Positions 1 to 64,000 are shown, numbered from the stretch's first letter. The stretch: DNA of 64,000 nucleotides from Candidatus Bathyarchaeota archaeon (GCA_963827165.1 CAWGZR010000006.1:32001-96000); one strand, 5' to 3'. Program-made: numbers and translations. The notes: generated from the sequence alone by a model not told the origin.

Positions 1-704
1 GGGGATTCGACGTAAACTACTTTGTCGGTGTCGCCGGATGCGCCGTTTGATCCGTTCGTTCCATTCGTTCCGTTGGTTCCGTTTGCTCCGTTTGTGCCGT
101 CTTTGCCGTTTAAGCCGTTTTGCCCGTTTAACCCATTTGTGCCATTGGAAACAAACATGTTGCCTGTGGCGTTGAAGTCGACTCCGTTGAGTCCGTTTGT
201 TCCGTCAGTGCCGTTGAACATGAAAACGTTGCCAGTTTCATTGAAATTCAAACCATTCTGGCCTGCAATCCCTTGAAGACCCGCGATTCCCTGTGGTCCC
301 TGTATCCCTTGGGCACCAGTTGCTCCTTTTGGACCCTGGACGCCTTGAGCGCCTATCATATCAACAACAGTATATGTTGCTGATGCCGAGTCACCATTGA
401 TCTCCGTCACAGTGATTGTATGAGGGCCAACTGCCAATTCGTTAGGAATGGAAATTATTGTTGAGAAAGAGCCGCTGCAATCCGTCTCAACAGTTAATGG
501 CACTGTCGGTTGAACAGCGCCGTCGTATGTGATTGTGATGGTTTTGTCTGCGGCGAATCCTGTGCCTGTTATCGTAGTTGTTGCAAATCCTTGCGTTGGT
601 GACAAAGTTATGGAAGGTGCAAGCGGTGCAGTGCATGCTGAAACCACAGAAACTATCATTAGGGCAAGTACTAGAGCCACAATTAATGCAATTACTTTTT
701 TCAT
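1..704 (-). CDS. Secreted collagen-like (Gly-X-Y repeat) surface protein, partial (runs off window start)
   Basis: Absent from the ORF track; translated by hand from ATG at 704 with upstream AAAGGAG. Reads MKKVIALIVALVLALMIVSVVSA (signal peptide), an Ig-like Thr-rich domain, then GAQGVQGPKGATGAQGIQGPQGIAGLQGIAGQNG...NGTNGLNGQNGLNGKDGTNGANGTNGTNGTNGSNGASG. No stop before position 1. Confidence 0.85.
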   Translation of the reverse strand, partial: MKKVIALIVALVLALMIVSVVSACTAPLAPSITLSPTQGFATTTITGTGFAADKTITITYDGAVQPTVPLTVETDCSGSFSTIISIPNELAVGPHTITVTEINGDSASATYTVVDMIGAQGVQGPKGATGAQGIQGPQGIAGLQGIAGQNGLNFNETGNVFMFNGTDGTNGLNGVDFNATGNMFVSNGTNGLNGQNGLNGKDGTNGANGTNGTNGTNGSNGASGDTDKVVYVES

Positions 705-1051
705 TTCTTAATTCTCCTTTCTTCTTATATGCTTCAGACAAGTTACAAAAGTTATATAGTCATTGTTTCCGAAACCCCAAGACTCTTAAATTTGATATAT
801 TCCCCGATTCTAGGTTGGCCTCGAATCGTTTTCTTATCCTTTACAACCTGAAGCCGAAGAGTAATAATAGCCGATTGAATGTAGCAACACCCACCAAAAA
901 AAAGAGCTCGAAAAGAATGACATCTGAACTGGGCAAAAAGATCTTTAGGCGTACACAAGCTCCTTGGCTTAATGCAAATGTAATTTCCAACATTGTGACA
1001 AGGTAACAGCAACATAACCTTTATTTCACCAAGTGTAAACCTAGTTATTGA

Positions 1052-2056
1052 ATGCTTATGGCAGACATAATTACTGTGAAAAACCTAGTCGAGGTTTATT
1101 CTGACGGCACAAAAGCCGTAGATGACATTTCATTTAATGTTGCCGAAGGAGAATTTTTTGGTTTTCTGGGGCCAAACGGGGCAGGAAAAAGCACAACTAT
1201 CAAAATTCTAACGACTCTCCTGAGAAAAACGTCAGGTACCGTCACTATTGGAGGATACGACGTTGATAAGCAAGCCGCTGAAATCCGCAAAATAATTGGA
1301 GTTCAAAGCCAAGAAACAACTGTAGACGGCGACCTTACGGGCAGAGAAAATATAACGCTTCAAGGCCATTTCCACCAGATGGATTCGGATGAAATCAAAA
1401 AAAGAGTAGACGAACTTATTACGTTGGTGGGTCTAGAGAAAGCAGCTGACAGGCGGGCAAGAAACTATTCCGGCGGAATGAAAAAACGTCTCGACCTCGC
1501 GACTGCGCTAGTCCATAAACCCAAAATGTTGTTTCTTGACGAGCCTACAACCGGTTTGGATCCTCAGTCTCGATCATCAATTTGGAGTTACCTGGAAAAA
1601 CTGAACAAGGAAGAAGATATAACCATATTCTTAACAACACAGTATCTGGAAGAAGCCGACAAGTTATGCAAAAGGCTTGCTATAATTGATGTTGGAAAAA
1701 TAATTACAAGTGGCTCACCTATCGAGCTAAAACGTGAAATTGGCGCTGACTCTATCCGAATTGCGTTGGAAAGTTGCAAGAAAGACAATGCTAAGGCAAA
1801 AGAACTTATCAAAACCATGACAGACGTTAACCAAATAATAGATTCCGAAGAATGTCTGACGGTTTACGCCAAAAACGCCGGGCTGCTAATAGCTGACATC
1901 GTGCGGGCTTTGGACAGCAGCGACATTAGAATCGCATCAGTGACGTTTTCTTCGCCCTCTTTAGACGACGTTTTCATGAAGCACACAGGCAAAAGAATCC
2001 GCACCGAAGAATTGGTTAAGGCACCAAGCGCCATGTGGGGCGGCGCACGGAGATGA
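1052..2056 (+). CDS. ABC-2 type exporter ATP-binding protein (DrrA/NodI-like)
   Basis: Walker A GPNGAGKST, signature YSGGMKKR, Walker B LFLDEPTTGLDP, C-terminal PSLDDVF motif. Confidence 0.95.
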   Translation: MLMADIITVKNLVEVYSDGTKAVDDISFNVAEGEFFGFLGPNGAGKSTTIKILTTLLRKTSGTVTIGGYDVDKQAAEIRKIIGVQSQETTVDGDLTGRENITLQGHFHQMDSDEIKKRVDELITLVGLEKAADRRARNYSGGMKKRLDLATALVHKPKMLFLDEPTTGLDPQSRSSIWSYLEKLNKEEDITIFLTTQYLEEADKLCKRLAIIDVGKIITSGSPIELKREIGADSIRIALESCKKDNAKAKELIKTMTDVNQIIDSEECLTVYAKNAGLLIADIVRALDSSDIRIASVTFSSPSLDDVFMKHTGKRIRTEELVKAPSAMWGGARR

Positions 2057-2060
2057 GAAA

Positions 2061-2864
2061 ATGACTTTGCTTTCTGATACCCGATTCATATTCATAAGGT
2101 ACATGACAAAACTTGTACGAACACCTATCCTGCTATTTTTCTCTCTCTTCCAACCAATCCTGTTCCTCGTATTGTTCACGCAGTTGCTGACAAACCTCGC
2201 CAAAGTCCCAGGAATATTGCCCACGGTAAATGGAGTCACAATCGCATACCTAGAGTTTGCTGCCGCGGGAATTGTAATGCAAAATGCTTTTGGAAGCGCG
2301 TTGCAGTCAGGAAACTCAATCGTAGCTGACATTGACTCAGGGTATCTGCAGAAAATGCTTGTGACACCCGTGAGCCGTCCCGCGATTCTTCTAGGTAGAT
2401 TAGCCAGCGACGCTTTCAGGGTAGTTGTTCAAACCGCTATCATTCTTGGGTTAGGATACGCTTTAGGTGTTGCAGAAAACAAGCCTTTTTACGTCACCAC
2501 GGGCGTTGTCGGAATCTTGCTCATCTTTTTCACACTCGCCTTCTTTGGGCTTGCATGGTCAGGAATCTCTTTAGCGTTAGGCATGAAGACAAGAAGTTCT
2601 GAAACCGTTTTCGCAATTGGAGGAGTAATCACTTTCCCGCTACTGTTCCTAAGTCCAGCGCTGTTTCCCTTAAGTTTCCTACCTCAATGGGTGCAAACTG
2701 TTTCAATGTTTAACCCTGTAAGCTACTGCGTAACCGCCACCCGAGCACTCATGATCAACGGCTACCAATGGGGTACGATACTTCCAGCCTGGGGCGTAAT
2801 AGGATTAGTCGCAGTCATAACTATGAGCGCAACACTCTACCAGTTCAGAAAAGTCGTGAGCTAA
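2061..2864 (+). CDS. ABC-2 type exporter permease (DrrB-like)
   Basis: About 6 hydrophobic segments, LVTPVSR and NPVSY motifs, 4 bp after the ATPase gene. Confidence 0.92.
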   Translation: MTLLSDTRFIFIRYMTKLVRTPILLFFSLFQPILFLVLFTQLLTNLAKVPGILPTVNGVTIAYLEFAAAGIVMQNAFGSALQSGNSIVADIDSGYLQKMLVTPVSRPAILLGRLASDAFRVVVQTAIILGLGYALGVAENKPFYVTTGVVGILLIFFTLAFFGLAWSGISLALGMKTRSSETVFAIGGVITFPLLFLSPALFPLSFLPQWVQTVSMFNPVSYCVTATRALMINGYQWGTILPAWGVIGLVAVITMSATLYQFRKVVS

Positions 2865-2893
2865 ACCCTTTACGGGTAACACGCACGTCAACG

Positions 2894-3051
2894 TCAGCGG
2901 AAATAGCTGACTTTTTTTACTTCAATCAATTCGGGAACTTCATCCAGCCCTTTCAGCGTCTTGGAGAAACCAGCCATAATATTCCGATCGTTTCCTGCAC
3001 AAAATTATTCAATTACAATTTTTGGCCATCAACAAACATTTCCGTCTCAAA
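2894..3051 (-). pseudogene. Disrupted small protein gene resembling the short 'VDG..I.LN.FVQ..I...I.G....LKG' family (MobB C-terminal-like)
   Basis: Reads FETEMFVDGQKL*LNNFVQETIG, then after a 1-nt shift NIMAGFSKTLKGLDEVPELIEVK. Internal TAA at 3013-3015. Family recognised from memory only. Confidence 0.5.
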
Positions 3052-3172
3052 ACTTCTCTTACTTATTCTATGTTTTCTGCTCCAAAAAACTCACCTCATA
3101 ATCTTCTTATGGCTGGACTTGATAAAACCCTACCCAAAATTTAACGCAAAGAGCGTTTCTTTGAAAATTAAA

Positions 3173-3326
3173 TGGTCGGGAGAGCAGGATTTGAACCTGC
3201 GACGGCTCGGTATCTGTGGCCTAGACAGGCTTGAATGAAGCCCACCATGGGTAGACCTCTACAGCGTCTCCACCAGCTAAGCATGCTAGCTGATTCGAGA
3301 GCTCTGCCAGGCTGAGCTACCTCCCG
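3173..3326 (-). tRNA. tRNA-Tyr(GUA) with two introns (30/31 and 37/38), CCA encoded
   Basis: Acceptor CGGGAGG/TCTCCCG with C1:G72 and A73; D arm GCTC/GAGC; T arm GCAGG-TTCAAAT-CCTGC. Removing 3266-3295 (30 nt) and 3212-3258 (47 nt) gives anticodon arm CTCGG-CT-GTA-GA-CCGAG and a 77-nt tRNA. Both introns form BHB motifs. Confidence 0.95.
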
Positions 3327-3476
3327 ACTAAGACCATAAGGATAATGCCTAGGCAATTTATGTTTTTTGGAGTCCACGCCTCAATATTTGCGATACTAAA
3401 CGTTTTAATTCTGAACCATGAAATGTTTAGGTGGTTCGCATTGGGAAATTTGATGCTTTAAGGAGATTTAAGGGCT

Positions 3477-4442
3477 GTGACTAAAACCATTGGCATTGTT
3501 ACTTCAGGGGGCGACGCTCCAGGAATGAATGCGGCTATCAGAGCCGTAACAAGGATTGCTCATGCAAAGGGTTTTCAAGTTATAGGTTTCGAACGCGGAT
3601 GGGATGGTCTATTAACGAACTGCTGCAGAAAACTTACTCCCCGAAGCGTTGGCGGCATAATCCAACTGGGAGGAACCATACTCCACACTTTGCGTTGCGG
3701 AGCCTTCGAGGAAGAAGGCGGTGCAGAAAAAGGCGCGGAAACGCTTTCAATTAACAATGTCGATGGATTGGTGGTTATCGGTGGCGACGGCTCATTCAGA
3801 GGTGCGTTGGATTTGAGCAGGAAGACTGATGCTTTGATGGTGGGGATACCCGCCACTATTGATAATGACGTTTACGGAACAGATGAAACCATAGGCTTTG
3901 ACACAGCTGTCAACACGGCAGTGGTTACCATCGACAAAATCAGGGACACTGCAATCAGTCATGAGAGAGTATTCATCGTTGAAGTTATGGGACGAAAAAG
4001 AGGCTTCCTAGCTTTAGAAGTAGGTATATGCGTTGGTGCAGAAGTCATTTTGATTCCCGAGCGGCCCCTAAGCCTTGCCGAAATAGTTAAGATAATGGAG
4101 AACAACGAGAAAAAAGGAAAACGCGCAGGAATCATAGTTGCTGCAGAAGGTTGCGGTAACTCAAGCAAGTTAGCCGTGGAAATGCAGCAGCAGACAGAAG
4201 CTGAAGTGCGCCTATCAATTCTAGGATACGCACAGCGCGGGGGAAGCCCAACTCCGCGGAGCAGACTGCTGGCCAGTTTGTTTGCGGAGAAAGCAGTTGA
4301 CTTGATCTGTCAGGGAAAAGGGAACATGGCGGTAGGCTTACAAAAAGGCGAGATTGTGGGTTTTGAGTTGGAGAAAGCGGCCAAAGAGCGGAAACGGATA
4401 GATTTAAGGCTGCTTGAAGTCGCAGATATGCTTGCAACTTAA
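3477..4442 (+). CDS. pfkA: ATP-dependent 6-phosphofructokinase (bacterial PfkA type)
   Basis: TSGGDAPGMNAAIRAV, GGTIL, IGGDGS, PATIDND, EVMGR and LGYAQRGG motifs. Confidence 0.95.
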   Translation: MTKTIGIVTSGGDAPGMNAAIRAVTRIAHAKGFQVIGFERGWDGLLTNCCRKLTPRSVGGIIQLGGTILHTLRCGAFEEEGGAEKGAETLSINNVDGLVVIGGDGSFRGALDLSRKTDALMVGIPATIDNDVYGTDETIGFDTAVNTAVVTIDKIRDTAISHERVFIVEVMGRKRGFLALEVGICVGAEVILIPERPLSLAEIVKIMENNEKKGKRAGIIVAAEGCGNSSKLAVEMQQQTEAEVRLSILGYAQRGGSPTPRSRLLASLFAEKAVDLICQGKGNMAVGLQKGEIVGFELEKAAKERKRIDLRLLEVADMLAT

Positions 4443-4723
4443 CCAATTCTTTTTCACGATTTTTCTCCAACATCATTGTAGGTATTGGTAGATTTTGCTA
4501 GTTTCTTCAGCTACTCTCACGTTACCCCTCGCAGTATTTCTCTTGCTTTTAGGCCTTATTGTTGGGTATGAAAACTGAAACGTCATGTCCAATGTCAATA
4601 TACTCGCGACAGATAGTTATAAACAAAGGAAGCTATCCGCAAAGGTGTCACTTAAAGCGTAAATAGCTTAATTGAAAACGATATTTATGCTTTAAACAGA
4701 CCACCGATAAATCTAAAACCTAC

Positions 4724-5296
4724 ATGCCATTCAGTACATGCAAGAGAAGCGTGCCAAGTTTGAAGTCAGCTTTGATAATTTATTGGTCAAGCACAGGAAA
4801 CACCCAGAAAGTCGCCTACGCAATCCAAGTTGGCTTGGAAGCGGCTGGTTTTAAGGTGCAGTTAAAGAAACCCCAAGAAGCGGCCGAACTGGACTTTTAT
4901 GCGTACGATTTAGTCTGCGTCGGTTCCCCCTCTATCGAGTGGCAACCCGCAAAGCCAGTGACTGATCTTTTAAAGGTCAAGCTGAATCTTTACCGCAGCC
5001 AAGGAAAAATTAAGCCTTGCGCCCCAAAAGTTCCCGGAAAGAACGCGTTGGTTTTCTGCACTTATTCTGGACCGCACACTGGAATTGACGAAGCGACCCC
5101 TGCTGGAAAGACAATACGCCAGTATTTTGAGCATTTCGGCTTCTCCGTGGTCGGCGAATGGTATATTATCGGAGAGTTTCACGGAAGAGAAGACAACAAC
5201 ACATTAGGCAAGCTAGGCGACATCCGCGGCAAACCATCGGCGGAAGACTTGGCGAAAGTTAAAAGGGATGCGGAGCAAATAGCAAAAAGTTTGTAG
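4724..5296 (+). CDS. Flavodoxin-domain protein
   Basis: IIYWSSTGNT phosphate-binding loop, YDLVCVGSP. True start may be a few codons downstream. Confidence 0.85.
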   Translation: MPFSTCKRSVPSLKSALIIYWSSTGNTQKVAYAIQVGLEAAGFKVQLKKPQEAAELDFYAYDLVCVGSPSIEWQPAKPVTDLLKVKLNLYRSQGKIKPCAPKVPGKNALVFCTYSGPHTGIDEATPAGKTIRQYFEHFGFSVVGEWYIIGEFHGREDNNTLGKLGDIRGKPSAEDLAKVKRDAEQIAKSL

Positions 5297-5305
5297 GTAA
5301 GAAAT

Positions 5306-5608
5306 ATGAAAACGCTTAATTTACCTGATAAGATCGAAGACGATTTAGCAAAAACAGCCGAGGAATTAAGTTTAATGGCGAAGAAGCCGATTTCCAAGTC
5401 AATGGCGATTAACCTCCTTATCGAAGTTTACCACGCGCATCTCAACAACCGCTGCGCCCTAGATTCTTTCAGCCAACAACTGCAAAACTTAAACATTATG
5501 TTGCCTGAAGAATTTGACAAATATTGGGATGAACCAACCAGACCCGAACAAGAAGAAGCTAAAGCTCGCCCTAAAAGCAGCAAAGCGCATGGCATAAAAC
5601 CAAAATAA
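5306..5608 (+). CDS. Hypothetical protein, possible ribbon-helix-helix-like N-terminus
   Basis: Operonic 100-aa ORF. MKTLNLPDKI...ISKSMAINLLI resembles an RHH pattern. Confidence 0.6.
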   Translation: MKTLNLPDKIEDDLAKTAEELSLMAKKPISKSMAINLLIEVYHAHLNNRCALDSFSQQLQNLNIMLPEEFDKYWDEPTRPEQEEAKARPKSSKAHGIKPK

Positions 5609-5638
5609 GAAATCGCTATTTTATAGTCAGGGTATCTT

Positions 5639-6001
5639 ATGAAAATTGATTCTTTGGAGTCGGAGTTTGGGTGGATAAGGGTCAACGGGGAAAAGTACGA
5701 AAAAGACATTGTAATTCACTCTGACGGGTCAATAACGAAAAGGGAAAAAAAGAAATCCAAAGACCTGAAACCCGATTACGGGCATACACCTCTATCTGAA
5801 CGAGAGCTGCAGTTTCTGCCTAGGGAAAAATTCGAGGCATTGTACATTGGGACTGGTCATGAAGCCGCCTTGCCAATAACGCCCAGAGCTCTCGAGATAT
5901 TGAAAGGATATGGTGCCATGATTTTGCCTACGCCTCAAATTATCGGCGAAATTGAGAAAGAACGAAGGAAATTTGTAGCGTTGATTCATATAACTTGCTG
6001 A
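5639..6001 (+). CDS. Mth938-like (DUF498) domain protein
   Basis: FGWIRVNG.KY..DIVI, LYIGTG, LPTP and terminal HITC, typical of the family. Confidence 0.85.
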   Translation: MKIDSLESEFGWIRVNGEKYEKDIVIHSDGSITKREKKKSKDLKPDYGHTPLSERELQFLPREKFEALYIGTGHEAALPITPRALEILKGYGAMILPTPQIIGEIEKERRKFVALIHITC

Positions 6002-6025
6002 CAAATTAGAAGCCAAGAAAAAGTG

Positions 6026-6565
6026 CTAAATCTCTGAGATTTTCTCTATCAGCACCCCAGGCAAGTTATCCCTGTTTAACAATGTTACCGTAAAAACCGC
6101 TGTGTCTTCCCTTTCCTTTATTTGACTTATCAACTCATCCCTGGCTTTAGCGTGAACTACCGCCAGCACCAACTTTTTACTCGTCACTACTTGTTTAACT
6201 GCTTGCTTGAACCGTTGCGAGAAAAGCTCCATGGGACCGACCTCATCAATCGCCACGACATTGCATTTTTCAGCGGCATCCACTATCGCTTTTACTCCTA
6301 TTTCTTCGAGATCACCTATGTTTACACGGTACTTGCCGACTTGCGGGCCATCTTTCTGATTAATATGCGCTAGCCAGCCCTGTTTACCATTCGCCAAGTC
6401 TAAGATTTCGAAACCTACGCGTATCTTGCCTTCCCTTGCTTCACTGCTAATCATGCCGCCCACGCTTTCTCCTTGCGCTCTAAGAGCGTCCACCGTTCTG
6501 ACGAGCACTGTTGTTTTCCCCACGCCTGGAGCGCCAGTCAAAATCAAAACGCGCTTCTTCAACAC
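6026..6565 (-). CDS. Nucleoside-triphosphatase THEP1/NTPase_1
   Basis: LTGAPGVGKTT, VGKYRV, IDEVGPMEL motifs. Confidence 0.92.
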   Translation of the reverse strand: MLKKRVLILTGAPGVGKTTVLVRTVDALRAQGESVGGMISSEAREGKIRVGFEILDLANGKQGWLAHINQKDGPQVGKYRVNIGDLEEIGVKAIVDAAEKCNVVAIDEVGPMELFSQRFKQAVKQVVTSKKLVLAVVHAKARDELISQIKEREDTAVFTVTLLNRDNLPGVLIEKISEI

Positions 6566-6643
6566 TTCCAGCCACCCTAACCAGAAGTCTAATATGGCGA
6601 TAAAATTCTTTTGATAAGCAAATCCAACCAGGAACTAAAAAAC

Positions 6644-7855
6644 ATGGCAGAAAGCGTTTACAAACCGGATTTTCCAAGTGAAATAATCAGAGAAGGCAAA
6701 GTGCAAGTTTTAGTGCCCAAACTGGAAGCCTACAGCGTTAACCCGTCGGACTACGCGCCCTCTAAAGCACCAGTTTTCTACAACCCGATAATGGAGTTCA
6801 ACCGAGACCTCTCGGTTCTGGCATTCCAAGCGTACCAACGCATGGTTGACAGGGAAATCAGCATCTGTGAACCTTTAACCAGTCAAGGAATCCGAGGAGT
6901 CCGTTTCGCCAAGGAAATTGAAGGCATAAAGCGAGTTCTAATCGGGGACATAAACGAAAGGGCATTCAAAGTTGCAAAACATAACGTTCAACTCAATGGT
7001 TTAGAAAAAATCGTATCCGTGAAGCATAAAGACGCAAACTGCACTTTAAGCTGCAACGCGTCGCCTAAAAAACGCTTCGACATCGTCGATGTTGACCCTT
7101 TCGGCACGCCTGCCCCATTCATAGGTTCAGCCATACGTGCTCTTCGCAACCACGGTTTGCTGGCTTTAACCGCCACCGACTTGGCGCCGCTCTGCGGGGT
7201 GCACTCGAAAGCGTGCATACGAAAATACGGCGGAAAACCGCTCCGGACAGAGTACTGTCATGAACTTGCTATTCGGCTTGTTGCAGGCTGCACCGCCACC
7301 TTAGCTGCAAAACACGACGTTGGAATTCACGTGGTTTTTAGCCACAGTAGCGAACACTACATCAGGCTGTACTGTCAAATTGCTTATGGCGCAGAGAAGG
7401 GTGATGAAAGTATCAAAACGCTCGGGTACATTCTGCATTGCTTCAATTGTCTGCACCGGGAAACTATCCGTCAACCATTCGGAAATCTGACCTGCCCCGA
7501 ATGTGGCTCAAAAATGGATTTCGCTGGCCCTCTTTGGCTGGGAAACATCTTCGACCCAGAGTTTATTGAATCAATGATCAAAGAAAACCAGACTGTTGCT
7601 TTCAGGAATAACGCAAGAATATCTAAACTTCTTCTGTTGACAAAACAAGAGGCTACTGCTCCAATAACATATTTTTTGCTTGATAAACTCAGCGGGAAAC
7701 TGGGTTTGCCATCTCCATCCGTTCAAGCATTTTCAAATGCACTTCGAGGCAGAAACTACGAAGCGGTGCAGACCCATTTTAACAGTCGAGGCATTAGGAC
7801 GAACGCTCCTGCTATGACACTGCACAATCTGCTAAAGGAAGCAATTAGTCAATAA
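6644..7855 (+). CDS. trm1: tRNA (guanine26-N2)-dimethyltransferase
   Basis: VFYNP.MEFNRDLS, GIRGVR, DVDPFGTP, LTATD, C-x2-C zinc finger, GPLWLG, THF. Confidence 0.95.
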   Translation: MAESVYKPDFPSEIIREGKVQVLVPKLEAYSVNPSDYAPSKAPVFYNPIMEFNRDLSVLAFQAYQRMVDREISICEPLTSQGIRGVRFAKEIEGIKRVLIGDINERAFKVAKHNVQLNGLEKIVSVKHKDANCTLSCNASPKKRFDIVDVDPFGTPAPFIGSAIRALRNHGLLALTATDLAPLCGVHSKACIRKYGGKPLRTEYCHELAIRLVAGCTATLAAKHDVGIHVVFSHSSEHYIRLYCQIAYGAEKGDESIKTLGYILHCFNCLHRETIRQPFGNLTCPECGSKMDFAGPLWLGNIFDPEFIESMIKENQTVAFRNNARISKLLLLTKQEATAPITYFLLDKLSGKLGLPSPSVQAFSNALRGRNYEAVQTHFNSRGIRTNAPAMTLHNLLKEAISQ

Positions 7856-7876
7856 CCATAAAATTGTTTAATATCC

Positions 7877-8015
7877 GCAAATTTTTTTCTTTGTATTTTG
7901 GGCTGGTTTTTTGGTTTGGGGCTTGGATTGGTCGCAACTGGTCTCTAAAAACATCTATAAACATCTAAAAAGATCTAAAAACATCCATAAACGTCTAGAA
8001 ACATCTAAGAACATC
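7877..8015. repeat. Leader + decamer array element, copy A (69-bp leader, 7 x ~TAAAAACATC)
   Basis: Leader 7877-7945. Units taaaaacatc, tataaacatc, taaaaagatc, taaaaacatc, cataaacgtc, tagaaacatc, taagaacatc (7946-8015). Confidence 0.9.
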
Positions 8016-8051
8016 GCATTGGGAGAATTTTAGTTACATGCTTTCGATAAG

Positions 8052-8151
8052 GAAAATTTTTTTGTCTGCATTTTTGGTTGCTTTTTTGGTTTGGAAGCTT
8101 GAATCATCTGCAGGACGAGACTTTATTTGGCATAATTTGACATTATTTGAT
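8052..8151. repeat. Leader + decamer array element, copy B (70-bp leader, 3 x ~WTWATTTGAC)
   Basis: Leader 8052-8121 aligns with copies A and C with one indel. Units tttatttggc, ataatttgac, attatttgat. Confidence 0.8.
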
Positions 8152-8389
8152 AACATGAAGGGAGATATCAATAGATATTTGAGGCGGAGGCATCATTCAG
8201 AAGAATAGCTCCACCACGGAGAAAATTGCATACTTCATTTAAATTTGTAGTGCAAGTCAATAGACACCAATACAAAAACTTTTTCGCCACTGAAGATGCC
8301 AGCAAAATATCCGAGTTAAAATCACACTTTTTAGGTAACAAAAGTTTAAAGGGTAAAGCTACTGTCCTTAAAACAGCAAGGTAATTGTA

Positions 8390-9196
8390 ATGAATGATAA
8401 AATCGCGGTAATTGGCTCCGGAATGATGGGCGGCGCCATAATCAAAAGCTTAGCTAAAGGAGGCTACGAAGGCAAGTTGACAGCCGTCGATATCGCATTG
8501 GACAGGCTGAAAGAGTTCGAAACCCTCGGCGTTAAAACTTCCACCGACAACAAAAAATCCGCAGGCGACGCCGACATAGTTTTCATAATCGTCAAGCCAG
8601 GCGACGTAGCGAAGGTTCTCAAAGACATAAGTGGAGAAATCAAAGATAAACTGTTAATTTCGGTTGCAGCAACGGTTCCGCTGAAGTTTCTACGGAAGAA
8701 CGCGCCTGAAGCCCGAATCGTACGGATAATGCCCAACCTCGGCGCCTTAGTTCAAGCCGCTTACACGGCATACTGCTGCGAATCCGACGTTACCTCCCAA
8801 GACAAAGAGAAAGTTAAGACTTTACTCAGCATGTTTGGCATATGCGAAGAACTCGACGAAAAATACCTTGATGCTATAACCGCCCTCAGCGGGAGCGGCC
8901 CAGGCTACATGTCCATAATCATCGAGGCATTAACTTATGCAGGCTTAAAGGTAGGGTTACCACGCAACATCGCCCTAACCTGCGCAGCCCAAACGGTAAT
9001 GGCAACAGGCAAACTCGTCTTAGACCTCCATGAGGAACCATCAAAAATCAAGGATATGACCACCACACCCGGCGGAACAACAATAGAAGCTATCTACCAA
9101 ATCGAGCAAAGCCAAATCCGCCCTGCATTGATGCGCGCGATTGAAGAAGCTACGAAGAAAAGCCAGGAAATCCGAGAAAAACTCAACCTCAACTAA
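8390..9196 (+). CDS. proC: Pyrroline-5-carboxylate reductase
   Basis: IGSGMMGGA, IVKP, RIMPN, TALSGSGPGY, TTPGGTT motifs. Confidence 0.96.
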   Translation: MNDKIAVIGSGMMGGAIIKSLAKGGYEGKLTAVDIALDRLKEFETLGVKTSTDNKKSAGDADIVFIIVKPGDVAKVLKDISGEIKDKLLISVAATVPLKFLRKNAPEARIVRIMPNLGALVQAAYTAYCCESDVTSQDKEKVKTLLSMFGICEELDEKYLDAITALSGSGPGYMSIIIEALTYAGLKVGLPRNIALTCAAQTVMATGKLVLDLHEEPSKIKDMTTTPGGTTIEAIYQIEQSQIRPALMRAIEEATKKSQEIREKLNLN

Positions 9197-9211
9197 CCGC
9201 CCTGAGTCGCC

Positions 9212-9871
9212 ATGTTTGAAGCAGCAATTTTTGATTGGGACGGCACGTTAGGCGACACTCGCCAAGTAATAGTGGCTTCTTTTCAGAAGGCACTGAATGA
9301 AATCAACTGCAAAGTAAGCGACGAATATATTGAGCGTCGAATAGGTATCGGAGCAGCGGACACTTTTAGAGATATTCTGCGGTTTTCTAAAACGCCAATT
9401 GACGAAAAAACGGTTCAGCGCCTAGTCGAACGCAAAAGCGAACTTGAAATCGAATTAACCGACCAAGTGACACTCTTCCCCGGTGCAAAAGAGCTTCTTG
9501 ACACGTTGCATGGCAAAATCAAAATGTGTTTAGCATCAATGAACAACCGCTCAGTCATCACACATTTAATCAAAGCAAAAGGCTTAGAAAAATACTTCGA
9601 CGCAGTCCTTACAGCAGAGTCAATCACATATTCAAAGCCAAACCCAGAAATTTTCCTGAAGGCAGCAACTACCCTACGGGCAAAACCTGAAAAATGCGTT
9701 GTGATTGAGGATTCACTGTTCGGGGTTAAGGCCGCTAAATCCGCCGAGATGGGTTGCATCGCTGTTCTCACAGGGGTCTATTCTCAAGAGGAGCTCGAAG
9801 GGGAAAAGCCTGATTTGATTGTTTCCACTCTCCAAGATAAGCGAGTTGTTGAGCACATTCTGAGGCAATAA
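9212..9871 (+). CDS. HAD family phosphatase (beta-phosphoglucomutase-like)
   Basis: FDWDGTL, KPNPEIF, VIEDS..GV.AA. Confidence 0.92.
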   Translation: MFEAAIFDWDGTLGDTRQVIVASFQKALNEINCKVSDEYIERRIGIGAADTFRDILRFSKTPIDEKTVQRLVERKSELEIELTDQVTLFPGAKELLDTLHGKIKMCLASMNNRSVITHLIKAKGLEKYFDAVLTAESITYSKPNPEIFLKAATTLRAKPEKCVVIEDSLFGVKAAKSAEMGCIAVLTGVYSQEELEGEKPDLIVSTLQDKRVVEHILRQ

Positions 9872-9978
9872 CGCCCCACTTTACACATTGTGTGGTAGTC
9901 TCTTCACAATCACATAACTTTAAGAATTTACTGAATTAAATAATAATCATTCTCAAATCTGAGGGAAGGGAAAGTTCT

Positions 9979-10251
9979 ATGAAAAATTCTATCGAAAACA
10001 AAAAAACAAAGACACAAATGTTTCAAGTTCTTCTGCTTGACAACAATGCAAGCGACGACGTTGAAATCCAAGAAGCCGACCAAGTGAATTTCTCCCAAGT
10101 GAAAGAACACCTCAAAAACGGCGGATCAGTCTTCATCACAAGCAAAGACGCACAAAAAACATTTTACCCCAAATCTAAAGCTCAACAAAACTACAATAAA
10201 TCAAGAAGAATTTACGGAGCCCTTTTCCGGCAGTATTCGAGAAGTTCATAA
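9979..10251 (+). CDS. Hypothetical protein
   Basis: 90-aa ORF with upstream GAGGGAAGG and coding-like composition. Confidence 0.6.
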   Translation: MKNSIENKKTKTQMFQVLLLDNNASDDVEIQEADQVNFSQVKEHLKNGGSVFITSKDAQKTFYPKSKAQQNYNKSRRIYGALFRQYSRSS

Positions 10252-10256
10252 ATTGT

Positions 10257-10322
10257 GTGACGTGCATCCAGACGATTCATTTTACCCCCTCTCTCTTCCT
10301 TAATTTTTTGGATGCACGCCAC
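10257..10322. other. 14-bp inverted repeat enclosing a pyrimidine-rich loop
   Basis: gtgacgtgcatcca (10257-10270) versus tggatgcacgccac (10309-10322), 13/14 complementary, between convergent genes. Confidence 0.6.
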
Positions 10323-10464
10323 TCCCGCGAACTCAAACAACAATAAATCTTATCCGTAAAGGCATGTTTCCGCGATTTTTCCTTAAATTATCTCTTCAGC
10401 GTTGAATTAAGAAAAGAATGGGAATTAAATTTTCAAAGAAAAGAGAAAACTCTCAATAGCTAAG

Positions 10465-11568
10465 CTACTTCTTTCTTTTCATTGCCTGCGGAACATAGCC
10501 ACACCGCAGATCTGAACCCAAAATATCTCCAGTGTAATAAAGCGCTGCTGACCGACAACCGCCGCAGATATCCTTGTATTCGCAAACGCCGCATTTGCCT
10601 TTGATTTTGGTTTTATCTTTAACTTCAGCGAAAAACTCACTATTCTGCATCCCCTGCCAAATCTGCTCAAGAGACTCATCCCGAACGTTTCCAAGCCGGT
10701 AGGCGTCGTTGTAGCTGCAGGGTATGGCGTCGCCGTTTTCTGCTACGCTGAAGAATTTGCCGAAGAAGCATCTACCCAAAAAGAAGGTGTTGTACCAGTT
10801 TTCGAAGTCAGGCATGCCCCGTTGCTTCGCCACCCGCGCATAAAAAGGAATGTAAATGTTGATTCCAGGTTTCCCGTTGTATTCCAAGGTTAAATCATAA
10901 AGTTGATTGCATACCCACTCGTATTGTTGCGGCGTCAGGTCTGCACGCAGGGTTTTTTTGTCTTTGCTGTATGGGATGAACCCGTGAAACACAACCCACC
11001 GAGCGTTGTATTTGCGGGCTAAATCAAGGACATGACGCATGTCTTCCACGTCTGCGTTGGTGATTGGATCAGCGTTCGCGAAGGTGTAGACAAGACAGTT
11101 TAGAAGTTTCGCCTCTGAAAACATTTTTATGGCGGAAACAGCAGCCGCGTAAGCGCCGCTTCCTCGAATTGCGTCGTCTGTTTTTTCTGAGCCGTCGATG
11201 CTAACTGAAACTTTAACTTGATATTTGACGATGTTTTCTGCGGCTTCTTTATCCATCATGCGCCCGTCGGTTATGATGCTAGCGTTCAAACCGAGCTCTT
11301 TCGCATGGGCGATAACTTGGAAAAGGTCCTTTCGCAAAAACACCTGTCCGCCTGTGACGCCGAAGAAGCTTGCCCCGAAATCAGAGACTTGATCAACCAT
11401 TTTCAACGCAGCTGCGGTGTCAAGTTCGTTTGGAACCGCTGATTTACCAGCGGATGTACAGTGGACGCAGTTGCTGTCACATTGAAAGGTGCATCGCCAA
11501 GGAACAATGAATAAAGGTCCTTTTTCTTTCACGTTTTGCTTCTCCAAGATATTCATTATTGCATGCAA
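10465..11568 (-). CDS. Radical SAM protein with SPASM domain (AhbC/NirJ/PqqE-like)
   Basis: CDSNCVHC (CxxxCxxC), TGG, SIDG, and SPASM pattern C...G...PC...KCGVCEYKDICGGCR...C. Confidence 0.92.
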   Translation of the reverse strand: MHAIMNILEKQNVKEKGPLFIVPWRCTFQCDSNCVHCTSAGKSAVPNELDTAAALKMVDQVSDFGASFFGVTGGQVFLRKDLFQVIAHAKELGLNASIITDGRMMDKEAAENIVKYQVKVSVSIDGSEKTDDAIRGSGAYAAAVSAIKMFSEAKLLNCLVYTFANADPITNADVEDMRHVLDLARKYNARWVVFHGFIPYSKDKKTLRADLTPQQYEWVCNQLYDLTLEYNGKPGINIYIPFYARVAKQRGMPDFENWYNTFFLGRCFFGKFFSVAENGDAIPCSYNDAYRLGNVRDESLEQIWQGMQNSEFFAEVKDKTKIKGKCGVCEYKDICGGCRSAALYYTGDILGSDLRCGYVPQAMKRKK

Positions 11569-11710
11569 GATTATGCTATTTAACGCTTCACGTTTTCGTC
11601 TTATTTTTTCAAGTTCGGGTTCTGCCTCAACGAATGGAAAAGTTAATGATGAATTCCATAAAGGTTATAACTTTTTTCGGTATAACTAGATTGGAGAAGG
11701 CGAAAGGAGA

Positions 11711-11884
11711 ATGGATGAAGAAAGGCTGATTAGTGCAAGCCCGCAAAACTGCAGCCATCAAGAGCGGCAATTGTACACTGAAAGGTTTTTTGACATACTA
11801 AACGGTTTCGAGTTAACCTTTACGCGTTGCCCCAGCTGCCACAAAACTGTGAGTTTAGAAGCAAAAAAACTGAAAGAGGGCTAA
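11711..11884 (+). CDS. Small putative zinc-finger protein (57 aa)
   Basis: Below the ORF-track cutoff. SD-like AAGGAGA before ATG. MDEERLISASPQNCSHQERQLYTERFFDILNGFELTFTRCPSCHKTVSLEAKKLKEG with CxH and CPxC. Confidence 0.7.
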   Translation: MDEERLISASPQNCSHQERQLYTERFFDILNGFELTFTRCPSCHKTVSLEAKKLKEG

Positions 11885-11901
11885 AGCTTCAGATTGTGCC
11901 G

Positions 11902-12303
11902 CTATTTCTTTTCGTAAACGTAAAGGGTGCCTGCTTTAAGTAGATCTAAGGTTCGCTGTGTTTGGCCAATTGAAAGCTTGCATGTTTTAGGGTCGGATAG
12001 GAAGGGGAGCTTTTCAGGCGCGTTTTGGATGATATGAAGGTCCTCCCATGTTACTTTGATGTCATCGTAGGGGTATTGATGTTCTTCGTTTTCAACCCAG
12101 GTGCCTGCATCGAGCTCGTCGCCTTCCTCCAAGGTGGTGAAGGGTCCAAGCAGACTCTTGTCGTCGGAGTTGTAGAGGAAGACTACGGATCCAGTCTTCA
12201 GCTCTTCCGGTTTGGCTTTCTCACCCGTACACATGTAACGTTTCTGACTGATACACTGCTGCAAAGAAGATTTATCGCAGAAAAACACATATCCATCATA
12301 CAT
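11902..12303 (-). CDS. DCD (development/cell death)-like domain protein
   Basis: GYVFFC...C......G..VFLYN....L.GPF matches the DCD pattern as I recall it. Start trimmed to MYDGYVFF. Confidence 0.6.
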   Translation of the reverse strand: MYDGYVFFCDKSSLQQCISQKRYMCTGEKAKPEELKTGSVVFLYNSDDKSLLGPFTTLEEGDELDAGTWVENEEHQYPYDDIKVTWEDLHIIQNAPEKLPFLSDPKTCKLSIGQTQRTLDLLKAGTLYVYEKK

Positions 12304-12494
12304 AATTAACAGAACCTCTACAAATTCAAGTCCGTCGGCGCTTATTTCCTTTTTCCTTCCAACCTTCTTAATTTTCAAGACTCGCAGTTCATTAAGCAAG
12401 AGATTTGGTTGAATTAACAGGATGTTTAGCCTTTTTGTTGCCATGATTGTTATTAAGAACGATTTTTAATCCTTTAGCATTCGAAGAGAGAAAA

Positions 12495-13016
12495 ATGGAG
12501 AAAATCAAGTCACTAATAATCGCTGCATTGGCAATCGTTATTTTGGGTGCATTTTTCATTTCCACAGCTTTTGCATCTGATTCCACAGGCTTTAGCCTTG
12601 CTCTTTCTTCAAATCAGATACAGTATAAGATTCCTGCGGGAACTATGTTTAACGGTACAGTCGCCACCTCAGGCTGGGTTCGCGTCTGGGTTACTGAGCC
12701 CAGCGGAGGCGAAATCGTCAACTTAGGCATAATAGAAAAAACAACCAGTTTCGGCTTTATAGCGCAGCAAAACGGAACCTACACATTCAACTTCGAAAAC
12801 GACCTGCCCAACACAATCACAGTAACCTTCACCTACACCTCAAACCCACAGTTGCCAGACACTAATGCAGGAATACCACTAACATACATAATCTTCGTAG
12901 GAACTGTAGCCGTCGTTGGAAGCCTTCTGATATTCTTTGGGATTCGGCGCAAAACCAAAAAAGTGATGGCTGCCTACAAAAAAGCAGAATCTGCTAAGTC
13001 AAACGCCGCCAGTTAA
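12495..13016 (+). CDS. Membrane-anchored GOLD/emp24-like domain protein
   Basis: Signal peptide, beta-rich domain with FIAQQNGTYTFNFEN, C-terminal TM and basic tail. Confidence 0.65.
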   Translation: MEKIKSLIIAALAIVILGAFFISTAFASDSTGFSLALSSNQIQYKIPAGTMFNGTVATSGWVRVWVTEPSGGEIVNLGIIEKTTSFGFIAQQNGTYTFNFENDLPNTITVTFTYTSNPQLPDTNAGIPLTYIIFVGTVAVVGSLLIFFGIRRKTKKVMAAYKKAESAKSNAAS

Positions 13017-14401
13017 GGTTTGCTTAAATCTTGCTTTTTACGGTGGATGGCTGCCACTGTTGCGTTCACGTTTTTTTCTTCTACAACCAGTATGATCTGA
13101 GATGTGTGCGGGGCGAAAACTCCTCGCTTAATGTTGATTCCCTCAAGCGAACTAATTGCCATAGAAGCGACACCCGGCGAATCCTTCATCCTATCGCCAA
13201 TCAAAGTCACTACGCCCAAGCCATATTCAAGTCTCATTTTCTCGTCAAACCTCTTTAGCTTCTCCTCGTTTTTTCTAAGGAATTCTGCGTCTAAGAAGAG
13301 AAAATCACGGATTCGCTCACCCGTCTCAAGAGCTTCAGCGCCCAAATCCAAAAAGTCGTTCCTCCGCTCCCAAATCCGAAGTAAATCTTCAAGCGATCTG
13401 CTTTTCTCATCGTTCATCGTTAAAATTGCGCAGCCTGATTTACCCGTTAAGCATTTGACGACTTCTTCGTCGGTTGTTTCCGCCTCAATCGCTGAGTACA
13501 TTTCAGGTTCATCAATGGGCACTACCCGAAGCGGCTGCCTAAAGCGTCTGGCCATGGCTATGGCGGGGCTCTGCACGATCTTCATGCCCATCATCGAGGC
13601 TTTATGCGCTTCGTTGTAGGTTAACGCTTTGACATGCTCAGTTTTCTGTCCCTTCACAACTTTGGGGTCAGCGCTCTGCAGAGGCACGTCTTTGTAGAGG
13701 AGCGTTTGGGTATTGTAGATGTCTTTGAGCACGCAGGAGATGAAAACCGCTGTTAAATCTGATCCGCCTCTTCCCAAAACCGTTTCTAACCCATCGGATG
13801 TCATGCCTAAAAAGCCCGCTAAACAAAGGATTTTACCGTCTTCCAAAGGTCCAAGCAACGTGTGAACCCTTTTTTTGCTCTGCGCAACATGGGGCACGGC
13901 GTCCTCGAAATTGTCGTCCGTCACAATCGGCCACTCCTCCAAGGAAACATTGCAAGAATCTAAACCGTTGCTTCTCAAAATGTGAGCCATCAGAGAAGCC
14001 ATGGCAACTTCCCCGCCGAAAGTTAGAATTCTCGCTTTGACGTTGCCGCTGAACCGTTTATTAACTGAGTCAAGAGTGGCCTGCGTCAACGATTCAAAAT
14101 TAGACAAATCCGCCATAGCCTGCTCATGGAGCTCTTCGCTGACAAAATCCTTTGTCAATCGCCTGTAAACTTCGAAAACTGGTGCAAGGGGGAGAGCACA
14201 TAACTGCGCATAGGATCCTCCGATGTTTATAAGTGCATCAGTTGTGCCCATGGGAGCCGAAAAAACGATAATTGGACCGAACCCGTCTTTGGAACGGATC
14301 TCGCGTACGCGTTTTATGATTTTGGGGATTCCTTTCCCTTCGACATCCAAAAGACTGCCGCCAAACTTCGCTACTGAAAGAGACTTGAAACCGCATTCCA
14401 C
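13013..14401 (-). CDS. Aspartate kinase
   Basis: VAKFGGS, SA, GF.G, LGRGGSDLTA, ADPK, LTY.EA, C-terminal ACT-like domain. Confidence 0.9.
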   Translation of the reverse strand: MECGFKSLSVAKFGGSLLDVEGKGIPKIIKRVREIRSKDGFGPIIVFSAPMGTTDALINIGGSYAQLCALPLAPVFEVYRRLTKDFVSEELHEQAMADLSNFESLTQATLDSVNKRFSGNVKARILTFGGEVAMASLMAHILRSNGLDSCNVSLEEWPIVTDDNFEDAVPHVAQSKKRVHTLLGPLEDGKILCLAGFLGMTSDGLETVLGRGGSDLTAVFISCVLKDIYNTQTLLYKDVPLQSADPKVVKGQKTEHVKALTYNEAHKASMMGMKIVQSPAIAMARRFRQPLRVVPIDEPEMYSAIEAETTDEEVVKCLTGKSGCAILTMNDEKSRSLEDLLRIWERRNDFLDLGAEALETGERIRDFLFLDAEFLRKNEEKLKRFDEKMRLEYGLGVVTLIGDRMKDSPGVASMAISSLEGINIKRGVFAPHTSQIILVVEEKNVNATVAAIHRKKQDLSKP

Positions 14402-15050
14402 CTAACAAGAGAAGGCAACCGAACTCTCGCTTTAATAATTTTCTGACACTCTGCCATAGTTTTTTTCGCAAGAGAAAGGATCTGCAATTTTTGTTTGGCT
14501 GTTTTATGTTTCTTCCGGAGGGGCCCGACGGAGGGTCATTGTGAATGCGAGGTCGGTGCAATTCGTGAATATGGAAACGCAAGAACTTCGAGCACACGTC
14601 ATTGCTTAAGCTTTCAGGTTCAAAGTGACAAAAAGGTTCAAACTATTGCCAGATATGTCCTGTTTGCCTTGTTTTTCGCTTTCGCGGAGGTATGTCAAGC
14701 ATACTGGCATCGCTTCCGTTGGTTTGGTGCTTGGGTTTTTCTGTAGTTGTGTTGTACTGTTCATGTGTTACACTTCTATACACTTTGTGTAGTAAGTCGT
14801 AATATAAAACATTATTTTATTTTTTGACATATATCGAAAACCGACACATCAATCCCAAATAGAAACGCAAAAATCTGCAAAATTGCCGTCCTGCAAAACC
14901 CTGAAAATGCAATTGTTACTTTGTTTTGGTTCGGTTGGGCTTTGTTTAGTTTATGTGTATTTTTGAAGAACAAATATTCAGGTATATCGCCTCTCAATAA
15001 TGTTTATTAAGTCTTAATATACCATGCATTTTGATTAGGAGCGAAACAAA

Positions 15051-15506
15051 GTGACACTAGCAAAAGCAAAGTTAACAATAATCCTCTTGGTAATAGCAGC
15101 ATTCGCAGCGGCAGGAATAACCTACGCAGCCATAACCATCAATCAAAACATACCCTCCGGAGGAACAATCACGGCGGGCCCAAACGTAGGAATCTACTCA
15201 AACAACCAGTGCACAAATTCAATTTCCACAATAAACTGGGGATCCATAGAAGCAGGAGGCAGCGCCCAACAGATAGTTTACGTTGAAGACACGGGCGGCA
15301 GCGCCATGACTTTAAGCATAACCATAAGCAACTGGAGCCCCTTAGCCGCCAGCACCTACATGACCCTAACATGGAATGGACAAGGAACACAAATCCAACC
15401 AGGAGCCAACAACGCTTTAGCCGTCACGTTTACTTTGAACGTGTCACCCAGTATAACAGGCATCTCAAGTTTTAGCAACTCAATCACTATATCGGGGACA
15501 GGCTAA
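15051..15506 (+). CDS. Secreted beta-sandwich protein (paralog of 19905-20393)
   Basis: Signal peptide ending AGITYA. VGIYSNNQCTNSISTINWGSIEAG...SNWSP...YMTLTWN shared with the paralog. Confidence 0.85.
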   Translation: MTLAKAKLTIILLVIAAFAAAGITYAAITINQNIPSGGTITAGPNVGIYSNNQCTNSISTINWGSIEAGGSAQQIVYVEDTGGSAMTLSITISNWSPLAASTYMTLTWNGQGTQIQPGANNALAVTFTLNVSPSITGISSFSNSITISGTG

Positions 15507-15801
15507 AAGGCTCCGACCAATCTCTTTTTTGTCCATTCAAATGAATTAATTTGAAATGTTGAATAAAGTTCATGCATTGCTTCCAGGCACCGGTTTTTGT
15601 TCATTTGGTTTCCGATTTAATTCGCAGGGAGAATTCTCTTAGGAATTTTGCCCATTAGAAGGACAGAAAACTCATCAGAACAATTTGAAGGTTTTAGCGT
15701 TTTTGTATGGAATACTCAAACCGTGATACTCAAACTAACATAGAATCGCTTTGAAACTTTTGATGATCGCGCAAGGGGAGGATTTTGACACTGGAAATCC
15801 T

Positions 15802-15930
15802 GCAAATTCTTTTGTTTGTGTTTTGGGTTGCTTTTTTGATTTAGGGCTTGGATCGGTTGCAGGTTGAGTCTACTAAAGTCAACTATAGTCAATAAAAGTC
15901 TACTAAAGTCAACAAACGTCAGTAAAACTC
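15802..15930. repeat. Leader + decamer array element, copy C (69-bp leader, 6 x ~WACTAAAGTC)
   Basis: Leader 15802-15870, 55/69 identical ungapped to copy A by manual count. Units tactaaagtc, aactatagtc, aataaaagtc, tactaaagtc, aacaaacgtc, agtaaaactc. Confidence 0.9.
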
Positions 15931-16199
15931 AAAAGATTAAGCAAGGACCAATTTGGGAGTGACTGAGCCGACCGTCAGCCCAGCGGTTAACCTTCATTAC
16001 GCCTCCTTATGGCCTCTTCAGATACTCAAATCCTTGAAACGCCTTACGAGTTGGTCTTTCCTTCCTAGTGCACCTGCAACTTTTGGTTCAATACTTATTC
16101 GACGATTTCGACTTAAAAAACTAAATATTGTTTTTACATCATAAACATCCGAGTAAAAAGAGCTATTAGGTGAAGCATTGGGCATATTTCAAATTGTAA

Positions 16200-19100
16200 T
16201 TACGCCTCATCAGGTTTTCGTCTTAAACGTCTAACTGCTACTACTGTGTATATCAAAACGATTTCTGGAACAGTCAAGCCAACTGCAAGGAAGGGTGATA
16301 TTGATTTGCCTTTTGTTTCTAAAGGCGCTCCAAACTGTATTGATACTTGATGTGTGCTGAAATGAGTCGTATACCACACATAATAGTTGCTGGTATCTTT
16401 TGTGTTGCCTTGGTTTTGGGCAATTTGACCGTCGATGTAGATTGTTGGTGTAGTTCCATAGGGCACTGAAATTTTCGGGATAGTAATGTTACTGAAGCCT
16501 GTTGTTCCACTTACGCCTGTTACAGTAAAAGAAACTGTAGTCGTCGTGGCAGACTGGTTTGTTGTGATTGCAATGTTGGTCATTTGTGAACTGGTAATGT
16601 TTCCGCTGATTCCTAGATCGACTTTTGCGCCACTAGATGTCGTTGCTGTCACATATTCTGTGGGTGTTGGGGTGGGAGTGGTTTTGGGTTTAGGTGTTGC
16701 GGTAGGGGTTGACGTTGAGGGAGGAGGAGTTGGCGTTGAAGTTGAATTTGGAGAATTCACGGTAATCGAGACAGCGTTAGAAGTAAACGTAATCGGTACA
16801 GAAGCGCTATCAGCTACCTTGCAAGTAATCGAATGCGAAGATCCCGTAGCAGTATAAGAATAAGTTGCACTATCAGTGCCAACCGCAGTAACGTCCTCAT
16901 ACCACTGGTAGTGAACAACACCAGAACCGCCACTAGCCGAAGCCGTGAATGTCTCGGTCTGACCTGCATCTAAAGTAATTGGACCAACAGGCGTGATGCT
17001 AACCGTTGGCGAAGTATTAACAGTAACATTCGCCGCAGTAGACGGAGCCGAAGTCAAACCTGAACTATCAGTAACCGTTACAGTGATCAAGTAAGAACCC
17101 GCAGACCCAGGAACAAAACTAAATGTCGACGCAATCGCGCCAGTTTGGGCAGAACCATCAACATACCATTGATAACTTTTGTAACTGCCTGAACCGCCGC
17201 CAGGAGTAGCTGAGAAAGTATTGTTCTGACCGATATCCATAGTCCAGGAAGAAGGTGACACAGCAACAGACAGAGTAGCATTCACCGTTATCCCAGTTAG
17301 GGAACCAGTGATCGAGTTAGTGACTGTGTCTGTGGCAGTAATCGATTGTAAACCAGCAGTCTTCAAAGTTACTGTGAAAGAGCCAACACCACTCACAAGA
17401 CCAGCATTCGCAGGCAAAACCGCCTTACTATCACTAGAAGTGATCTTAACCGTACCCGCATAACTCGTAACCGTATTGTTATATGCATCCTTAGCAGTCA
17501 CCGTAAAACTGTGAGCAACACCAGCCACAGTAGAACTAGGAAACCCAGAAACCACAAAACTCGCAACACCGGCTACATTCACTGTTATGTCATTTTGAAG
17601 GCCAGTAATCGAACTAGTCACCGTGTCCGTAGCCGTAATAGACTGAGAACCAACGGTTTCCAAAACAACACTGAAAGAACCAGTACCATCCGTAAGAACA
17701 GAATTCAGAGGTAAAACCGCTTTGCTATCACTCGTTGTAATCGCGACCGTGCCAGCATAGCCCGTAGCAACGTTACCAGACATGTCGTAAACCGTAACCT
17801 TAACAGTGTGAGCGACACCGGCAACGGTGGGACTCGGGAAACCAGAAACCACAAAATAATCACCAGATGCAGCACTCACCAGTATTCCACTCTGAGAACC
17901 GGTAATCGAACTAGTCACCGTGTCCGTAGCCGTAATAGATTGAGAACCAGCAGTCTTCAAAGTTACTGTGAAAGAGCCAACACCACTCACAAGACCAGCA
18001 TTCGCAGGCAAAACCGCCTTACTATCACTAGAAGTGATCTTAACCGTACCCGCATAACTCGTAACCGTATTGTTATATGCATCCTTAGCAGTCACCGTAA
18101 AACTGTGAGCAACACCAGCCACAGTAGAACTAGGAAACCCAGAAACCACAAAATGCGTAGCAGAACCAGGATTCACCGTCAAAGAGGCAGGAGAACCAGA
18201 AGCACCATTATAGTTAGTATCACCAGTATAAACCACATCAAACTGGTAACTGCCAGTAGTCAAAGGAGTATAGGTCGCAGAAGCAGAACCACTGCTCAAA
18301 GATACCGCAGAACCAATATTGGAAAAACCGCCGCTGCCAATTTCCACCTGAAAAGTCACATTTCCAGTAGGAGTAGCACCGCTACCGGAAACAGTAACCG
18401 ACAACGACACAGAAGTTTCCACAGTAGTAGAACCTGAAGGACTCAAAGTCGGAACAGGAACTGTTGCGGTCGCCTTATTAACCGTTAAAGTTCCAGAGGC
18501 AAGACCGGTGCCTGGAACATAGTTGCTGTCGCCTTGATACACAGCCTCAAAACTATAGGTGGTTGGAATCAAAGGAGTGTACTGAACGGACACAGAGTTG
18601 CCTGATAGCGGAATCGCAGTGCCAAAATTGGCATAGGAACTGCCATTAATAGAAACTTGGAACTGCACATCACCAGTCGGAGCCGTAATGCCACCAGAAC
18701 CGGTAACAGTAGCTGAAACCATAACAGAAGCACCCAAAATAATCGGACTAGCAGGAGTAAAGGTTGCAGCACCAATCGTTGCCGTCGCCTCATTCACTGC
18801 TAAAGTTCCAGAAGCACCACCACTAATGGCAGAAAGATAATTGCTGTCGCCCTCATACACAGCCTTGAAAGTGTAAGTAGTTGCAGTTGAAGGAGTGTAG
18901 GAAGTGGAAGCTAAGCTTCCTGACAATACAACTGGTGAACCAAAAGCGGCATAGGAACTGCTGTTAATTGAAACTTGGAACTGCACATCACCAGTCGGAG
19001 CCGTAACCTCTGCTGGACCTGTAACAGTGGCTGAAACCATAACAGAAGCACCCAAAGCAATTGGGCTAATAGGAGAAAATGTTGCAGCGCCCACTGTAGC

Positions 19101-19508
19101 CGTCGCTTGGTTAACAGTCAAAGGTGTCGGATCGCTAGTATTCTCTTCATAAATGCTATCGCCGTTATAAATTACGTCAAACTGGTAATTGCCAGCAACC
19201 AAAGGAGTATAAGTTGTGGTGGCATAAGCATCACTGTTCAAATTAACCGCAGAACTGATATTGGAGTAAGCCCCACCGCCAATTTCCATCTGAAAAGTTA
19301 CGGTCCCAGAAGGAATACTCATTTGACCGGAAACAGTAACGGATAACGACACAGAAGTACCAAGAGCAGTGGAACCCGAAGGATTCAAAGTTGGCGCAGA
19401 AACCGTCGGCTGAAGCAGAGCTTTGGTCTGCATACTTGTCAATGCGAAAATTGATGCCGAAATTAGAAATGCGATTATTAGGATTTGTATTTTTTTCATG
19501 TTTTTCAT
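16200..19508 (-). CDS. Large membrane-anchored surface protein with Ig-like/PKD-like repeats
   Basis: Signal peptide, repeated PTG.V.FQV...Y.GDSNY Ig modules, VVSGFPS..VAG modules, PT-rich linker, C-terminal TM with RRLRRK. Confidence 0.9.
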   Translation of the reverse strand: MKNMKKIQILIIAFLISASIFALTSMQTKALLQPTVSAPTLNPSGSTALGTSVSLSVTVSGQMSIPSGTVTFQMEIGGGAYSNISSAVNLNSDAYATTTYTPLVAGNYQFDVIYNGDSIYEENTSDPTPLTVNQATATVGAATFSPISPIALGASVMVSATVTGPAEVTAPTGDVQFQVSINSSSYAAFGSPVVLSGSLASTSYTPSTATTYTFKAVYEGDSNYLSAISGGASGTLAVNEATATIGAATFTPASPIILGASVMVSATVTGSGGITAPTGDVQFQVSINGSSYANFGTAIPLSGNSVSVQYTPLIPTTYSFEAVYQGDSNYVPGTGLASGTLTVNKATATVPVPTLSPSGSTTVETSVSLSVTVSGSGATPTGNVTFQVEIGSGGFSNIGSAVSLSSGSASATYTPLTTGSYQFDVVYTGDTNYNGASGSPASLTVNPGSATHFVVSGFPSSTVAGVAHSFTVTAKDAYNNTVTSYAGTVKITSSDSKAVLPANAGLVSGVGSFTVTLKTAGSQSITATDTVTSSITGSQSGILVSAASGDYFVVSGFPSPTVAGVAHTVKVTVYDMSGNVATGYAGTVAITTSDSKAVLPLNSVLTDGTGSFSVVLETVGSQSITATDTVTSSITGLQNDITVNVAGVASFVVSGFPSSTVAGVAHSFTVTAKDAYNNTVTSYAGTVKITSSDSKAVLPANAGLVSGVGSFTVTLKTAGLQSITATDTVTNSITGSLTGITVNATLSVAVSPSSWTMDIGQNNTFSATPGGGSGSYKSYQWYVDGSAQTGAIASTFSFVPGSAGSYLITVTVTDSSGLTSAPSTAANVTVNTSPTVSITPVGPITLDAGQTETFTASASGGSGVVHYQWYEDVTAVGTDSATYSYTATGSSHSITCKVADSASVPITFTSNAVSITVNSPNSTSTPTPPPSTSTPTATPKPKTTPTPTPTEYVTATTSSGAKVDLGISGNITSSQMTNIAITTNQSATTTTVSFTVTGVSGTTGFSNITIPKISVPYGTTPTIYIDGQIAQNQGNTKDTSNYYVWYTTHFSTHQVSIQFGAPLETKGKSISPFLAVGLTVPEIVLIYTVVAVRRLRRKPDEA
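17351..18153. repeat. Exact intragenic direct repeat, 209 bp (17351-17559 = 17945-18153)
   Basis: Sequences read identical at offset 594. Confidence 0.85.
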
Positions 19509-19904
19509 TTTGTTGCTTCTTTTTGACTTAGAATATGACTAATTATCATTAAAGATAAAGCTATTTCCAATTTCGTAATATTGTCTAACACATTTAAACT
19601 TTAAGATTCGAGTGCAGAAAATGAAGATGAAACGACCTTGACGATTAAACTAATGGTTGAGCTTGTCTGTTTATAATGTGAAGCTTGCCTATGAGGCGAT
19701 GACGAGGTATAGAATAGGTTTTTTATGGAAGTAAGATTAAGTCTGCTTGTGCATTATTGAAAAGTCTTGGATAGGAAATCGGTAGGTTTCTTTTGTGGTT
19801 AATTCAGAGAGAGCAGCAGGGTTTTGTGGTTGTGCTGGTGAAGTCACATTCGTTTATAACACAGTCCATATTGTATATTATGACATACGACTGAGGTCTT
19901 TTGA

Positions 19905-20393
19905 ATGCTTTACAAGAGCAACCAGAAAGAGCAACACAAAACCGGAAAAGAAGTTAACAAAAAAGGAATGTTTGTGGCAGTGTGCTTATTGTCCATTATT
20001 GTTCTCGGTGTTGCAATAGCAGGTTTTGGTTCAGACAAATCCATTGTCTACGCGAGTTCAGTGAACGGCCTTGGAGTTGGGATTTACTGGGATCAAACCT
20101 GTACAAACAGAACCCTTTCGCTCGATTGGGGGACCATAGAGGCGGGTTCAAACAATACTTTAACAGTATATATTAAGAATGAAGACAATTCGGCGGTTTC
20201 GTTGTCGTTGGAAACGTCAAACTGGGCGCCATCCGCTTCCTTGAGCTATATGTCTTTAAGTTGGAACTACTCAGGTCAAGTCCTCAGAACAGATCAGGTG
20301 ATTTCTCTGGAACTAACCCTAACTGTGTGCCCCACGATAAGAGGAGTAACCGACTTCAGTTTTGGCACAACTATAACCGCAACCGAGCAGTAG
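19905..20393 (+). CDS. Secreted beta-sandwich protein (paralog of 15051-15506)
   Basis: Hydrophobic N-terminus. GVGIYWDQTCTNRTLSLDWGTIEAG...SNWAP...YMSLSWN. Confidence 0.85.
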   Translation: MLYKSNQKEQHKTGKEVNKKGMFVAVCLLSIIVLGVAIAGFGSDKSIVYASSVNGLGVGIYWDQTCTNRTLSLDWGTIEAGSNNTLTVYIKNEDNSAVSLSLETSNWAPSASLSYMSLSWNYSGQVLRTDQVISLELTLTVCPTIRGVTDFSFGTTITATEQ

Positions 20394-20693
20394 CAAAAGA
20401 ATGAAGTTAATCCTCAACTGGGAAACATATTGAAAGCAACTACTTTTTGAGAGTTGCAACACCTGATGTTTGTGCCAAAGGGAAACCCAAGTACCACAGT
20501 CACGACTAACCTTAAAGAAATGAGCTAAAAACTCTTGAAAGAGGTCGTATATGGCAAAGCATTCAAAAGTTAACCCTTGTTCACTCAATAGGATAACGCA
20601 AAAATCAAGCTTAGTGCATATTCAATTGGCCGTATACAGAAGTAACCGACGAGCGCAATCAGTGGAATAGATTATGATTTCAAACATTCAAGA

Positions 20694-20891
20694 TCATAAT
20701 AAAGATATTACGGCAGTTATCAAGAACAATACGCCCAGCACGAACGCAAAATTGCGAAGTTTCTTAATGTCTGAGATTAGTGTCTTTTCTCCATAGAGAT
20801 AGGGTTCAACTACCGCTGTAACGAGTAGAAGGATGGCGCTCACAGCTAAGAGAGTATATAAATCTTGTAAAGTTATAGGCGGAATTAACAT
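20694..20891 (-). CDS. Small 2-TM membrane protein
   Basis: Two hydrophobic helices, 2 bp downstream of the co-oriented gene at 20894. Confidence 0.7.
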   Translation of the reverse strand: MLIPPITLQDLYTLLAVSAILLLVTAVVEPYLYGEKTLISDIKKLRNFAFVLGVLFLITAVISLL

Positions 20892-20893
20892 TT

Positions 20894-21703
20894 TTAGAGT
20901 TCTTCCATGCGATATTCTATGATCAAGGTTTTAGTTTCGGGGTTTAACGTATCATTTTGTATTGTTATTGGTTTATCTGAGGCTTTGGCAAAGGCACATG
21001 CGAAAGCGCTTGCCAAAATGCATCCGACTTGCGCGTGCGTTCGAGGGTGATTATTTCTGGTTTCTTGGCAAAGTGTGTTGAATACGCTGCCGGTTACTGT
21101 CACGGTTATGGCTTTATCTTGTATTCGAACTTGAGCGTCTTCTGCAAATTTCAGGTTGTGTATTAGTTTCGGGATCATTTCCTGCATCTGAGGAAGATTA
21201 ATTTTTCTAAAAGAGAGACATAGTTCTTGTTCAAACAACAAAGAAAGTTCAAGTCCGGGAGGAGTGAGAAGCAAACCGTTTTTTTGCTCAGTGAATAACT
21301 TGTCGCTTGTTTCATTTGATTCAGGCAATGCCGTGTTAGCCGTTTTAGGTACAAATATGAGGCTAGAATCGAAGTTCCGAATGTTTTGGGGCGGCAAATA
21401 CACGCCCTTTTCGGCTGAGTTAAACTCTTTGAGGGAGCGTTCAATATTGCTTCCGCTTGCGCTTACTGAAGCTTTCAACAGGCTAAGAAACGCTTGTTTT
21501 GTTGGAGTAAAGAAGAGGAGAAGCACACTCCAGAAGGCTACAGAAACCCCCACAATAGCTAGAAATGATGAATCATCAAGTGCCGAGAACACGATCATTA
21601 TCAAGCCGGTTATTAGGACCACGCCTATCACGAGCACTGTGAATATATCGTGGCGGATTCGGGGTTTTTCGATTTGAGACATTTTGTTAACCTTTGTTTG
21701 CAC
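20894..21703 (-). CDS. Hypothetical membrane protein with V4R-like C-terminal domain
   Basis: Two N-terminal TMs, YLPP and PPG motifs, C...GCILASAFACA. Confidence 0.75.
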   Translation of the reverse strand: MQTKVNKMSQIEKPRIRHDIFTVLVIGVVLITGLIMIVFSALDDSSFLAIVGVSVAFWSVLLLFFTPTKQAFLSLLKASVSASGSNIERSLKEFNSAEKGVYLPPQNIRNFDSSLIFVPKTANTALPESNETSDKLFTEQKNGLLLTPPGLELSLLFEQELCLSFRKINLPQMQEMIPKLIHNLKFAEDAQVRIQDKAITVTVTGSVFNTLCQETRNNHPRTHAQVGCILASAFACAFAKASDKPITIQNDTLNPETKTLIIEYRMEEL

Positions 21704-21914
21704 TTTAATTAATATCTTGTTATAAGATCGATTGCCAATCAGAAATTCAATTTTTACAAGTTAGGCTTTTGTTGATCTGAAAGGAAGCTTTTTTTCGCCA
21801 CTTGAGTTTCCTATTGACCAACGGTCGCGGGTTAAAGTCGCATTACGAGGAAGTCATTTAAGACTGTTCTAGTACATGTCAATTGCCCTTGTTTGTTCAA
21901 TGATGAGTGAGTAA

Positions 21915-23021
21915 TTGATTTTGAAGTCCTTATTTAAAATAGCTATCGGTATATTTATGGCAGCCTTATTTATCATGCCCGCCTCCGCAATAAAGGTTCA
22001 ATCCCCAAGTTTAACAAGTTCATTAAAACTTCAAAATTGCACTTGGTTACTTCCGAATGATGAAGGCTTACAATTAATGAATGCTAGCCCTTCAGTTTGG
22101 CGGGCAACTGTAACCAGATTAGAGAGCGTAAACATTAATTGCATAATTGTTTGGGCAGGCTGGTGGAACACAAACCACACCATTAATTATGCGGATTCAA
22201 CAACGGTGTTGACTCGCTTTATAAACAATGTGAAAGTTGTAAATCCAAATTTTGTAGTTCTTGCTCTGGTTAACGGCGACGGTATAGATATCAGCGATTC
22301 TACGTATAGAACGGCGATGCTCAACGCTGTACAGAAACTTTTGTCTTCTGCACCGTTCGATGGTTTAAACGATGACTTAGAGAATTTCACAGGAACAAAC
22401 CAGAATTTAATTGATTATTGGCAAGCTGAAGCTAACATGGTAAAAGGTATGGGTAAGCTAGCGACTGTTGATCTTGGCGTGGATTGGTCTTACAGCATTG
22501 AAGACGTTTACCCGTTTCTAACTAATTTTAATTACATCATGCCAATGTTTTATTGGACAATCGAAAACGCAAACGCATTAGACTACTGGAACAGAATTCT
22601 GACTAATTCGCCTGTACCAGTGATCATGGGGCTAGATGTTGACCAAAACGAGATGAAGGATTTTCCTTTATCGCAACAGTTAAGTTGGATAAATCAGACT
22701 ATGGAAAGCAATCCGCATTCTAACTTGGCAGGGTTTGCAATCTGGGCGTACGATTATTGGGATAATTCAGGCGGAACATCAAACGATTTCGCAGCGTGGG
22801 CTAATTGGCCAACAAAGGGTTCGGTACCTTCCTCAAACCCCATGCCATCTGGAACCATCATTATAATAGTAGTCATAACCGCAACTGTTGCCGCCGCCGC
22901 AGCCTTTCTATTTAAGAATAAGACCAAAAAATTAAACACATCACAAGATCCACCCGTTAACAAGAAGCAGCCTCATTGGTCTCAAGCATTTTCCAGAGGG
23001 CGCAACGGCAAACCAGAGTAA
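21915..23021 (+). CDS. Membrane-anchored GH18-like glycoside hydrolase
   Basis: Signal peptide, FDGLNDDLE (DxxDxDxE-like), YIMPMFY, GFAIWAY, C-terminal TM. Confidence 0.65.
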   Translation: MILKSLFKIAIGIFMAALFIMPASAIKVQSPSLTSSLKLQNCTWLLPNDEGLQLMNASPSVWRATVTRLESVNINCIIVWAGWWNTNHTINYADSTTVLTRFINNVKVVNPNFVVLALVNGDGIDISDSTYRTAMLNAVQKLLSSAPFDGLNDDLENFTGTNQNLIDYWQAEANMVKGMGKLATVDLGVDWSYSIEDVYPFLTNFNYIMPMFYWTIENANALDYWNRILTNSPVPVIMGLDVDQNEMKDFPLSQQLSWINQTMESNPHSNLAGFAIWAYDYWDNSGGTSNDFAAWANWPTKGSVPSSNPMPSGTIIIIVVITATVAAAAAFLFKNKTKKLNTSQDPPVNKKQPHWSQAFSRGRNGKPE

Positions 23022-23439
23022 GCTCATTTTGAGTGGAGGCTTTTGCTTTGCCTAGTACTTTTTTTGCCGACTAAAGACATAGTCCATCAATCACCATACG
23101 ATAATTGCAGCAGACATCATCAAAGTTGGAGCTACTCTGTTTTGTTTGGGCGTACAAAGCAAATAATGCAAATGTTTAGTAGAGTTTGTTGAGGGCGTGC
23201 TTTGCAACTTTCAAGTCAGATAATGTTTATTATGCCCACCCAAAAAATTCTTAGACAAGAGCCAAAAACCAAATACTTTTCAAACAAAGCTGATTGATAA
23301 ACAAATACAGTGTAGATTAATGGTCAAAGAAATCTAGGATATGAATTGAAAATCCTTGTTATTTTAATATTGATAATCAGACCTAAATTTAGCTTTCTTG
23401 TTGATATTGAAGAAAAAAAATAAGAAACATGAAAGTGGA

Positions 23440-23458
23440 AACCCTGTTTAGCAGGGTT
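23440..23458 (-). terminator. Stem-loop downstream of the PQQ-repeat gene
   Basis: AACCCTG-tttag-CAGGGTT, followed on the minus strand by T-rich sequence. Confidence 0.5.
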
Positions 23459-23476
23459 CATTTATGGTTTGTTGTA

Positions 23477-26400
23477 TCACGGGCTCTTTGCTTTAACCGT
23501 TGGTTTTTTTGCTTTTCGTAATACAATCAAGACTACTGCAACTATCACAACGATGACTACGACTACTGTTACTCCGATGCCTACGTCTAGAGCTAAACTT
23601 GACTGAGATTTGCTTGGCGAAGCCGATGGGGTTGGAGATGGCGTTGGTGTTGCAGTAGGTTTAGCTGTTGGCTTAGGTGTAGGAGTTGGAGTAGCTGTTG
23701 GTTTGATTGTTGGAGTAGGTGTAATGATAGGAGCTGATGTCGGATATGGAGTTGGAGACGGAGTTGGAGATGGAGTTGGCGTTGGAGAGGGAGACGGAGT
23801 TGGAGATGACGAAGTTGTTAAAGATTCGGCGGCTGTTATTGTGTCGGTTCCAGTTATTGTTGCTGTTGTAAAGGCAGAGGTTGCATTCGCGAATTCGGTT
23901 GATCCAGTGGTAGATGACCATGAAGAGAATGTATAACCGCTTGCAGAGGTGGCATTTATTTGAAGTGTACCTGCAGTCTGCCAAACACTGGAGCCAGATG
24001 GATTGGTTGAACCGCTTCCTGAAGGACTCACAGCAAAAGTCACCTGATATTGATCATCATAAAGCGGAACGATCGTTATGAGCCCATTTACCGTTCCTGA
24101 TGTGCCTGAAGTTGCAGCCCACTGCTCAGTTCCAGAAGTGATTAGATTATTAACGCTCCAGGTTGAACCAGCATCCAGCCAAACCGTTAGAACAGAAGTC
24201 GTCAAAGTATTCGTAGAAGGTTGACCTAAAGTAATCCCACTAAGAACGACGGGAGAAGAAGGCGTTGAACTGTCAGAAGTCGAGTAACTCGCAGTCACTT
24301 GATACTGAGTCGTGTATACTACGGACTGAGATGCATCAGCATTACTGACTACTATCGGCCCAGAGGAAGTTGAAACATATTGTATTCCTGTGCCGCCTGA
24401 TATTGGGGCTGACGCATTCCATGAGTAACTCCCTGAAGTTACGTCAGTGAATATTATGGAAGTTGTCGTTGACGGTGGTGACATTTGACCATTAAACATT
24501 ACGGTCCAAGATGTTGCAGATGGCAATCCGTTTTCGGTGAAAGTTACAGTGTAGTACGTGCCTAAAGCGTAAACATTACCATCATTAGAACCAACGTAGA
24601 CTATGCCGTTATCAACCGCGGGCGAAGACACAACTGGCCCGCCTGTAGTGTAGCTCCAGAGTTGGGAGCCACTTGAAGCATCCAAAGCATAAATCTTATC
24701 GTCATCTGAGCCTACATAGACCACTCCGTTGACAATTGCGGGAGACGAGTAAACTAAACTACCTGTGGTAAAGCTCCATAGTTTAGCACCAGTTAAAGCA
24801 TCGAAAGCATAGACATTGTGATCATAAGAACCAACGTAGACTACACCATTATATACAGCAGGAGATGACTCGACCGCACTGCCAGTGGTATAATTCCAAA
24901 TTAAACTGCCGCTGGAAGCATCCAAAGCATAGACATTAGCATCATTAGACCCAACGTAAACTACACCATTGACTACAGCAGGAGACGATTCTACAGGAGC
25001 GCCAGTAGTGTAACTCCAGAGTTTGTTGCCGTAGGTAGCGTTCAGAGCATAGACATCACCATTATTCGAGCCTACGTAGACCACGCCGTTGGAAACAGCG
25101 GGAGATGAATAGACAGAGCCGCCTGTGGGAAAGCCCCAAAATTCAATCCCTGTGGTTGCGTTCAATGCATATAGATCGCCGTTACTGGTTCCAATGTAGA
25201 CAACGCCGTCATTAACCGTAGGAGATGAAAAAACGGCGTCGGTTGTGAAGATCCACATTTCAGCCCCAGTGGTGGCATTCAGAGCATAAACATAGCCGTT
25301 ATCCTCGGAAGCGATGTAGACAATGCCGTTATAAACTGAAGGGGATGTGTCGATTAGACCGCCGGTGGTTTCAGTTAGGCTGGTACTGGTGAAGTTCCAT
25401 ATGGCAGCACCGCTTGAAGAATTTAAAGCGTGAACATCACCGTCATAAGAGCCAAAGTAGACGATACCGCCAGATATAGCAGGAGAAGAATCAACTAGGC
25501 CGCCAGTAGTGAAGTTCCACTGTTGGCTGCCAGTTGAAGCATCCAGAGCGTAGACATTGCCATCATAAGAACCGACAAAGAGTAGACCGTTAACGGTGTC
25601 AACAGCTGGAGATGAAAAAACGGGACCGCCAGTGGCAAAACTCCATACCTTTGTACCAGTACCGGCAGTTAAAGCATAGACACTATCATCACCTGAGCCA
25701 ACGTAAACATTCCCGTCGAAAACAGCAGGAGATGACCAAACCTCGCTTCCAGATTTATAGCTCCAGAGCTTAGCGCCAGTCGCAGCATTCAAAGCATAAA
25801 TATAATCATCCCAAGCACCTACGTAGACTACGCCGCCGATGACTGCAGGAGTAGACTGAACTAGTGGGCAGTGGGATTTTGAAACGCCCATATTTTAGCG
25901 CCATTTGTAGCATTTAAGGCATCAACATAACCACCACCAGTACCTATGTAAAGTATGCCATTGACCACATTAGCAGAAGAATCAACTAAATCATCAAAGC
26001 CAGTACCGTAGGTCCATATCTTAGCACCTGTTGTGGCATTGAAAGCATAAACATTATTGTCCCAAGCACCAATATAGAGGAAACCGTTGACGACGACAGG
26101 AGATGAATCAATCGTGCCGGCTGAGGAATCTGTGGAATTGCTCCATATTTTGACACCGGTTGCGGCATTCAAAGCGAAAATATTTCCGGCCCAAGAGGCG
26201 ATGTAAACAGTGCCGCCGACTATAGCAGGGGACGCCCAAACTGAGCTCCCAGTGTTAAAGCTCCACAGTTTAGCACCAGTCGCAGCGTTTAAAGCATAAA
26301 GATTGCCATCCCAAGAGCCGACGTAGACTACGCCGCTATCTACTTTGGGAGATGACCAAACTGCGCTGCCCGTGGTGAAACTCCACAGTTTAGCGCCGTT

Positions 26401-26667
26401 TGTTTCATTTAAGGCATAAACGTTGCCACCATTAGAACCGATGTAGACAATGCCGTTGGCAATAGCAGGAGATGAAACAATCCAGCTGCTCGTGGTGTAT
26501 TTCCATAGTTCGGCACCGCTAGAGGGGTTTGATGTGGAGGCTCCTGTGTGCGTGGTATCGTGGTGGAAGGTCGTCCAATCATCGGTAGCACTCGCCACTC
26601 CAGCATATATAAACGAAAATAATAATACAGCTAAAAGGAACGATATTGCAAGTTTCTTTTTCAACAT
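23477..26667 (-). pseudogene. PQQ-type beta-propeller repeat surface protein split by a 1-nt frameshift (ORFs 25861-26667 and 23477-25891)
   Basis: Continuous SSPA..G.VYVGS.DG..YAL.A.TG...W repeats across both ORFs. One signal peptide and one C-terminal PT linker plus TM. Adding one C at the GGG (25866-25868) fuses them as AKIWAFQNPTAPLVQSTPAV. May be a sequencing error. Confidence 0.85.
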
Positions 26668-27416
26668 TTCACGGTCACCTTACAATTAAATGGTTGAATT
26701 AATAACGAAATTGGAAATTCGACTATTTGGAAAAGTATCTTCTTCATGTTCTTCATCCTCACTTTTCTTGTTTCTCAAGATTTAGTTTTATAAAGAGATC
26801 TCTATTTAGGTTTAATTTCGTTCAAAGAGTATCTACTATCGTGATATAAACGTTTCTTTGAACCAAACCGTTAACTAACTGGATACAGAGCGCTTTTTCA
26901 CAGATTAGTCAAGTAAATTGAGGTAAAGCAGTCATTTTCTCCGCATCTAAGGTGAAAGTCTCGCCCACATTTGCCAGAAGTTCAAAAAATGAAAACAGAA
27001 ATAAAATATTGAAAACGAACAACTTGATTTCGTTCTATTTAATGAGCGAAAAAGCCATAAAAAAACAGCAGTTCATAACGCTTCAAACATATTTCAAAAT
27101 TCCTTTCGAGAAGCCATTGGCATAACCGTGTTTAGCCCATTTTTATTTTCTGAATTTCTTTTTTCCGGTTTAATGTGACTACTGGATAGCTACAATAAAT
27201 GTTTAATTTAATGCTTAAATTCAAATTAACAACATAAATTTCATGACGAAAGCAAGTAATAAGAGTGGACTCAAGCGTTCCTGAGAGGGAAATGGATTAA
27301 CATTTTTGAAAAAGTGATTAAGTAACGATTTTGAAATATTCCGATTTTCGAAATATGCTTAAAATTGAGTTTAAACTATATGTTAAGGAGTTCATTTATT
27401 AGAAATTATTGGAGAT

Positions 27417-30400
27417 GTGAAGAAAGTGCAGAGACCGCTCAAGATTTTCGTAATATCAATCATCATGATAACGATGTTAACTACTGGAATATTTTGTCCA
27501 GCCAAACTGACAAAAGCACAGCAAACATCATCAGGAGTAGTCACGATAGCTTTTGACGATGGTGATCAAGACCAATATAACTATGCGTATCCATTGCTAC
27601 AACAATATGGGATGGCGGGAACATTCTATGTCATTACTGGCTTTCTGGGTACAAGTGGATACATGACAGTTCCAGAGCTTCAAACTATGCAAGCTAACGG
27701 CAGTGAAATAGGCAGTCATAGCGTTGACCACCCAGACTTTACGCAAATATCTGATTCCCAAATTAACGAGGAATGTAATGAATCTCAACAATTCCTTCAA
27801 TCCAATGGTCTCTCAGCTGTAAACTTTGCTTATCCATACGGAGATGCAAATAGCCATACCGACAGCATCGTTCTTCAATATTACAGGTCAGCACGATACT
27901 CATATCAATCAAACTGGCTAAACCCAATATCGCCCTCAACAGATATTCCTATGGGATTTGCAGGCGAAGCAGCAAGTGTCACTACAGCATTATCACAAGA
28001 TGAAGCAGCAGTAGATCAGGCCATAGCAACAAACAGTTGGGTAATCATCTTTTTCCACCACGTTGTCCCTGCAGCGAACGTTGCTTCATATTTGCCGTAT
28101 GGAATAGACACAACTGACTTCAGCACTTTACTCAGTTATATAGCTAATGCACGCGTGGCCAGCGGCCTTAAAGTTTTAACAATTAATCAAGCATTAAATC
28201 TCGGGTCTATTTATCCGCCTTCAACGTCAAATAAGGTTGTTGTCTCACCTTCATCGCCCAATATGGATACTGGTCAAAGTGAGACCTTCGCTGCGTCCGC
28301 TTGGGGCGGCACAAGTCCATATAAGTATCACTGGTACTTCAACGGTCAAAATGTTGGCGCAAACAGCCCGAACTTCACATTTGACTCGTCATCAGTAGGC
28401 TCATTCCCCTTATACGTCAACGTGACTGACTCGTCCAAAACTCCATTAACCATTGAGTCAAGAACTTTGACAATCCAGGTTAACTCGGCATTGGCTACCC
28501 CAACCCTCTCAATTGACCTTGACACAGTTGACCAAGGCCAAACCTCAACCTTAACCTCAACTGACATCACTGGAACCGGCACAAATCCATATACTTACCA
28601 ATGGATGCAAAAAGCTCCTGGAGACTCAAGCTTCTCAACGATTAACAACGCAAATTCACCAAGTTATAACTTTGTCACTGACAGCGCTACAACTACAGGT
28701 GCTTGGAACTTCAAGCTCCAAGTAACTGACAGCGCCGACTCACCATCCACAACAACTTCCAAAGCAGTTACCGTTACAGTGAGCCCTGCACTAGCCACTC
28801 CAACCGCTTACGCCAGTCTTGGCACAATTGACCAAGGCCAAACCTCAAGCCTAACATCAACCGACATCACCCAAACAGGAACAAGCCCATACACATACCA
28901 ATGGATGCAACAATCACCTGGTGATTACAGTTTTTCAATTATTAATAATGCGAAAACAAATAATTATGACTTTGTTACTGACGACGATACAGCAACAGGA
29001 ACCTGGAACTTTGAACTCCAAGTAACTGACAGCGCAGACTCACCAGTAACGTTGATTTCTAATGAAGTCACAGTCGTTGTGAATCCTACATTGTCAACCC
29101 CTGCGATTAATGCTAATTCTGGTTCAGTTGACCAAGGCCAAACCTCAACCTTAACCTCAACTGACATCACTGGAACCGGCACAAATCCATATACTTACCA
29201 ATGGATGCAAAAAGCTCCTGGAGACTCAAGCTTCTCAACGATTAACAACGCAAATTCACCAAGTTATAACTTTGTCACTGACAGCGCTACAACTACAGGT
29301 GCTTGGAACTTCAAGCTCCAAGTAACTGACAGCGCCGACTCACCATCCACAACAACTTCCAAAGCAGTTACCGTTACAGTGAGCCCTGCACTAGCCACTC
29401 CAACCGCTTACGCCAGTCTTGGCACAATTGACCAAGGCCAAACCTCAAGCCTAACATCAACCGACATCACCCAAACAGGAACAAGCCCATACACATACCA
29501 ATGGATGCAACAATCACCAGGTGATGGTTCTTACTATGCGATTAGTAAAGCCATCTCATCTAACTATTCTTTTGAAACGTCCGGTTCTACGATTACGGGA
29601 TCGTGGAGTTTTGAGCTCCAAGTGACAGACAGCGTAGGGACTGTTGTTAATTCTAGCCCTGTCACTATTATGGTGAGTTCTGCCTTGGTTGCTCCAACTG
29701 TTTCGGCTTCTGCGGATACGCTTGATCAGGGCCAAACTTCAACCTTGAGTTCCACAGATATTTCAACGGGCACAAGTTTGTATACATATCAGTGGTTTGC
29801 GAAGGCTCTCGGCGATGGTTCTTACTCGGCGATGAGTGATGCCAGCGCACCTAGCTATTATTTTGACACTTCCAAGTCTACCACAACTGGGGCTTGGTCA
29901 TTTATGCTTCAAGTCACCGATGCTACGGGCGTCGCTGTGAATTCAACTGCGGTCGTGGTTACGGTGAATACCGCACCAGCCGTGAATGTGTCACCTACTT
30001 CCCAAACAATCTATGTTGGGCAGTCTCAAACACTTACTGCCACAGCTTCTTACGGTTCAAGCGACCTAACTTACCAATGGTACCTCAACAATAACCCCAT
30101 CGGAACCAACAGCTCAACCTACAACTATACTCCCGACAATGCGGGCTCAGCCTCAATCTATGTAATACTCATAGACTCCGCCACTAATCCACAAACAGCC
30201 ACCTCTAACACTGCAAAAATAATTATAAACGCGCTAACCATAACCACAACTGCAGGAACAGGCGGTACCATAACCCCTTCAGGGATCGTATCTGTCAACT
30301 ATGGTAGCAACCAAACCTTCAACATAACTCCAAACACTGGCTACACTACAACACAAGTTACAGTAAACGGAAACCCAATCGGCTCAGCTAGTTCATACAC

Positions 30401-30704
30401 CTTCACAAACATCCAAAGCACACAAATTATAACGGCAACATTCACACTAATACCCAACTCAACCTCAGCACCAAATGACACGCCGACACCTGCACATACC
30501 ACTTCGCCTAAACCTACAACATCGCCCACTCCAACAGCAACACCAAACGCTGCTCCAACTTCCAGTACGCCTGATTCGCCTAACAAAGCTCAATCAAGCA
30601 ATGCTCAAGAGATAACCTACGGAATAACGGCAGCGGTAATTGCCGTTGCAATTGCTTCAATAGCCGCATTTGTATTACGAAAAAACATAGAACACAAAAA
30701 CTAA
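27417..30704 (+). CDS. Surface protein: polysaccharide deacetylase (CE4) domain, Ig/PKD-like repeats, TM anchor
   Basis: TIAFDDG, EIGSHSVDH, FAYPYG, IFFH motifs; repeated DQGQTS.L...YTYQW modules; PT linker; C-terminal TM. Confidence 0.92.
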   Translation: MKKVQRPLKIFVISIIMITMLTTGIFCPAKLTKAQQTSSGVVTIAFDDGDQDQYNYAYPLLQQYGMAGTFYVITGFLGTSGYMTVPELQTMQANGSEIGSHSVDHPDFTQISDSQINEECNESQQFLQSNGLSAVNFAYPYGDANSHTDSIVLQYYRSARYSYQSNWLNPISPSTDIPMGFAGEAASVTTALSQDEAAVDQAIATNSWVIIFFHHVVPAANVASYLPYGIDTTDFSTLLSYIANARVASGLKVLTINQALNLGSIYPPSTSNKVVVSPSSPNMDTGQSETFAASAWGGTSPYKYHWYFNGQNVGANSPNFTFDSSSVGSFPLYVNVTDSSKTPLTIESRTLTIQVNSALATPTLSIDLDTVDQGQTSTLTSTDITGTGTNPYTYQWMQKAPGDSSFSTINNANSPSYNFVTDSATTTGAWNFKLQVTDSADSPSTTTSKAVTVTVSPALATPTAYASLGTIDQGQTSSLTSTDITQTGTSPYTYQWMQQSPGDYSFSIINNAKTNNYDFVTDDDTATGTWNFELQVTDSADSPVTLISNEVTVVVNPTLSTPAINANSGSVDQGQTSTLTSTDITGTGTNPYTYQWMQKAPGDSSFSTINNANSPSYNFVTDSATTTGAWNFKLQVTDSADSPSTTTSKAVTVTVSPALATPTAYASLGTIDQGQTSSLTSTDITQTGTSPYTYQWMQQSPGDGSYYAISKAISSNYSFETSGSTITGSWSFELQVTDSVGTVVNSSPVTIMVSSALVAPTVSASADTLDQGQTSTLSSTDISTGTSLYTYQWFAKALGDGSYSAMSDASAPSYYFDTSKSTTTGAWSFMLQVTDATGVAVNSTAVVVTVNTAPAVNVSPTSQTIYVGQSQTLTATASYGSSDLTYQWYLNNNPIGTNSSTYNYTPDNAGSASIYVILIDSATNPQTATSNTAKIIINALTITTTAGTGGTITPSGIVSVNYGSNQTFNITPNTGYTTTQVTVNGNPIGSASSYTFTNIQSTQIITATFTLIPNSTSAPNDTPTPAHTTSPKPTTSPTPTATPNAAPTSSTPDSPNKAQSSNAQEITYGITAAVIAVAIASIAAFVLRKNIEHKN
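28525..29518. repeat. Exact intragenic direct repeat, 394 bp (28525-28918 = 29125-29518)
   Basis: Lines read identical at offset 600. Confidence 0.9.
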
Positions 30705-30921
30705 GACATAAGGAAGCGAGAGAACGAGGCAACACGACATAATCGGTCTTAAGCCACAGGTAATCACACTCAGGACAACACAAACAAAATCATACAAACA
30801 TAGTCACGACTGACGACAAAGAAAACTCGTAAAAAACGTTCAAAAAAAACACAGACGAGTGAAGCTTTCGAAAGCCTAACCCTTACACGTCTGCCAAAAT
30901 TTATTAAAAAAAGATTTGACT

Positions 30922-32529
30922 TTATTGCTGCACTGATTCTGAGTTAAGAGATCGCGTTTGACTTTTACTGATTTTTTCCATTAAAGCCAAGGGGATCTCT
31001 AGTATTTTGGAGATTACTCCTGAACTGGAAAAAATATTCCTAAGATTATTAATGTCTTCTCGACTTATTGCCCCTGAGAGCGGGGTAACAATTAAAAAGA
31101 CCCCGAAAAATAGAGCAAGACCAGTTAAAAGTTGAACCCAATAAGCCATGTCGAGAAAATGCAAAAAGACGAAAGCAACCGCGGCCGCAATTAACGACGA
31201 TAGAAAAATTTTTGCGGAAGATTTAAAATCTATTACGGTTTCGTATTTTTTCCATATCCAAAATAATCCGATAAACATGCTAGGTAAGCCGTCAGTTAGT
31301 GAGACTATTATCACGCCGATTATACCCAACTCGGGAATTAAAATAAATGCTAATGGGATGCCTATCAAAATGTTCAACAAGTTTAGTTTCATATAAAATT
31401 TGGTTTCGCCCAATGCAGGAATTAGACTATACATGCTCAAGTTCCCGAAAACAGTATACAGGTAACCCGCAACGCTTAGACTTAGAAGGGGAGCAGCATA
31501 ACTCCATTTGTCTCCGTAAAGTGTGCCAATAAGTGATTTTGACAGTACGATACCTGCTAAGGTCACAGGAATTAACAAAATCGCTGTGTATTTCGCAGAT
31601 GAGGCAAAAATTGTTTTAAGCAGCTTCCTTTCTTTTTCTGGATTTATTTTTGAGAAAGCTGGGAACATGACAGTCGATATAGGAATTGAGAAGAAGGTCA
31701 CAAAGACCGCAAAGTTTGTTGCAATTCTATAATTGCCTATTATTGAAGCGCTACAAAAGATAGCCATCATGAAAGAATAAAACTGAGTGAGTATTCCGGC
31801 AATTATGGTAGAAATAGCAAGTGGAATTCCAAATTTTAACATTGGTTTAAGCGTTTGAAATAGATCAAACTTGAAAGCAAATTGAGAGTCGAGTCTTCTG
31901 AAAATAGCAAAATAAAGCAGAAAAACCGAAATCACGGCGGATGCGACTGATCCAATCGTGTAGCCTGTTGCGGCACCCACGGCTCCAAACCCAAAATAAA
32001 CCAGTACTGCAGACAAAATACTCTGCACTAATGCCTGACAGATCATTGTGTAGCTACTTAGCTTCATACGTTCGAAACCTGTAAAAACGCTTTGGGCTGC
32101 GCCTGCGAATGCAGACGATAAAATTGTAATTGATATAAGTGCAATTAGAAAAGCAGTTTCGGGTTTTCCAAAGATAAAAGTCGCTACGAAACTTGCTGTC
32201 AACAGTGATATTATTGTCAAAAGCAAACCGGTTCCTACCTCAAAGGTCATACCGGCTATAATTATTCCTCGCAGGTCACTCTCTCTGTTTTCGGCTCGGC
32301 TTTGAGAGCAAAACTTGGTCATAGCTGCGCCTACGCCCCAATCTTGAAAAAGAAGAAAAGTCGAGATCGGAATTGCAGCGATGGTGTACAGACCGTAAGC
32401 TGTCGGGAGTATAAAGAGACCAACAATTATCGTTCCAACTGCCAGAAAAATGGTTGAAAATGTTCGCCCTAGAAACAAATGAAAACTTCCAACTGCAGAA
32501 GTGTGACCCATCTCTGCTGCCTTAGCCAT
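30922..32529 (-). CDS. Oligosaccharide flippase (Wzx/MOP family)
   Basis: About 14 TM segments, YGLY, FPAFSK, LYG.KW..A motifs. Confidence 0.9.
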   Translation of the reverse strand: MAKAAEMGHTSAVGSFHLFLGRTFSTIFLAVGTIIVGLFILPTAYGLYTIAAIPISTFLLFQDWGVGAAMTKFCSQSRAENRESDLRGIIIAGMTFEVGTGLLLTIISLLTASFVATFIFGKPETAFLIALISITILSSAFAGAAQSVFTGFERMKLSSYTMICQALVQSILSAVLVYFGFGAVGAATGYTIGSVASAVISVFLLYFAIFRRLDSQFAFKFDLFQTLKPMLKFGIPLAISTIIAGILTQFYSFMMAIFCSASIIGNYRIATNFAVFVTFFSIPISTVMFPAFSKINPEKERKLLKTIFASSAKYTAILLIPVTLAGIVLSKSLIGTLYGDKWSYAAPLLSLSVAGYLYTVFGNLSMYSLIPALGETKFYMKLNLLNILIGIPLAFILIPELGIIGVIIVSLTDGLPSMFIGLFWIWKKYETVIDFKSSAKIFLSSLIAAAVAFVFLHFLDMAYWVQLLTGLALFFGVFLIVTPLSGAISREDINNLRNIFSSSGVISKILEIPLALMEKISKSQTRSLNSESVQQ

Positions 32530-33200
32530 GTCACTTTCGCCCGTAATAATTCCCCCATTCAGATCCTAAGAGTTAACAGAAACCTTTAACATGTTTTTTG
32601 TTAGTATACAAGCTTTCTGTACAAATTTTTCCAATTCCAGCACTGATTCCTCCAGCTTTATGCATAGAAATTCTTTGAAATACCCAAAGGCTAATCAATT
32701 CAAATCTTTGATTAATTTGTTCTTTTTCTGAAGCGAATAAAGGTTATTTTTCTTAGATAAGCGGGTACTTTTACGAACCAATGTGAAACAAATTTTACGA
32801 AAGCAAATAAAAGATAGTATTTTTGGGGCATGATAAGAAATATGAAGTTATGAGTGCAAGAATTAAATCTCAGATCGGCAAAATTAAGGTCATGAACGGA
32901 CACTGTTAGATAAATATAATTTCTAATTAGAAACACAAGTCAAATCAGGGTAATGTTTGAAGGAAATTACTAAAGAAAACCGGAAAAAGTAAAAAAGAGA
33001 CTTCACACAAGTCAAAGTTTGATGCAGCAAGGGGAGTTGGTCGGAAACCCCAAATTTGTGCTTTCCCGGAGAAAACTTAAGTTGTCTAATCTAAAAAAAT
33101 TCACGAAAGCTTTTGGTACTTTAGTACTTGGAGTCCATTCTCGGTCCGCTTTTCCTTTGAAAGAACCTAGAGTTTTCAATACAAAAGGAGAAATCTTCTC

Positions 33201-34091
33201 ATTATTTCAATTTTAGTTTGTGTGTTTAACGACCAGAACCATATTCGAAAATGCGTTAGTTCAATTTTGAACCAAACGATGGAGAATTTTGAAATAATAA
33301 TAGTTGATGATGCTTCCACCGATAAAACATCCGAAGTAATTAGGAGTTTCAAAGATGCAAGGATACGCTACTACAGAAATGAAAAGAAAGTGGGAATTGC
33401 TCAAAGTAGAAACAGGTGTATTAAGTTAGCCGCAGGAGACATTCTGTTTTTCACTGACAGCGATTGCATTGTTTCGAAAGACGGGCTTAAAAAAGGCCTT
33501 TTGCCATTTGCCCACCAAAATTGCATTGGGACAGAAGGAAAAACTGTCTATGTTGCCCCGGGATACCAACCCACTTTTTCTTATAGAATTGTTGAGAACC
33601 ACGAACCAGGACATTACATGACATGCAATATAGCGTACAGACGAAACGTTTTTGAGACCATTGGGTACTTTGATGCGCGTTTTAACCGAAATAGCGACAG
33701 AGACTTCGGTTTTCGGGCAATAAAGTTAGGTAAAATATGTTTCAGTACAGATATGCTAGTTTTTCACCAGCAAAGCATTTTCACTCCCATGCAATTTGTG
33801 CGTTGGGGAAGGAATATAGAGAATTGGGTTTTGCTTTTCAAGTTACACAATGATACAAGTTTCTTTGGAGAAAACTGGAAACAAAGCAAAAAGTCTATTT
33901 TTGTACCTTTGGTTTTCCCAGAACGCTTAATCGGCATTTTTTTTCCACCTTTAATTTTGGTTAGTCTCGCTAGACATCGATTCAAGACTAAAACTGACTT
34001 TAATTTGATTCCGTATATTTATTTTCAAATAATCCACGAAAGATTACGATTATGGCAAATGTGCGCAAAACAAAGAGTCTTAATGATTTAG
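33201..34091 (+). CDS. Glycosyltransferase family 2 (start uncertain: ATT 33201/33204 or GTG 33222)
   Basis: IIVDDASTD, SRN, FFTDSDC, FDARF...DRDF. The conserved first strand ISILVCVFN lies upstream of GTG 33222. Confidence 0.88.
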   Translation: MISILVCVFNDQNHIRKCVSSILNQTMENFEIIIVDDASTDKTSEVIRSFKDARIRYYRNEKKVGIAQSRNRCIKLAAGDILFFTDSDCIVSKDGLKKGLLPFAHQNCIGTEGKTVYVAPGYQPTFSYRIVENHEPGHYMTCNIAYRRNVFETIGYFDARFNRNSDRDFGFRAIKLGKICFSTDMLVFHQQSIFTPMQFVRWGRNIENWVLLFKLHNDTSFFGENWKQSKKSIFVPLVFPERLIGIFFPPLILVSLARHRFKTKTDFNLIPYIYFQIIHERLRLWQMCAKQRVLMI

Positions 34092-34291
34092 TTCGAGTTC
34101 ATGTCGATTGTCTTTATCATTCAATACAAGTTTTTTGAAAACTCGCTTTGTTGGCTTCAAATGATTCCCAGATTTTAGGCATTTTAAGTGTGGCATATAC
34201 GCCGCAAAACAAATACTTCATTATAATGGATCGTTAAAATAACCATATTTGGATAACGGTATAATCACAATTCTGATTGATAAGCTATATC

Positions 34292-35254
34292 TCAATTAGG
34301 CGAATGTTCTTCGAAAAATTTTAGAAAGTGATCGTGAAGAAATCGGGGATGGTACCCAAATTCTGTGGCCCATTTAACACTGAATTTATAATAGTTTTCT
34401 ACATCGACAATTGCAGGGTGCAAGGTACTGTTCGCTTTTTTAAGAGGGGATGTAACAGTCAAAACATTGATTCTTTGAAGATATCTAAGATGTTTAAGCA
34501 ATAGTTCGAATTTATCAAATAAGCAAGATATTTCTGCAGGATTCCTTGCGGGAAGCTGAATGAGTTTTTCGGGATTAAGTTTGCCCCCATTAAATTTAGA
34601 GTAATAGATCAAGTCCCAATCAGACGTGTTAACAAGTTTACTAGGATGGATAGTTAACACCGATACCTTTCTTTTCATTATAAATTTTTGTAGGTGAAGG
34701 TGCTTACGGAAACCGCCTCGCCAGTCGTCAGGAAAAAGTGGATAAGGATAAAATGTTACATCTCGGTAAGCAATTAGATCTGAGGATAACTTGGCGGAAA
34801 AATCATAACTAATTCCAAAAGTTTTTAGGGCATCAAGATGTGGGGGACTCCAGCAGTAGCCAGGAGCCCTAAAAGAAACTATATGTTTCTTAGGGAAAAG
34901 AGCTTGTAAAGCATGTATCCCGCCTGCACCCTCAATCGCACCTGTCAAAGGATTAATGTGAGCAGTCTCCCGGATAAGTGATGTTTGATATGCCTCATCG
35001 TAACTGTTTAAATCAGTAAATTCAAATAACGTAGGATGAACAGAATGACTTGAAGTATGATAACCAATTTGATGCTCATTTAGAAGCTCCGTCGTTTTAG
35101 GGAAAATACTCAACAGCTCAGCCATATGCCCTGTTACGAAGAAAAGTGCTTGCAAATCATGCTTCTTCAAAAGTTCTAAGACACGATTCAAAGCCAGAAC
35201 TGAGTTTTCGCTGACGAAATCCTCCGTGTCGAAGGTTAAATAAAGACTATGCAT
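34292..35254 (-). CDS. Polysaccharide deacetylase family protein
   Basis: LTFDTED, FFVTG, IGYHTSSH, SFRAPG, TIHP. Confidence 0.88.
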   Translation of the reverse strand: MHSLYLTFDTEDFVSENSVLALNRVLELLKKHDLQALFFVTGHMAELLSIFPKTTELLNEHQIGYHTSSHSVHPTLFEFTDLNSYDEAYQTSLIRETAHINPLTGAIEGAGGIHALQALFPKKHIVSFRAPGYCWSPPHLDALKTFGISYDFSAKLSSDLIAYRDVTFYPYPLFPDDWRGGFRKHLHLQKFIMKRKVSVLTIHPSKLVNTSDWDLIYYSKFNGGKLNPEKLIQLPARNPAEISCLFDKFELLLKHLRYLQRINVLTVTSPLKKANSTLHPAIVDVENYYKFSVKWATEFGYHPRFLHDHFLKFFEEHSPN

Positions 35255-35308
35255 TGTTTTTCCTTCAAAAAGTCACGCCGAATATTCTAAAGGCCAATCA
35301 AGAAAATG

Positions 35309-36496
35309 CTAATTTCCGAAAGAATGATAGACATCATTTACTCTTGATGCGATCACACTGATATCATGTTCTTTAACGCTTTTCATTCCATTTGAAGCAA
35401 GAGTCTTTTGAAGTGTTCTGTCATTAAATAAATTAATTAACGAAGCAGCCAATTGCTCAGAGTTTCCCGGTTGCACTAAAAGACCATTCTCGCCATCGGA
35501 AATTAGTTCTTTCATGATTCCATATGCCGGGGCTACAACGGCTAGACCTGCGGCCCATGCTTCAAGGGTGGCGATATAGCCGCTTTTAGTTCCAATAAAA
35601 ACATCGCTACTCCACAGGAACCGCCTAACGTCGCTTTTCGCGCCAACCAACGAAACAGAATCACTAAGACTCAAATCTTTGACTAAATTGCTGACAGACT
35701 TATAAAGCGGACCATCCCCAACAATTTGAAGGCTTGCGGAAGGCACCTTTTCTTTAACTACTGCAAAAGCGCGGACAGGAGTTAATGGGTCCTTGCCGGC
35801 ATCAAGTCGACCAACCGTAATTGCTCTAGTCCCCAAATTATTTGCGGACGAAATCGGGCGATAAAAGGATTTCACCTTAATGAAATTAGGAAGTAGAATA
35901 GTTTTCTTACCTAGACCTAATTCTTCAATCAAATCTAATACATCTGTTGAAAAAGTTGTTATTGCACTAGCTTGTTTAAAAACCTGTAATATAACGGGAT
36001 TTCTAAGAGGCATCGCATAAGAATCGTTTGGATCAACTGAATCGCCATGAAGAGAAATTACTAAAGGTCTATGAAAATGTTGACTTAACAACATTGCGAG
36101 AACTGGAAAACGTGGCCTCCAAAGACCGTGAAGGTGAAAGACATCCACTTTATCCATTTCTGGAATTCGAATTGCTTCCTTGAGCAAGCTCTTTATGAGA
36201 AGATCATCTAAAATCTTGAACTCAGTATGGGTTATTTTTTGAGAAGCATTTCTTAAATAACTTGAGAAAGTTGGTCCCAATCTATGCAGTTCTATGCTAT
36301 TAATTCTTTGGCACTTTGGCAGCTTATATTTCATAGGAAAAGGAATATTAGATCGATCAGTAAGCATTAGAAAACTCAAACTCGAATCATGTTTTAATAG
36401 AAAATCAGACAAATTTAATACATATTTTTCCAAGCCGCCTGAACCGGTGGGAAAGAAGTTGTGCCAAAGATGACAGATTCGCATTATTTCAATCAC
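35309..36496 (-). CDS. Glycosyltransferase family 4
   Basis: GGLE, VGRL...K, IVGDGP, LEAWAAG, ENGLLV. Confidence 0.9.
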   Translation of the reverse strand: MIEIMRICHLWHNFFPTGSGGLEKYVLNLSDFLLKHDSSLSFLMLTDRSNIPFPMKYKLPKCQRINSIELHRLGPTFSSYLRNASQKITHTEFKILDDLLIKSLLKEAIRIPEMDKVDVFHLHGLWRPRFPVLAMLLSQHFHRPLVISLHGDSVDPNDSYAMPLRNPVILQVFKQASAITTFSTDVLDLIEELGLGKKTILLPNFIKVKSFYRPISSANNLGTRAITVGRLDAGKDPLTPVRAFAVVKEKVPSASLQIVGDGPLYKSVSNLVKDLSLSDSVSLVGAKSDVRRFLWSSDVFIGTKSGYIATLEAWAAGLAVVAPAYGIMKELISDGENGLLVQPGNSEQLAASLINLFNDRTLQKTLASNGMKSVKEHDISVIASRVNDVYHSFGN

Positions 36497-36726
36497 TTTT
36501 CTACTTGTTCAAACTAAGTTTTCCTACTTATTAAGGCAATAGCATTTAGAATAATAATATCAATAAAATCTCAATAAACCGTCCAGCTTCTACACCAATT
36601 CAGAGGAGTCTGAGCTGTAGCTATTGCCGACAAACAAAATGGCTACTTAAGAGAAGAAACTCTTAATACTTTATCCTAAAAATATTTCCCTAAAACGAAA
36701 ACAACCGGGGAAAAAACAGTGATTTC

Positions 36727-37917
36727 CTAAGAACATGTTTCGATGACAGCCTCTAAAACTTTTTTCCTTTGTCCCTCAGCTAAAGACAGAACTTGTTCTC
36801 GGTTTTGCAAGCCCATTTCGGCCAATTTATCTTTGTTTAAGCTCAATAATTGACTCAATTTGGCTGCCAAGTCATGGGGATCAAGATAAGTATACTCATG
36901 TGGTAGCAAATCCCCACGCGAACCAAAATTGTCTGAGAGTACAACAAGCCCGGCCATAGCGTAGTCATATTTTCTTTCGTTTGTCCCACCTTTATGAACA
37001 CCCACATTTATACCGAGCCAAGATTTACTAAGAATTGTAAAATAATCTATTTTGGTTGAAACGTAGTCATAATGTTGAAGCTCAACATTTTTTGGGGTGC
37101 GTTGCGAGTCTATTCCAATCAGATTAACTTTTATTTTTTTATTAATAAAGGATAGCGCTCTGAAGATTTCTTCGATGGATCTATTGACGCTATCTCCCCA
37201 ATGAGCACGCAGGACAATGCTTATGCTTGGCTCCTGGTCCTTGTCCGCCGGCTTAAATTCTGCAATTGGATAAATATTAGGATAAAAAATCACTTTTTTT
37301 GCACCCATTTCTAAATATTTAAGCTGGTCTCTTTCGCTGCAAGCTACAACCAAATCGGATAAGGCAACCGCATCGCGTTCCAACTTGTACATTAGTGTTT
37401 TTGTTACAACGTTATTCCCGAAATTGAAATGATCGTAAGCAACATCTTGAGACACATAAACAATCGACCCAAATAGTTTAAGGCTTTTTAAATTGACAAT
37501 GTTTATGCTAACGAATTCATCTATTAAGAAAATTTTTGGAGAGTTTGTTTTTCTCAAGAAAGCCATCAAGAGATTTGTTCGAACAGGTTTATCAAAATAT
37601 TCTCCTAAAGCTTGAGAAAGACTAGACAAGAAGCCTTCAACGAACAAGACATTTGAGCGCTTTGTTCGCAAAAACCGCTTTATTAGTCCATCACGCACAC
37701 TCGCAGGACTTCGAACCAACATGAGAAAGTAATGAATAAAATTGCCGGAAGCAGAAGCGGCCAAAGCAACTTCTTGTTTTGACCATTTCTCTTCAAATCG
37801 AGAATCAGCGCGTCTATAAACATAAAAAAAATCTCCATTCGAATTCAGGTTAAAAGACTTAACTACGAAATCCATCTTTAATGAAAGTTTTCCGCCATCA
37901 TTAATGACAATTATCAC
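36727..37917 (-). CDS. Hypothetical protein, divergent GT-B-like glycosyltransferase
   Basis: SDLVVACSERD, YPN, KYDYAMAGLVVLS resemble a GT4 C-terminal motif; cluster context. Confidence 0.6.
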   Translation of the reverse strand: MIIVINDGGKLSLKMDFVVKSFNLNSNGDFFYVYRRADSRFEEKWSKQEVALAASASGNFIHYFLMLVRSPASVRDGLIKRFLRTKRSNVLFVEGFLSSLSQALGEYFDKPVRTNLLMAFLRKTNSPKIFLIDEFVSINIVNLKSLKLFGSIVYVSQDVAYDHFNFGNNVVTKTLMYKLERDAVALSDLVVACSERDQLKYLEMGAKKVIFYPNIYPIAEFKPADKDQEPSISIVLRAHWGDSVNRSIEEIFRALSFINKKIKVNLIGIDSQRTPKNVELQHYDYVSTKIDYFTILSKSWLGINVGVHKGGTNERKYDYAMAGLVVLSDNFGSRGDLLPHEYTYLDPHDLAAKLSQLLSLNKDKLAEMGLQNREQVLSLAEGQRKKVLEAVIETCS

Positions 37918-38164
37918 TTAAAATCAACCCCCAAAGACATGAAATAGCTATCACCGTTATCAGGCTTACTAAGTCTAAACAACCAAGCAATCATTTGTTT
38001 TATTCTACCAAACACATGTCTAAATTGAGCAGCATTTAATGTACCAAAAATCTTGAGTATTTCTTCAAAGACTGCAAGAATCAACTAAAGAGCATATTCG
38101 GTTTTGTAATCATCGAAACCACTTTAATTTTTGCCGCAGTTAATGTGATGCCGACTTTTGTATG

Positions 38165-39031
38165 TTAAATTACGAAAACTCGCTCTTTTATGCACATTTT
38201 CCATAATTGCAAACGTTCAGAAATCGCAAAAACATAGGTAAAAGGCACCAATTTGTAGTCATCAGAGCTTTCAAATTTGTTATTAAAGAGACTTGCAAAA
38301 ACTGCAGGCGGACAAAGTATTTTGAACAAGTCAAACGGAAAAGCAATGCGGCCCGCAATGCATTCTTTGTCGTTATACTTCTTGAATAAGCGCACTCTGT
38401 ATTTTGAGTGGGAAGCTGACTCAACGAACTTTTTTGGCGTTTGAGTTACTCGAGGGTGATATGCGATCATTTCTGGACTGAAACAAATTTCGCCCAAACG
38501 CATGATTTTAAAGGCAATGTCCCTATCTTCAAAATAACGCAGTTCTTCATCAAAACCGCCAACTGCTTGGATAACCTTCTTTTTGTAAGCAATGCTACCA
38601 GTCATGAATTTGTTTCCGTGCTTGTTCTCCATAACGTAATCTGAAAATGTTGGCTGATAATCTCTTGCCACATAATAAATTGCTCCTTCTACTGCAACGC
38701 AACTATTGTTCTTGAAATACTTCATTCCTTCTTCAATCCAATTTTCAGATATGGTACAATCGCCGTCGGTGAAAAAGATATACTCTCCTGATGCTTTTTT
38801 CAGTCCTTTGTTCCTGCTTGCGGATATACCGAGCCTTTTTTCGTTCCTAAAATATTTTATTCTCCTATCATTAAATGCGTCAACTATATTCGCAGTATTA
38901 TCGCTGCTTTGATCGTCAATTATTATAAGCTCAAATTCAGAAAAGGATTGACATAGGATCGAATTGATGCATGCCTTTACGTAGTTTTCCTCGTTCCTGA
39001 CACATATGACGACGCTAACGCCTTCGTTCAT
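38165..39031 (-). CDS. Glycosyltransferase family 2 (paralog of 33201-34091)
   Basis: VSVVICVRN, IIDDQSSD, FFTDGDC, GGFDE...EDRD. Confidence 0.92.
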   Translation of the reverse strand: MNEGVSVVICVRNEENYVKACINSILCQSFSEFELIIIDDQSSDNTANIVDAFNDRRIKYFRNEKRLGISASRNKGLKKASGEYIFFTDGDCTISENWIEEGMKYFKNNSCVAVEGAIYYVARDYQPTFSDYVMENKHGNKFMTGSIAYKKKVIQAVGGFDEELRYFEDRDIAFKIMRLGEICFSPEMIAYHPRVTQTPKKFVESASHSKYRVRLFKKYNDKECIAGRIAFPFDLFKILCPPAVFASLFNNKFESSDDYKLVPFTYVFAISERLQLWKMCIKERVFVI

Positions 39032-39673
39032 TTTTTTCAACCAACCTTTAAGCAAACTTAACTTATTACATTTACTGACGCTAACTTCATGTCATTAATC
39101 AAGTTCAAATATGTTTAGCAGCTACTTGAAATAGTGGAAATAGACCGCAAAAACTAAAACACTCTCGCAGAAAAGCAAATAGCCAGTTTTCGCTAAAATA
39201 ACAGCATCTGCCGCAAACCGGGCAAAACTAGAGCAAAAAACAAAAACAAATTAACCCTACCTTTATGCATACGCAGAAACCACAAGTCTTATCAAGAATT
39301 CTTTGAAAACGCATAGTTAAACAATAAAACGTCAAAGAAAAGAAAGAGGCACAACATTTTGGGACTTGATATTGTTTTATCCAAAACCGGCTAAACTCAC
39401 AAGATACTCATTTCGATTTGTCCAAGGGGGATGGAACGCCTAGTATTCGACTTCACCGCTTATTTTCAAAGCTGACAGTATTCACTTTTGTGTTTTTCGA
39501 TTAGAGTCAGAGAGCATGCGCTTGCTATGGATATGATTTAACTTCGCAAAGCTTGTCAAGTTGACTTCGCAAGGTTTCGCTAAAGTTGACAAGTCACGTC
39601 AATGAGTTTTTCAAAAACCTATAAAACAGATTCAAGGAATATGACGTTTCAAAAGCTAAGAAGAGAGAGGAAA

Positions 39674-41389
39674 ATGAAAACACATAACATAGGGAAAAAA
39701 GTTCAGCTAATAAACCTTAGAAAATTGGCGAAACCAGCCGCTCTTTGTATCAGCGCACTTTTCCTTATAAGCATACTATCAGCTTTTGCCTTTGGTGCAG
39801 GCCAAGGTGCATCAGCATCAACTACCATGTTTGGGAATACAGCAGTTGGATCAGTTAACAATTATTTTGGCACCGATAAAGACGCAAGCAGATTCCAACT
39901 AACCCAAAGCGGCCAAGTCCAAAGCATATCAACCTACTTCACCACAACAGGCTTTAGCGCCAAAGCAGCAATATACACAGACAACAACGGCGCACCAAAC
40001 ACCCTAATAGCCCAAAGCAGCAGCCAAACAGTCACCACAACAGGATGGAACACATTCACCCTCCCACAAAGCACCCTCACCACAGGATACTACTGGCTAT
40101 GCATAATCTCAAGCAGCTCATCAGCAACAGGAACAATGAGCTCCACAACCGCAAACACACACGCATGGAAAACAACCACCTACTCAAACGAGTATACATC
40201 AACTTTTGGAACCCCAACCGGATACGAACAAACCACCACAAGCATATACGCCACCTACACACCCACAACGACCACTACTACCGCCCCAACACTTACAACC
40301 ATGTTTGGGAATACAGCAGTTGGATCAGTTAACAATTATTTTGGCACCGATAAAGACGCAAGCAGATTCCAACTAACCCAAAGCGGCCAAGTCCAAAGCA
40401 TATCAACCTACTTCACCACAACAGGCTTTAGCGCCAAAGCAGCAATATACACAGACAACAACGGCGCACCAAACACCCTAATAGCCCAAAGCAGCAGCCA
40501 AACAGTCACCACAACAGGATGGAACACATTCACCCTCCCACAAAGCACCCTCACCACAGGATACTACTGGCTATGCATAATCTCAAGCAGCTCATCAGCA
40601 ACAGGAACAATGAGCTCCACAACCGCAAACACACACGCATGGAAAACAACCACCTACTCAAACGAGTATACATCAACTTTTGGAACCCCAACCGGATACG
40701 AACAAACCACCACAAGCATATACGCCACCTACACACCCACAACGACCACTACTACCGCCCCAACACCAGCGCCAACACAAACACCAGCACCAAGTTCACC
40801 TACTAGCGGGAACAGTCTAATTCCAATTAATGATGGGGACTGGTATACTGATTCGCAGTGGCTTCAGTGCCCGGCACTCAATGTCCAACTTGACACAACC
40901 GATACTTGTGGAGGCTCTCCCAGCTGGGAAATTACTGGAAATGCAGTTAACCTCGGAGCTGACTATGGAGGTCTAGGCGTTGCGCCAGGTGACCAAATCG
41001 TTTTTAGTTGTTGGATTAAGACTTCCGCTGCTACCCTTGGAGCTGACGTAGGTAATCCTCAAGCGGGGGGAGAAATCGGCATAGACATGTATGGGGCTAA
41101 GGGAGTAATATGTGGTCTTGTTACTCCGAATGGCGTTGGTAGTTCTACGAACACGGTTAACAACTATGTTACATTTGGAACTAACACATGGAAACAAGTC
41201 ACTATGAGCTTTACAATCCCATCTACCTATCAAGTCGAAGCTGGTTATGGTAATGCTTATCCAGCAGGTCAATCTGTAACTCCGACGTCAATTATTCCTT
41301 GGTTGATGGTTTGGAGTGATACGCAAGGCTCAAATGAACATGGAACAGTATGGTTCGCCGATACACAATTGACCATAACTGCACCATAA
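39674..41389 (+). CDS. Secreted Thr/Ser-rich protein with two identical domains and a C-terminal jelly-roll/CBM-like domain
   Basis: ATG 39674 after AGAGAGG, signal peptide, 2 x 158-aa repeat (AAIYTDNNGAP..L...GW......GYYWL), C-terminal FSCWIKT...W....FADTQL. Confidence 0.85.
   Translation: MKTHNIGKKVQLINLRKLAKPAALCISALFLISILSAFAFGAGQGASASTTMFGNTAVGSVNNYFGTDKDASRFQLTQSGQVQSISTYFTTTGFSAKAAIYTDNNGAPNTLIAQSSSQTVTTTGWNTFTLPQSTLTTGYYWLCIISSSSSATGTMSSTTANTHAWKTTTYSNEYTSTFGTPTGYEQTTTSIYATYTPTTTTTTAPTLTTMFGNTAVGSVNNYFGTDKDASRFQLTQSGQVQSISTYFTTTGFSAKAAIYTDNNGAPNTLIAQSSSQTVTTTGWNTFTLPQSTLTTGYYWLCIISSSSSATGTMSSTTANTHAWKTTTYSNEYTSTFGTPTGYEQTTTSIYATYTPTTTTTTAPTPAPTQTPAPSSPTSGNSLIPINDGDWYTDSQWLQCPALNVQLDTTDTCGGSPSWEITGNAVNLGADYGGLGVAPGDQIVFSCWIKTSAATLGADVGNPQAGGEIGIDMYGAKGVICGLVTPNGVGSSTNTVNNYVTFGTNTWKQVTMSFTIPSTYQVEAGYGNAYPAGQSVTPTSIIPWLMVWSDTQGSNEHGTVWFADTQLTITAP
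39824..40766. repeat. Exact tandem intragenic duplication, 469 bp (39824-40292 = 40298-40766)
   Basis: Identical at offset 474. Even the shadow ORFs in the track are duplicated identically. Confidence 0.92.
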
Positions 41390-41399
41390 ACAAAAATAA

Positions 41400-41438
41400 A
41401 ACGGACCCCTGACGGGCCCGTTCAAACCTGTTTTTTTA
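41400..41438 (+). terminator. Stem-loop plus T-tract terminator
   Basis: aacggaccc-ctgac-gggcccgtt followed by a poly-T run just after the stop at 41389. Confidence 0.55.
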
Positions 41439-41936
41439 AATAACCGAACACTCGTGGTACTTGTCAGATAGTCTTTAAAAAGAAATTCTACATGTGAAAC
41501 TTTCGTTCATTTCAACGAGAAAACTCAAGTTAATATTCGGGGATAAAAATTAAGTTGTTGCTCAGCTCAAATTCACGAAGTAAAGGTTACGAAAAACGAA
41601 GTTTGGGAATAACGCCGGTTCTGGTCTTTTTCAGCTACTTGCCTAAGTCTCGGTTAGTTAAACTGCTGAGCATATGATGAAAATCGCCTTCACAAGCATT
41701 TCTAAATAAAGATGGAGAAAGGAAAAACAGACAACTAATCATTCTTCAAGGATGACTGCTCAAAAGCCGACCACCTAAATAATATTCTTTTCGGAAACAA
41801 GCAAAGTTGAAACGTATTCCTCGCACTCTTCAATAACTTTTTTGAATGCTTATGCCCAACAACTGGACGGACTTCAACTTTTGCGAAATAACCGTATATT
41901 AATTAAGAAACGTCTGATTAAATAAAATGCTTCAAA

Positions 41937-42995
41937 CTAGAAATGTAGCTTGGAAGCTACACGTTTGAAAATGCCAAAATAGAAACCGATTATTCTTGCC
42001 AAGGTGAACAAGACTACCAATGGATAATAAATAATTCGTCGGTCATGCACCTTTGTCCGTATCGCTGTAAACGTGAAATGACCCAAGAGTATCAATGCAA
42101 GAAGTAAAACAAACACAATCGGGGAGACAAACAACGTAACAAGTAAAACCAGAAATAGGATATTTGAAAGATAATAAGAAGCAAATAAAGATTCATGACG
42201 CGAATACTTTAGAGTTTTCCAAGACAGGAAGAAGGATACCATATTTGAGCTATTCCAAAATGCATGCTTCAACCCTTGCCTGTGATGCCAAACTAAGATG
42301 CTTGGATCACAACGCAGATTATATCCGTTTTCAACTAGGCGAATATGAAACTCCCAGTCTTCTCCTGACCGAAGCTTTTCATTTAAAGGACCAATTTTAT
42401 CAAAGATCGTTTTCCGGTAAGCAACGTTGCAACCCGCAATCTTTCCTACAGCTGAACGATCTAGAATAACAGTTCCCCCCATCTGTGATTCTAAAAATGA
42501 GCCTTCGACAAATCTTAAAGGATTGCTTTTGCTTTCGTCAGTAGGAGTTAGCTGCGCTCCGCCTAAGCACATCAACAATGGATACGCCTTGAAGGTTGAA
42601 TATATTTTACTCAGCCATTCAACGGGCGCTTCTGCGTCATCATCAATGAATACAACAATATCGGCTTTCGCATTCTTTACTCCCAAGTTCCTTGCTGCAC
42701 CCAACGTTCGACCGTTTTCTTTCAAAGTCAAAATGTTGTAATCTTCAAAAAGTTTGGTAAGACCAGCGGGGTAGATCGAATACACTAGGATCACCTCAAA
42801 CTGTTGGAATGTCTGATTTTGGAGGGATTTAATACATCGTTCCAGAAACACCGTTTTGTTTCCTTTGGTGGCTAGTACGACACTTAATAGAGGCGTAACA
42901 GCTTTTTTGGTAACTTCGTCAGGCATACACATTCGCTCTGCTTTTTGTAGGAATGTATTAGTTTCTTTGTACAACCGCAATTTAATCGTTTCCAA
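41937..42995 (-). CDS. Glycosyltransferase family 2 with C-terminal TM helices
   Basis: LSVVLAT, ARNLGV, FIDDD, GCNVAYR, GEDWEF. Confidence 0.92.
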   Translation of the reverse strand: METIKLRLYKETNTFLQKAERMCMPDEVTKKAVTPLLSVVLATKGNKTVFLERCIKSLQNQTFQQFEVILVYSIYPAGLTKLFEDYNILTLKENGRTLGAARNLGVKNAKADIVVFIDDDAEAPVEWLSKIYSTFKAYPLLMCLGGAQLTPTDESKSNPLRFVEGSFLESQMGGTVILDRSAVGKIAGCNVAYRKTIFDKIGPLNEKLRSGEDWEFHIRLVENGYNLRCDPSILVWHHRQGLKHAFWNSSNMVSFFLSWKTLKYSRHESLFASYYLSNILFLVLLVTLFVSPIVFVLLLALILLGHFTFTAIRTKVHDRRIIYYPLVVLFTLARIIGFYFGIFKRVASKLHF

Positions 42996-43131
42996 TTTAC
43001 TTTGCTAAGAAAAATTGTTGTTATTGTTTTTGTGTTGCACATAAAAGAAAGAATATTTGTGCGAAAAAACACTTATATATCATAACTTACGACATAATAT
43101 TCAACAATAGACCACCAAGGAACTCAAACAG

Positions 43132-43935
43132 TTGAAAAAAAGTAAATACTTTGCCATCATCTTGTGCGTCATATTATGCTACTCTGCGGTGCTTATAACA
43201 ACACGAGCACAAGTTTCAATTCAAGTCAACATATCATCGTCCGGAAGCATCGCGATATCCAAACCGAGCCCAAGCCCAACACCCTCACCGACCCCTAAGC
43301 CTTCTTCTACACCAACGCCGTCCCCAACACCAACGCCAACAGGTTCACCCAGCAACTTAGTTTGCATTAATGATGGGCAATGGTATGCAGATTCAACTTG
43401 GGGCTTAGCTCCCACCCTTAACGTCGCCCTGGACACATCTGCATCTGACGAATACCAAGGAAATCCCGTTTGGCTAATTACTTCAAACTCAGAAAACAGC
43501 GGCGTTGATCACTGCATCGACTCAATTGCACCCGGCGACACAATTTATTTCAGCTGTTGGATAAAAACTGGCTCAGCTACTCAATCGTCTGATGCGAATA
43601 ATCCGCAGGCAGGAGGTAGAATTGGTATTGACATGTATGGTTCAGGCGGTGACATTTGCGGTCTTTGCACTCCTGACGGAGTTGGAAACCCCACTAACAG
43701 TTATAATACTTATGTTGAATTTGGAAAAAGTACATACGCTCAAGTGACGATGCAATTTACTGTTCCAGCCACTTACACGTATGTGAACCAAGGACTAGAC
43801 ACGAGCTACAGCTCAGGTCAACAGGTTACTCCAACTTGGTGCATTCTATGGCTTCAAGTCTGGGGGCCAGGGTATACATCTGGTGAAACTGCAAAAGTTT
43901 GGTTTAGCGACCCCGTATTCACGGTAAATACATAA
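43132..43935 (+). CDS. Secreted protein with PT linker and the jelly-roll/CBM-like domain shared with 39674-41389
   Basis: Signal peptide, PSPTP linker, INDGQWY..APGD.I.FSCWIKT..NPQAGG.IGIDMYG..ICGL.TP.GVG. Confidence 0.85.
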   Translation: MKKSKYFAIILCVILCYSAVLITTRAQVSIQVNISSSGSIAISKPSPSPTPSPTPKPSSTPTPSPTPTPTGSPSNLVCINDGQWYADSTWGLAPTLNVALDTSASDEYQGNPVWLITSNSENSGVDHCIDSIAPGDTIYFSCWIKTGSATQSSDANNPQAGGRIGIDMYGSGGDICGLCTPDGVGNPTNSYNTYVEFGKSTYAQVTMQFTVPATYTYVNQGLDTSYSSGQQVTPTWCILWLQVWGPGYTSGETAKVWFSDPVFTVNT

Positions 43936-44063
43936 TTTTTTTAAAGCCTGTATGAAAGCTAAAATTAACAGCCCCGAGAAATTGTTTCAGTTTTTTGCTT
44001 GTCCTTCTAGAGCGCCTTTATCGGATAATTTTCGAGGCCTTTTAACTTGTAAAAATTATTGTA

Positions 44064-45620
44064 TCAATGACTTCTTATTTCGACAGAAGCCATACCGTTA
44101 TCATAAACTTTGTTTAAACTTTGATCTTGAATGACATTTTCCAAAGTAGTGTTGAGTGAAACGAACGATTGGCTTAGCTCCAGAGTATAAACCATTATGT
44201 AATCTTGGCTTACATAGGTCAAATCAGTATCAAAAAGTTCATAATTGGGTAATCTTGGGGATATATAGGTCGCTACCCTAAAACCCGCAACGATACGTGT
44301 TGATGTTTCCCAATTGTAATTATTAATCAAGTAATTTTCAGCTGTAAAGTCTGTTTTTGTTTGGTTCAGGATCTCAGAAGAAAATGACTGATGAATGGGA
44401 ATAAACACGAACAAAACAAGCAATATCATGAATATACCAATAAAGTATTTTCTTAACTTGGTTTCAAAAATAAAGGCTGTTCCTAGAGAAACTGGAATTA
44501 AAGCTATTGGAATTGCACGATAACCAAGAGTGTTAACAACTAACCCTAAAACTGTATAAGTCAAACCTGTCATGAGAATGGCTTTGTCAAGAAAAGTCAA
44601 TCTTTTTTTAATAAGTAGAAAAATGAAACCTGAAACGCAAGTGAGAACAAATACAACCGTTATAGTTCTCGAAAAAAATTGAGCTAAGACATCCGTGGGA
44701 ACTAGAACGGGTGCAAAAGTCCCTCGTGCTATTTGAGAAAAGGTCTGGGATGTAGCAAACACGTAAGAGATGTTTTGGAAAAGCGAAACTCGCGCAAGCG
44801 ATAACTGCACCATGAGATAACTAATTACAGAAAATAGAAGCAGAGTGCCAACGTAGCCGTATAATCGACTTCTATCAATAATACTCCGAATAAGCAGATA
44901 AATAATAAAAAATAAGGGGACAAAAGCATGAGTTAAAAGAAGACTGGCATACAGCAGCATTTGAGTTACTAATATGGTTGCACTTTTCTGGCGAGTTTCT
45001 AACATCAGAATAAGAAAAAAAATTGCAAAAGCGAGGGAAAAGGGTGCAGCTTGATAATCTATGAAGTAATAAATCGAAACCCAAAAAGCTACAACTGCAA
45101 AGAAAGCGCCATTCTTGTATCTGCTGTGAAGGTAAACGTACAAACTAGTTGTTATTAGAAAACCAAAAAGGCTAAACAGGATGAATTCGAAATCCGATAG
45201 AGATATCCCGCTTAATGACGTCCCAATGTAATTCAAAAGGAAAAAAGAAGGCCACTGGTAATACACATGGTTTGATTGTGAAGCATTCAAATTCTTTGTT
45301 GCTGCAAGATATTCACCAAACGCCCTAAAATATTCGGAATCAGGAGTTGGGAGATTCGTATAGAAATAGAAAAGTGAATAGAAGGTCAGTACAATGCCAA
45401 CAGCCAATAACCATTTCAGAATACTACTCTTTGTTGTTACTGCTATAAGAAACATAGAGCACAACAATAAAGGCAGACTAATCCAGTACAAGAAGTTCAC
45501 ATGGTTAAAAACGACGTCTGATGCAGAATTAGTTGAAAGAGGATAGCTTAGCCACCACGAATAAATCATGAGCGATAGGCCCACAAAAAAGGGAATAAGC
45601 AGCAGCCTATTTTTTTCCAA
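44064..45620 (-). CDS. Polytopic membrane protein (GT-C/polymerase-like)
   Basis: About 12 TMs, YYQWP loop, C-terminal NKVYDNG; located in the glycan cluster. Confidence 0.7.
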   Translation of the reverse strand: MEKNRLLLIPFFVGLSLMIYSWWLSYPLSTNSASDVVFNHVNFLYWISLPLLLCSMFLIAVTTKSSILKWLLAVGIVLTFYSLFYFYTNLPTPDSEYFRAFGEYLAATKNLNASQSNHVYYQWPSFFLLNYIGTSLSGISLSDFEFILFSLFGFLITTSLYVYLHSRYKNGAFFAVVAFWVSIYYFIDYQAAPFSLAFAIFFLILMLETRQKSATILVTQMLLYASLLLTHAFVPLFFIIYLLIRSIIDRSRLYGYVGTLLLFSVISYLMVQLSLARVSLFQNISYVFATSQTFSQIARGTFAPVLVPTDVLAQFFSRTITVVFVLTCVSGFIFLLIKKRLTFLDKAILMTGLTYTVLGLVVNTLGYRAIPIALIPVSLGTAFIFETKLRKYFIGIFMILLVLFVFIPIHQSFSSEILNQTKTDFTAENYLINNYNWETSTRIVAGFRVATYISPRLPNYELFDTDLTYVSQDYIMVYTLELSQSFVSLNTTLENVIQDQSLNKVYDNGMASVEIRSH

Positions 45621-45728
45621 TCTTTATTGGCACTTCCGTTTTTATTAGCATATTCAAACAAGGATAAATCGTGTTAATAGAATTATTTAGTGCGTCTATT
45701 GAACGAAAAAATATAGATAATAGAGGGT

Positions 45729-46448
45729 TTACCGTTGGGAGGTAATTTTTTCTTTAGGAATTCCAGCTGCAACTAGAAACTCTTGAAATGATTTGTAGAA
45801 TGGTTCTGAGGCTAAAAAATTCGAATAAGCAGATCCCAGCTGACTCTTAATAGGCAGATCGCCTCGATTGTAAGTTCTTTCAAGGAAAATTGGAAATTCT
45901 TCCAAGAAATCGGCAATCTGCGGGATTTTTTTTGTTTTACGATATAATTCTAAAGCATATGCTTTTGCTTCTTCAACATAGACAGCTTTTCTTTTTTTAT
46001 AATACTCTTCGAGAGTCATAATCACCTTACAAGGATTACCTACTGCAACGCAATTTGAAGGAATATCGTGAGTGACTACGGAACCAGCACCTATAATCGT
46101 ATTTTTTCCTATTCTCACGCCCTTCAATATTACGGTGTTAACCCCAACAAACACATTTTCTTCCAAAACTACTTTTCCAGAACAACAAAGCATTTCCCCA
46201 AATTTCTCGCGTAAGACGGCCCAATCATAACTATGCGTTAAAAGAACTACGCCATCAGCTAGAATGCAGTTTCGTCCTATTTCGACTAAACAAGGTCGTC
46301 TATTATAATCAATGGATACATGTCCAAAAAACGCTGTGCCCTCTCCAATGATAACGCCTTTCTTTCTCAGAAACGTAATATATAATCTCGGATCAGACAT
46401 ACAAATTTTTTGAAGAATTGTCGATATTAATCTGGAAACTGTATACAT
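45729..46448 (-). CDS. Hexapeptide-repeat acyltransferase
   Basis: LTH.YD, VFVG.N..ILKGVRIG..TIIGAGSVVT.DIP...AVGNP. Confidence 0.92.
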   Translation of the reverse strand: MYTVSRLISTILQKICMSDPRLYITFLRKKGVIIGEGTAFFGHVSIDYNRRPCLVEIGRNCILADGVVLLTHSYDWAVLREKFGEMLCCSGKVVLEENVFVGVNTVILKGVRIGKNTIIGAGSVVTHDIPSNCVAVGNPCKVIMTLEEYYKKRKAVYVEEAKAYALELYRKTKKIPQIADFLEEFPIFLERTYNRGDLPIKSQLGSAYSNFLASEPFYKSFQEFLVAAGIPKEKITSQR

Positions 46449-46673
46449 GCCTTTTCGCCTGTAAGCTTATTCCTCAAATTTAAATTAATGACCACCAAGA
46501 TAATATTGGTTCTTTCTAAGTGCTAATCACAAATATATTATTAATGAATTACAGCGTGAAAGTGGAAAGAGGTTGAAGATTTGATTTTATGAATTTAGGT
46601 GCAAGTGGCATTAGCATAGCCAGTGCGTTATTAGCATCAGCACGTCCTATTGCATTTAGTCACAGATAACGCG

Positions 46674-47888
46674 TTAGCATGCGTGATTTAGAAGATTTCG
46701 AATAATCCGCAAGTAATTCTCAGTGTAAGCTTTCGGAGAAAAGTTTTTTTCAAAAACATTTTTTATTTTCTGCGGCGACAGGTCTTTTTTCGAAAAATGC
46801 AACAAAATATCTTTAAGTTCAGTCCAATCATTAAAAATCAAATTCGGATCGACTTTTTCGATGATTTCAGGCAGTCCGCCTTGATTTGAACTAATCACAG
46901 GAGTGCCAACGGAGAGTGCTTCTAAGGCGACTAAAGGAGCGTTTTCCGGCCAGATGGACGGAATTATTACAGCTAATGCATTTGCATATAGCGAATATTT
47001 GGTCATATTGTCGACAAAGCCTAAAAATAAAATAGAGTCGCTTAGCGAATTCTCCTCAATGTAATCACGGATATAAGGGCTAAGGCTTCCCCCACCTGCA
47101 ACCACTAGTTTAGCATTAAGATTGTGCCTTTGTTCCTTAAACAGTTCTATAAGATTCAGAATGCCTTTATGCTTTTCTAACATGCCCAGAAACAAAAAAT
47201 AATTTTCGTATCTGGAAGAGGGAATATTGTCAGGTGGGTGTGGCACGAAATTAGGCAATGTGACACTTGGCACATCAATCTCTTGTACCAACCGCTTTCG
47301 AACATACTCACTGGGTGATATAAGAAGATCAATGTTCCGAACCGCCATCTTGAAGTTTCGACATGAACGCCAGATTTGAGGAATTCGGTTAGATTTAAGA
47401 GAACATGAAGAACAACTTTTTACGTTGCAAATCTCTTCCTGGTTCTTAAAGAGATTATTTGTCGGGCAGATTAACCAGTAATCGTGAGCAGTATATAAAG
47501 AAAGATAGTCTGATCTTTTTCTGAGGAGGTCATACCCCATGAGAGAAATATTGTGGTGATGAACTACATTTGGACGAACGTCCTTTAAAATTTGCGAAAA
47601 TTTGGCATCAACCCACAAGGAATTGCCAACAGTGTAAATCAATAAAGGATCCAAAGTGCCTAAAGGAGATTTGATAGCATGAACAAAGACGTTTTCTTGG
47701 CGAGAAACCACCTTGTTAGGCTGAATTTTACCCCGCTTTACCTTGTACGCATCCAAGCTATGTATTATATGAACTTCATGACCACGATCTGCCAGTTCTT
47801 TAGACAGGTACTCGACATGAGTCGCATCTCCACCAATATGATAAGGCGGATAGAAACTTGAAGAAAACAGAAATTTTAGATGCTCCAT
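46674..47888 (-). CDS. Glycosyltransferase family 4
   Basis: YPP..IGG, TAHDYWLICP, KG, PSIWPENAPLVALEA, GGLPE. Confidence 0.93.
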   Translation of the reverse strand: MEHLKFLFSSSFYPPYHIGGDATHVEYLSKELADRGHEVHIIHSLDAYKVKRGKIQPNKVVSRQENVFVHAIKSPLGTLDPLLIYTVGNSLWVDAKFSQILKDVRPNVVHHHNISLMGYDLLRKRSDYLSLYTAHDYWLICPTNNLFKNQEEICNVKSCSSCSLKSNRIPQIWRSCRNFKMAVRNIDLLISPSEYVRKRLVQEIDVPSVTLPNFVPHPPDNIPSSRYENYFLFLGMLEKHKGILNLIELFKEQRHNLNAKLVVAGGGSLSPYIRDYIEENSLSDSILFLGFVDNMTKYSLYANALAVIIPSIWPENAPLVALEALSVGTPVISSNQGGLPEIIEKVDPNLIFNDWTELKDILLHFSKKDLSPQKIKNVFEKNFSPKAYTENYLRIIRNLLNHAC

Positions 47889-48113
47889 CGGACAGCCTCT
47901 TCACTGAAATAGTTAAGTTAATCACGTTTCTAAAAAATGTTTGAAGACTAAAAAATAAATCGAAAATTATGGCTAACGAAGCCCAACGTTGGGTGAATAG
48001 TTGTTTCCGCTAAAACTCGAAATTTCCAGGTTAAAATACTTTTACCTTTCTGCATGTTCACGTTTCGGCTTCTTGCTTTTTTGATGTTTTGTGTTTTTGT
48101 ATTCTAAATTACG

Positions 48114-48638
48114 TTAATAGTTATATCCTGTGGTATTGCGTAATTTTTTAGCTGGGTTTCCTGCAACTATTGTGTTGGGTTCAACGTCTTTAGTTACTAT
48201 TGATCCTGCACCGACAACCGAGTTATCTCCAATTGTTACACCTTTAAGAATCATTGCTCTCATGCCAATCCATACATGGTTTCCAATCTTGATTGATTTG
48301 CTTACTGCTGGGTTTCCGTCTAATCCGTAACCGTCATGGTCTATAAGCAGAGCTTGAGCGCTTACTACGACATCATTTCCGAGCTCTATGCTGCTTGTGC
48401 AAGTAATTGTTGACATTCGAAAGTATGTATGGCTACCAATCTTTATTGTTCCTCCGTTGAAAGCAAATAGTTTTGATTCGTTTTCAATTATTACTCCGTC
48501 ACCAACAATAATTTTTCCTTCGTTGATTACTTTAATTTTACCAGTAACTAACAGTCTACCTTCTACAGTCGTAAATTTCCTTTTGTAGAATGGAGTTATA
48601 ACTCGTCTTTGAAACAAAGAAGCTATTTCTTTTTTCAT
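48114..48638 (-). CDS. Hexapeptide-repeat acyltransferase (maltose acetyltransferase-like)
   Basis: IGNHVWIG....ILKGVTIGDNSVVGAGSIVTKDV....VAGNPAK. Confidence 0.92.
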   Translation of the reverse strand: MKKEIASLFQRRVITPFYKRKFTTVEGRLLVTGKIKVINEGKIIVGDGVIIENESKLFAFNGGTIKIGSHTYFRMSTITCTSSIELGNDVVVSAQALLIDHDGYGLDGNPAVSKSIKIGNHVWIGMRAMILKGVTIGDNSVVGAGSIVTKDVEPNTIVAGNPAKKLRNTTGYNY

Positions 48639-48681
48639 GCTTCCAGTTTCACCTTTTTATGTTCATTTTTTTCAATTATTT

Positions 48682-49809
48682 TCACTGACCATGCTGTGCC
48701 CAAATAAGCGAGGCATATATTTTCTCAATCGTATCTGTTATCTTATTCCAATCATAATACTTCTCGACTCGGTCTATCGTCTTTCTTTCCATTTTATCAA
48801 CTGTCTCTGGATTTGCGAGAAGAAATTGGAGTTTTTCTTTTAGATCCTCCGAATCTCCATGTTTGAATGAAAAACCAGCATCGCCGATAGTTTCCAGATT
48901 TTCTGGAATGTCACTTACAAGTACACATTTGCCCAAAGCCATTGCTGTGAGCAAGGCAGGGGATGTGCCCTCAAGTTCAGAAGGGGTGACATAAAGGTAG
49001 GCACCTTTGCACAAATTCTCATAATCCTTTCCATATACGTACCCTAAAAACTTGGTATTTTTATTAGCGTTTTTTCTTAGAAGCCGCTCGTATTCCTTAT
49101 TATACGGGTCACCTCCAACGATAACCAATTCGAAATCCGTTTCGATTTTCTTAAAAGCCTCAACCAAATAATGAACGCCTTTCTCGTGCACTAACCTGCC
49201 TACAAAAAGGATGTATTTCTTATTTTTGAGGTTTTTACTGTCGAGAATTGTTTTATCAGGTTCTGATAGATCAATATTGGCCCCATAAGGGACATAAATT
49301 GGGGGCTTGCCGAAGTTCTTACAGTACCAAGCTTGTACTACTTTTGAGTCGACAATTGTGACATTAGGCAAATATAACGCATAACGAGCTGTAATACGTA
49401 GGATTTTTCTTACCCACAATGGATAACTCTTTCTATTCCAAACTAGACCATCAAGAGTAATTACCGTTTTTGAGGAAAACATCCTTGGAATAAGTGCAAA
49501 GGGCCAAGCATCAGAACCAAAAAGATGAACAACATCAAAATCCCTGTGTAATGTGTCAAAAGTAGAAACAAATGCGCGGAAAGGAAAATCCAGAAATTTG
49601 CTTTTTAGACAGCGGACATACAACAACTGCACACCTTTGTATGATCTCATCTGTGGTTTTAAATCCCTATATCCGCAGTATACAGTTACTTCATGCCCTT
49701 TTTTAGCAAGTCTAGTAGCAACTTCCTCGACACAGGTTTCAAATCCCCCATAGCGAGCGGGAATACCCATTGTTCCCGCAAAAGCGATTTTCAAAATAAT
49801 CAACACCAA
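48682..49809 (-). CDS. Glycosyltransferase family 4 (DUF1972-type N-terminus)
   Basis: GT.GIPARYGGFET, FVGRL..EKG, EGTSPALL.AM. Confidence 0.92.
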   Translation of the reverse strand: MVLIILKIAFAGTMGIPARYGGFETCVEEVATRLAKKGHEVTVYCGYRDLKPQMRSYKGVQLLYVRCLKSKFLDFPFRAFVSTFDTLHRDFDVVHLFGSDAWPFALIPRMFSSKTVITLDGLVWNRKSYPLWVRKILRITARYALYLPNVTIVDSKVVQAWYCKNFGKPPIYVPYGANIDLSEPDKTILDSKNLKNKKYILFVGRLVHEKGVHYLVEAFKKIETDFELVIVGGDPYNKEYERLLRKNANKNTKFLGYVYGKDYENLCKGAYLYVTPSELEGTSPALLTAMALGKCVLVSDIPENLETIGDAGFSFKHGDSEDLKEKLQFLLANPETVDKMERKTIDRVEKYYDWNKITDTIEKIYASLIWAQHGQ

Positions 49810-50034
49810 AATCCAAGATTTCCGATATCAGAGTTTGTGGCCAAAAGCTCGCTTTTTCGTTAACAGTTTAAGTAATTTTCAATAGCGTATTTACGCGTAC
49901 CTATAGATCCTTCTTTCATTAAATCCAAACAGCAATTCAAAGTGGCATTTTATATCAAAGGGTTTGGAATTGAGTTACTTTACTATATAGCGAGCAAGCT
50001 CAGTTTTTGCATTTGGCAATTATGCTTCGGACGT

Positions 50035-50919
50035 TCATGATTGTTTCCAAAAAGTGTCAATGTATTCTTTTAAAGCGTCTTCCCAATGTCTGGTCGAATC
50101 TAGCCCAAGCAATTCAAGCTTGTAGTTCCTAGACATTTCAGACCTAGCTCTAGGTGCAGGTAAAGGGAAATACGCCGAGCTAACAGGTTCTATTGCTACA
50201 TCTTTTCTTCCCATGAACTCAACAATTTTCTTTGCAACATCAAACCTCGATCCAACACCTTTGTTCGTACAATGGTAGAGTCCATAGAAACCAGTTTCAA
50301 TCAGGTCAGCCATGCATCTACAAAAGTCATAAGTGTATGTGGGACTACCAATCTTATCATTGACCGCTTTCAGCGTCTTTGTTTCATTTATTTGCCTGAT
50401 GATTTTTCCAATAAACTTCTTATCCTTTTTCGGTCCGCCGCCGACCATCCAACCGGCGCGCATGATATAGAATTTTTGCAAAAGGATTTCCACAATTTTT
50501 TCGCCCTCAAGCTTGCTTCTGCCGTACACGTTAATTGGATTTGGTTCATCAAACTCAGTGTACGGTTCAGGTTTATCTCCCCAGAATACACCTAAGGTAC
50601 TAATGTATACCATCTCGACGTTCCGTTTTTGACATACCAAGGCAACATTCTGAGTGCCAATAGTATTAGTGAGAAAAGCGTGATCAGGTTCGACTTCGCA
50701 TCGGTCTACATCTGTTTCGGCTGCTAAGTGCATTACCATATTGGGCTCAACTTTTTCAACCATTTCTTTTATATCATTGAAATTTCGTACATCTAATTTT
50801 TTGCTTCCTTCGTTTGATGGAGCGAGATCAGTAGCTATAACAGTGTATCCTTTCTTCTTAAGCGTAGGGCATAATGCGCTACCGAGCATTCCATCAGCGC
50901 CGGTTATAAGTACTTTCAT
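50035..50919 (-). CDS. rfbD: dTDP-4-dehydrorhamnose reductase
   Basis: TGADGMLG, AAETDVD, YIST, YGRSKLEGE (YxxxK), GSPT. Confidence 0.92.
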   Translation of the reverse strand: MKVLITGADGMLGSALCPTLKKKGYTVIATDLAPSNEGSKKLDVRNFNDIKEMVEKVEPNMVMHLAAETDVDRCEVEPDHAFLTNTIGTQNVALVCQKRNVEMVYISTLGVFWGDKPEPYTEFDEPNPINVYGRSKLEGEKIVEILLQKFYIMRAGWMVGGGPKKDKKFIGKIIRQINETKTLKAVNDKIGSPTYTYDFCRCMADLIETGFYGLYHCTNKGVGSRFDVAKKIVEFMGRKDVAIEPVSSAYFPLPAPRARSEMSRNYKLELLGLDSTRHWEDALKEYIDTFWKQS

Positions 50920-51251
50920 TTTAGGTCACCATTAAATGTGTGTGAGTTTTCCTTCTCATACATGCTTTGATTAATACTCAAAACACCATTCATAGATAAC
51001 TCTTAAGCTTTTCTGGAAGAACTATGCAATACTCAATAGTTCAACAGAAATACTCTGATTGAAAAATCTAAATTCCAACAGCTTTGAGCGCGCACGTCCG
51101 CCGCACTTAATATTTCCCCACTATCGCAACATGGAATTAATCGTTTCGAAAATACACCAAATTTATGCTTTGAAAAGTAGACTCAACGTCTGCTAAACAC
51201 CTAAAATCCTTCGATTCGTACGCCTTAAGAAAATGACGTAATTTTTTCGGG

Positions 51252-51866
51252 TTATGCTCTGAGCACGGCTACTGTGGCAAAAGTGACTGTTAATCCTAGC
51301 AAACTGAGAGTAATGGGAACTATTCCAAGTCCGTATGAAGTATAATAAAAGACTAAGCCAACCATAGGAACAAGGGCTAGGCTTAAACCGAAACTTAGGG
51401 CTATTCGTACGATGATGTCTATGTCTTTGCTGCTGGTAGACAAAGGTAATTTTGAAGGAAAAAGCATTTTTATAAAGGCGAAACCGGGCAGAAACAATGT
51501 TAAAACTAAACCCAATATCGAGCGGACATACACAACTGGATACGCGTTATCTGGTACGGCTAACACCGATACTGCAGTTGCAAGTGCCAAAAAAACTGTA
51601 ATCCAATACCAAACTTTTTGTTTTGAGGAAAAATTGGCCGTGAGAGGTGAAGCAACCACTGTTTCGTTTTTGGCAAAGTTCACTTTATTTTCTCGCTCAA
51701 GTTGAATCAACACTTTGGTTAATTCTTTTTTGGACAAAGGGGTTTTTTCTTTAACAAGCTCGATTAATTGTTGAGTAGTTTCTGGCGACTGTTTTTCAAT
51801 AGTTTCAAGTATAATTTGTCTTGATAATTCTATTGCCTGATCACTATGAACTTGCGCTTCAGTCAT
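51252..51866 (-). CDS. DUF1616 N-terminal (membrane) half with extra wHTH-like N-terminus
   Basis: RSILGLVLTLFLPGFA..LFP...RIALSFGLSLALVPMVGL..YT..G...PI..SL. Confidence 0.8.
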   Translation of the reverse strand: MTEAQVHSDQAIELSRQIILETIEKQSPETTQQLIELVKEKTPLSKKELTKVLIQLERENKVNFAKNETVVASPLTANFSSKQKVWYWITVFLALATAVSVLAVPDNAYPVVYVRSILGLVLTLFLPGFAFIKMLFPSKLPLSTSSKDIDIIVRIALSFGLSLALVPMVGLVFYYTSYGLGIVPITLSLLGLTVTFATVAVLRA

Positions 51867-52235
51867 CGCGAGACCGCCTTCAAAAGCCTAGTTTTTCTAA
51901 ATTTAAGCACGGACAATACACCAATTACATCGATTGACAATTTATAAAAATAATTTGCCGCACCTACGAAAAATAGTAAAAGATTCCATTTGCACTATAC
52001 GAAAGACCAACAAAACCCAGATTTAGCAAGCAACGACCCCGGAATAAAGAAAAAAAGAGTCACAAAAAAAGCATTTCAATAATTCGGAAAAGAATCTTCA
52101 ACGAGTTTTCTCTGCATCGAGTTTGCATTCAAACATATTCTTCGGATCTGCACACATTGAACTAAGATATGAATAAAGATGAACCGTCAACATAGATTAT
52201 TTCAAGTGCTATATCTTCCAGAAAAACAACGATTT

Positions 52236-53751
52236 CTAAAGCGGTTCTACATCTAATGTTTCTTCGTTACTGCCTACTCGCACGTTTTTGAGAAGATACA
52301 TAAGCTTATTTGAGAGTTCTCGGGAAACAGGAAGCGGTTTCTTGCCGAATTGGGAGATTTGTCTGAAAGTCTCAACTTTCCAGTAATTACGCATTATTTG
52401 TTTTCCCATGGTTGAAATCTGGTATGCACTCAACCATTTGGATCGCATCACAACAGTTTCCGATGTATAATTGGACCAATCATTACTTACAATTAGCTTT
52501 TGTTCCTGCGCTATTCTGCTAAGGCTTGTTCCCGGGTAAGGAGTTAAGTAACTCCAGTGAACTCTATCAGGAGCTAATTCTTCCACAAAACAAGCGGTCT
52601 TTCTCATGCTTTCAATAGTTTCACTAGGCCAACCAAAAACTATGTGACCCACCGAGCTTATTTTAAATTCTTTTGTTAAATTGAAAGCTTTTCGGGTGAT
52701 ATCCAGATTAGATTTAGGTTTTGCAACACTGATAAGACTTTCGTCACCCGTTTCCACACCAAGTTGAATAGATTTACATCCAGCTTTTTTCATCTTCTCA
52801 AGAATGGCTCGATTGAGGTTATCGAGGCGCGCTTCACAAAACCAGGGCAATTCAATTTTTCTCTCAATTATCATATCACATATTTTGGCAGCACGTTTTT
52901 CAAAGATTGGAAAAGATTGATCTCTGAACATGAATCCTTCAACATTTCGTGAAGACAGATATTCAATTTCACCTACAATGTCTTCAGATGAACGCCCTTC
53001 CCACTGGTTTCCGAAGCCTATCGGATAAGGACAGTAATAGCACATTGATGCGCATCCAATAGCGCCTACAATTGGTATGTAGCTGTAACGAATTCCATCT
53101 GTGTCCTTGAATCGTTCGTACCCATTCAAATCCAACTCTTCATACCGTGGAAACGGCAGACCAACGAGACTTTTAGTGCAGCCTCCAGTACTCGCAAAGA
53201 TTTGGCCACCTTTTAAGAAAGACACACAAGGAATATTGTCAAGTTCCGTTCCCTGTTCAAGGGCGTCGATGAGTTGATTAAGGTTAGCGACGTATGGATA
53301 TCTACTGGTTGACAATAAGTCAACTTTGCTTTTTCCAAGAATTTCCTGTTGTAGAACATGACATGAAGTCCCAACACAAACAAGGGTCGTACTTGGAAGG
53401 GCGTCTTTGATTGCGTTAAGGAGAGTCAGGTCTCCTCGCAGCGAAGGAAGCCCTATTTGAGAGATAATAAGGTTAGGATTCTTTTTCTCTACGATTTGAA
53501 GAGTTCCTTGTTGGTTCAGCTTGGATTTTTGTCCATCCAATATGCTGAACTCGCAATTTCGTTGATGTAAAATTGATGAGGCGTAAGCCTAGAAATGGAT
53601 AAAAGAATGGGTCACCGCTCTGGCCATACCCTTTCCTGTTGTTCGGTATTGCTGTACCAAAACCACCTGCCCAGTCTCGACACACGTCCATATGAGAAGG
53701 ACTGGGAGGATTCAATAACATGACCTTAAGCTCTTTTTTCAAATATATCAC
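52236..53751 (-). pseudogene. Cobalamin-binding radical SAM protein split by a 1-nt frameshift (ORFs 53473-53751 and 52236-53540)
   Basis: N-terminal LLNPP, GCASMCYYC, GVETG, TPYPGT. Removing one base near 53588 gives YPFLAYASSILHQRNCEFSILDGQ. May be a sequencing error. Confidence 0.85.
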
Positions 53752-53803
53752 TTCACGTTGAGGATATTTTTAACAGTGATCAGACCCTTCATTGATATCG
53801 TTT

Positions 53804-54709
53804 CTATTGTTTTGTCTCTTTTGATGTCAAGGTTTTAACGGGATGAAATATGCCTGCTTTTTCATTAGAGCAGATGTCTTCTTCGGACCAAATCGGTCGA
53901 TATCTGAAGAATGGAAAGTTCAGCTTACTGACTTTGAATCCGAGATTAGTCAGAACAGTTGGAAGTCTCATTTCAGATTGGCAATAAAATTCTGCAGAGG
54001 ATGTTTGGTCGAGTTCTCTAAGTTTTTCAAGGACGCTGCGCGAGAGCAGGTTTCCAGAGAAAATGCTGCGGTAAAGGTTTGTTGATAGCCTCCTTCGTTT
54101 TAACCATCTTTTCATAACCTGGCTGCATTTCGGAGGAAAGTTGTAAAAATACCAGTTGGGAGTTGCTTCGCTGTAGTCGACAAAACATGCGTCGTAGGAT
54201 TTTGCGTAGTTTCCATATATTTCTTCTAGTGGTTTGGTTGTGAAGATATCGAACTCGTAGAAAATCAAATAGTCAAAGTCAAGTTGCTTTCCTAAAGTGT
54301 TAAACCACCGCATAATTACGTAATCTAAGTTCCAGAGCAATAGAGGAGTGTAGTCGGCGTACAAGGTTTGAGGGCACTCTTGCTTGGTCTTATAATGTAA
54401 TTCAATCTGCTTGTTGTGTCCAGTAAGATTGACCACTTTTTCGTTGATTATATTGGATAATTTGAAAACGCCTGGCGCCCCTAAGACCATGGAATTGATT
54501 GAGTGCGCGACTGGCCCAATTAGTCGTAAACTTCCCGTTGAGCCAAACATGTTCTCATCAACAATCATAGGCAAATACAGTAGCTGTCGTGTTCCAACCG
54601 CCGGAATAAACAGGACATCGGGGTTCATAACACGGAGCCTTCGCAATCGCAACATTGCCATTGTGGATTGTGATTCAGAAAACAGGTAAAAAGCAGCAAA
54701 TTTGCCCAC
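53804..54709 (-). CDS. Hypothetical protein (possible GT-A-like)
   Basis: 301-aa ORF with FDYLIFYEFD, SE..LPT and terminal FHPVK, within the glycan cluster. Confidence 0.65.
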   Translation of the reverse strand: MGKFAAFYLFSESQSTMAMLRLRRLRVMNPDVLFIPAVGTRQLLYLPMIVDENMFGSTGSLRLIGPVAHSINSMVLGAPGVFKLSNIINEKVVNLTGHNKQIELHYKTKQECPQTLYADYTPLLLWNLDYVIMRWFNTLGKQLDFDYLIFYEFDIFTTKPLEEIYGNYAKSYDACFVDYSEATPNWYFYNFPPKCSQVMKRWLKRRRLSTNLYRSIFSGNLLSRSVLEKLRELDQTSSAEFYCQSEMRLPTVLTNLGFKVSKLNFPFFRYRPIWSEEDICSNEKAGIFHPVKTLTSKETKQ

Positions 54710-54813
54710 TTATAATCAACTTCCCAAATTAATGTTTTCAATTCGAGATCAGAATAATTGCGATTGAGCTCTGAAAATCCAAATGTGAGAGGACAGTAAT
54801 ATCAAAATACTAA

Positions 54814-55413
54814 TCAAACGGTTTGAGTTAGGTTCAGCTGAAGGCTAACGTAGCGATTGTTGTATTGAATTGTATTGGTCTGTGCATTGTAAATCCACAG
54901 CTCGAACAAAAGCTGATATGGGAACATGGTACTATTTGAGTCCCATGCAGCGGGCTTGTTTATGGTAAATGCAACATCGTTTATCGTTAAAACGTTAACA
55001 AGAGCTTGGTTTTCAGAAAACGTGGCTGAAGAGACCGAAAAATTCATCAAGCTCTCCCAGTTGTCGCCATTATGAAGAAAAAACGCGTACTCATACAGTG
55101 GCGAAACTGAACTTGGAGTTCCTGTCGCCGGATTTGGGTAAAGATCGGTTTGATTTTTCAACTTTACATACAATACGTAGTAGGCCGACGAACCCAACTG
55201 ATTTGTGACGCCAACGTATAAGGAATTGTTGTGGCCAACGGCAATATTGAACGGGTAATTCTCCATAGTATGTCCTGGTCCCAAAAGAGACAACTCGGAA
55301 AATTTCTCGCCCTCAGGAATGGGTATAACAATGCTGAGGGCAGGGGTGGCAATGAGTAAAACTCCAATTAAACCCATCACAACAAAAATGAGTTTATACT
55401 CTCCAATCTTCAT
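54814..55413 (-). CDS. DUF1616 C-terminal (extracellular) half
   Basis: TM then P.GEKFSELSLLGP.....YP.....G....YVGV.N......Y. Confidence 0.8.
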   Translation of the reverse strand: MKIGEYKLIFVVMGLIGVLLIATPALSIVIPIPEGEKFSELSLLGPGHTMENYPFNIAVGHNNSLYVGVTNQLGSSAYYVLYVKLKNQTDLYPNPATGTPSSVSPLYEYAFFLHNGDNWESLMNFSVSSATFSENQALVNVLTINDVAFTINKPAAWDSNSTMFPYQLLFELWIYNAQTNTIQYNNRYVSLQLNLTQTV

Positions 55414-55892
55414 TAGCGATGCACCTCGGGTTTTGCTTCCAATAAGCTCTTAAGGTATCTCTGCTTTAGCCTGCGCCAAACTAAAAACAGCACCAAAACG
55501 AATACTATTGCACCAATGACTGTAAATACTATAATACGCCAGAAAGCATTTTTACCGGAAACCGAAGCAGTTTGCGTGGCATCTTGGGCGGAAACGGTGA
55601 CTTCTTGGGCAATCGGGAGTACGCTTTCTGCCTTGGTTGCCGCTGCATTGGAATCACCAGCCCTATAAGAATTTTCTGCTTGAACCAAGTCGCCCGCTGC
55701 AACATTCAGTTGAGCAAGTAATCCAGTAACGTTTGCACCCGCGTTTTCAGCACCCAGAACAGCATTGAAAGCCTGCTCAAGAGCAGTATTAGCCGCCTGC
55801 AACTTCGACGCAGTTTGATCACTTTGCGCAAAAACACAGTGCCTACCGTAGAGACAAGAGCTAAACGCCAAGAACACAAACAGGACAATCAT
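55413..55892 (-). CDS. Hypothetical secreted helical protein with C-terminal TM
   Basis: Signal peptide, AE.AGANVT.L...LN.A helical motif, TM with basic tail; overlaps the next start. Confidence 0.75.
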   Translation of the reverse strand: MIVLFVFLAFSSCLYGRHCVFAQSDQTASKLQAANTALEQAFNAVLGAENAGANVTGLLAQLNVAAGDLVQAENSYRAGDSNAAATKAESVLPIAQEVTVSAQDATQTASVSGKNAFWRIIVFTVIGAIVFVLVLFLVWRRLKQRYLKSLLEAKPEVHR

Positions 55893-56225
55893 AAAAAGTT
55901 TACAATTGGCGTTAATTTGTTGCCGCCTCCAAACTAAATGCCACTTTAAGCCAAGGTTATTTTTGCGTCCAAGTATAGGCAGAGTCTTTAGAGGGATTCA
56001 AGTTTGTCGTTAATTTTTTAGGGCGATTATATCCGTCTATCGGCCATAAACAAGTTTTTCTTGTGCCAAGAATTCTTGATAGTTGTAGTCACTTCGTAAG
56101 TGTAACCGTTAAATGCGAGAGCGATTACTCCACTTCTAACGCTGGCCGAGATTTGAGAGAATTTTGGAACTTTGGTTACTTGGACACTATTTTGGTTGGA
56201 TAGCACCGGCATTTGTAGCTGACCA

Positions 56226-56861
56226 CTAGCTTATTTGTGAAAGTCTGTCAACGTATCTTATTACTTCGTAAGCCTCAGCTGCGTGAAGGTTAACTTGGCT
56301 TCCTCGGAAAGCGGATAGATTTACCATTGATTCGTAGTTAAGATACCTTTTTGATTTCTGAGTAAGATGACATTGTAGCGCTTCCCATTTAAACTGAATA
56401 AAATCTGATATATCTACAAAATAGTTTGGAGCGAAGTGCCCCATAACTCTAGGAGTCTCATATGCAAGTAACTTTGAAACATTTCTGAATGCAGATAAAG
56501 ATAGCCAAGCTATTTGGCGATGGTCCTGATGAGTATCATTGGTTGTATGAGTTAAAACTGTGTCTGGTTTGTATTTGTCATAAAAGTCCTCTAAAAATTT
56601 GATTGCCTCATGCGAATTAGGAATTTCGGTATCTTTAAAGTCCCCGAAAAAAACATCTTTTACACCAAGAATTGATAGGGCTTTTTTGCTTTCGCACATT
56701 CGTACCTTGGGATCGCCGCTTTTTTCGCCTTTCGTCAAATAGACTGCAATTACTTTTTTTCCTGTAGCCGAAGCAGCACTTATGGTTCCTCCACAGCCTA
56801 GTTCGATATCGTCAGGATGGGCGCCTACCGCAATCAAGACATTCGATCTTAAGACCACCAT
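56226..56861 (-). CDS. PIG-L/LmbE family deacetylase
   Basis: GAHPDD.E.GCGG, T.GE, HQDH motifs. Confidence 0.93.
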   Translation of the reverse strand: MVVLRSNVLIAVGAHPDDIELGCGGTISAASATGKKVIAVYLTKGEKSGDPKVRMCESKKALSILGVKDVFFGDFKDTEIPNSHEAIKFLEDFYDKYKPDTVLTHTTNDTHQDHRQIAWLSLSAFRNVSKLLAYETPRVMGHFAPNYFVDISDFIQFKWEALQCHLTQKSKRYLNYESMVNLSAFRGSQVNLHAAEAYEVIRYVDRLSQIS

Positions 56862-57027
56862 TCAACACCTCAGAATATTTTCACTCAATAGTTTATATAT
56901 GATTCCTTTGATACTGCAAGTAAATTTCCTTATCTGATAGATATTTCACTTGTTCATAAAAAGTCATTTTGAACTTTAAATTAACAATTGTTAACAATAC
57001 TGGAAAGCACGAGCGGGTAATTCTGTG

Positions 57028-57741
57028 TCAGTTTCCTTTGATATTTGTTTCAGAAGTCCTCTGGGGCACCCAGTCTTCTCCTCCGTGACAAAAAAGATAA
57101 TCAACTATAGAAAGATTGGGCACAAAGGTTCCATATAATTGGGTGTAGACGGGATAATGAAAGTCTTGAAAGACCACTTTGATTCCTGCGTTCTCCAAAA
57201 GGGGGATGTCTAAGTAGACTCGCCCACCAATTCCTGAAAGATAAGTGTCAGCTCCAACTGCTTTACATTGGGATAGAATCATATCAGATGATTTTCCCGA
57301 AACATTTAATGTTGAAGCCATTACTAATGAAGTCTTTATCCTAAGAAAATTCATTATGCCCTTTATGAGGTGCAGGTTTAGCTCCATAAGAGATTCCCAC
57401 TTTTGGCGATAAGCCTGCTCGAAAAAATCGCAATATTGCTTCCAATAAGGCGCCGCCTCATAGTTTAATTCAAGAACCCGCCAGTGGTGCAATCCCCACT
57501 CCGACTCTAAGCGTTTAGCAATTCTAATTTCCTTAATTGGCAAGGTCTCGCCTACATGTTCGATTGGAACGCTCAACCATGTAGCGCCTTTGACCGTTTT
57601 TATTTGATTTCTATTTTGAAAATCGTGTCTTTCGTATTGAACATCATCTTGAATTACAAAGATGTCACATTGAGACATTTTATCAAAAAAACCGAGATAC
57701 GGCAAATAGTTTGGTTGATGCCCAGATGTAATCATTTTCAT
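57028..57741 (-). CDS. WbqC family protein
   Basis: HQPNYLPY.GFF.K, DDVQY...QNRN.I, YLSG.GG..Y, LSI.DYLF. Confidence 0.93.
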   Translation of the reverse strand: MKMITSGHQPNYLPYLGFFDKMSQCDIFVIQDDVQYERHDFQNRNQIKTVKGATWLSVPIEHVGETLPIKEIRIAKRLESEWGLHHWRVLELNYEAAPYWKQYCDFFEQAYRQKWESLMELNLHLIKGIMNFLRIKTSLVMASTLNVSGKSSDMILSQCKAVGADTYLSGIGGRVYLDIPLLENAGIKVVFQDFHYPVYTQLYGTFVPNLSIVDYLFCHGGEDWVPQRTSETNIKGN

Positions 57742-57778
57742 TACTTCCTTCTCAAGGGAACCGCAGAAAAAGAGGTGG

Positions 57779-58918
57779 TTACTTTGTTTTTGAGGCTTTA
57801 ATGCAATTGTCAAGAGCCTTAGTTATGTGGGGTACGCTTTCTTTGGCTATCGCGACGTGCAATGGCAAGCAGATTACTCTTGGCAAAACATCCTCTGCAA
57901 CTGGGAACATGCCTTCGCTGGTTCCAAAGTTTTCTCTGTAATAGGGGTGAAGGTGAACTGGTGGATAGTAGAGATGCCCTGTTTCAATGTTGTATTCTTC
58001 TCTCAGCATCTTGCTGACTTTTTCTACGTTGATACCTTTGTTAAGCTTTACGGTGTATTTGTAGTAGCTATGCCTTATCCCAGATGGTTCCATGATTGGA
58101 GAAACACCATCCACTTTATGCAAACATTCATTATAAATCTGAGCAAGTTCATTTCGGCGAGTAACAAAAAACTCCAAATTCTCCAATTGATGTTCGCCAA
58201 GTATAGCATTGATCTCACTCGTGCACCAATTGTGGCCAAAGGTCACCATGAGTGATTGCGAGTTCTGGCCATGATTTCGCATCATGCGAGCAGCTTCCGC
58301 TAAACCAGAATTATCGGTAGTTATCATTCCACCTTCACCCGTAGTCATTATCTTTGTTGGATAAAATGAGAAACAACCTGCATCGCTCAAAGCACCAGCT
58401 TTTAGACCATCAATCATAGCGCCATGCGCGTGAGCACAATCTTCGATAAGAAACAAGCCGTGATCTTTACATAATTTGGAAAGCTGATGGATTTGGGGAC
58501 ACACTAAGCCAGCTATATGAACTACGATAACTCCAACGGTTTTTGGCGAAATTCGACGTTCAATGTCGACTGGATCGATGCATAATGTGTCTTCTCGCAT
58601 GTCTGCAAAGACTGGCTTTCCTCCAGCGAACAAAACTGAGTTAGCAGTAGCTATGAAAGTGTTGGCGGGGACTATAACTTCAGCGTTTTTTACACCGAAA
58701 TATCGGAGGGCAATTTCAAGGTTTGAAGTGCCCGAATTAACAGCAACCGCATGTTTAGTTTGTATATAGTCAGCAAACTTTCGCTCAAATTCTTTAACAT
58801 GTGGTCCGTTTGTTAACAAGCCACTTCTCAGCGTTGACGCCATGTCAGATAGGATTTTTTGGATACTTTCTTCATCAAAAACAGGGAAAGCTGTTCGATA
58901 TACCGCATTTTCTTTCAT
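57779..58918 (-). CDS. DegT/DnrJ/EryC1/StrS family sugar aminotransferase
   Basis: NSGT, EDCAHAHG, SFYPTK (PLP lysine), GEGGM. Confidence 0.95.
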   Translation of the reverse strand: MKENAVYRTAFPVFDEESIQKILSDMASTLRSGLLTNGPHVKEFERKFADYIQTKHAVAVNSGTSNLEIALRYFGVKNAEVIVPANTFIATANSVLFAGGKPVFADMREDTLCIDPVDIERRISPKTVGVIVVHIAGLVCPQIHQLSKLCKDHGLFLIEDCAHAHGAMIDGLKAGALSDAGCFSFYPTKIMTTGEGGMITTDNSGLAEAARMMRNHGQNSQSLMVTFGHNWCTSEINAILGEHQLENLEFFVTRRNELAQIYNECLHKVDGVSPIMEPSGIRHSYYKYTVKLNKGINVEKVSKMLREEYNIETGHLYYPPVHLHPYYRENFGTSEGMFPVAEDVLPRVICLPLHVAIAKESVPHITKALDNCIKASKTK

Positions 58919-59431
58919 AATAAACTCCGACCATTATTTTGTAATTTTCATTGTGTAACATTATTTAATTTGAGTCTATATTATCAACAAACCATACTAA
59001 ATCGGCAGAACAAGCGTGATTTGTTCTGCAACAGAGATGTGATCTTCGATAGTCACATACTTATAAAAACATTAATCTTTGATAGATATAACTCTTATTC
59101 CGAAGAAGAATACCATCATTCTTAACAACAAACGTCAATAGCTAAAATTCTTATTGTGATAAAAGGTTTCCAATAATGAATCCCTCTTTGACAAGAGCAG
59201 ATAAGCAATGGCGCGCCTAATCAGTAAAGCGCACTCTTTATCACAACATCAAATACGTTCTGAATATTCCTTAATAAAACCTAGGTAACGAAATATAGGA
59301 CAGAACTGCTATAATTGTTGAAATCCAAATAGATCTGCTTCACTTGTCAGATTAAGTCTTAATTTTTGGGTTATCTGACGTAAATTCAGGGCACTTACAT
59401 TAAAATTGTCTTGCAACGCTAAGAATTACAT

Positions 59432-60133
59432 TTAATACTTTGTTTCTAAGATTATGCGCTTCAAAATTTCAGCGCCGTTTTTAACGCCAAGCTTTTTCTC
59501 GCCTAATCTTTCTCGATACCGAATTGGAATCTCCACAATGCCAAAACCCTCCCGCTCGACATAATGATTAAGCTCTACCTCAATATCAAAACCCTTAGAC
59601 TTAACCGTCCAGTTCCGAAGAATGCTCGCACGTACCACACGCAAACCCGTCAACGGATCAGCCAACTGGACCCCATTAAAAAAGTTGTGAGTAAACGCAA
59701 TAAGCTTATTCCCAAAATAAAAAACGTTATGCAACGCCTTACCATCAACATGACCGTTAAACCTATTACCACAAACCATGCCTATATCAGGATTCTCCTC
59801 TAGTACCTGAATCATCTCAGGAACGTATTCAGCTGGATAAGTGTAGTCTGCATCAGTAATAACAACATAATCAACCATTGAATCCAAGTTCTTAACTGCC
59901 TTCGCCAACGCATCTCCTTTACCCAATCCATCTTGAAAAAGAACGTCTGCACCCTGGTCCTTTGCTACCTCAACAGTTCGATCACTGCTTCTGCCGTCTA
60001 CTACTAGAACATGCGGATTATTGAGGGTGTCAAAAATCTCGGCTATGGTGAGCCCTATCCCCTCTTCTTCATTCAACGCAGCTATAATAATCTGCGTAGA
60101 CGACACATGCTCGCTTCCTTTCTGTCCTTGCAA
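59432..60133 (-). CDS. GT2 glycosyltransferase, dolichol-phosphate mannose synthase-like
   Basis: ALNEEEGI, VDG.S.D.T, GKG.A, DADYTYP, Y.ER.GEKKL. Confidence 0.92.
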   Translation of the reverse strand: MQGQKGSEHVSSTQIIIAALNEEEGIGLTIAEIFDTLNNPHVLVVDGRSSDRTVEVAKDQGADVLFQDGLGKGDALAKAVKNLDSMVDYVVITDADYTYPAEYVPEMIQVLEENPDIGMVCGNRFNGHVDGKALHNVFYFGNKLIAFTHNFFNGVQLADPLTGLRVVRASILRNWTVKSKGFDIEVELNHYVEREGFGIVEIPIRYRERLGEKKLGVKNGAEILKRIILETKY

Positions 60134-60252
60134 TATTTCATCTTCTTTTTAAATTAAACCGCCCAAAAGCAGTCGTTAAAATTAACAGTTCAACGGCTAT
60201 TTAAAGAAGTATAAAAAAAACCGGAATATATCAAGACTCAAGCCCTAAATCG

Positions 60253-60582
60253 TTAACAATCAATAGAACTAAGCTCACGTTTCTCACATAGGTGAGACAG
60301 CTGCTCACGCTCAGAACTCAAAGCTTCTAGCCGTTCCTGGGCAGTGGTACAGCGTTCACGAAATCCACTGTACCGTTGAAGAAACTCTTGGCCGCGGTCA
60401 GTTACATAATAGATAGAACAGTTTACTTGAATAAAACCGGCGTTAACTGCAATATCCAAATATTTCTCAAGAAGCTTAAAACTTAGTTTTGCTGCAAACA
60501 TTATGCGCGTCTTGTTCGTACCTGAATTGGCGGCTTCCAGCACGGATGCAACAATACCCAATCGATCGCGATTCTTAACCAA
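60253..60582 (-). CDS. Winged helix-turn-helix regulator (archaeal HTH_45-like)
   Basis: RDRL.I...L......KTRIM..A.LS......YL......Y.VTDRG.EFL. Confidence 0.85.
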   Translation of the reverse strand: MVKNRDRLGIVASVLEAANSGTNKTRIMFAAKLSFKLLEKYLDIAVNAGFIQVNCSIYYVTDRGQEFLQRYSGFRERCTTAQERLEALSSEREQLSHLCEKRELSSIDC

Positions 60583-61114
60583 ACAAACCCCTCGACAAAT
60601 AATGTCAGTGTATAAAAAGGCTCAAAGCACAAGCAAAAGCCTTGCTAAGCAATCCCTTCCTGACGGAAGCAGATATGAAAAAAAAGAGCCTTAACTAGAC
60701 TGCGAATCCTTCGCTGTTATAATCCTCCACCTGTGAAGTAGCATTTTCAATAGAACTTCTTTTAAACTTTTCTATTTTGCATACGATGAACCGCTTGAAA
60801 AACAAGGAACCGAAAATAAGATTGACCCAAAAAAGCGCAAGGTGCCAAATGCAAACGCCGCTTGCAGCTAGCCATCTTTTATGATTGAACAACCGCTGGA
60901 TCGAAACCATTATTCTCAACTTTCTTAATTCTTGCTAAACAAGTAACTAAAAAAAGCATTTAAACCTTATTTCAAAAAACAAAACAAATCGAAAGAATTC
61001 TGGCAACGAACTTGTTAGAGGCCACCTTGCGATAGTTGAAAAGTAAACTTTGCTAAAGTTCAAAAACATGCATATAATCAACTCCAACTTGAAATGATAT
61101 GTCAATTACATAGC

Positions 61115-61336
61115 TTAGTCTGCTACTATTTCTTTTTGAGAGGGTATTACAAATAAATCGACGTTGTCCTGCCTTACGGTTTTGTTGACTGTTTTTTGCG
61201 GTTGTTTTGTTTTGGATTGTCTTGGTCTCCCCGCCAAATAAAGGCTCCATCCAGCGATAAAGATTATGATTATCATGGGTGCGAATAGGATTACCACGAG
61301 TTTGCTGCGCTTTTTTCTGGTCGTTGGTTTTGCCAA
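61115..61336 (-). CDS. Small single-TM protein
   Basis: Basic N-terminus, TM LVVILFAPMIIIIFIAGWSLY. Confidence 0.65.
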   Translation of the reverse strand: MAKPTTRKKRSKLVVILFAPMIIIIFIAGWSLYLAGRPRQSKTKQPQKTVNKTVRQDNVDLFVIPSQKEIVAD

Positions 61337-61535
61337 GCAAAGGCACTTTCCGCACTCTCATTACTTGATTCTTCAGATATAAACTTTCCTTGAATAGAGG
61401 TGAAACGCTCCCCGCAATGGATCCCGAACTATTATGTTCATTAGCAGGCTTGATTTGACAACTCTTTTGAGCACACACTTTGCAGCCTAACAATATTAAG
61501 GAAAGCTTTTATTCAAAACAAACAAACATCAATAT

Positions 61536-62522
61536 ATGCCTCAATTTCTCTCCGGCCAAGCTTTATACGAAACAATACAAAGCAAATCAATTGATACAAA
61601 AGGAATTCTGTGGATGTGCTCTCCAAATCTTGGCTCTAACGCCCACGAAGTTTTCTCCCAAGAAATCTCGAAGAGCCCCCCTGCCGATATCCGGTTTATT
61701 TCCAGGATAAACGAGTCTTCAGTAAAGAAAGGTGAGGTCTCTCCATATGAAGCTCAGTACATCATTGAGCATTTCGGAAACCACAGCATCAAATCATTGG
61801 ATGGCTTCAATTCAAATATCTACATCTTTGACGATTCGGCAGTAATAACCTCAGCTTGCTTGGAAAAAACATCGTTTGAAAGTGGCACAGAGGTCGGCGT
61901 GACTTTAGAAGGGCGCCAGTTTGACGAGTCTAAGGCGTTTTTTGATCAAAATCTGTGGCAACATGCAAAGCCTGTGGGCGATCTGAGGAAACTCAAGCAG
62001 ATGTGGAATTCAACACAAATTAAGTCCAAGATGGAGAAAATAAAGAAAGTCAAGCCCCTTATTCAATTCAGGAGTTGGACAGATGAATACGTTAACAGAT
62101 GGTACATTGCAGTCTCTTTTCAGTTGCCTGCAAAGACCGAGCGCAAAATAAAGAAAGAAATAACATGGCCAAATGAGTTGGCAGTCGTGGGAGATGTTGG
62201 CTACCAAACTTTTAGGGAACTTAAACTGGGTGACTTAGCTTATCTAGTTAACTTCAAGAACAAGCGTGGGAAAGTGGAAATCGAAAGGGCACGCATATTT
62301 GACAAAATCAAAGTCGAAACTGATGAGGGCGACCTTCACTTTGCATACCATGCAGACAACAAATACCTAATGGAAAGGGAACAATTCTTTGAGATGCTAA
62401 GAAACGTAAATATTAATCCTTCAAGAACCTTCGAAACCCTACTCAACACGGAACAAGTTACCCAACTAAACGATTGTCTTATATCAATAAGACCTAAAAG
62501 GAAAAGGAAAGCGAAATCATAG
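61536..62522 (+). CDS. Phospholipase D-like nuclease-fold protein with degenerate catalytic motif
   Basis: CSPNL, FNSNIYIFDDSAVITSACL...EVG aligns to the PLD_2 consensus LHAKIYIFD..AIITSANLT....N.E.G. Confidence 0.7.
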   Translation: MPQFLSGQALYETIQSKSIDTKGILWMCSPNLGSNAHEVFSQEISKSPPADIRFISRINESSVKKGEVSPYEAQYIIEHFGNHSIKSLDGFNSNIYIFDDSAVITSACLEKTSFESGTEVGVTLEGRQFDESKAFFDQNLWQHAKPVGDLRKLKQMWNSTQIKSKMEKIKKVKPLIQFRSWTDEYVNRWYIAVSFQLPAKTERKIKKEITWPNELAVVGDVGYQTFRELKLGDLAYLVNFKNKRGKVEIERARIFDKIKVETDEGDLHFAYHADNKYLMEREQFFEMLRNVNINPSRTFETLLNTEQVTQLNDCLISIRPKRKRKAKS

Positions 62523-62566
62523 CTGACTAGTTTTTCGAGCCTTAAATGGTGAGCCAAGTGGTCCGT

Positions 62567-62818
62567 TTAGTGAAAACTGCTTAAACCGAAAAACCTCAAA
62601 ACGTTGATTCCGCGTTCCGTTGAACTGTAACCAACAGGGATATTATTTGCACCTACTATCAGCGTAATTAAAGATGTTTTAACAAGAATTTCTAAAGAAT
62701 CTCCAAGTTGGCCTTCTCCAATTTTTGTGGTTGACAGCATGTCATCAAAAGTTATTTTGTTTCTTTTTTCCACAATCCGAAGTAAAGCTAAACACTGTTC
62801 AAGTTTGCTATGTTGCAT
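62567..62818 (-). CDS. Small winged helix-turn-helix protein
   Basis: SKLE....L.........L..LV...LI......YS.TERG..VL.FF pattern. Confidence 0.7.
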   Translation of the reverse strand: MQHSKLEQCLALLRIVEKRNKITFDDMLSTTKIGEGQLGDSLEILVKTSLITLIVGANNIPVGYSSTERGINVLRFFGLSSFH

Positions 62819-63141
62819 TTGAAATCATAATTATTAATTTCACAAGATATATAAAAAATTTTGCAGTTCTTTTTCGCGAGAACACGAGCCATTATCCATT
62901 GCCATAAGCAAATGAAAAAGGAAATTTGCAGTAGCCCATCGAAAAAAGCCGCCCCCCGAACTGAAAGGAATAAAAGCCCTTTCCTTTCTCCTCGTTTTGC
63001 TCCTTTTCCCATAAAATGCTAAGCCGGCAAAATAGCGTATAAGTCATATTCCAAGAGCGGATTAAGTCGCAAAAGAAATTGACCTTTGATCGCGCCGCTT
63101 TGAGATGTAAGATTTAATTTGTGTGATACTTTGGGGATAAA

Positions 63142-63711
63142 TCACAAAACGCCACTTCGCTTGTCAACTGAGCCTACCAAAACATTCAACTCGTTTATGT
63201 CTAATTGCTGAGATAGCCATTTTTTAAGAATTAATGAAAAACTCGGCAATGCGCCCGTATACACGATTAATTTGTTTCCCTTAAGTGCGTTGACTTGAAA
63301 AACCGTCATATCTTCTTTATAATTGAAAGTCAAGCTTTGCGCCTTTACTGCCAATGCCTTAAAATCGCTCCACTGTTTGCATTGAAAAGTCGCGGAAGAT
63401 AGGTTATCGAACGCCTTGAAAGGTGTAGTTTGACCCGTTTGCTCCTTAATTTGGGTTGGAAGAGTTCCTTTTGGCGAGTTGTCTAATACGAAGGCGATTA
63501 GGTTTGTTACTTCTTTTTGGATTTGGCTTATTGTTTCTTCAGTTTTTTCGACTTTACTGTTTAATCCGTTTTTTGTCTTGCCTATTTGTTCGGTGACCGT
63601 TGCAATGTCATGAAATAATTTATCCAAATGCTGTTCATGTTCTTTTAGAGCGTTGATTATGAAATCTAACGCCTCTAGAGATTTGTCTTTCGAGTCGTGG
63701 TCGTCTGTCAT
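63142..63711 (-). CDS. Hypothetical protein with N-terminal coiled coil
   Basis: EALDFIINALKEHEQ.LD heptads, C-terminal C.QW.DFK.LA domain. Start trimmed to MTDDHD. Confidence 0.7.
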   Translation of the reverse strand: MTDDHDSKDKSLEALDFIINALKEHEQHLDKLFHDIATVTEQIGKTKNGLNSKVEKTEETISQIQKEVTNLIAFVLDNSPKGTLPTQIKEQTGQTTPFKAFDNLSSATFQCKQWSDFKALAVKAQSLTFNYKEDMTVFQVNALKGNKLIVYTGALPSFSLILKKWLSQQLDINELNVLVGSVDKRSGVL

Positions 63712-64000
63712 GTCTTTCAATTTCCAAGTTGAAACTAAGCTATTTTTCTTTTTAAGGCATATTTCGGCAAAGAAATATTCTATCTCTTGATAGTAGCGGC
63801 CAACAAGTTGGTTACGACTGGTTTTTTCAAGGTGATCATTTTTCTTCTGGAGCGGGACAAATATTATATAGCAATACGTCATATACATTGCAAGGTTAAA
63901 CACAGCTCTTTGTAGGAGCAAGTAGGTAAGGAAGAATCAAAACGCGAAAAGAAGCAACGCTAACCTGCCCTAATCAGGCATGTGGAAAAGTTATCCCTAA

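Follow-up and report, generated by a model that had tools for sequence, protein, structure and literature searches.

The closest described analogue of the array part of the repeat element analyzed here is the operator of MraZ, which consists of 4-nt boxes with 6-nt spacers, is bound cooperatively and is read via residues K13, R15 and R86 of the protein (PMC12957436). The initial annotation of our locus stated that no element with this architecture had been described. For the module as a whole this stands, as we found none in the literature or in Rfam, but the MraZ operator comes close to its arrays. Both systems place boxes with a 10-bp period directly before the regulator's own gene. MraZ is a tandem double AbrB-like unit that contacts DNA with two basic residues at positions i and i+2 near the N-terminus (K13 and R15); the covarying residues here are 16 and 18. 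MraZ has a single locus with 3 to 4 boxes, all of the same type, whereas our elements have 2 to 12 boxes of more than 10 types at about 96 sites, together with a conserved leader. Moreover, MraZ is a bacterial protein of about 140 amino acids that forms ring oligomers (octamers or dodecamers) and is encoded first in the dcw (mraW-fts) cluster, whereas the protein described below is archaeal, has 92 amino acids, matches the Pfam MraZ family only below the cut-off (E-value of 0.13) and is found without dcw context or a conserved neighbor in 24 loci. PhS018 of Pyrococcus horikoshii (PDB accession number 2GLW) is also archaeal, has 92 amino acids and is the best structural match. It is presented as an uncharacterized, predicted DNA-binding protein forming a single-chain swapped-hairpin barrel, and the available part of the source describes no binding site or repeat array for it (PMC4333400). 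From the same part of that source, the likeness to AbrB, MazE and VapB lies in the small beta-barrel DNA-binding domain of the superfamily.

Our protein differs from the AbrB, MazE and VapB proteins in being a predicted single-chain double domain with no partner gene in 24 loci and no match to the SpoVT/AbrB family of Pfam. Regulators of the AbrB, MazE and VapB type autoregulate their own promoter and act as short-chain dimers, usually paired with a toxin or an effector. Other comparisons concern the DNA. The pneumococcal BOX elements with their repeated middle box, REP/BIME sequences and MITEs are modular, occur in tens to hundreds of intergenic copies and are patchily distributed among relatives. 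Our elements resemble them in their short modular intergenic copies, repeated middle part and patchy spread, but have no inverted termini or target duplications, carry class-specific 10-bp arrays tied to a protein and form head-to-tail chains. In plasmid R1, a small DNA-binding protein occupies the arrays of 10- to 11-bp repeats that make up parC. Like our elements as we read them, such centromeres and iterons have short direct repeats in phase, on which numerous copies of a small DNA-binding protein assemble; they differ from our elements in the fold of the reading protein and in the setting, which here is about 96 chromosomal sites with no adjacent par or rep gene.

The window, a stretch of 64,000 nt from a Candidatus Bathyarchaeota archaeon (GCA_963827165.1, CAWGZR010000006.1:32001-96000), contains three modules on the plus strand, A (7877 to 8015), B (8052 to 8151) and C (15802 to 15930), each consisting of a leader followed by an array of 10-bp units. 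These positions, the unit counts of seven, three and six, and the 55 of 69 identical positions in the ungapped alignment of leaders A and C are as initially annotated. The lower ungapped identity of leader B with leaders A (36) and C (41) arises because leader B needs one gap. A 43-nt core quoted in the annotation turned out to be a composite consensus that is absent from the window as a literal string. The G/T-rich, conserved leader of module A (7874 to 7945; nhmmer match at C6:39877-39945, E-value of 3.6e-15) begins at about the position where homology to a duplicate on contig C3 starts, and its last 4 to 5 bases (TCTC) form box 0. Array A (7946 to 8015) continues with TAAAAACATC, TATAAACATC, TAAAAAGATC, TAAAAACATC, CATAAACGTC, TAGAAACATC and TAAGAACATC, all composed of an A-rich spacer and a CATC box. 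A short trailer (8016 to 8051), copied along with module A as part of a 233-nt duplicate at C3:82714-82945 (95% identical), leads to module B, which is chained head to tail after module A and comprises a leader (8052 to 8121; nhmmer E-value of 3.2e-16) and three units with a TGAC/TGGC box (8122 to 8151). Leader C (15802 to 15870; nhmmer E-value of 8.1e-16), which as a BLAST query returned itself as the top match and 41 further matches in the genome, is followed by six units with an AGTC box (15871 to 15930), a class that also precedes an AbrB-like gene at C7:3043-3315. Tandem Repeats Finder assigned a period of 10 to all three arrays, and the final leader bases carry the first box in phase with the array, as had been proposed. 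The annotation listed no open reading frame; only short ones of 40 to 58 amino acids overlap the elements, and these we take as spurious. The modules are not CRISPR arrays, as their units abut without unique spacers and are only 75 to 80% alike. Rfam gave no match at the gathering score over the window, and none at an E-value of ≤1 over both loci.

Array A and its copy on contig C3 share 95% identity, identical variant units included, and within a class the homology between copies extends to the individual units. Whole arrays have thus been copied with their variant units in the same order, contrary to the earlier suggestion that repeats are added enzymatically to a fixed primer by a telomerase- or reverse transcriptase-like activity or by slippage. 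That suggestion fits the in-phase repeat after a fixed leader and the variable unit number within one class (4 to 12 in the AGTC class), but such variation would result from slippage or unequal exchange now and then, and no module lies within 20 kb of the only reverse transcriptase locus of the genome (C3:147878-148521). Plasmid-type iterons or centromeres, the analogy also drawn in the annotation, likewise sit poorly with 96 dispersed chromosomal copies and with the lack of par, rep or any other conserved partner genes beside the modules in 24 loci. We regard either origin, synthesis onto a primer or a plasmid-type locus, as extremely improbable.

An iterated leader profile detected 96 matches in the 3.13-Mb genome and none in the reversed genome, and a 22-nt leader core (≤3 mismatches) occurs at two sites in the window compared to none in 100 shuffles. 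Over the 60 nt following the leader, 78 of the 96 matches show a lag-10 self-identity of ≥0.5, a value reached by 7 of 2,000 random windows. Conversely, all 60 strict period-10 arrays of the genome adjoin a leader. On metagenome contigs, 69 of 122 leader matches have a lag-10 self-identity of ≥0.5 over 60 nt, and the remaining 53 have 2 to 3 boxes or none. The module is built of a conserved leader of about 64 to 70 bp and, in phase with it, 2 to 12 ten-bp units, each comprising a 3- to 4-bp box and an A/T-rich spacer. The 24 congeners carry between 0 and 125 copies each, and 16 genomes from the order's other families gave no leader match; in the genomes sampled, the module family is restricted to one genus. 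The leader accompanies every strong array here, though an operator needs none, which counts against a plain operator.

Seven of the 96 modules precede a gene for an AbrB-like protein; the three in the window do not. Seen from the gene, however, the linkage is complete, with a module directly upstream at all seven loci of the genome that encode this 92-aa, PhS018/MraZ-like swapped-hairpin protein. In the genus as a whole, a leader match lies within 420 nt upstream of 61 of the 69 full-length AbrB-like genes, and seven of the other eight genes have a divergent leader ending in TTTGGTTGCGTC followed by 2 to 3 boxes. Both searches covered 24 congeners, of which 15 have module and gene, 7 have neither, 2 have modules only and none has the gene only. 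Homologues in outgroups beyond the genus have 3 to 5 phased boxes between canonical BRE/TATA elements and the start codon. An AlphaFold2 model of the protein (pLDDT 84.6) has PhS018 as its best match among solved structures in Foldseek (TM score of 0.74 both ways, E-value of 5.7e-5, 24% identity, 92 versus 92 amino acids); MraZ chains follow with TM scores of 0.46 to 0.48 and E-values of 1.5e-2 to 4.6e-2. The sub-threshold Pfam MraZ match (PF02381) was seen in one of three proteins scanned and covers 12 residues with 12.7 bits versus the required 23, and the same three proteins gave no match to SpoVT/AbrB (PF04014) at an E-value of ≤1.

We propose that the modules are probably dispersed MraZ-style operator arrays, that is, docking sites for AbrB/MazE/MraZ-superfamily proteins of 92 amino acids. 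Each array would be a cooperative multisite platform for paralogous single-chain swapped-hairpin-barrel proteins with a PhS018-like fold. One protein copy would occupy each box and read it through the loop around residues 16 to 18, and adjacent copies would lie on the same face of the helix, like MraZ on GTG(G/T) boxes with 6-nt spacers. Because each paralogue gene has its own module before its start codon, the proteins may well be autoregulated; binding, repression and any effect on neighboring genes are inferred.

The box also varies with the protein. Computed over 60 distinct protein/array pairs, the mutual information between protein columns and the 3-nt box peaks at residue 16 (z score of 12.9), followed by residue 18 (6.7) and the next column (5.0). 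Both covarying residues sit in the predicted DNA-binding loop. Part of the covariation reflects shared descent, since a gene and its upstream array are inherited together. A within-clade test, which is the only one that addresses shared descent, comprises 11 proteins that are 71 to 89% identical outside the loop: the nearest neighbor has the same box in only 4 of 11 cases, while residue 18 is K in all five proteins with GAC and T or A in all four with GTT. The initial annotation had suggested phased protein-loading sites one helical turn apart. In kind this is supported by the modules before AbrB-like genes and by the covariation, but its specific analogies are not: positioning of histones would not explain why boxes follow residues, and the centromere comparison is discussed above.

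The same data bear on whether the arrays are architectural DNA, in which phased A-tracts would curve the DNA and place archaeal histones or chromatin proteins independently of the AbrB-like proteins. Unit positions 4 to 6 are indeed 86 to 93% A/T, mostly A, every 10 bp, and for arrays A and C Tandem Repeats Finder scored a super-period of 30 bp as well. However, the best-kept positions are the G/C-containing boxes rather than the A-tracts (conservation within an array at positions 8 to 10 is 0.87 to 0.92 for 421 solo units and 0.91 to 0.93 for 45 gene-linked units), box identity varies by class and follows protein residues, and some arrays are T/C-rich (CCGTC and CGTT classes). A purely architectural role is thus very doubtful.

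The modules might instead be genes for noncoding RNAs, each a transcription unit whose RNA would start with a conserved 5′ segment and continue with a series of 10-nt motifs, acting, for example, as a sponge or scaffold for an RNA-binding protein. The strand asymmetry, with G/T-rich leaders and A-rich arrays on one strand, would suit such an RNA, as would the trailers of the CATC class, which end in T5-7 followed by GG. Two 151-nt contigs of a peat metatranscriptome, 100% identical to positions 15847 to 15997 and 15991 to 16141, cover array C together with the 3′ portion of its leader and sequence further downstream. Yet these contigs come without strand or ends, such libraries can hold DNA, and the coverage may be read-through from a convergent gene; the 3′ end of a convergent gene for a 1102-aa Ig-domain protein (16200 to 19508) faces array C. 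The leader contains runs of T6 and T7, at which archaeal RNA polymerase should terminate on that strand. There is no Rfam match even at an E-value of ≤1, 12 trailers yielded no consensus fold, and the covarying residues belong to the loop that reads DNA in MraZ. Overall, an RNA gene is unlikely.

The remaining 89 of the 96 modules are solo copies, among them the three in the window. Modules A and B lie between trm1, encoding a tRNA N2,N2-dimethylguanosine methyltransferase (6611 to 7855, plus strand; Pfam TRM PF02005, E-value of 1.5e-116), and proC (Pfam P5CR_dimer, E-value of 7e-33), a synteny held across the genus. The spacer has 534 nt here and 65 to 75 nt in the five relatives measured; it is also short in three more relatives, as read by eye. 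One relative (G016) has a single module in this spacer in the opposite orientation, and the other 10 have no leader match there. The insertion of about 465 nt continues on the plus strand beyond array B (8152 to 8321) without a recognized feature and without an AbrB-like remnant in a six-frame profile search. Downstream of it the native proC upstream region (AACAAAAGTTTAAAG..., 8322 to 8389, plus strand), which is kept in the short spacers of relatives, is intact. Three further solo loci are not common to the five nearest sampled relatives, so that none of the four tested loci is shared with them. The solo copies look like recent insertions.

Such insertion polymorphism is what a selfish or neutral, nonautonomous family of intergenic repeats would produce, in which solo copies are functionless and only the gene-linked founders are excepted. 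Consistent with this, the copy number varies from 0 to 125 among congeners and drops to none in other families, orthologous sites are empty or have received an independent insertion in the opposite orientation, recent intragenomic duplicates have their start at the leader's 5′ edge, many arrays fall into classes without a cognate gene, and there is no orientation bias towards neighboring genes (44 solo modules on the same strand as the downstream gene and 43 on the opposite strand). The signatures of known mobile DNA were sought in 87 copies. As the initial annotation had noted, terminal inverted repeats are absent: the best 14-mer complementarity of the 5′ end with downstream sequence averaged 10.66 compared to 10.55 and 10.62 in controls, and two weak inverted pairs in the window did not stand out from controls that were reversed or only complemented. 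For direct matches, the best 10-mer averaged 8.21 versus 8.17 in the control, giving no sign of a target-site duplication, although short ones could escape because the 3′ border is inexact. Neither of these two hallmarks of a MITE or cut-and-paste transposon was thus seen. The assembly, which is 94.5% complete, contains no match to the IS200-type Y1 transposase (PF01797) that would mobilize IS200/IS605-derived elements, and viral contigs contain no leader match. More than half of all modules are in strictly head-to-tail chains, including chains of unlike cassettes, with 30 of 30 adjacent pairs co-oriented, which requires a directed process or selection. Chains of this kind are also a trait of integron-like cassette arrays, whose attachment sites form hairpins; the modules gave no inverted-repeat signal. 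Solo boxes are kept as well as gene-linked ones, although youth alone could explain this. We consider purely mobile DNA a rather improbable account; it overlaps with operator arrays and does not exclude them.

If the modules are operator arrays, the solo ones would be copies of this unit that reached further intergenic spacers with no gene attached. They would most likely provide extra or decoy binding sites, and some may be functionless passengers. Module B is 240 nt upstream of proC with the native proC promoter intact in between; together with the missing orientation bias, this leaves a regulatory role of solo copies unsupported. Thirty-eight arrays are in classes without a gene-linked member (CATC, 12; CGTC, 11; AAGC plus ATGC, 9; TGAC, 5; CATA, 1), which counts against the operator reading. 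The 60 protein/array pairs of the genus included no CATC-type gene. Because neither the CATC nor the TGAC class has a gene-linked member, arrays A and B are orphans. Array C belongs to the AGTC class, which has 19 members, three of them gene-linked.

The three modules of the window, A (7877-8015) and B (8052-8151) in the trm1-proC spacer and C (15802-15930), lie where the initial annotation had placed them: their leaders end at 7945, 8121, and 15870 and are followed directly by 7, 3, and 6 exact 10-bp units, and Tandem Repeats Finder returned a period of 10 in all three. Leaders A and C agree, as reported, at 55 of 69 ungapped positions. The 43-nt "core" quoted for the leader turned out to be a composite consensus, and its literal string does not occur in the window. 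The elements had also been described as free of ORFs, which is correct for long ORFs, but short ones (40 to 58 aa) do overlap them. No Rfam family matched in the window at the gathering score, or over the two module-bearing loci at an E-value of ≤1. The observation itself is borne out and lies well beyond chance. We found nothing in print on such a system in a search conducted largely outside subscription journals. Three peat metatranscriptomes cover small parts of the window, as contigs only; one of them has contigs over 15847-16141, whose strand and ends are not readable, and none of the contigs falls on module A or B. The trailers gave no consensus RNA fold.

The window spans C6:32001-96000 of its genome, and its copies belong to a large family. 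A leader profile seeded with the three window leaders and iterated three times gave 96 matches in the window's own genome (3.13 Mb in 14 contigs, 94.5% complete), 87 of them at an E-value of <1e−3, and none in the reversed genome. As the initial annotation had proposed, a period-10 array follows the leader: over the next 60 nt, lag-10 self-identity was ≥0.5 for 78 of 96 matches versus 7 of 2,000 random windows, and the mean was 0.62 at lag 10 compared with 0.24 to 0.31 at the other lags from 3 to 19. Most of the 18 matches below the cutoff have just two or three units. In the other direction, every one of the 60 strict period-10 arrays found genome-wide lies next to a leader. Leader and array are one unit here; the association does not extend to all metagenome contigs, where a long array follows 69 of 122 leader matches and the remaining 53 have two or three boxes or none. 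A refuting observation named by the initial annotation, leaders that lack an array, is thus partly seen outside this genome. Within arrays the box (unit positions 8 to 10) is the most conserved part (0.87 to 0.93), and positions 4 to 6 are 86 to 93% A/T. The array is indeed in phase with the leader, the final bases of which form a box of the array's own type. Typing by a crude parser, which left 19 copies untyped, gave 19 AGTC, 12 CATC, 11 CGTC, 9 AAGC/ATGC, 7 TCTC, 5 TGAC, and 4 CGTA arrays plus smaller classes. The leader model matched 17 of 24 congeneric genomes, with 0 to 125 copies per genome, and none of 16 genomes from the order's other families.

What could such arrays be for? Some of them lead into a small gene whose product, a 92-aa AbrB-like protein of the AbrB/MraZ superfamily, begins with MPL. 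A six-frame profile search found seven AbrB-like loci in the genome, five of them intact; the copy on contig C5 has a divergent C terminus, and one copy on C3 is frameshifted. All seven have a module directly upstream, and only 7 of the 96 modules have such a gene behind them. Genus-wide, 61 of 69 full-length AbrB-like genes have a leader match within 420 nt upstream. Seven of the other eight are preceded by a divergent leader ending in TTTGGTTGCGTC and two or three boxes, and one gene has neither. The gene-linked arrays that were listed end 10 to 60 nt before the start codon. The protein occurs in 35 of 60 congeners. Among the 24 congeners covered by both searches, gene and modules occur together in 15 and are both absent from 7; modules without the gene occur in 2, and the gene without modules in none. 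Because the genomes are kin, this phyletic pattern is suggestive and does not amount to a statistical test. No conserved neighboring gene was found in 24 loci.

Pfam gave only a subthreshold match for the AbrB-like protein (MraZ, E-value of 0.13). The closest structure to its AlphaFold2 model (pLDDT of 84.6) is PhS018 of Pyrococcus horikoshii (PDB accession number 2GLW), which is of equal length (TM-score of 0.74; E-value of 5.7e−5), followed by MraZ chains, including those from new cryo-EM complexes with promoter DNA (E-values of 1.5e−2 to 4.6e−2). PMC4333400 describes PhS018 as an uncharacterized archaeal protein, related as a single chain to the AbrB-type swapped-hairpin barrel and predicted to bind DNA. 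For MraZ, PMC12957436 reports three or four GTG(G/T) boxes upstream of its own gene, six nucleotides apart, cooperative binding via K13, R15, and R86, and a transcription start inside the first box. Homologues of the AbrB-like protein outside the genus (present in 14 of 201 same-class genomes, a count that includes the window's own genome) have no leader; their three to five phased boxes lie downstream of a canonical BRE/TATA and ahead of the start codon. Because these outgroup homologues have boxes without a leader, the box array seems to be older than the leader.

To ask whether the proteins read their arrays, we scored every column of the protein alignment for mutual information with the 3-nt box across 60 distinct protein/array pairs, as a z-score against shuffles. 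Residue 16 reached 12.9 and residue 18 reached 6.7; the next column reached 5.0, even though other columns were equally variable. Both residues lie in the loop immediately before a conserved (V/I)Q(I/V)PK segment, and they share the i, i+2 spacing of K13 and R15 in MraZ. Because gene and array are inherited together, we also looked within a single clade, whose 11 proteins share 71 to 89% identity outside the loop and in which only 4 of 11 nearest neighbors have equal boxes. Here, lysine at position 18 goes with GAC in 5 of 5 cases and threonine or alanine with GTT in 4 of 4, with asparagine-GTG and threonine-GCC occurring once each. This within-clade test is our strongest evidence, and from it we infer that each paralogue probably reads its own box. 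With respect to the window, the genome has no gene-linked member of the CATC class (array A) or the TGAC class (array B), and the 60 pairs contained no gene of the CATC type. A plausible candidate reader exists in the genome for array C (AGTC) only, namely, the protein encoded at C7:3043-3315. Neither an AbrB-like gene nor its remnant lies behind modules A, B, or C.

How did modules come to stand without a gene? The trm1 and proC genes (assigned by Pfam) are adjacent throughout the genus, separated by 65 to 75 nt in five measured relatives (G004, G042, G003, G021, and G045) and by a spacer that is short by eye in three more (G047, G013, and G051). In the window this spacer is 534 nt long and contains modules A and B, and the native upstream sequence of proC is unbroken 3′ of the insertion. 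In a relative, G016, this spacer contains a single module of a different class (AAAGTA) in reverse orientation, and a profile scan of 12 orthologous loci detected modules only in the window's genome (two matches, plus strand) and in G016 (one match, minus strand). For three further solo loci of the window's genome, the five closest sampled relatives lack a module at the corresponding site; some of these empty sites are spacers of 21 to 93 nt. Since the Ig-domain gene flanking copy C belongs to a multicopy family, synteny at that locus is uninformative. An exact 27-mer from the trm1 end, used to look for strain variants of the trm1-proC insertion in metagenomes, gave no hits.

The stretch comprising module A and half of leader B recurs at C3:82714-82945 with 95% identity. 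Recent intragenomic duplicates start 55 to 76 nt before the leader 3′ end (95 and 110 nt in two cases) and have variable ends. Head-to-tail chains account for 52 of the 96 modules, as 16 pairs, 5 triplets, and a single run of five. Orientation is shared in every one of the 30 adjacent pairs up to 450 nt apart, with neighbors of differing classes, and random placement in noncoding DNA gave 5.5 adjacent pairs on average and 14 at most. Modules are clear of crudely called genes in 80 of 87 cases; 44 modules share the strand of the gene downstream of them and 43 do not, and the 125 flanking genes are ordinary housekeeping genes by eye. No recurring conserved small ORFs were found behind solo modules. 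We detected no signal of terminal inverted repeats or target site duplication, no Y1 transposase in the genome, and no leader pattern on viral contigs. A co-occurring reverse transcriptase, which the initial annotation had considered, is not borne out, as the genome's sole such locus lies more than 20 kb from any module. Modules are thus copied by some process into fresh intergenic sites, often side by side and in a single direction. From −95 to +100, the solo module at C5:220363 (minus strand) matches the gene-linked one at C10:66142 with 94% identity, and it retains the first dozen or so AbrB-like codons; therefore, some solo copies are truncated module-plus-gene units. By eye, a module lies within about 1 kb of 5 or 6 of the 36 predicted tRNA genes (e.g., C10:80904, C6:31578, C5:314148/314726, C10:90263, and C5:164496), with about 1 expected from module density; the excess could mean that both sit in intergenic DNA or that modules integrate close to tRNA genes.

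The leader is conserved on a par with the boxes, and the G of its GCTTGRAT motif, at position 44, is kept in 84 of 96 copies. A TATA promoter was considered and set aside as unproven: tRNA genes of this genome use promoters of the AAGC+TTTAAATA type, which the T7 and T6 runs of the leader do not resemble. A few GCTTAAAT variants and the outgroup promoters keep the idea alive. The T-runs should, we infer, halt transcription arriving from upstream. A scan for sigma-70 promoters and terminators, a model unsuited to an archaeon, stayed at chance level. At five metagenome loci (L164, L184, L226, L255, and L282), a canonical archaeal TATA box, GTATATAAAG, stands after the 5′ two-thirds of the leader in place of the array, which hints that the leader may be an upstream promoter-associated element.

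The best-supported reading is that the arrays are MraZ-style operators for PhS018-like proteins, dispersed as a quickly turning-over family. The window's copies are gene-less insertions with an uncertain, possibly nonexistent, regulatory use. A bolder reading, which we consider improbable, sees in the modules a natural system of portable operator cassettes in which leader site, residue code, and operator moves act jointly. The leader would then be an attachment or recombination site for one-orientation insertion, often behind an existing module; all adjacent pairs are co-oriented, and their members differ in class. Small proteins would have a simple, evolvable code, with residues 16 and 18 setting the 3-nt box, and the lineage would rewire or insulate promoters by shifting operators instead of regulators. 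This would be integron-like logic with binding sites as the cargo. If the arrays are read as the operator hypothesis proposes, they and their proteins offer a compact natural case in which one or two loop residues alter the DNA specificity of a protein family, and the dozens of matched protein/site pairs in genomes would make the recognition code directly testable. Operator arrays would then act as dispersed, fast-turnover repeats in an uncultured archaeal genus, with bearing on the birth and spread of regulatory sites, given that solo copies outnumber AbrB-like regulator genes about 13 to 1. It would also provide the first functional handle on PhS018-type proteins.

Several other features of the window and its genome were recorded. 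A perfect 474-bp tandem duplication (2.0 copies, 100% matches) lies at 39824-40766 in an apparent coding region, with CCAACA-type short repeats just past it. Period-9 repeats (CCGTTTGTT and similar) at 43-143, continuing to about 360, would encode on the opposite strand a collagen-like triplet-repeat protein stretch at the window edge. A large surface-type protein with Big_3_5, Filamin, and PKD domains, multicopy across the genus, is encoded at 16200-19508 on the minus strand, and others lie at 28518-29634 and 24796-26455; these proteins have internal repeats of 297 to 300 bp and 120 bp. The only RVT_1 match in the genome, C3:147878-148521 (minus strand), extends across two neighboring reading frames, suggesting that the gene is frameshifted or interrupted. 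ARAGORN called a tRNA-SeC at C4:157457-157540 (minus strand).
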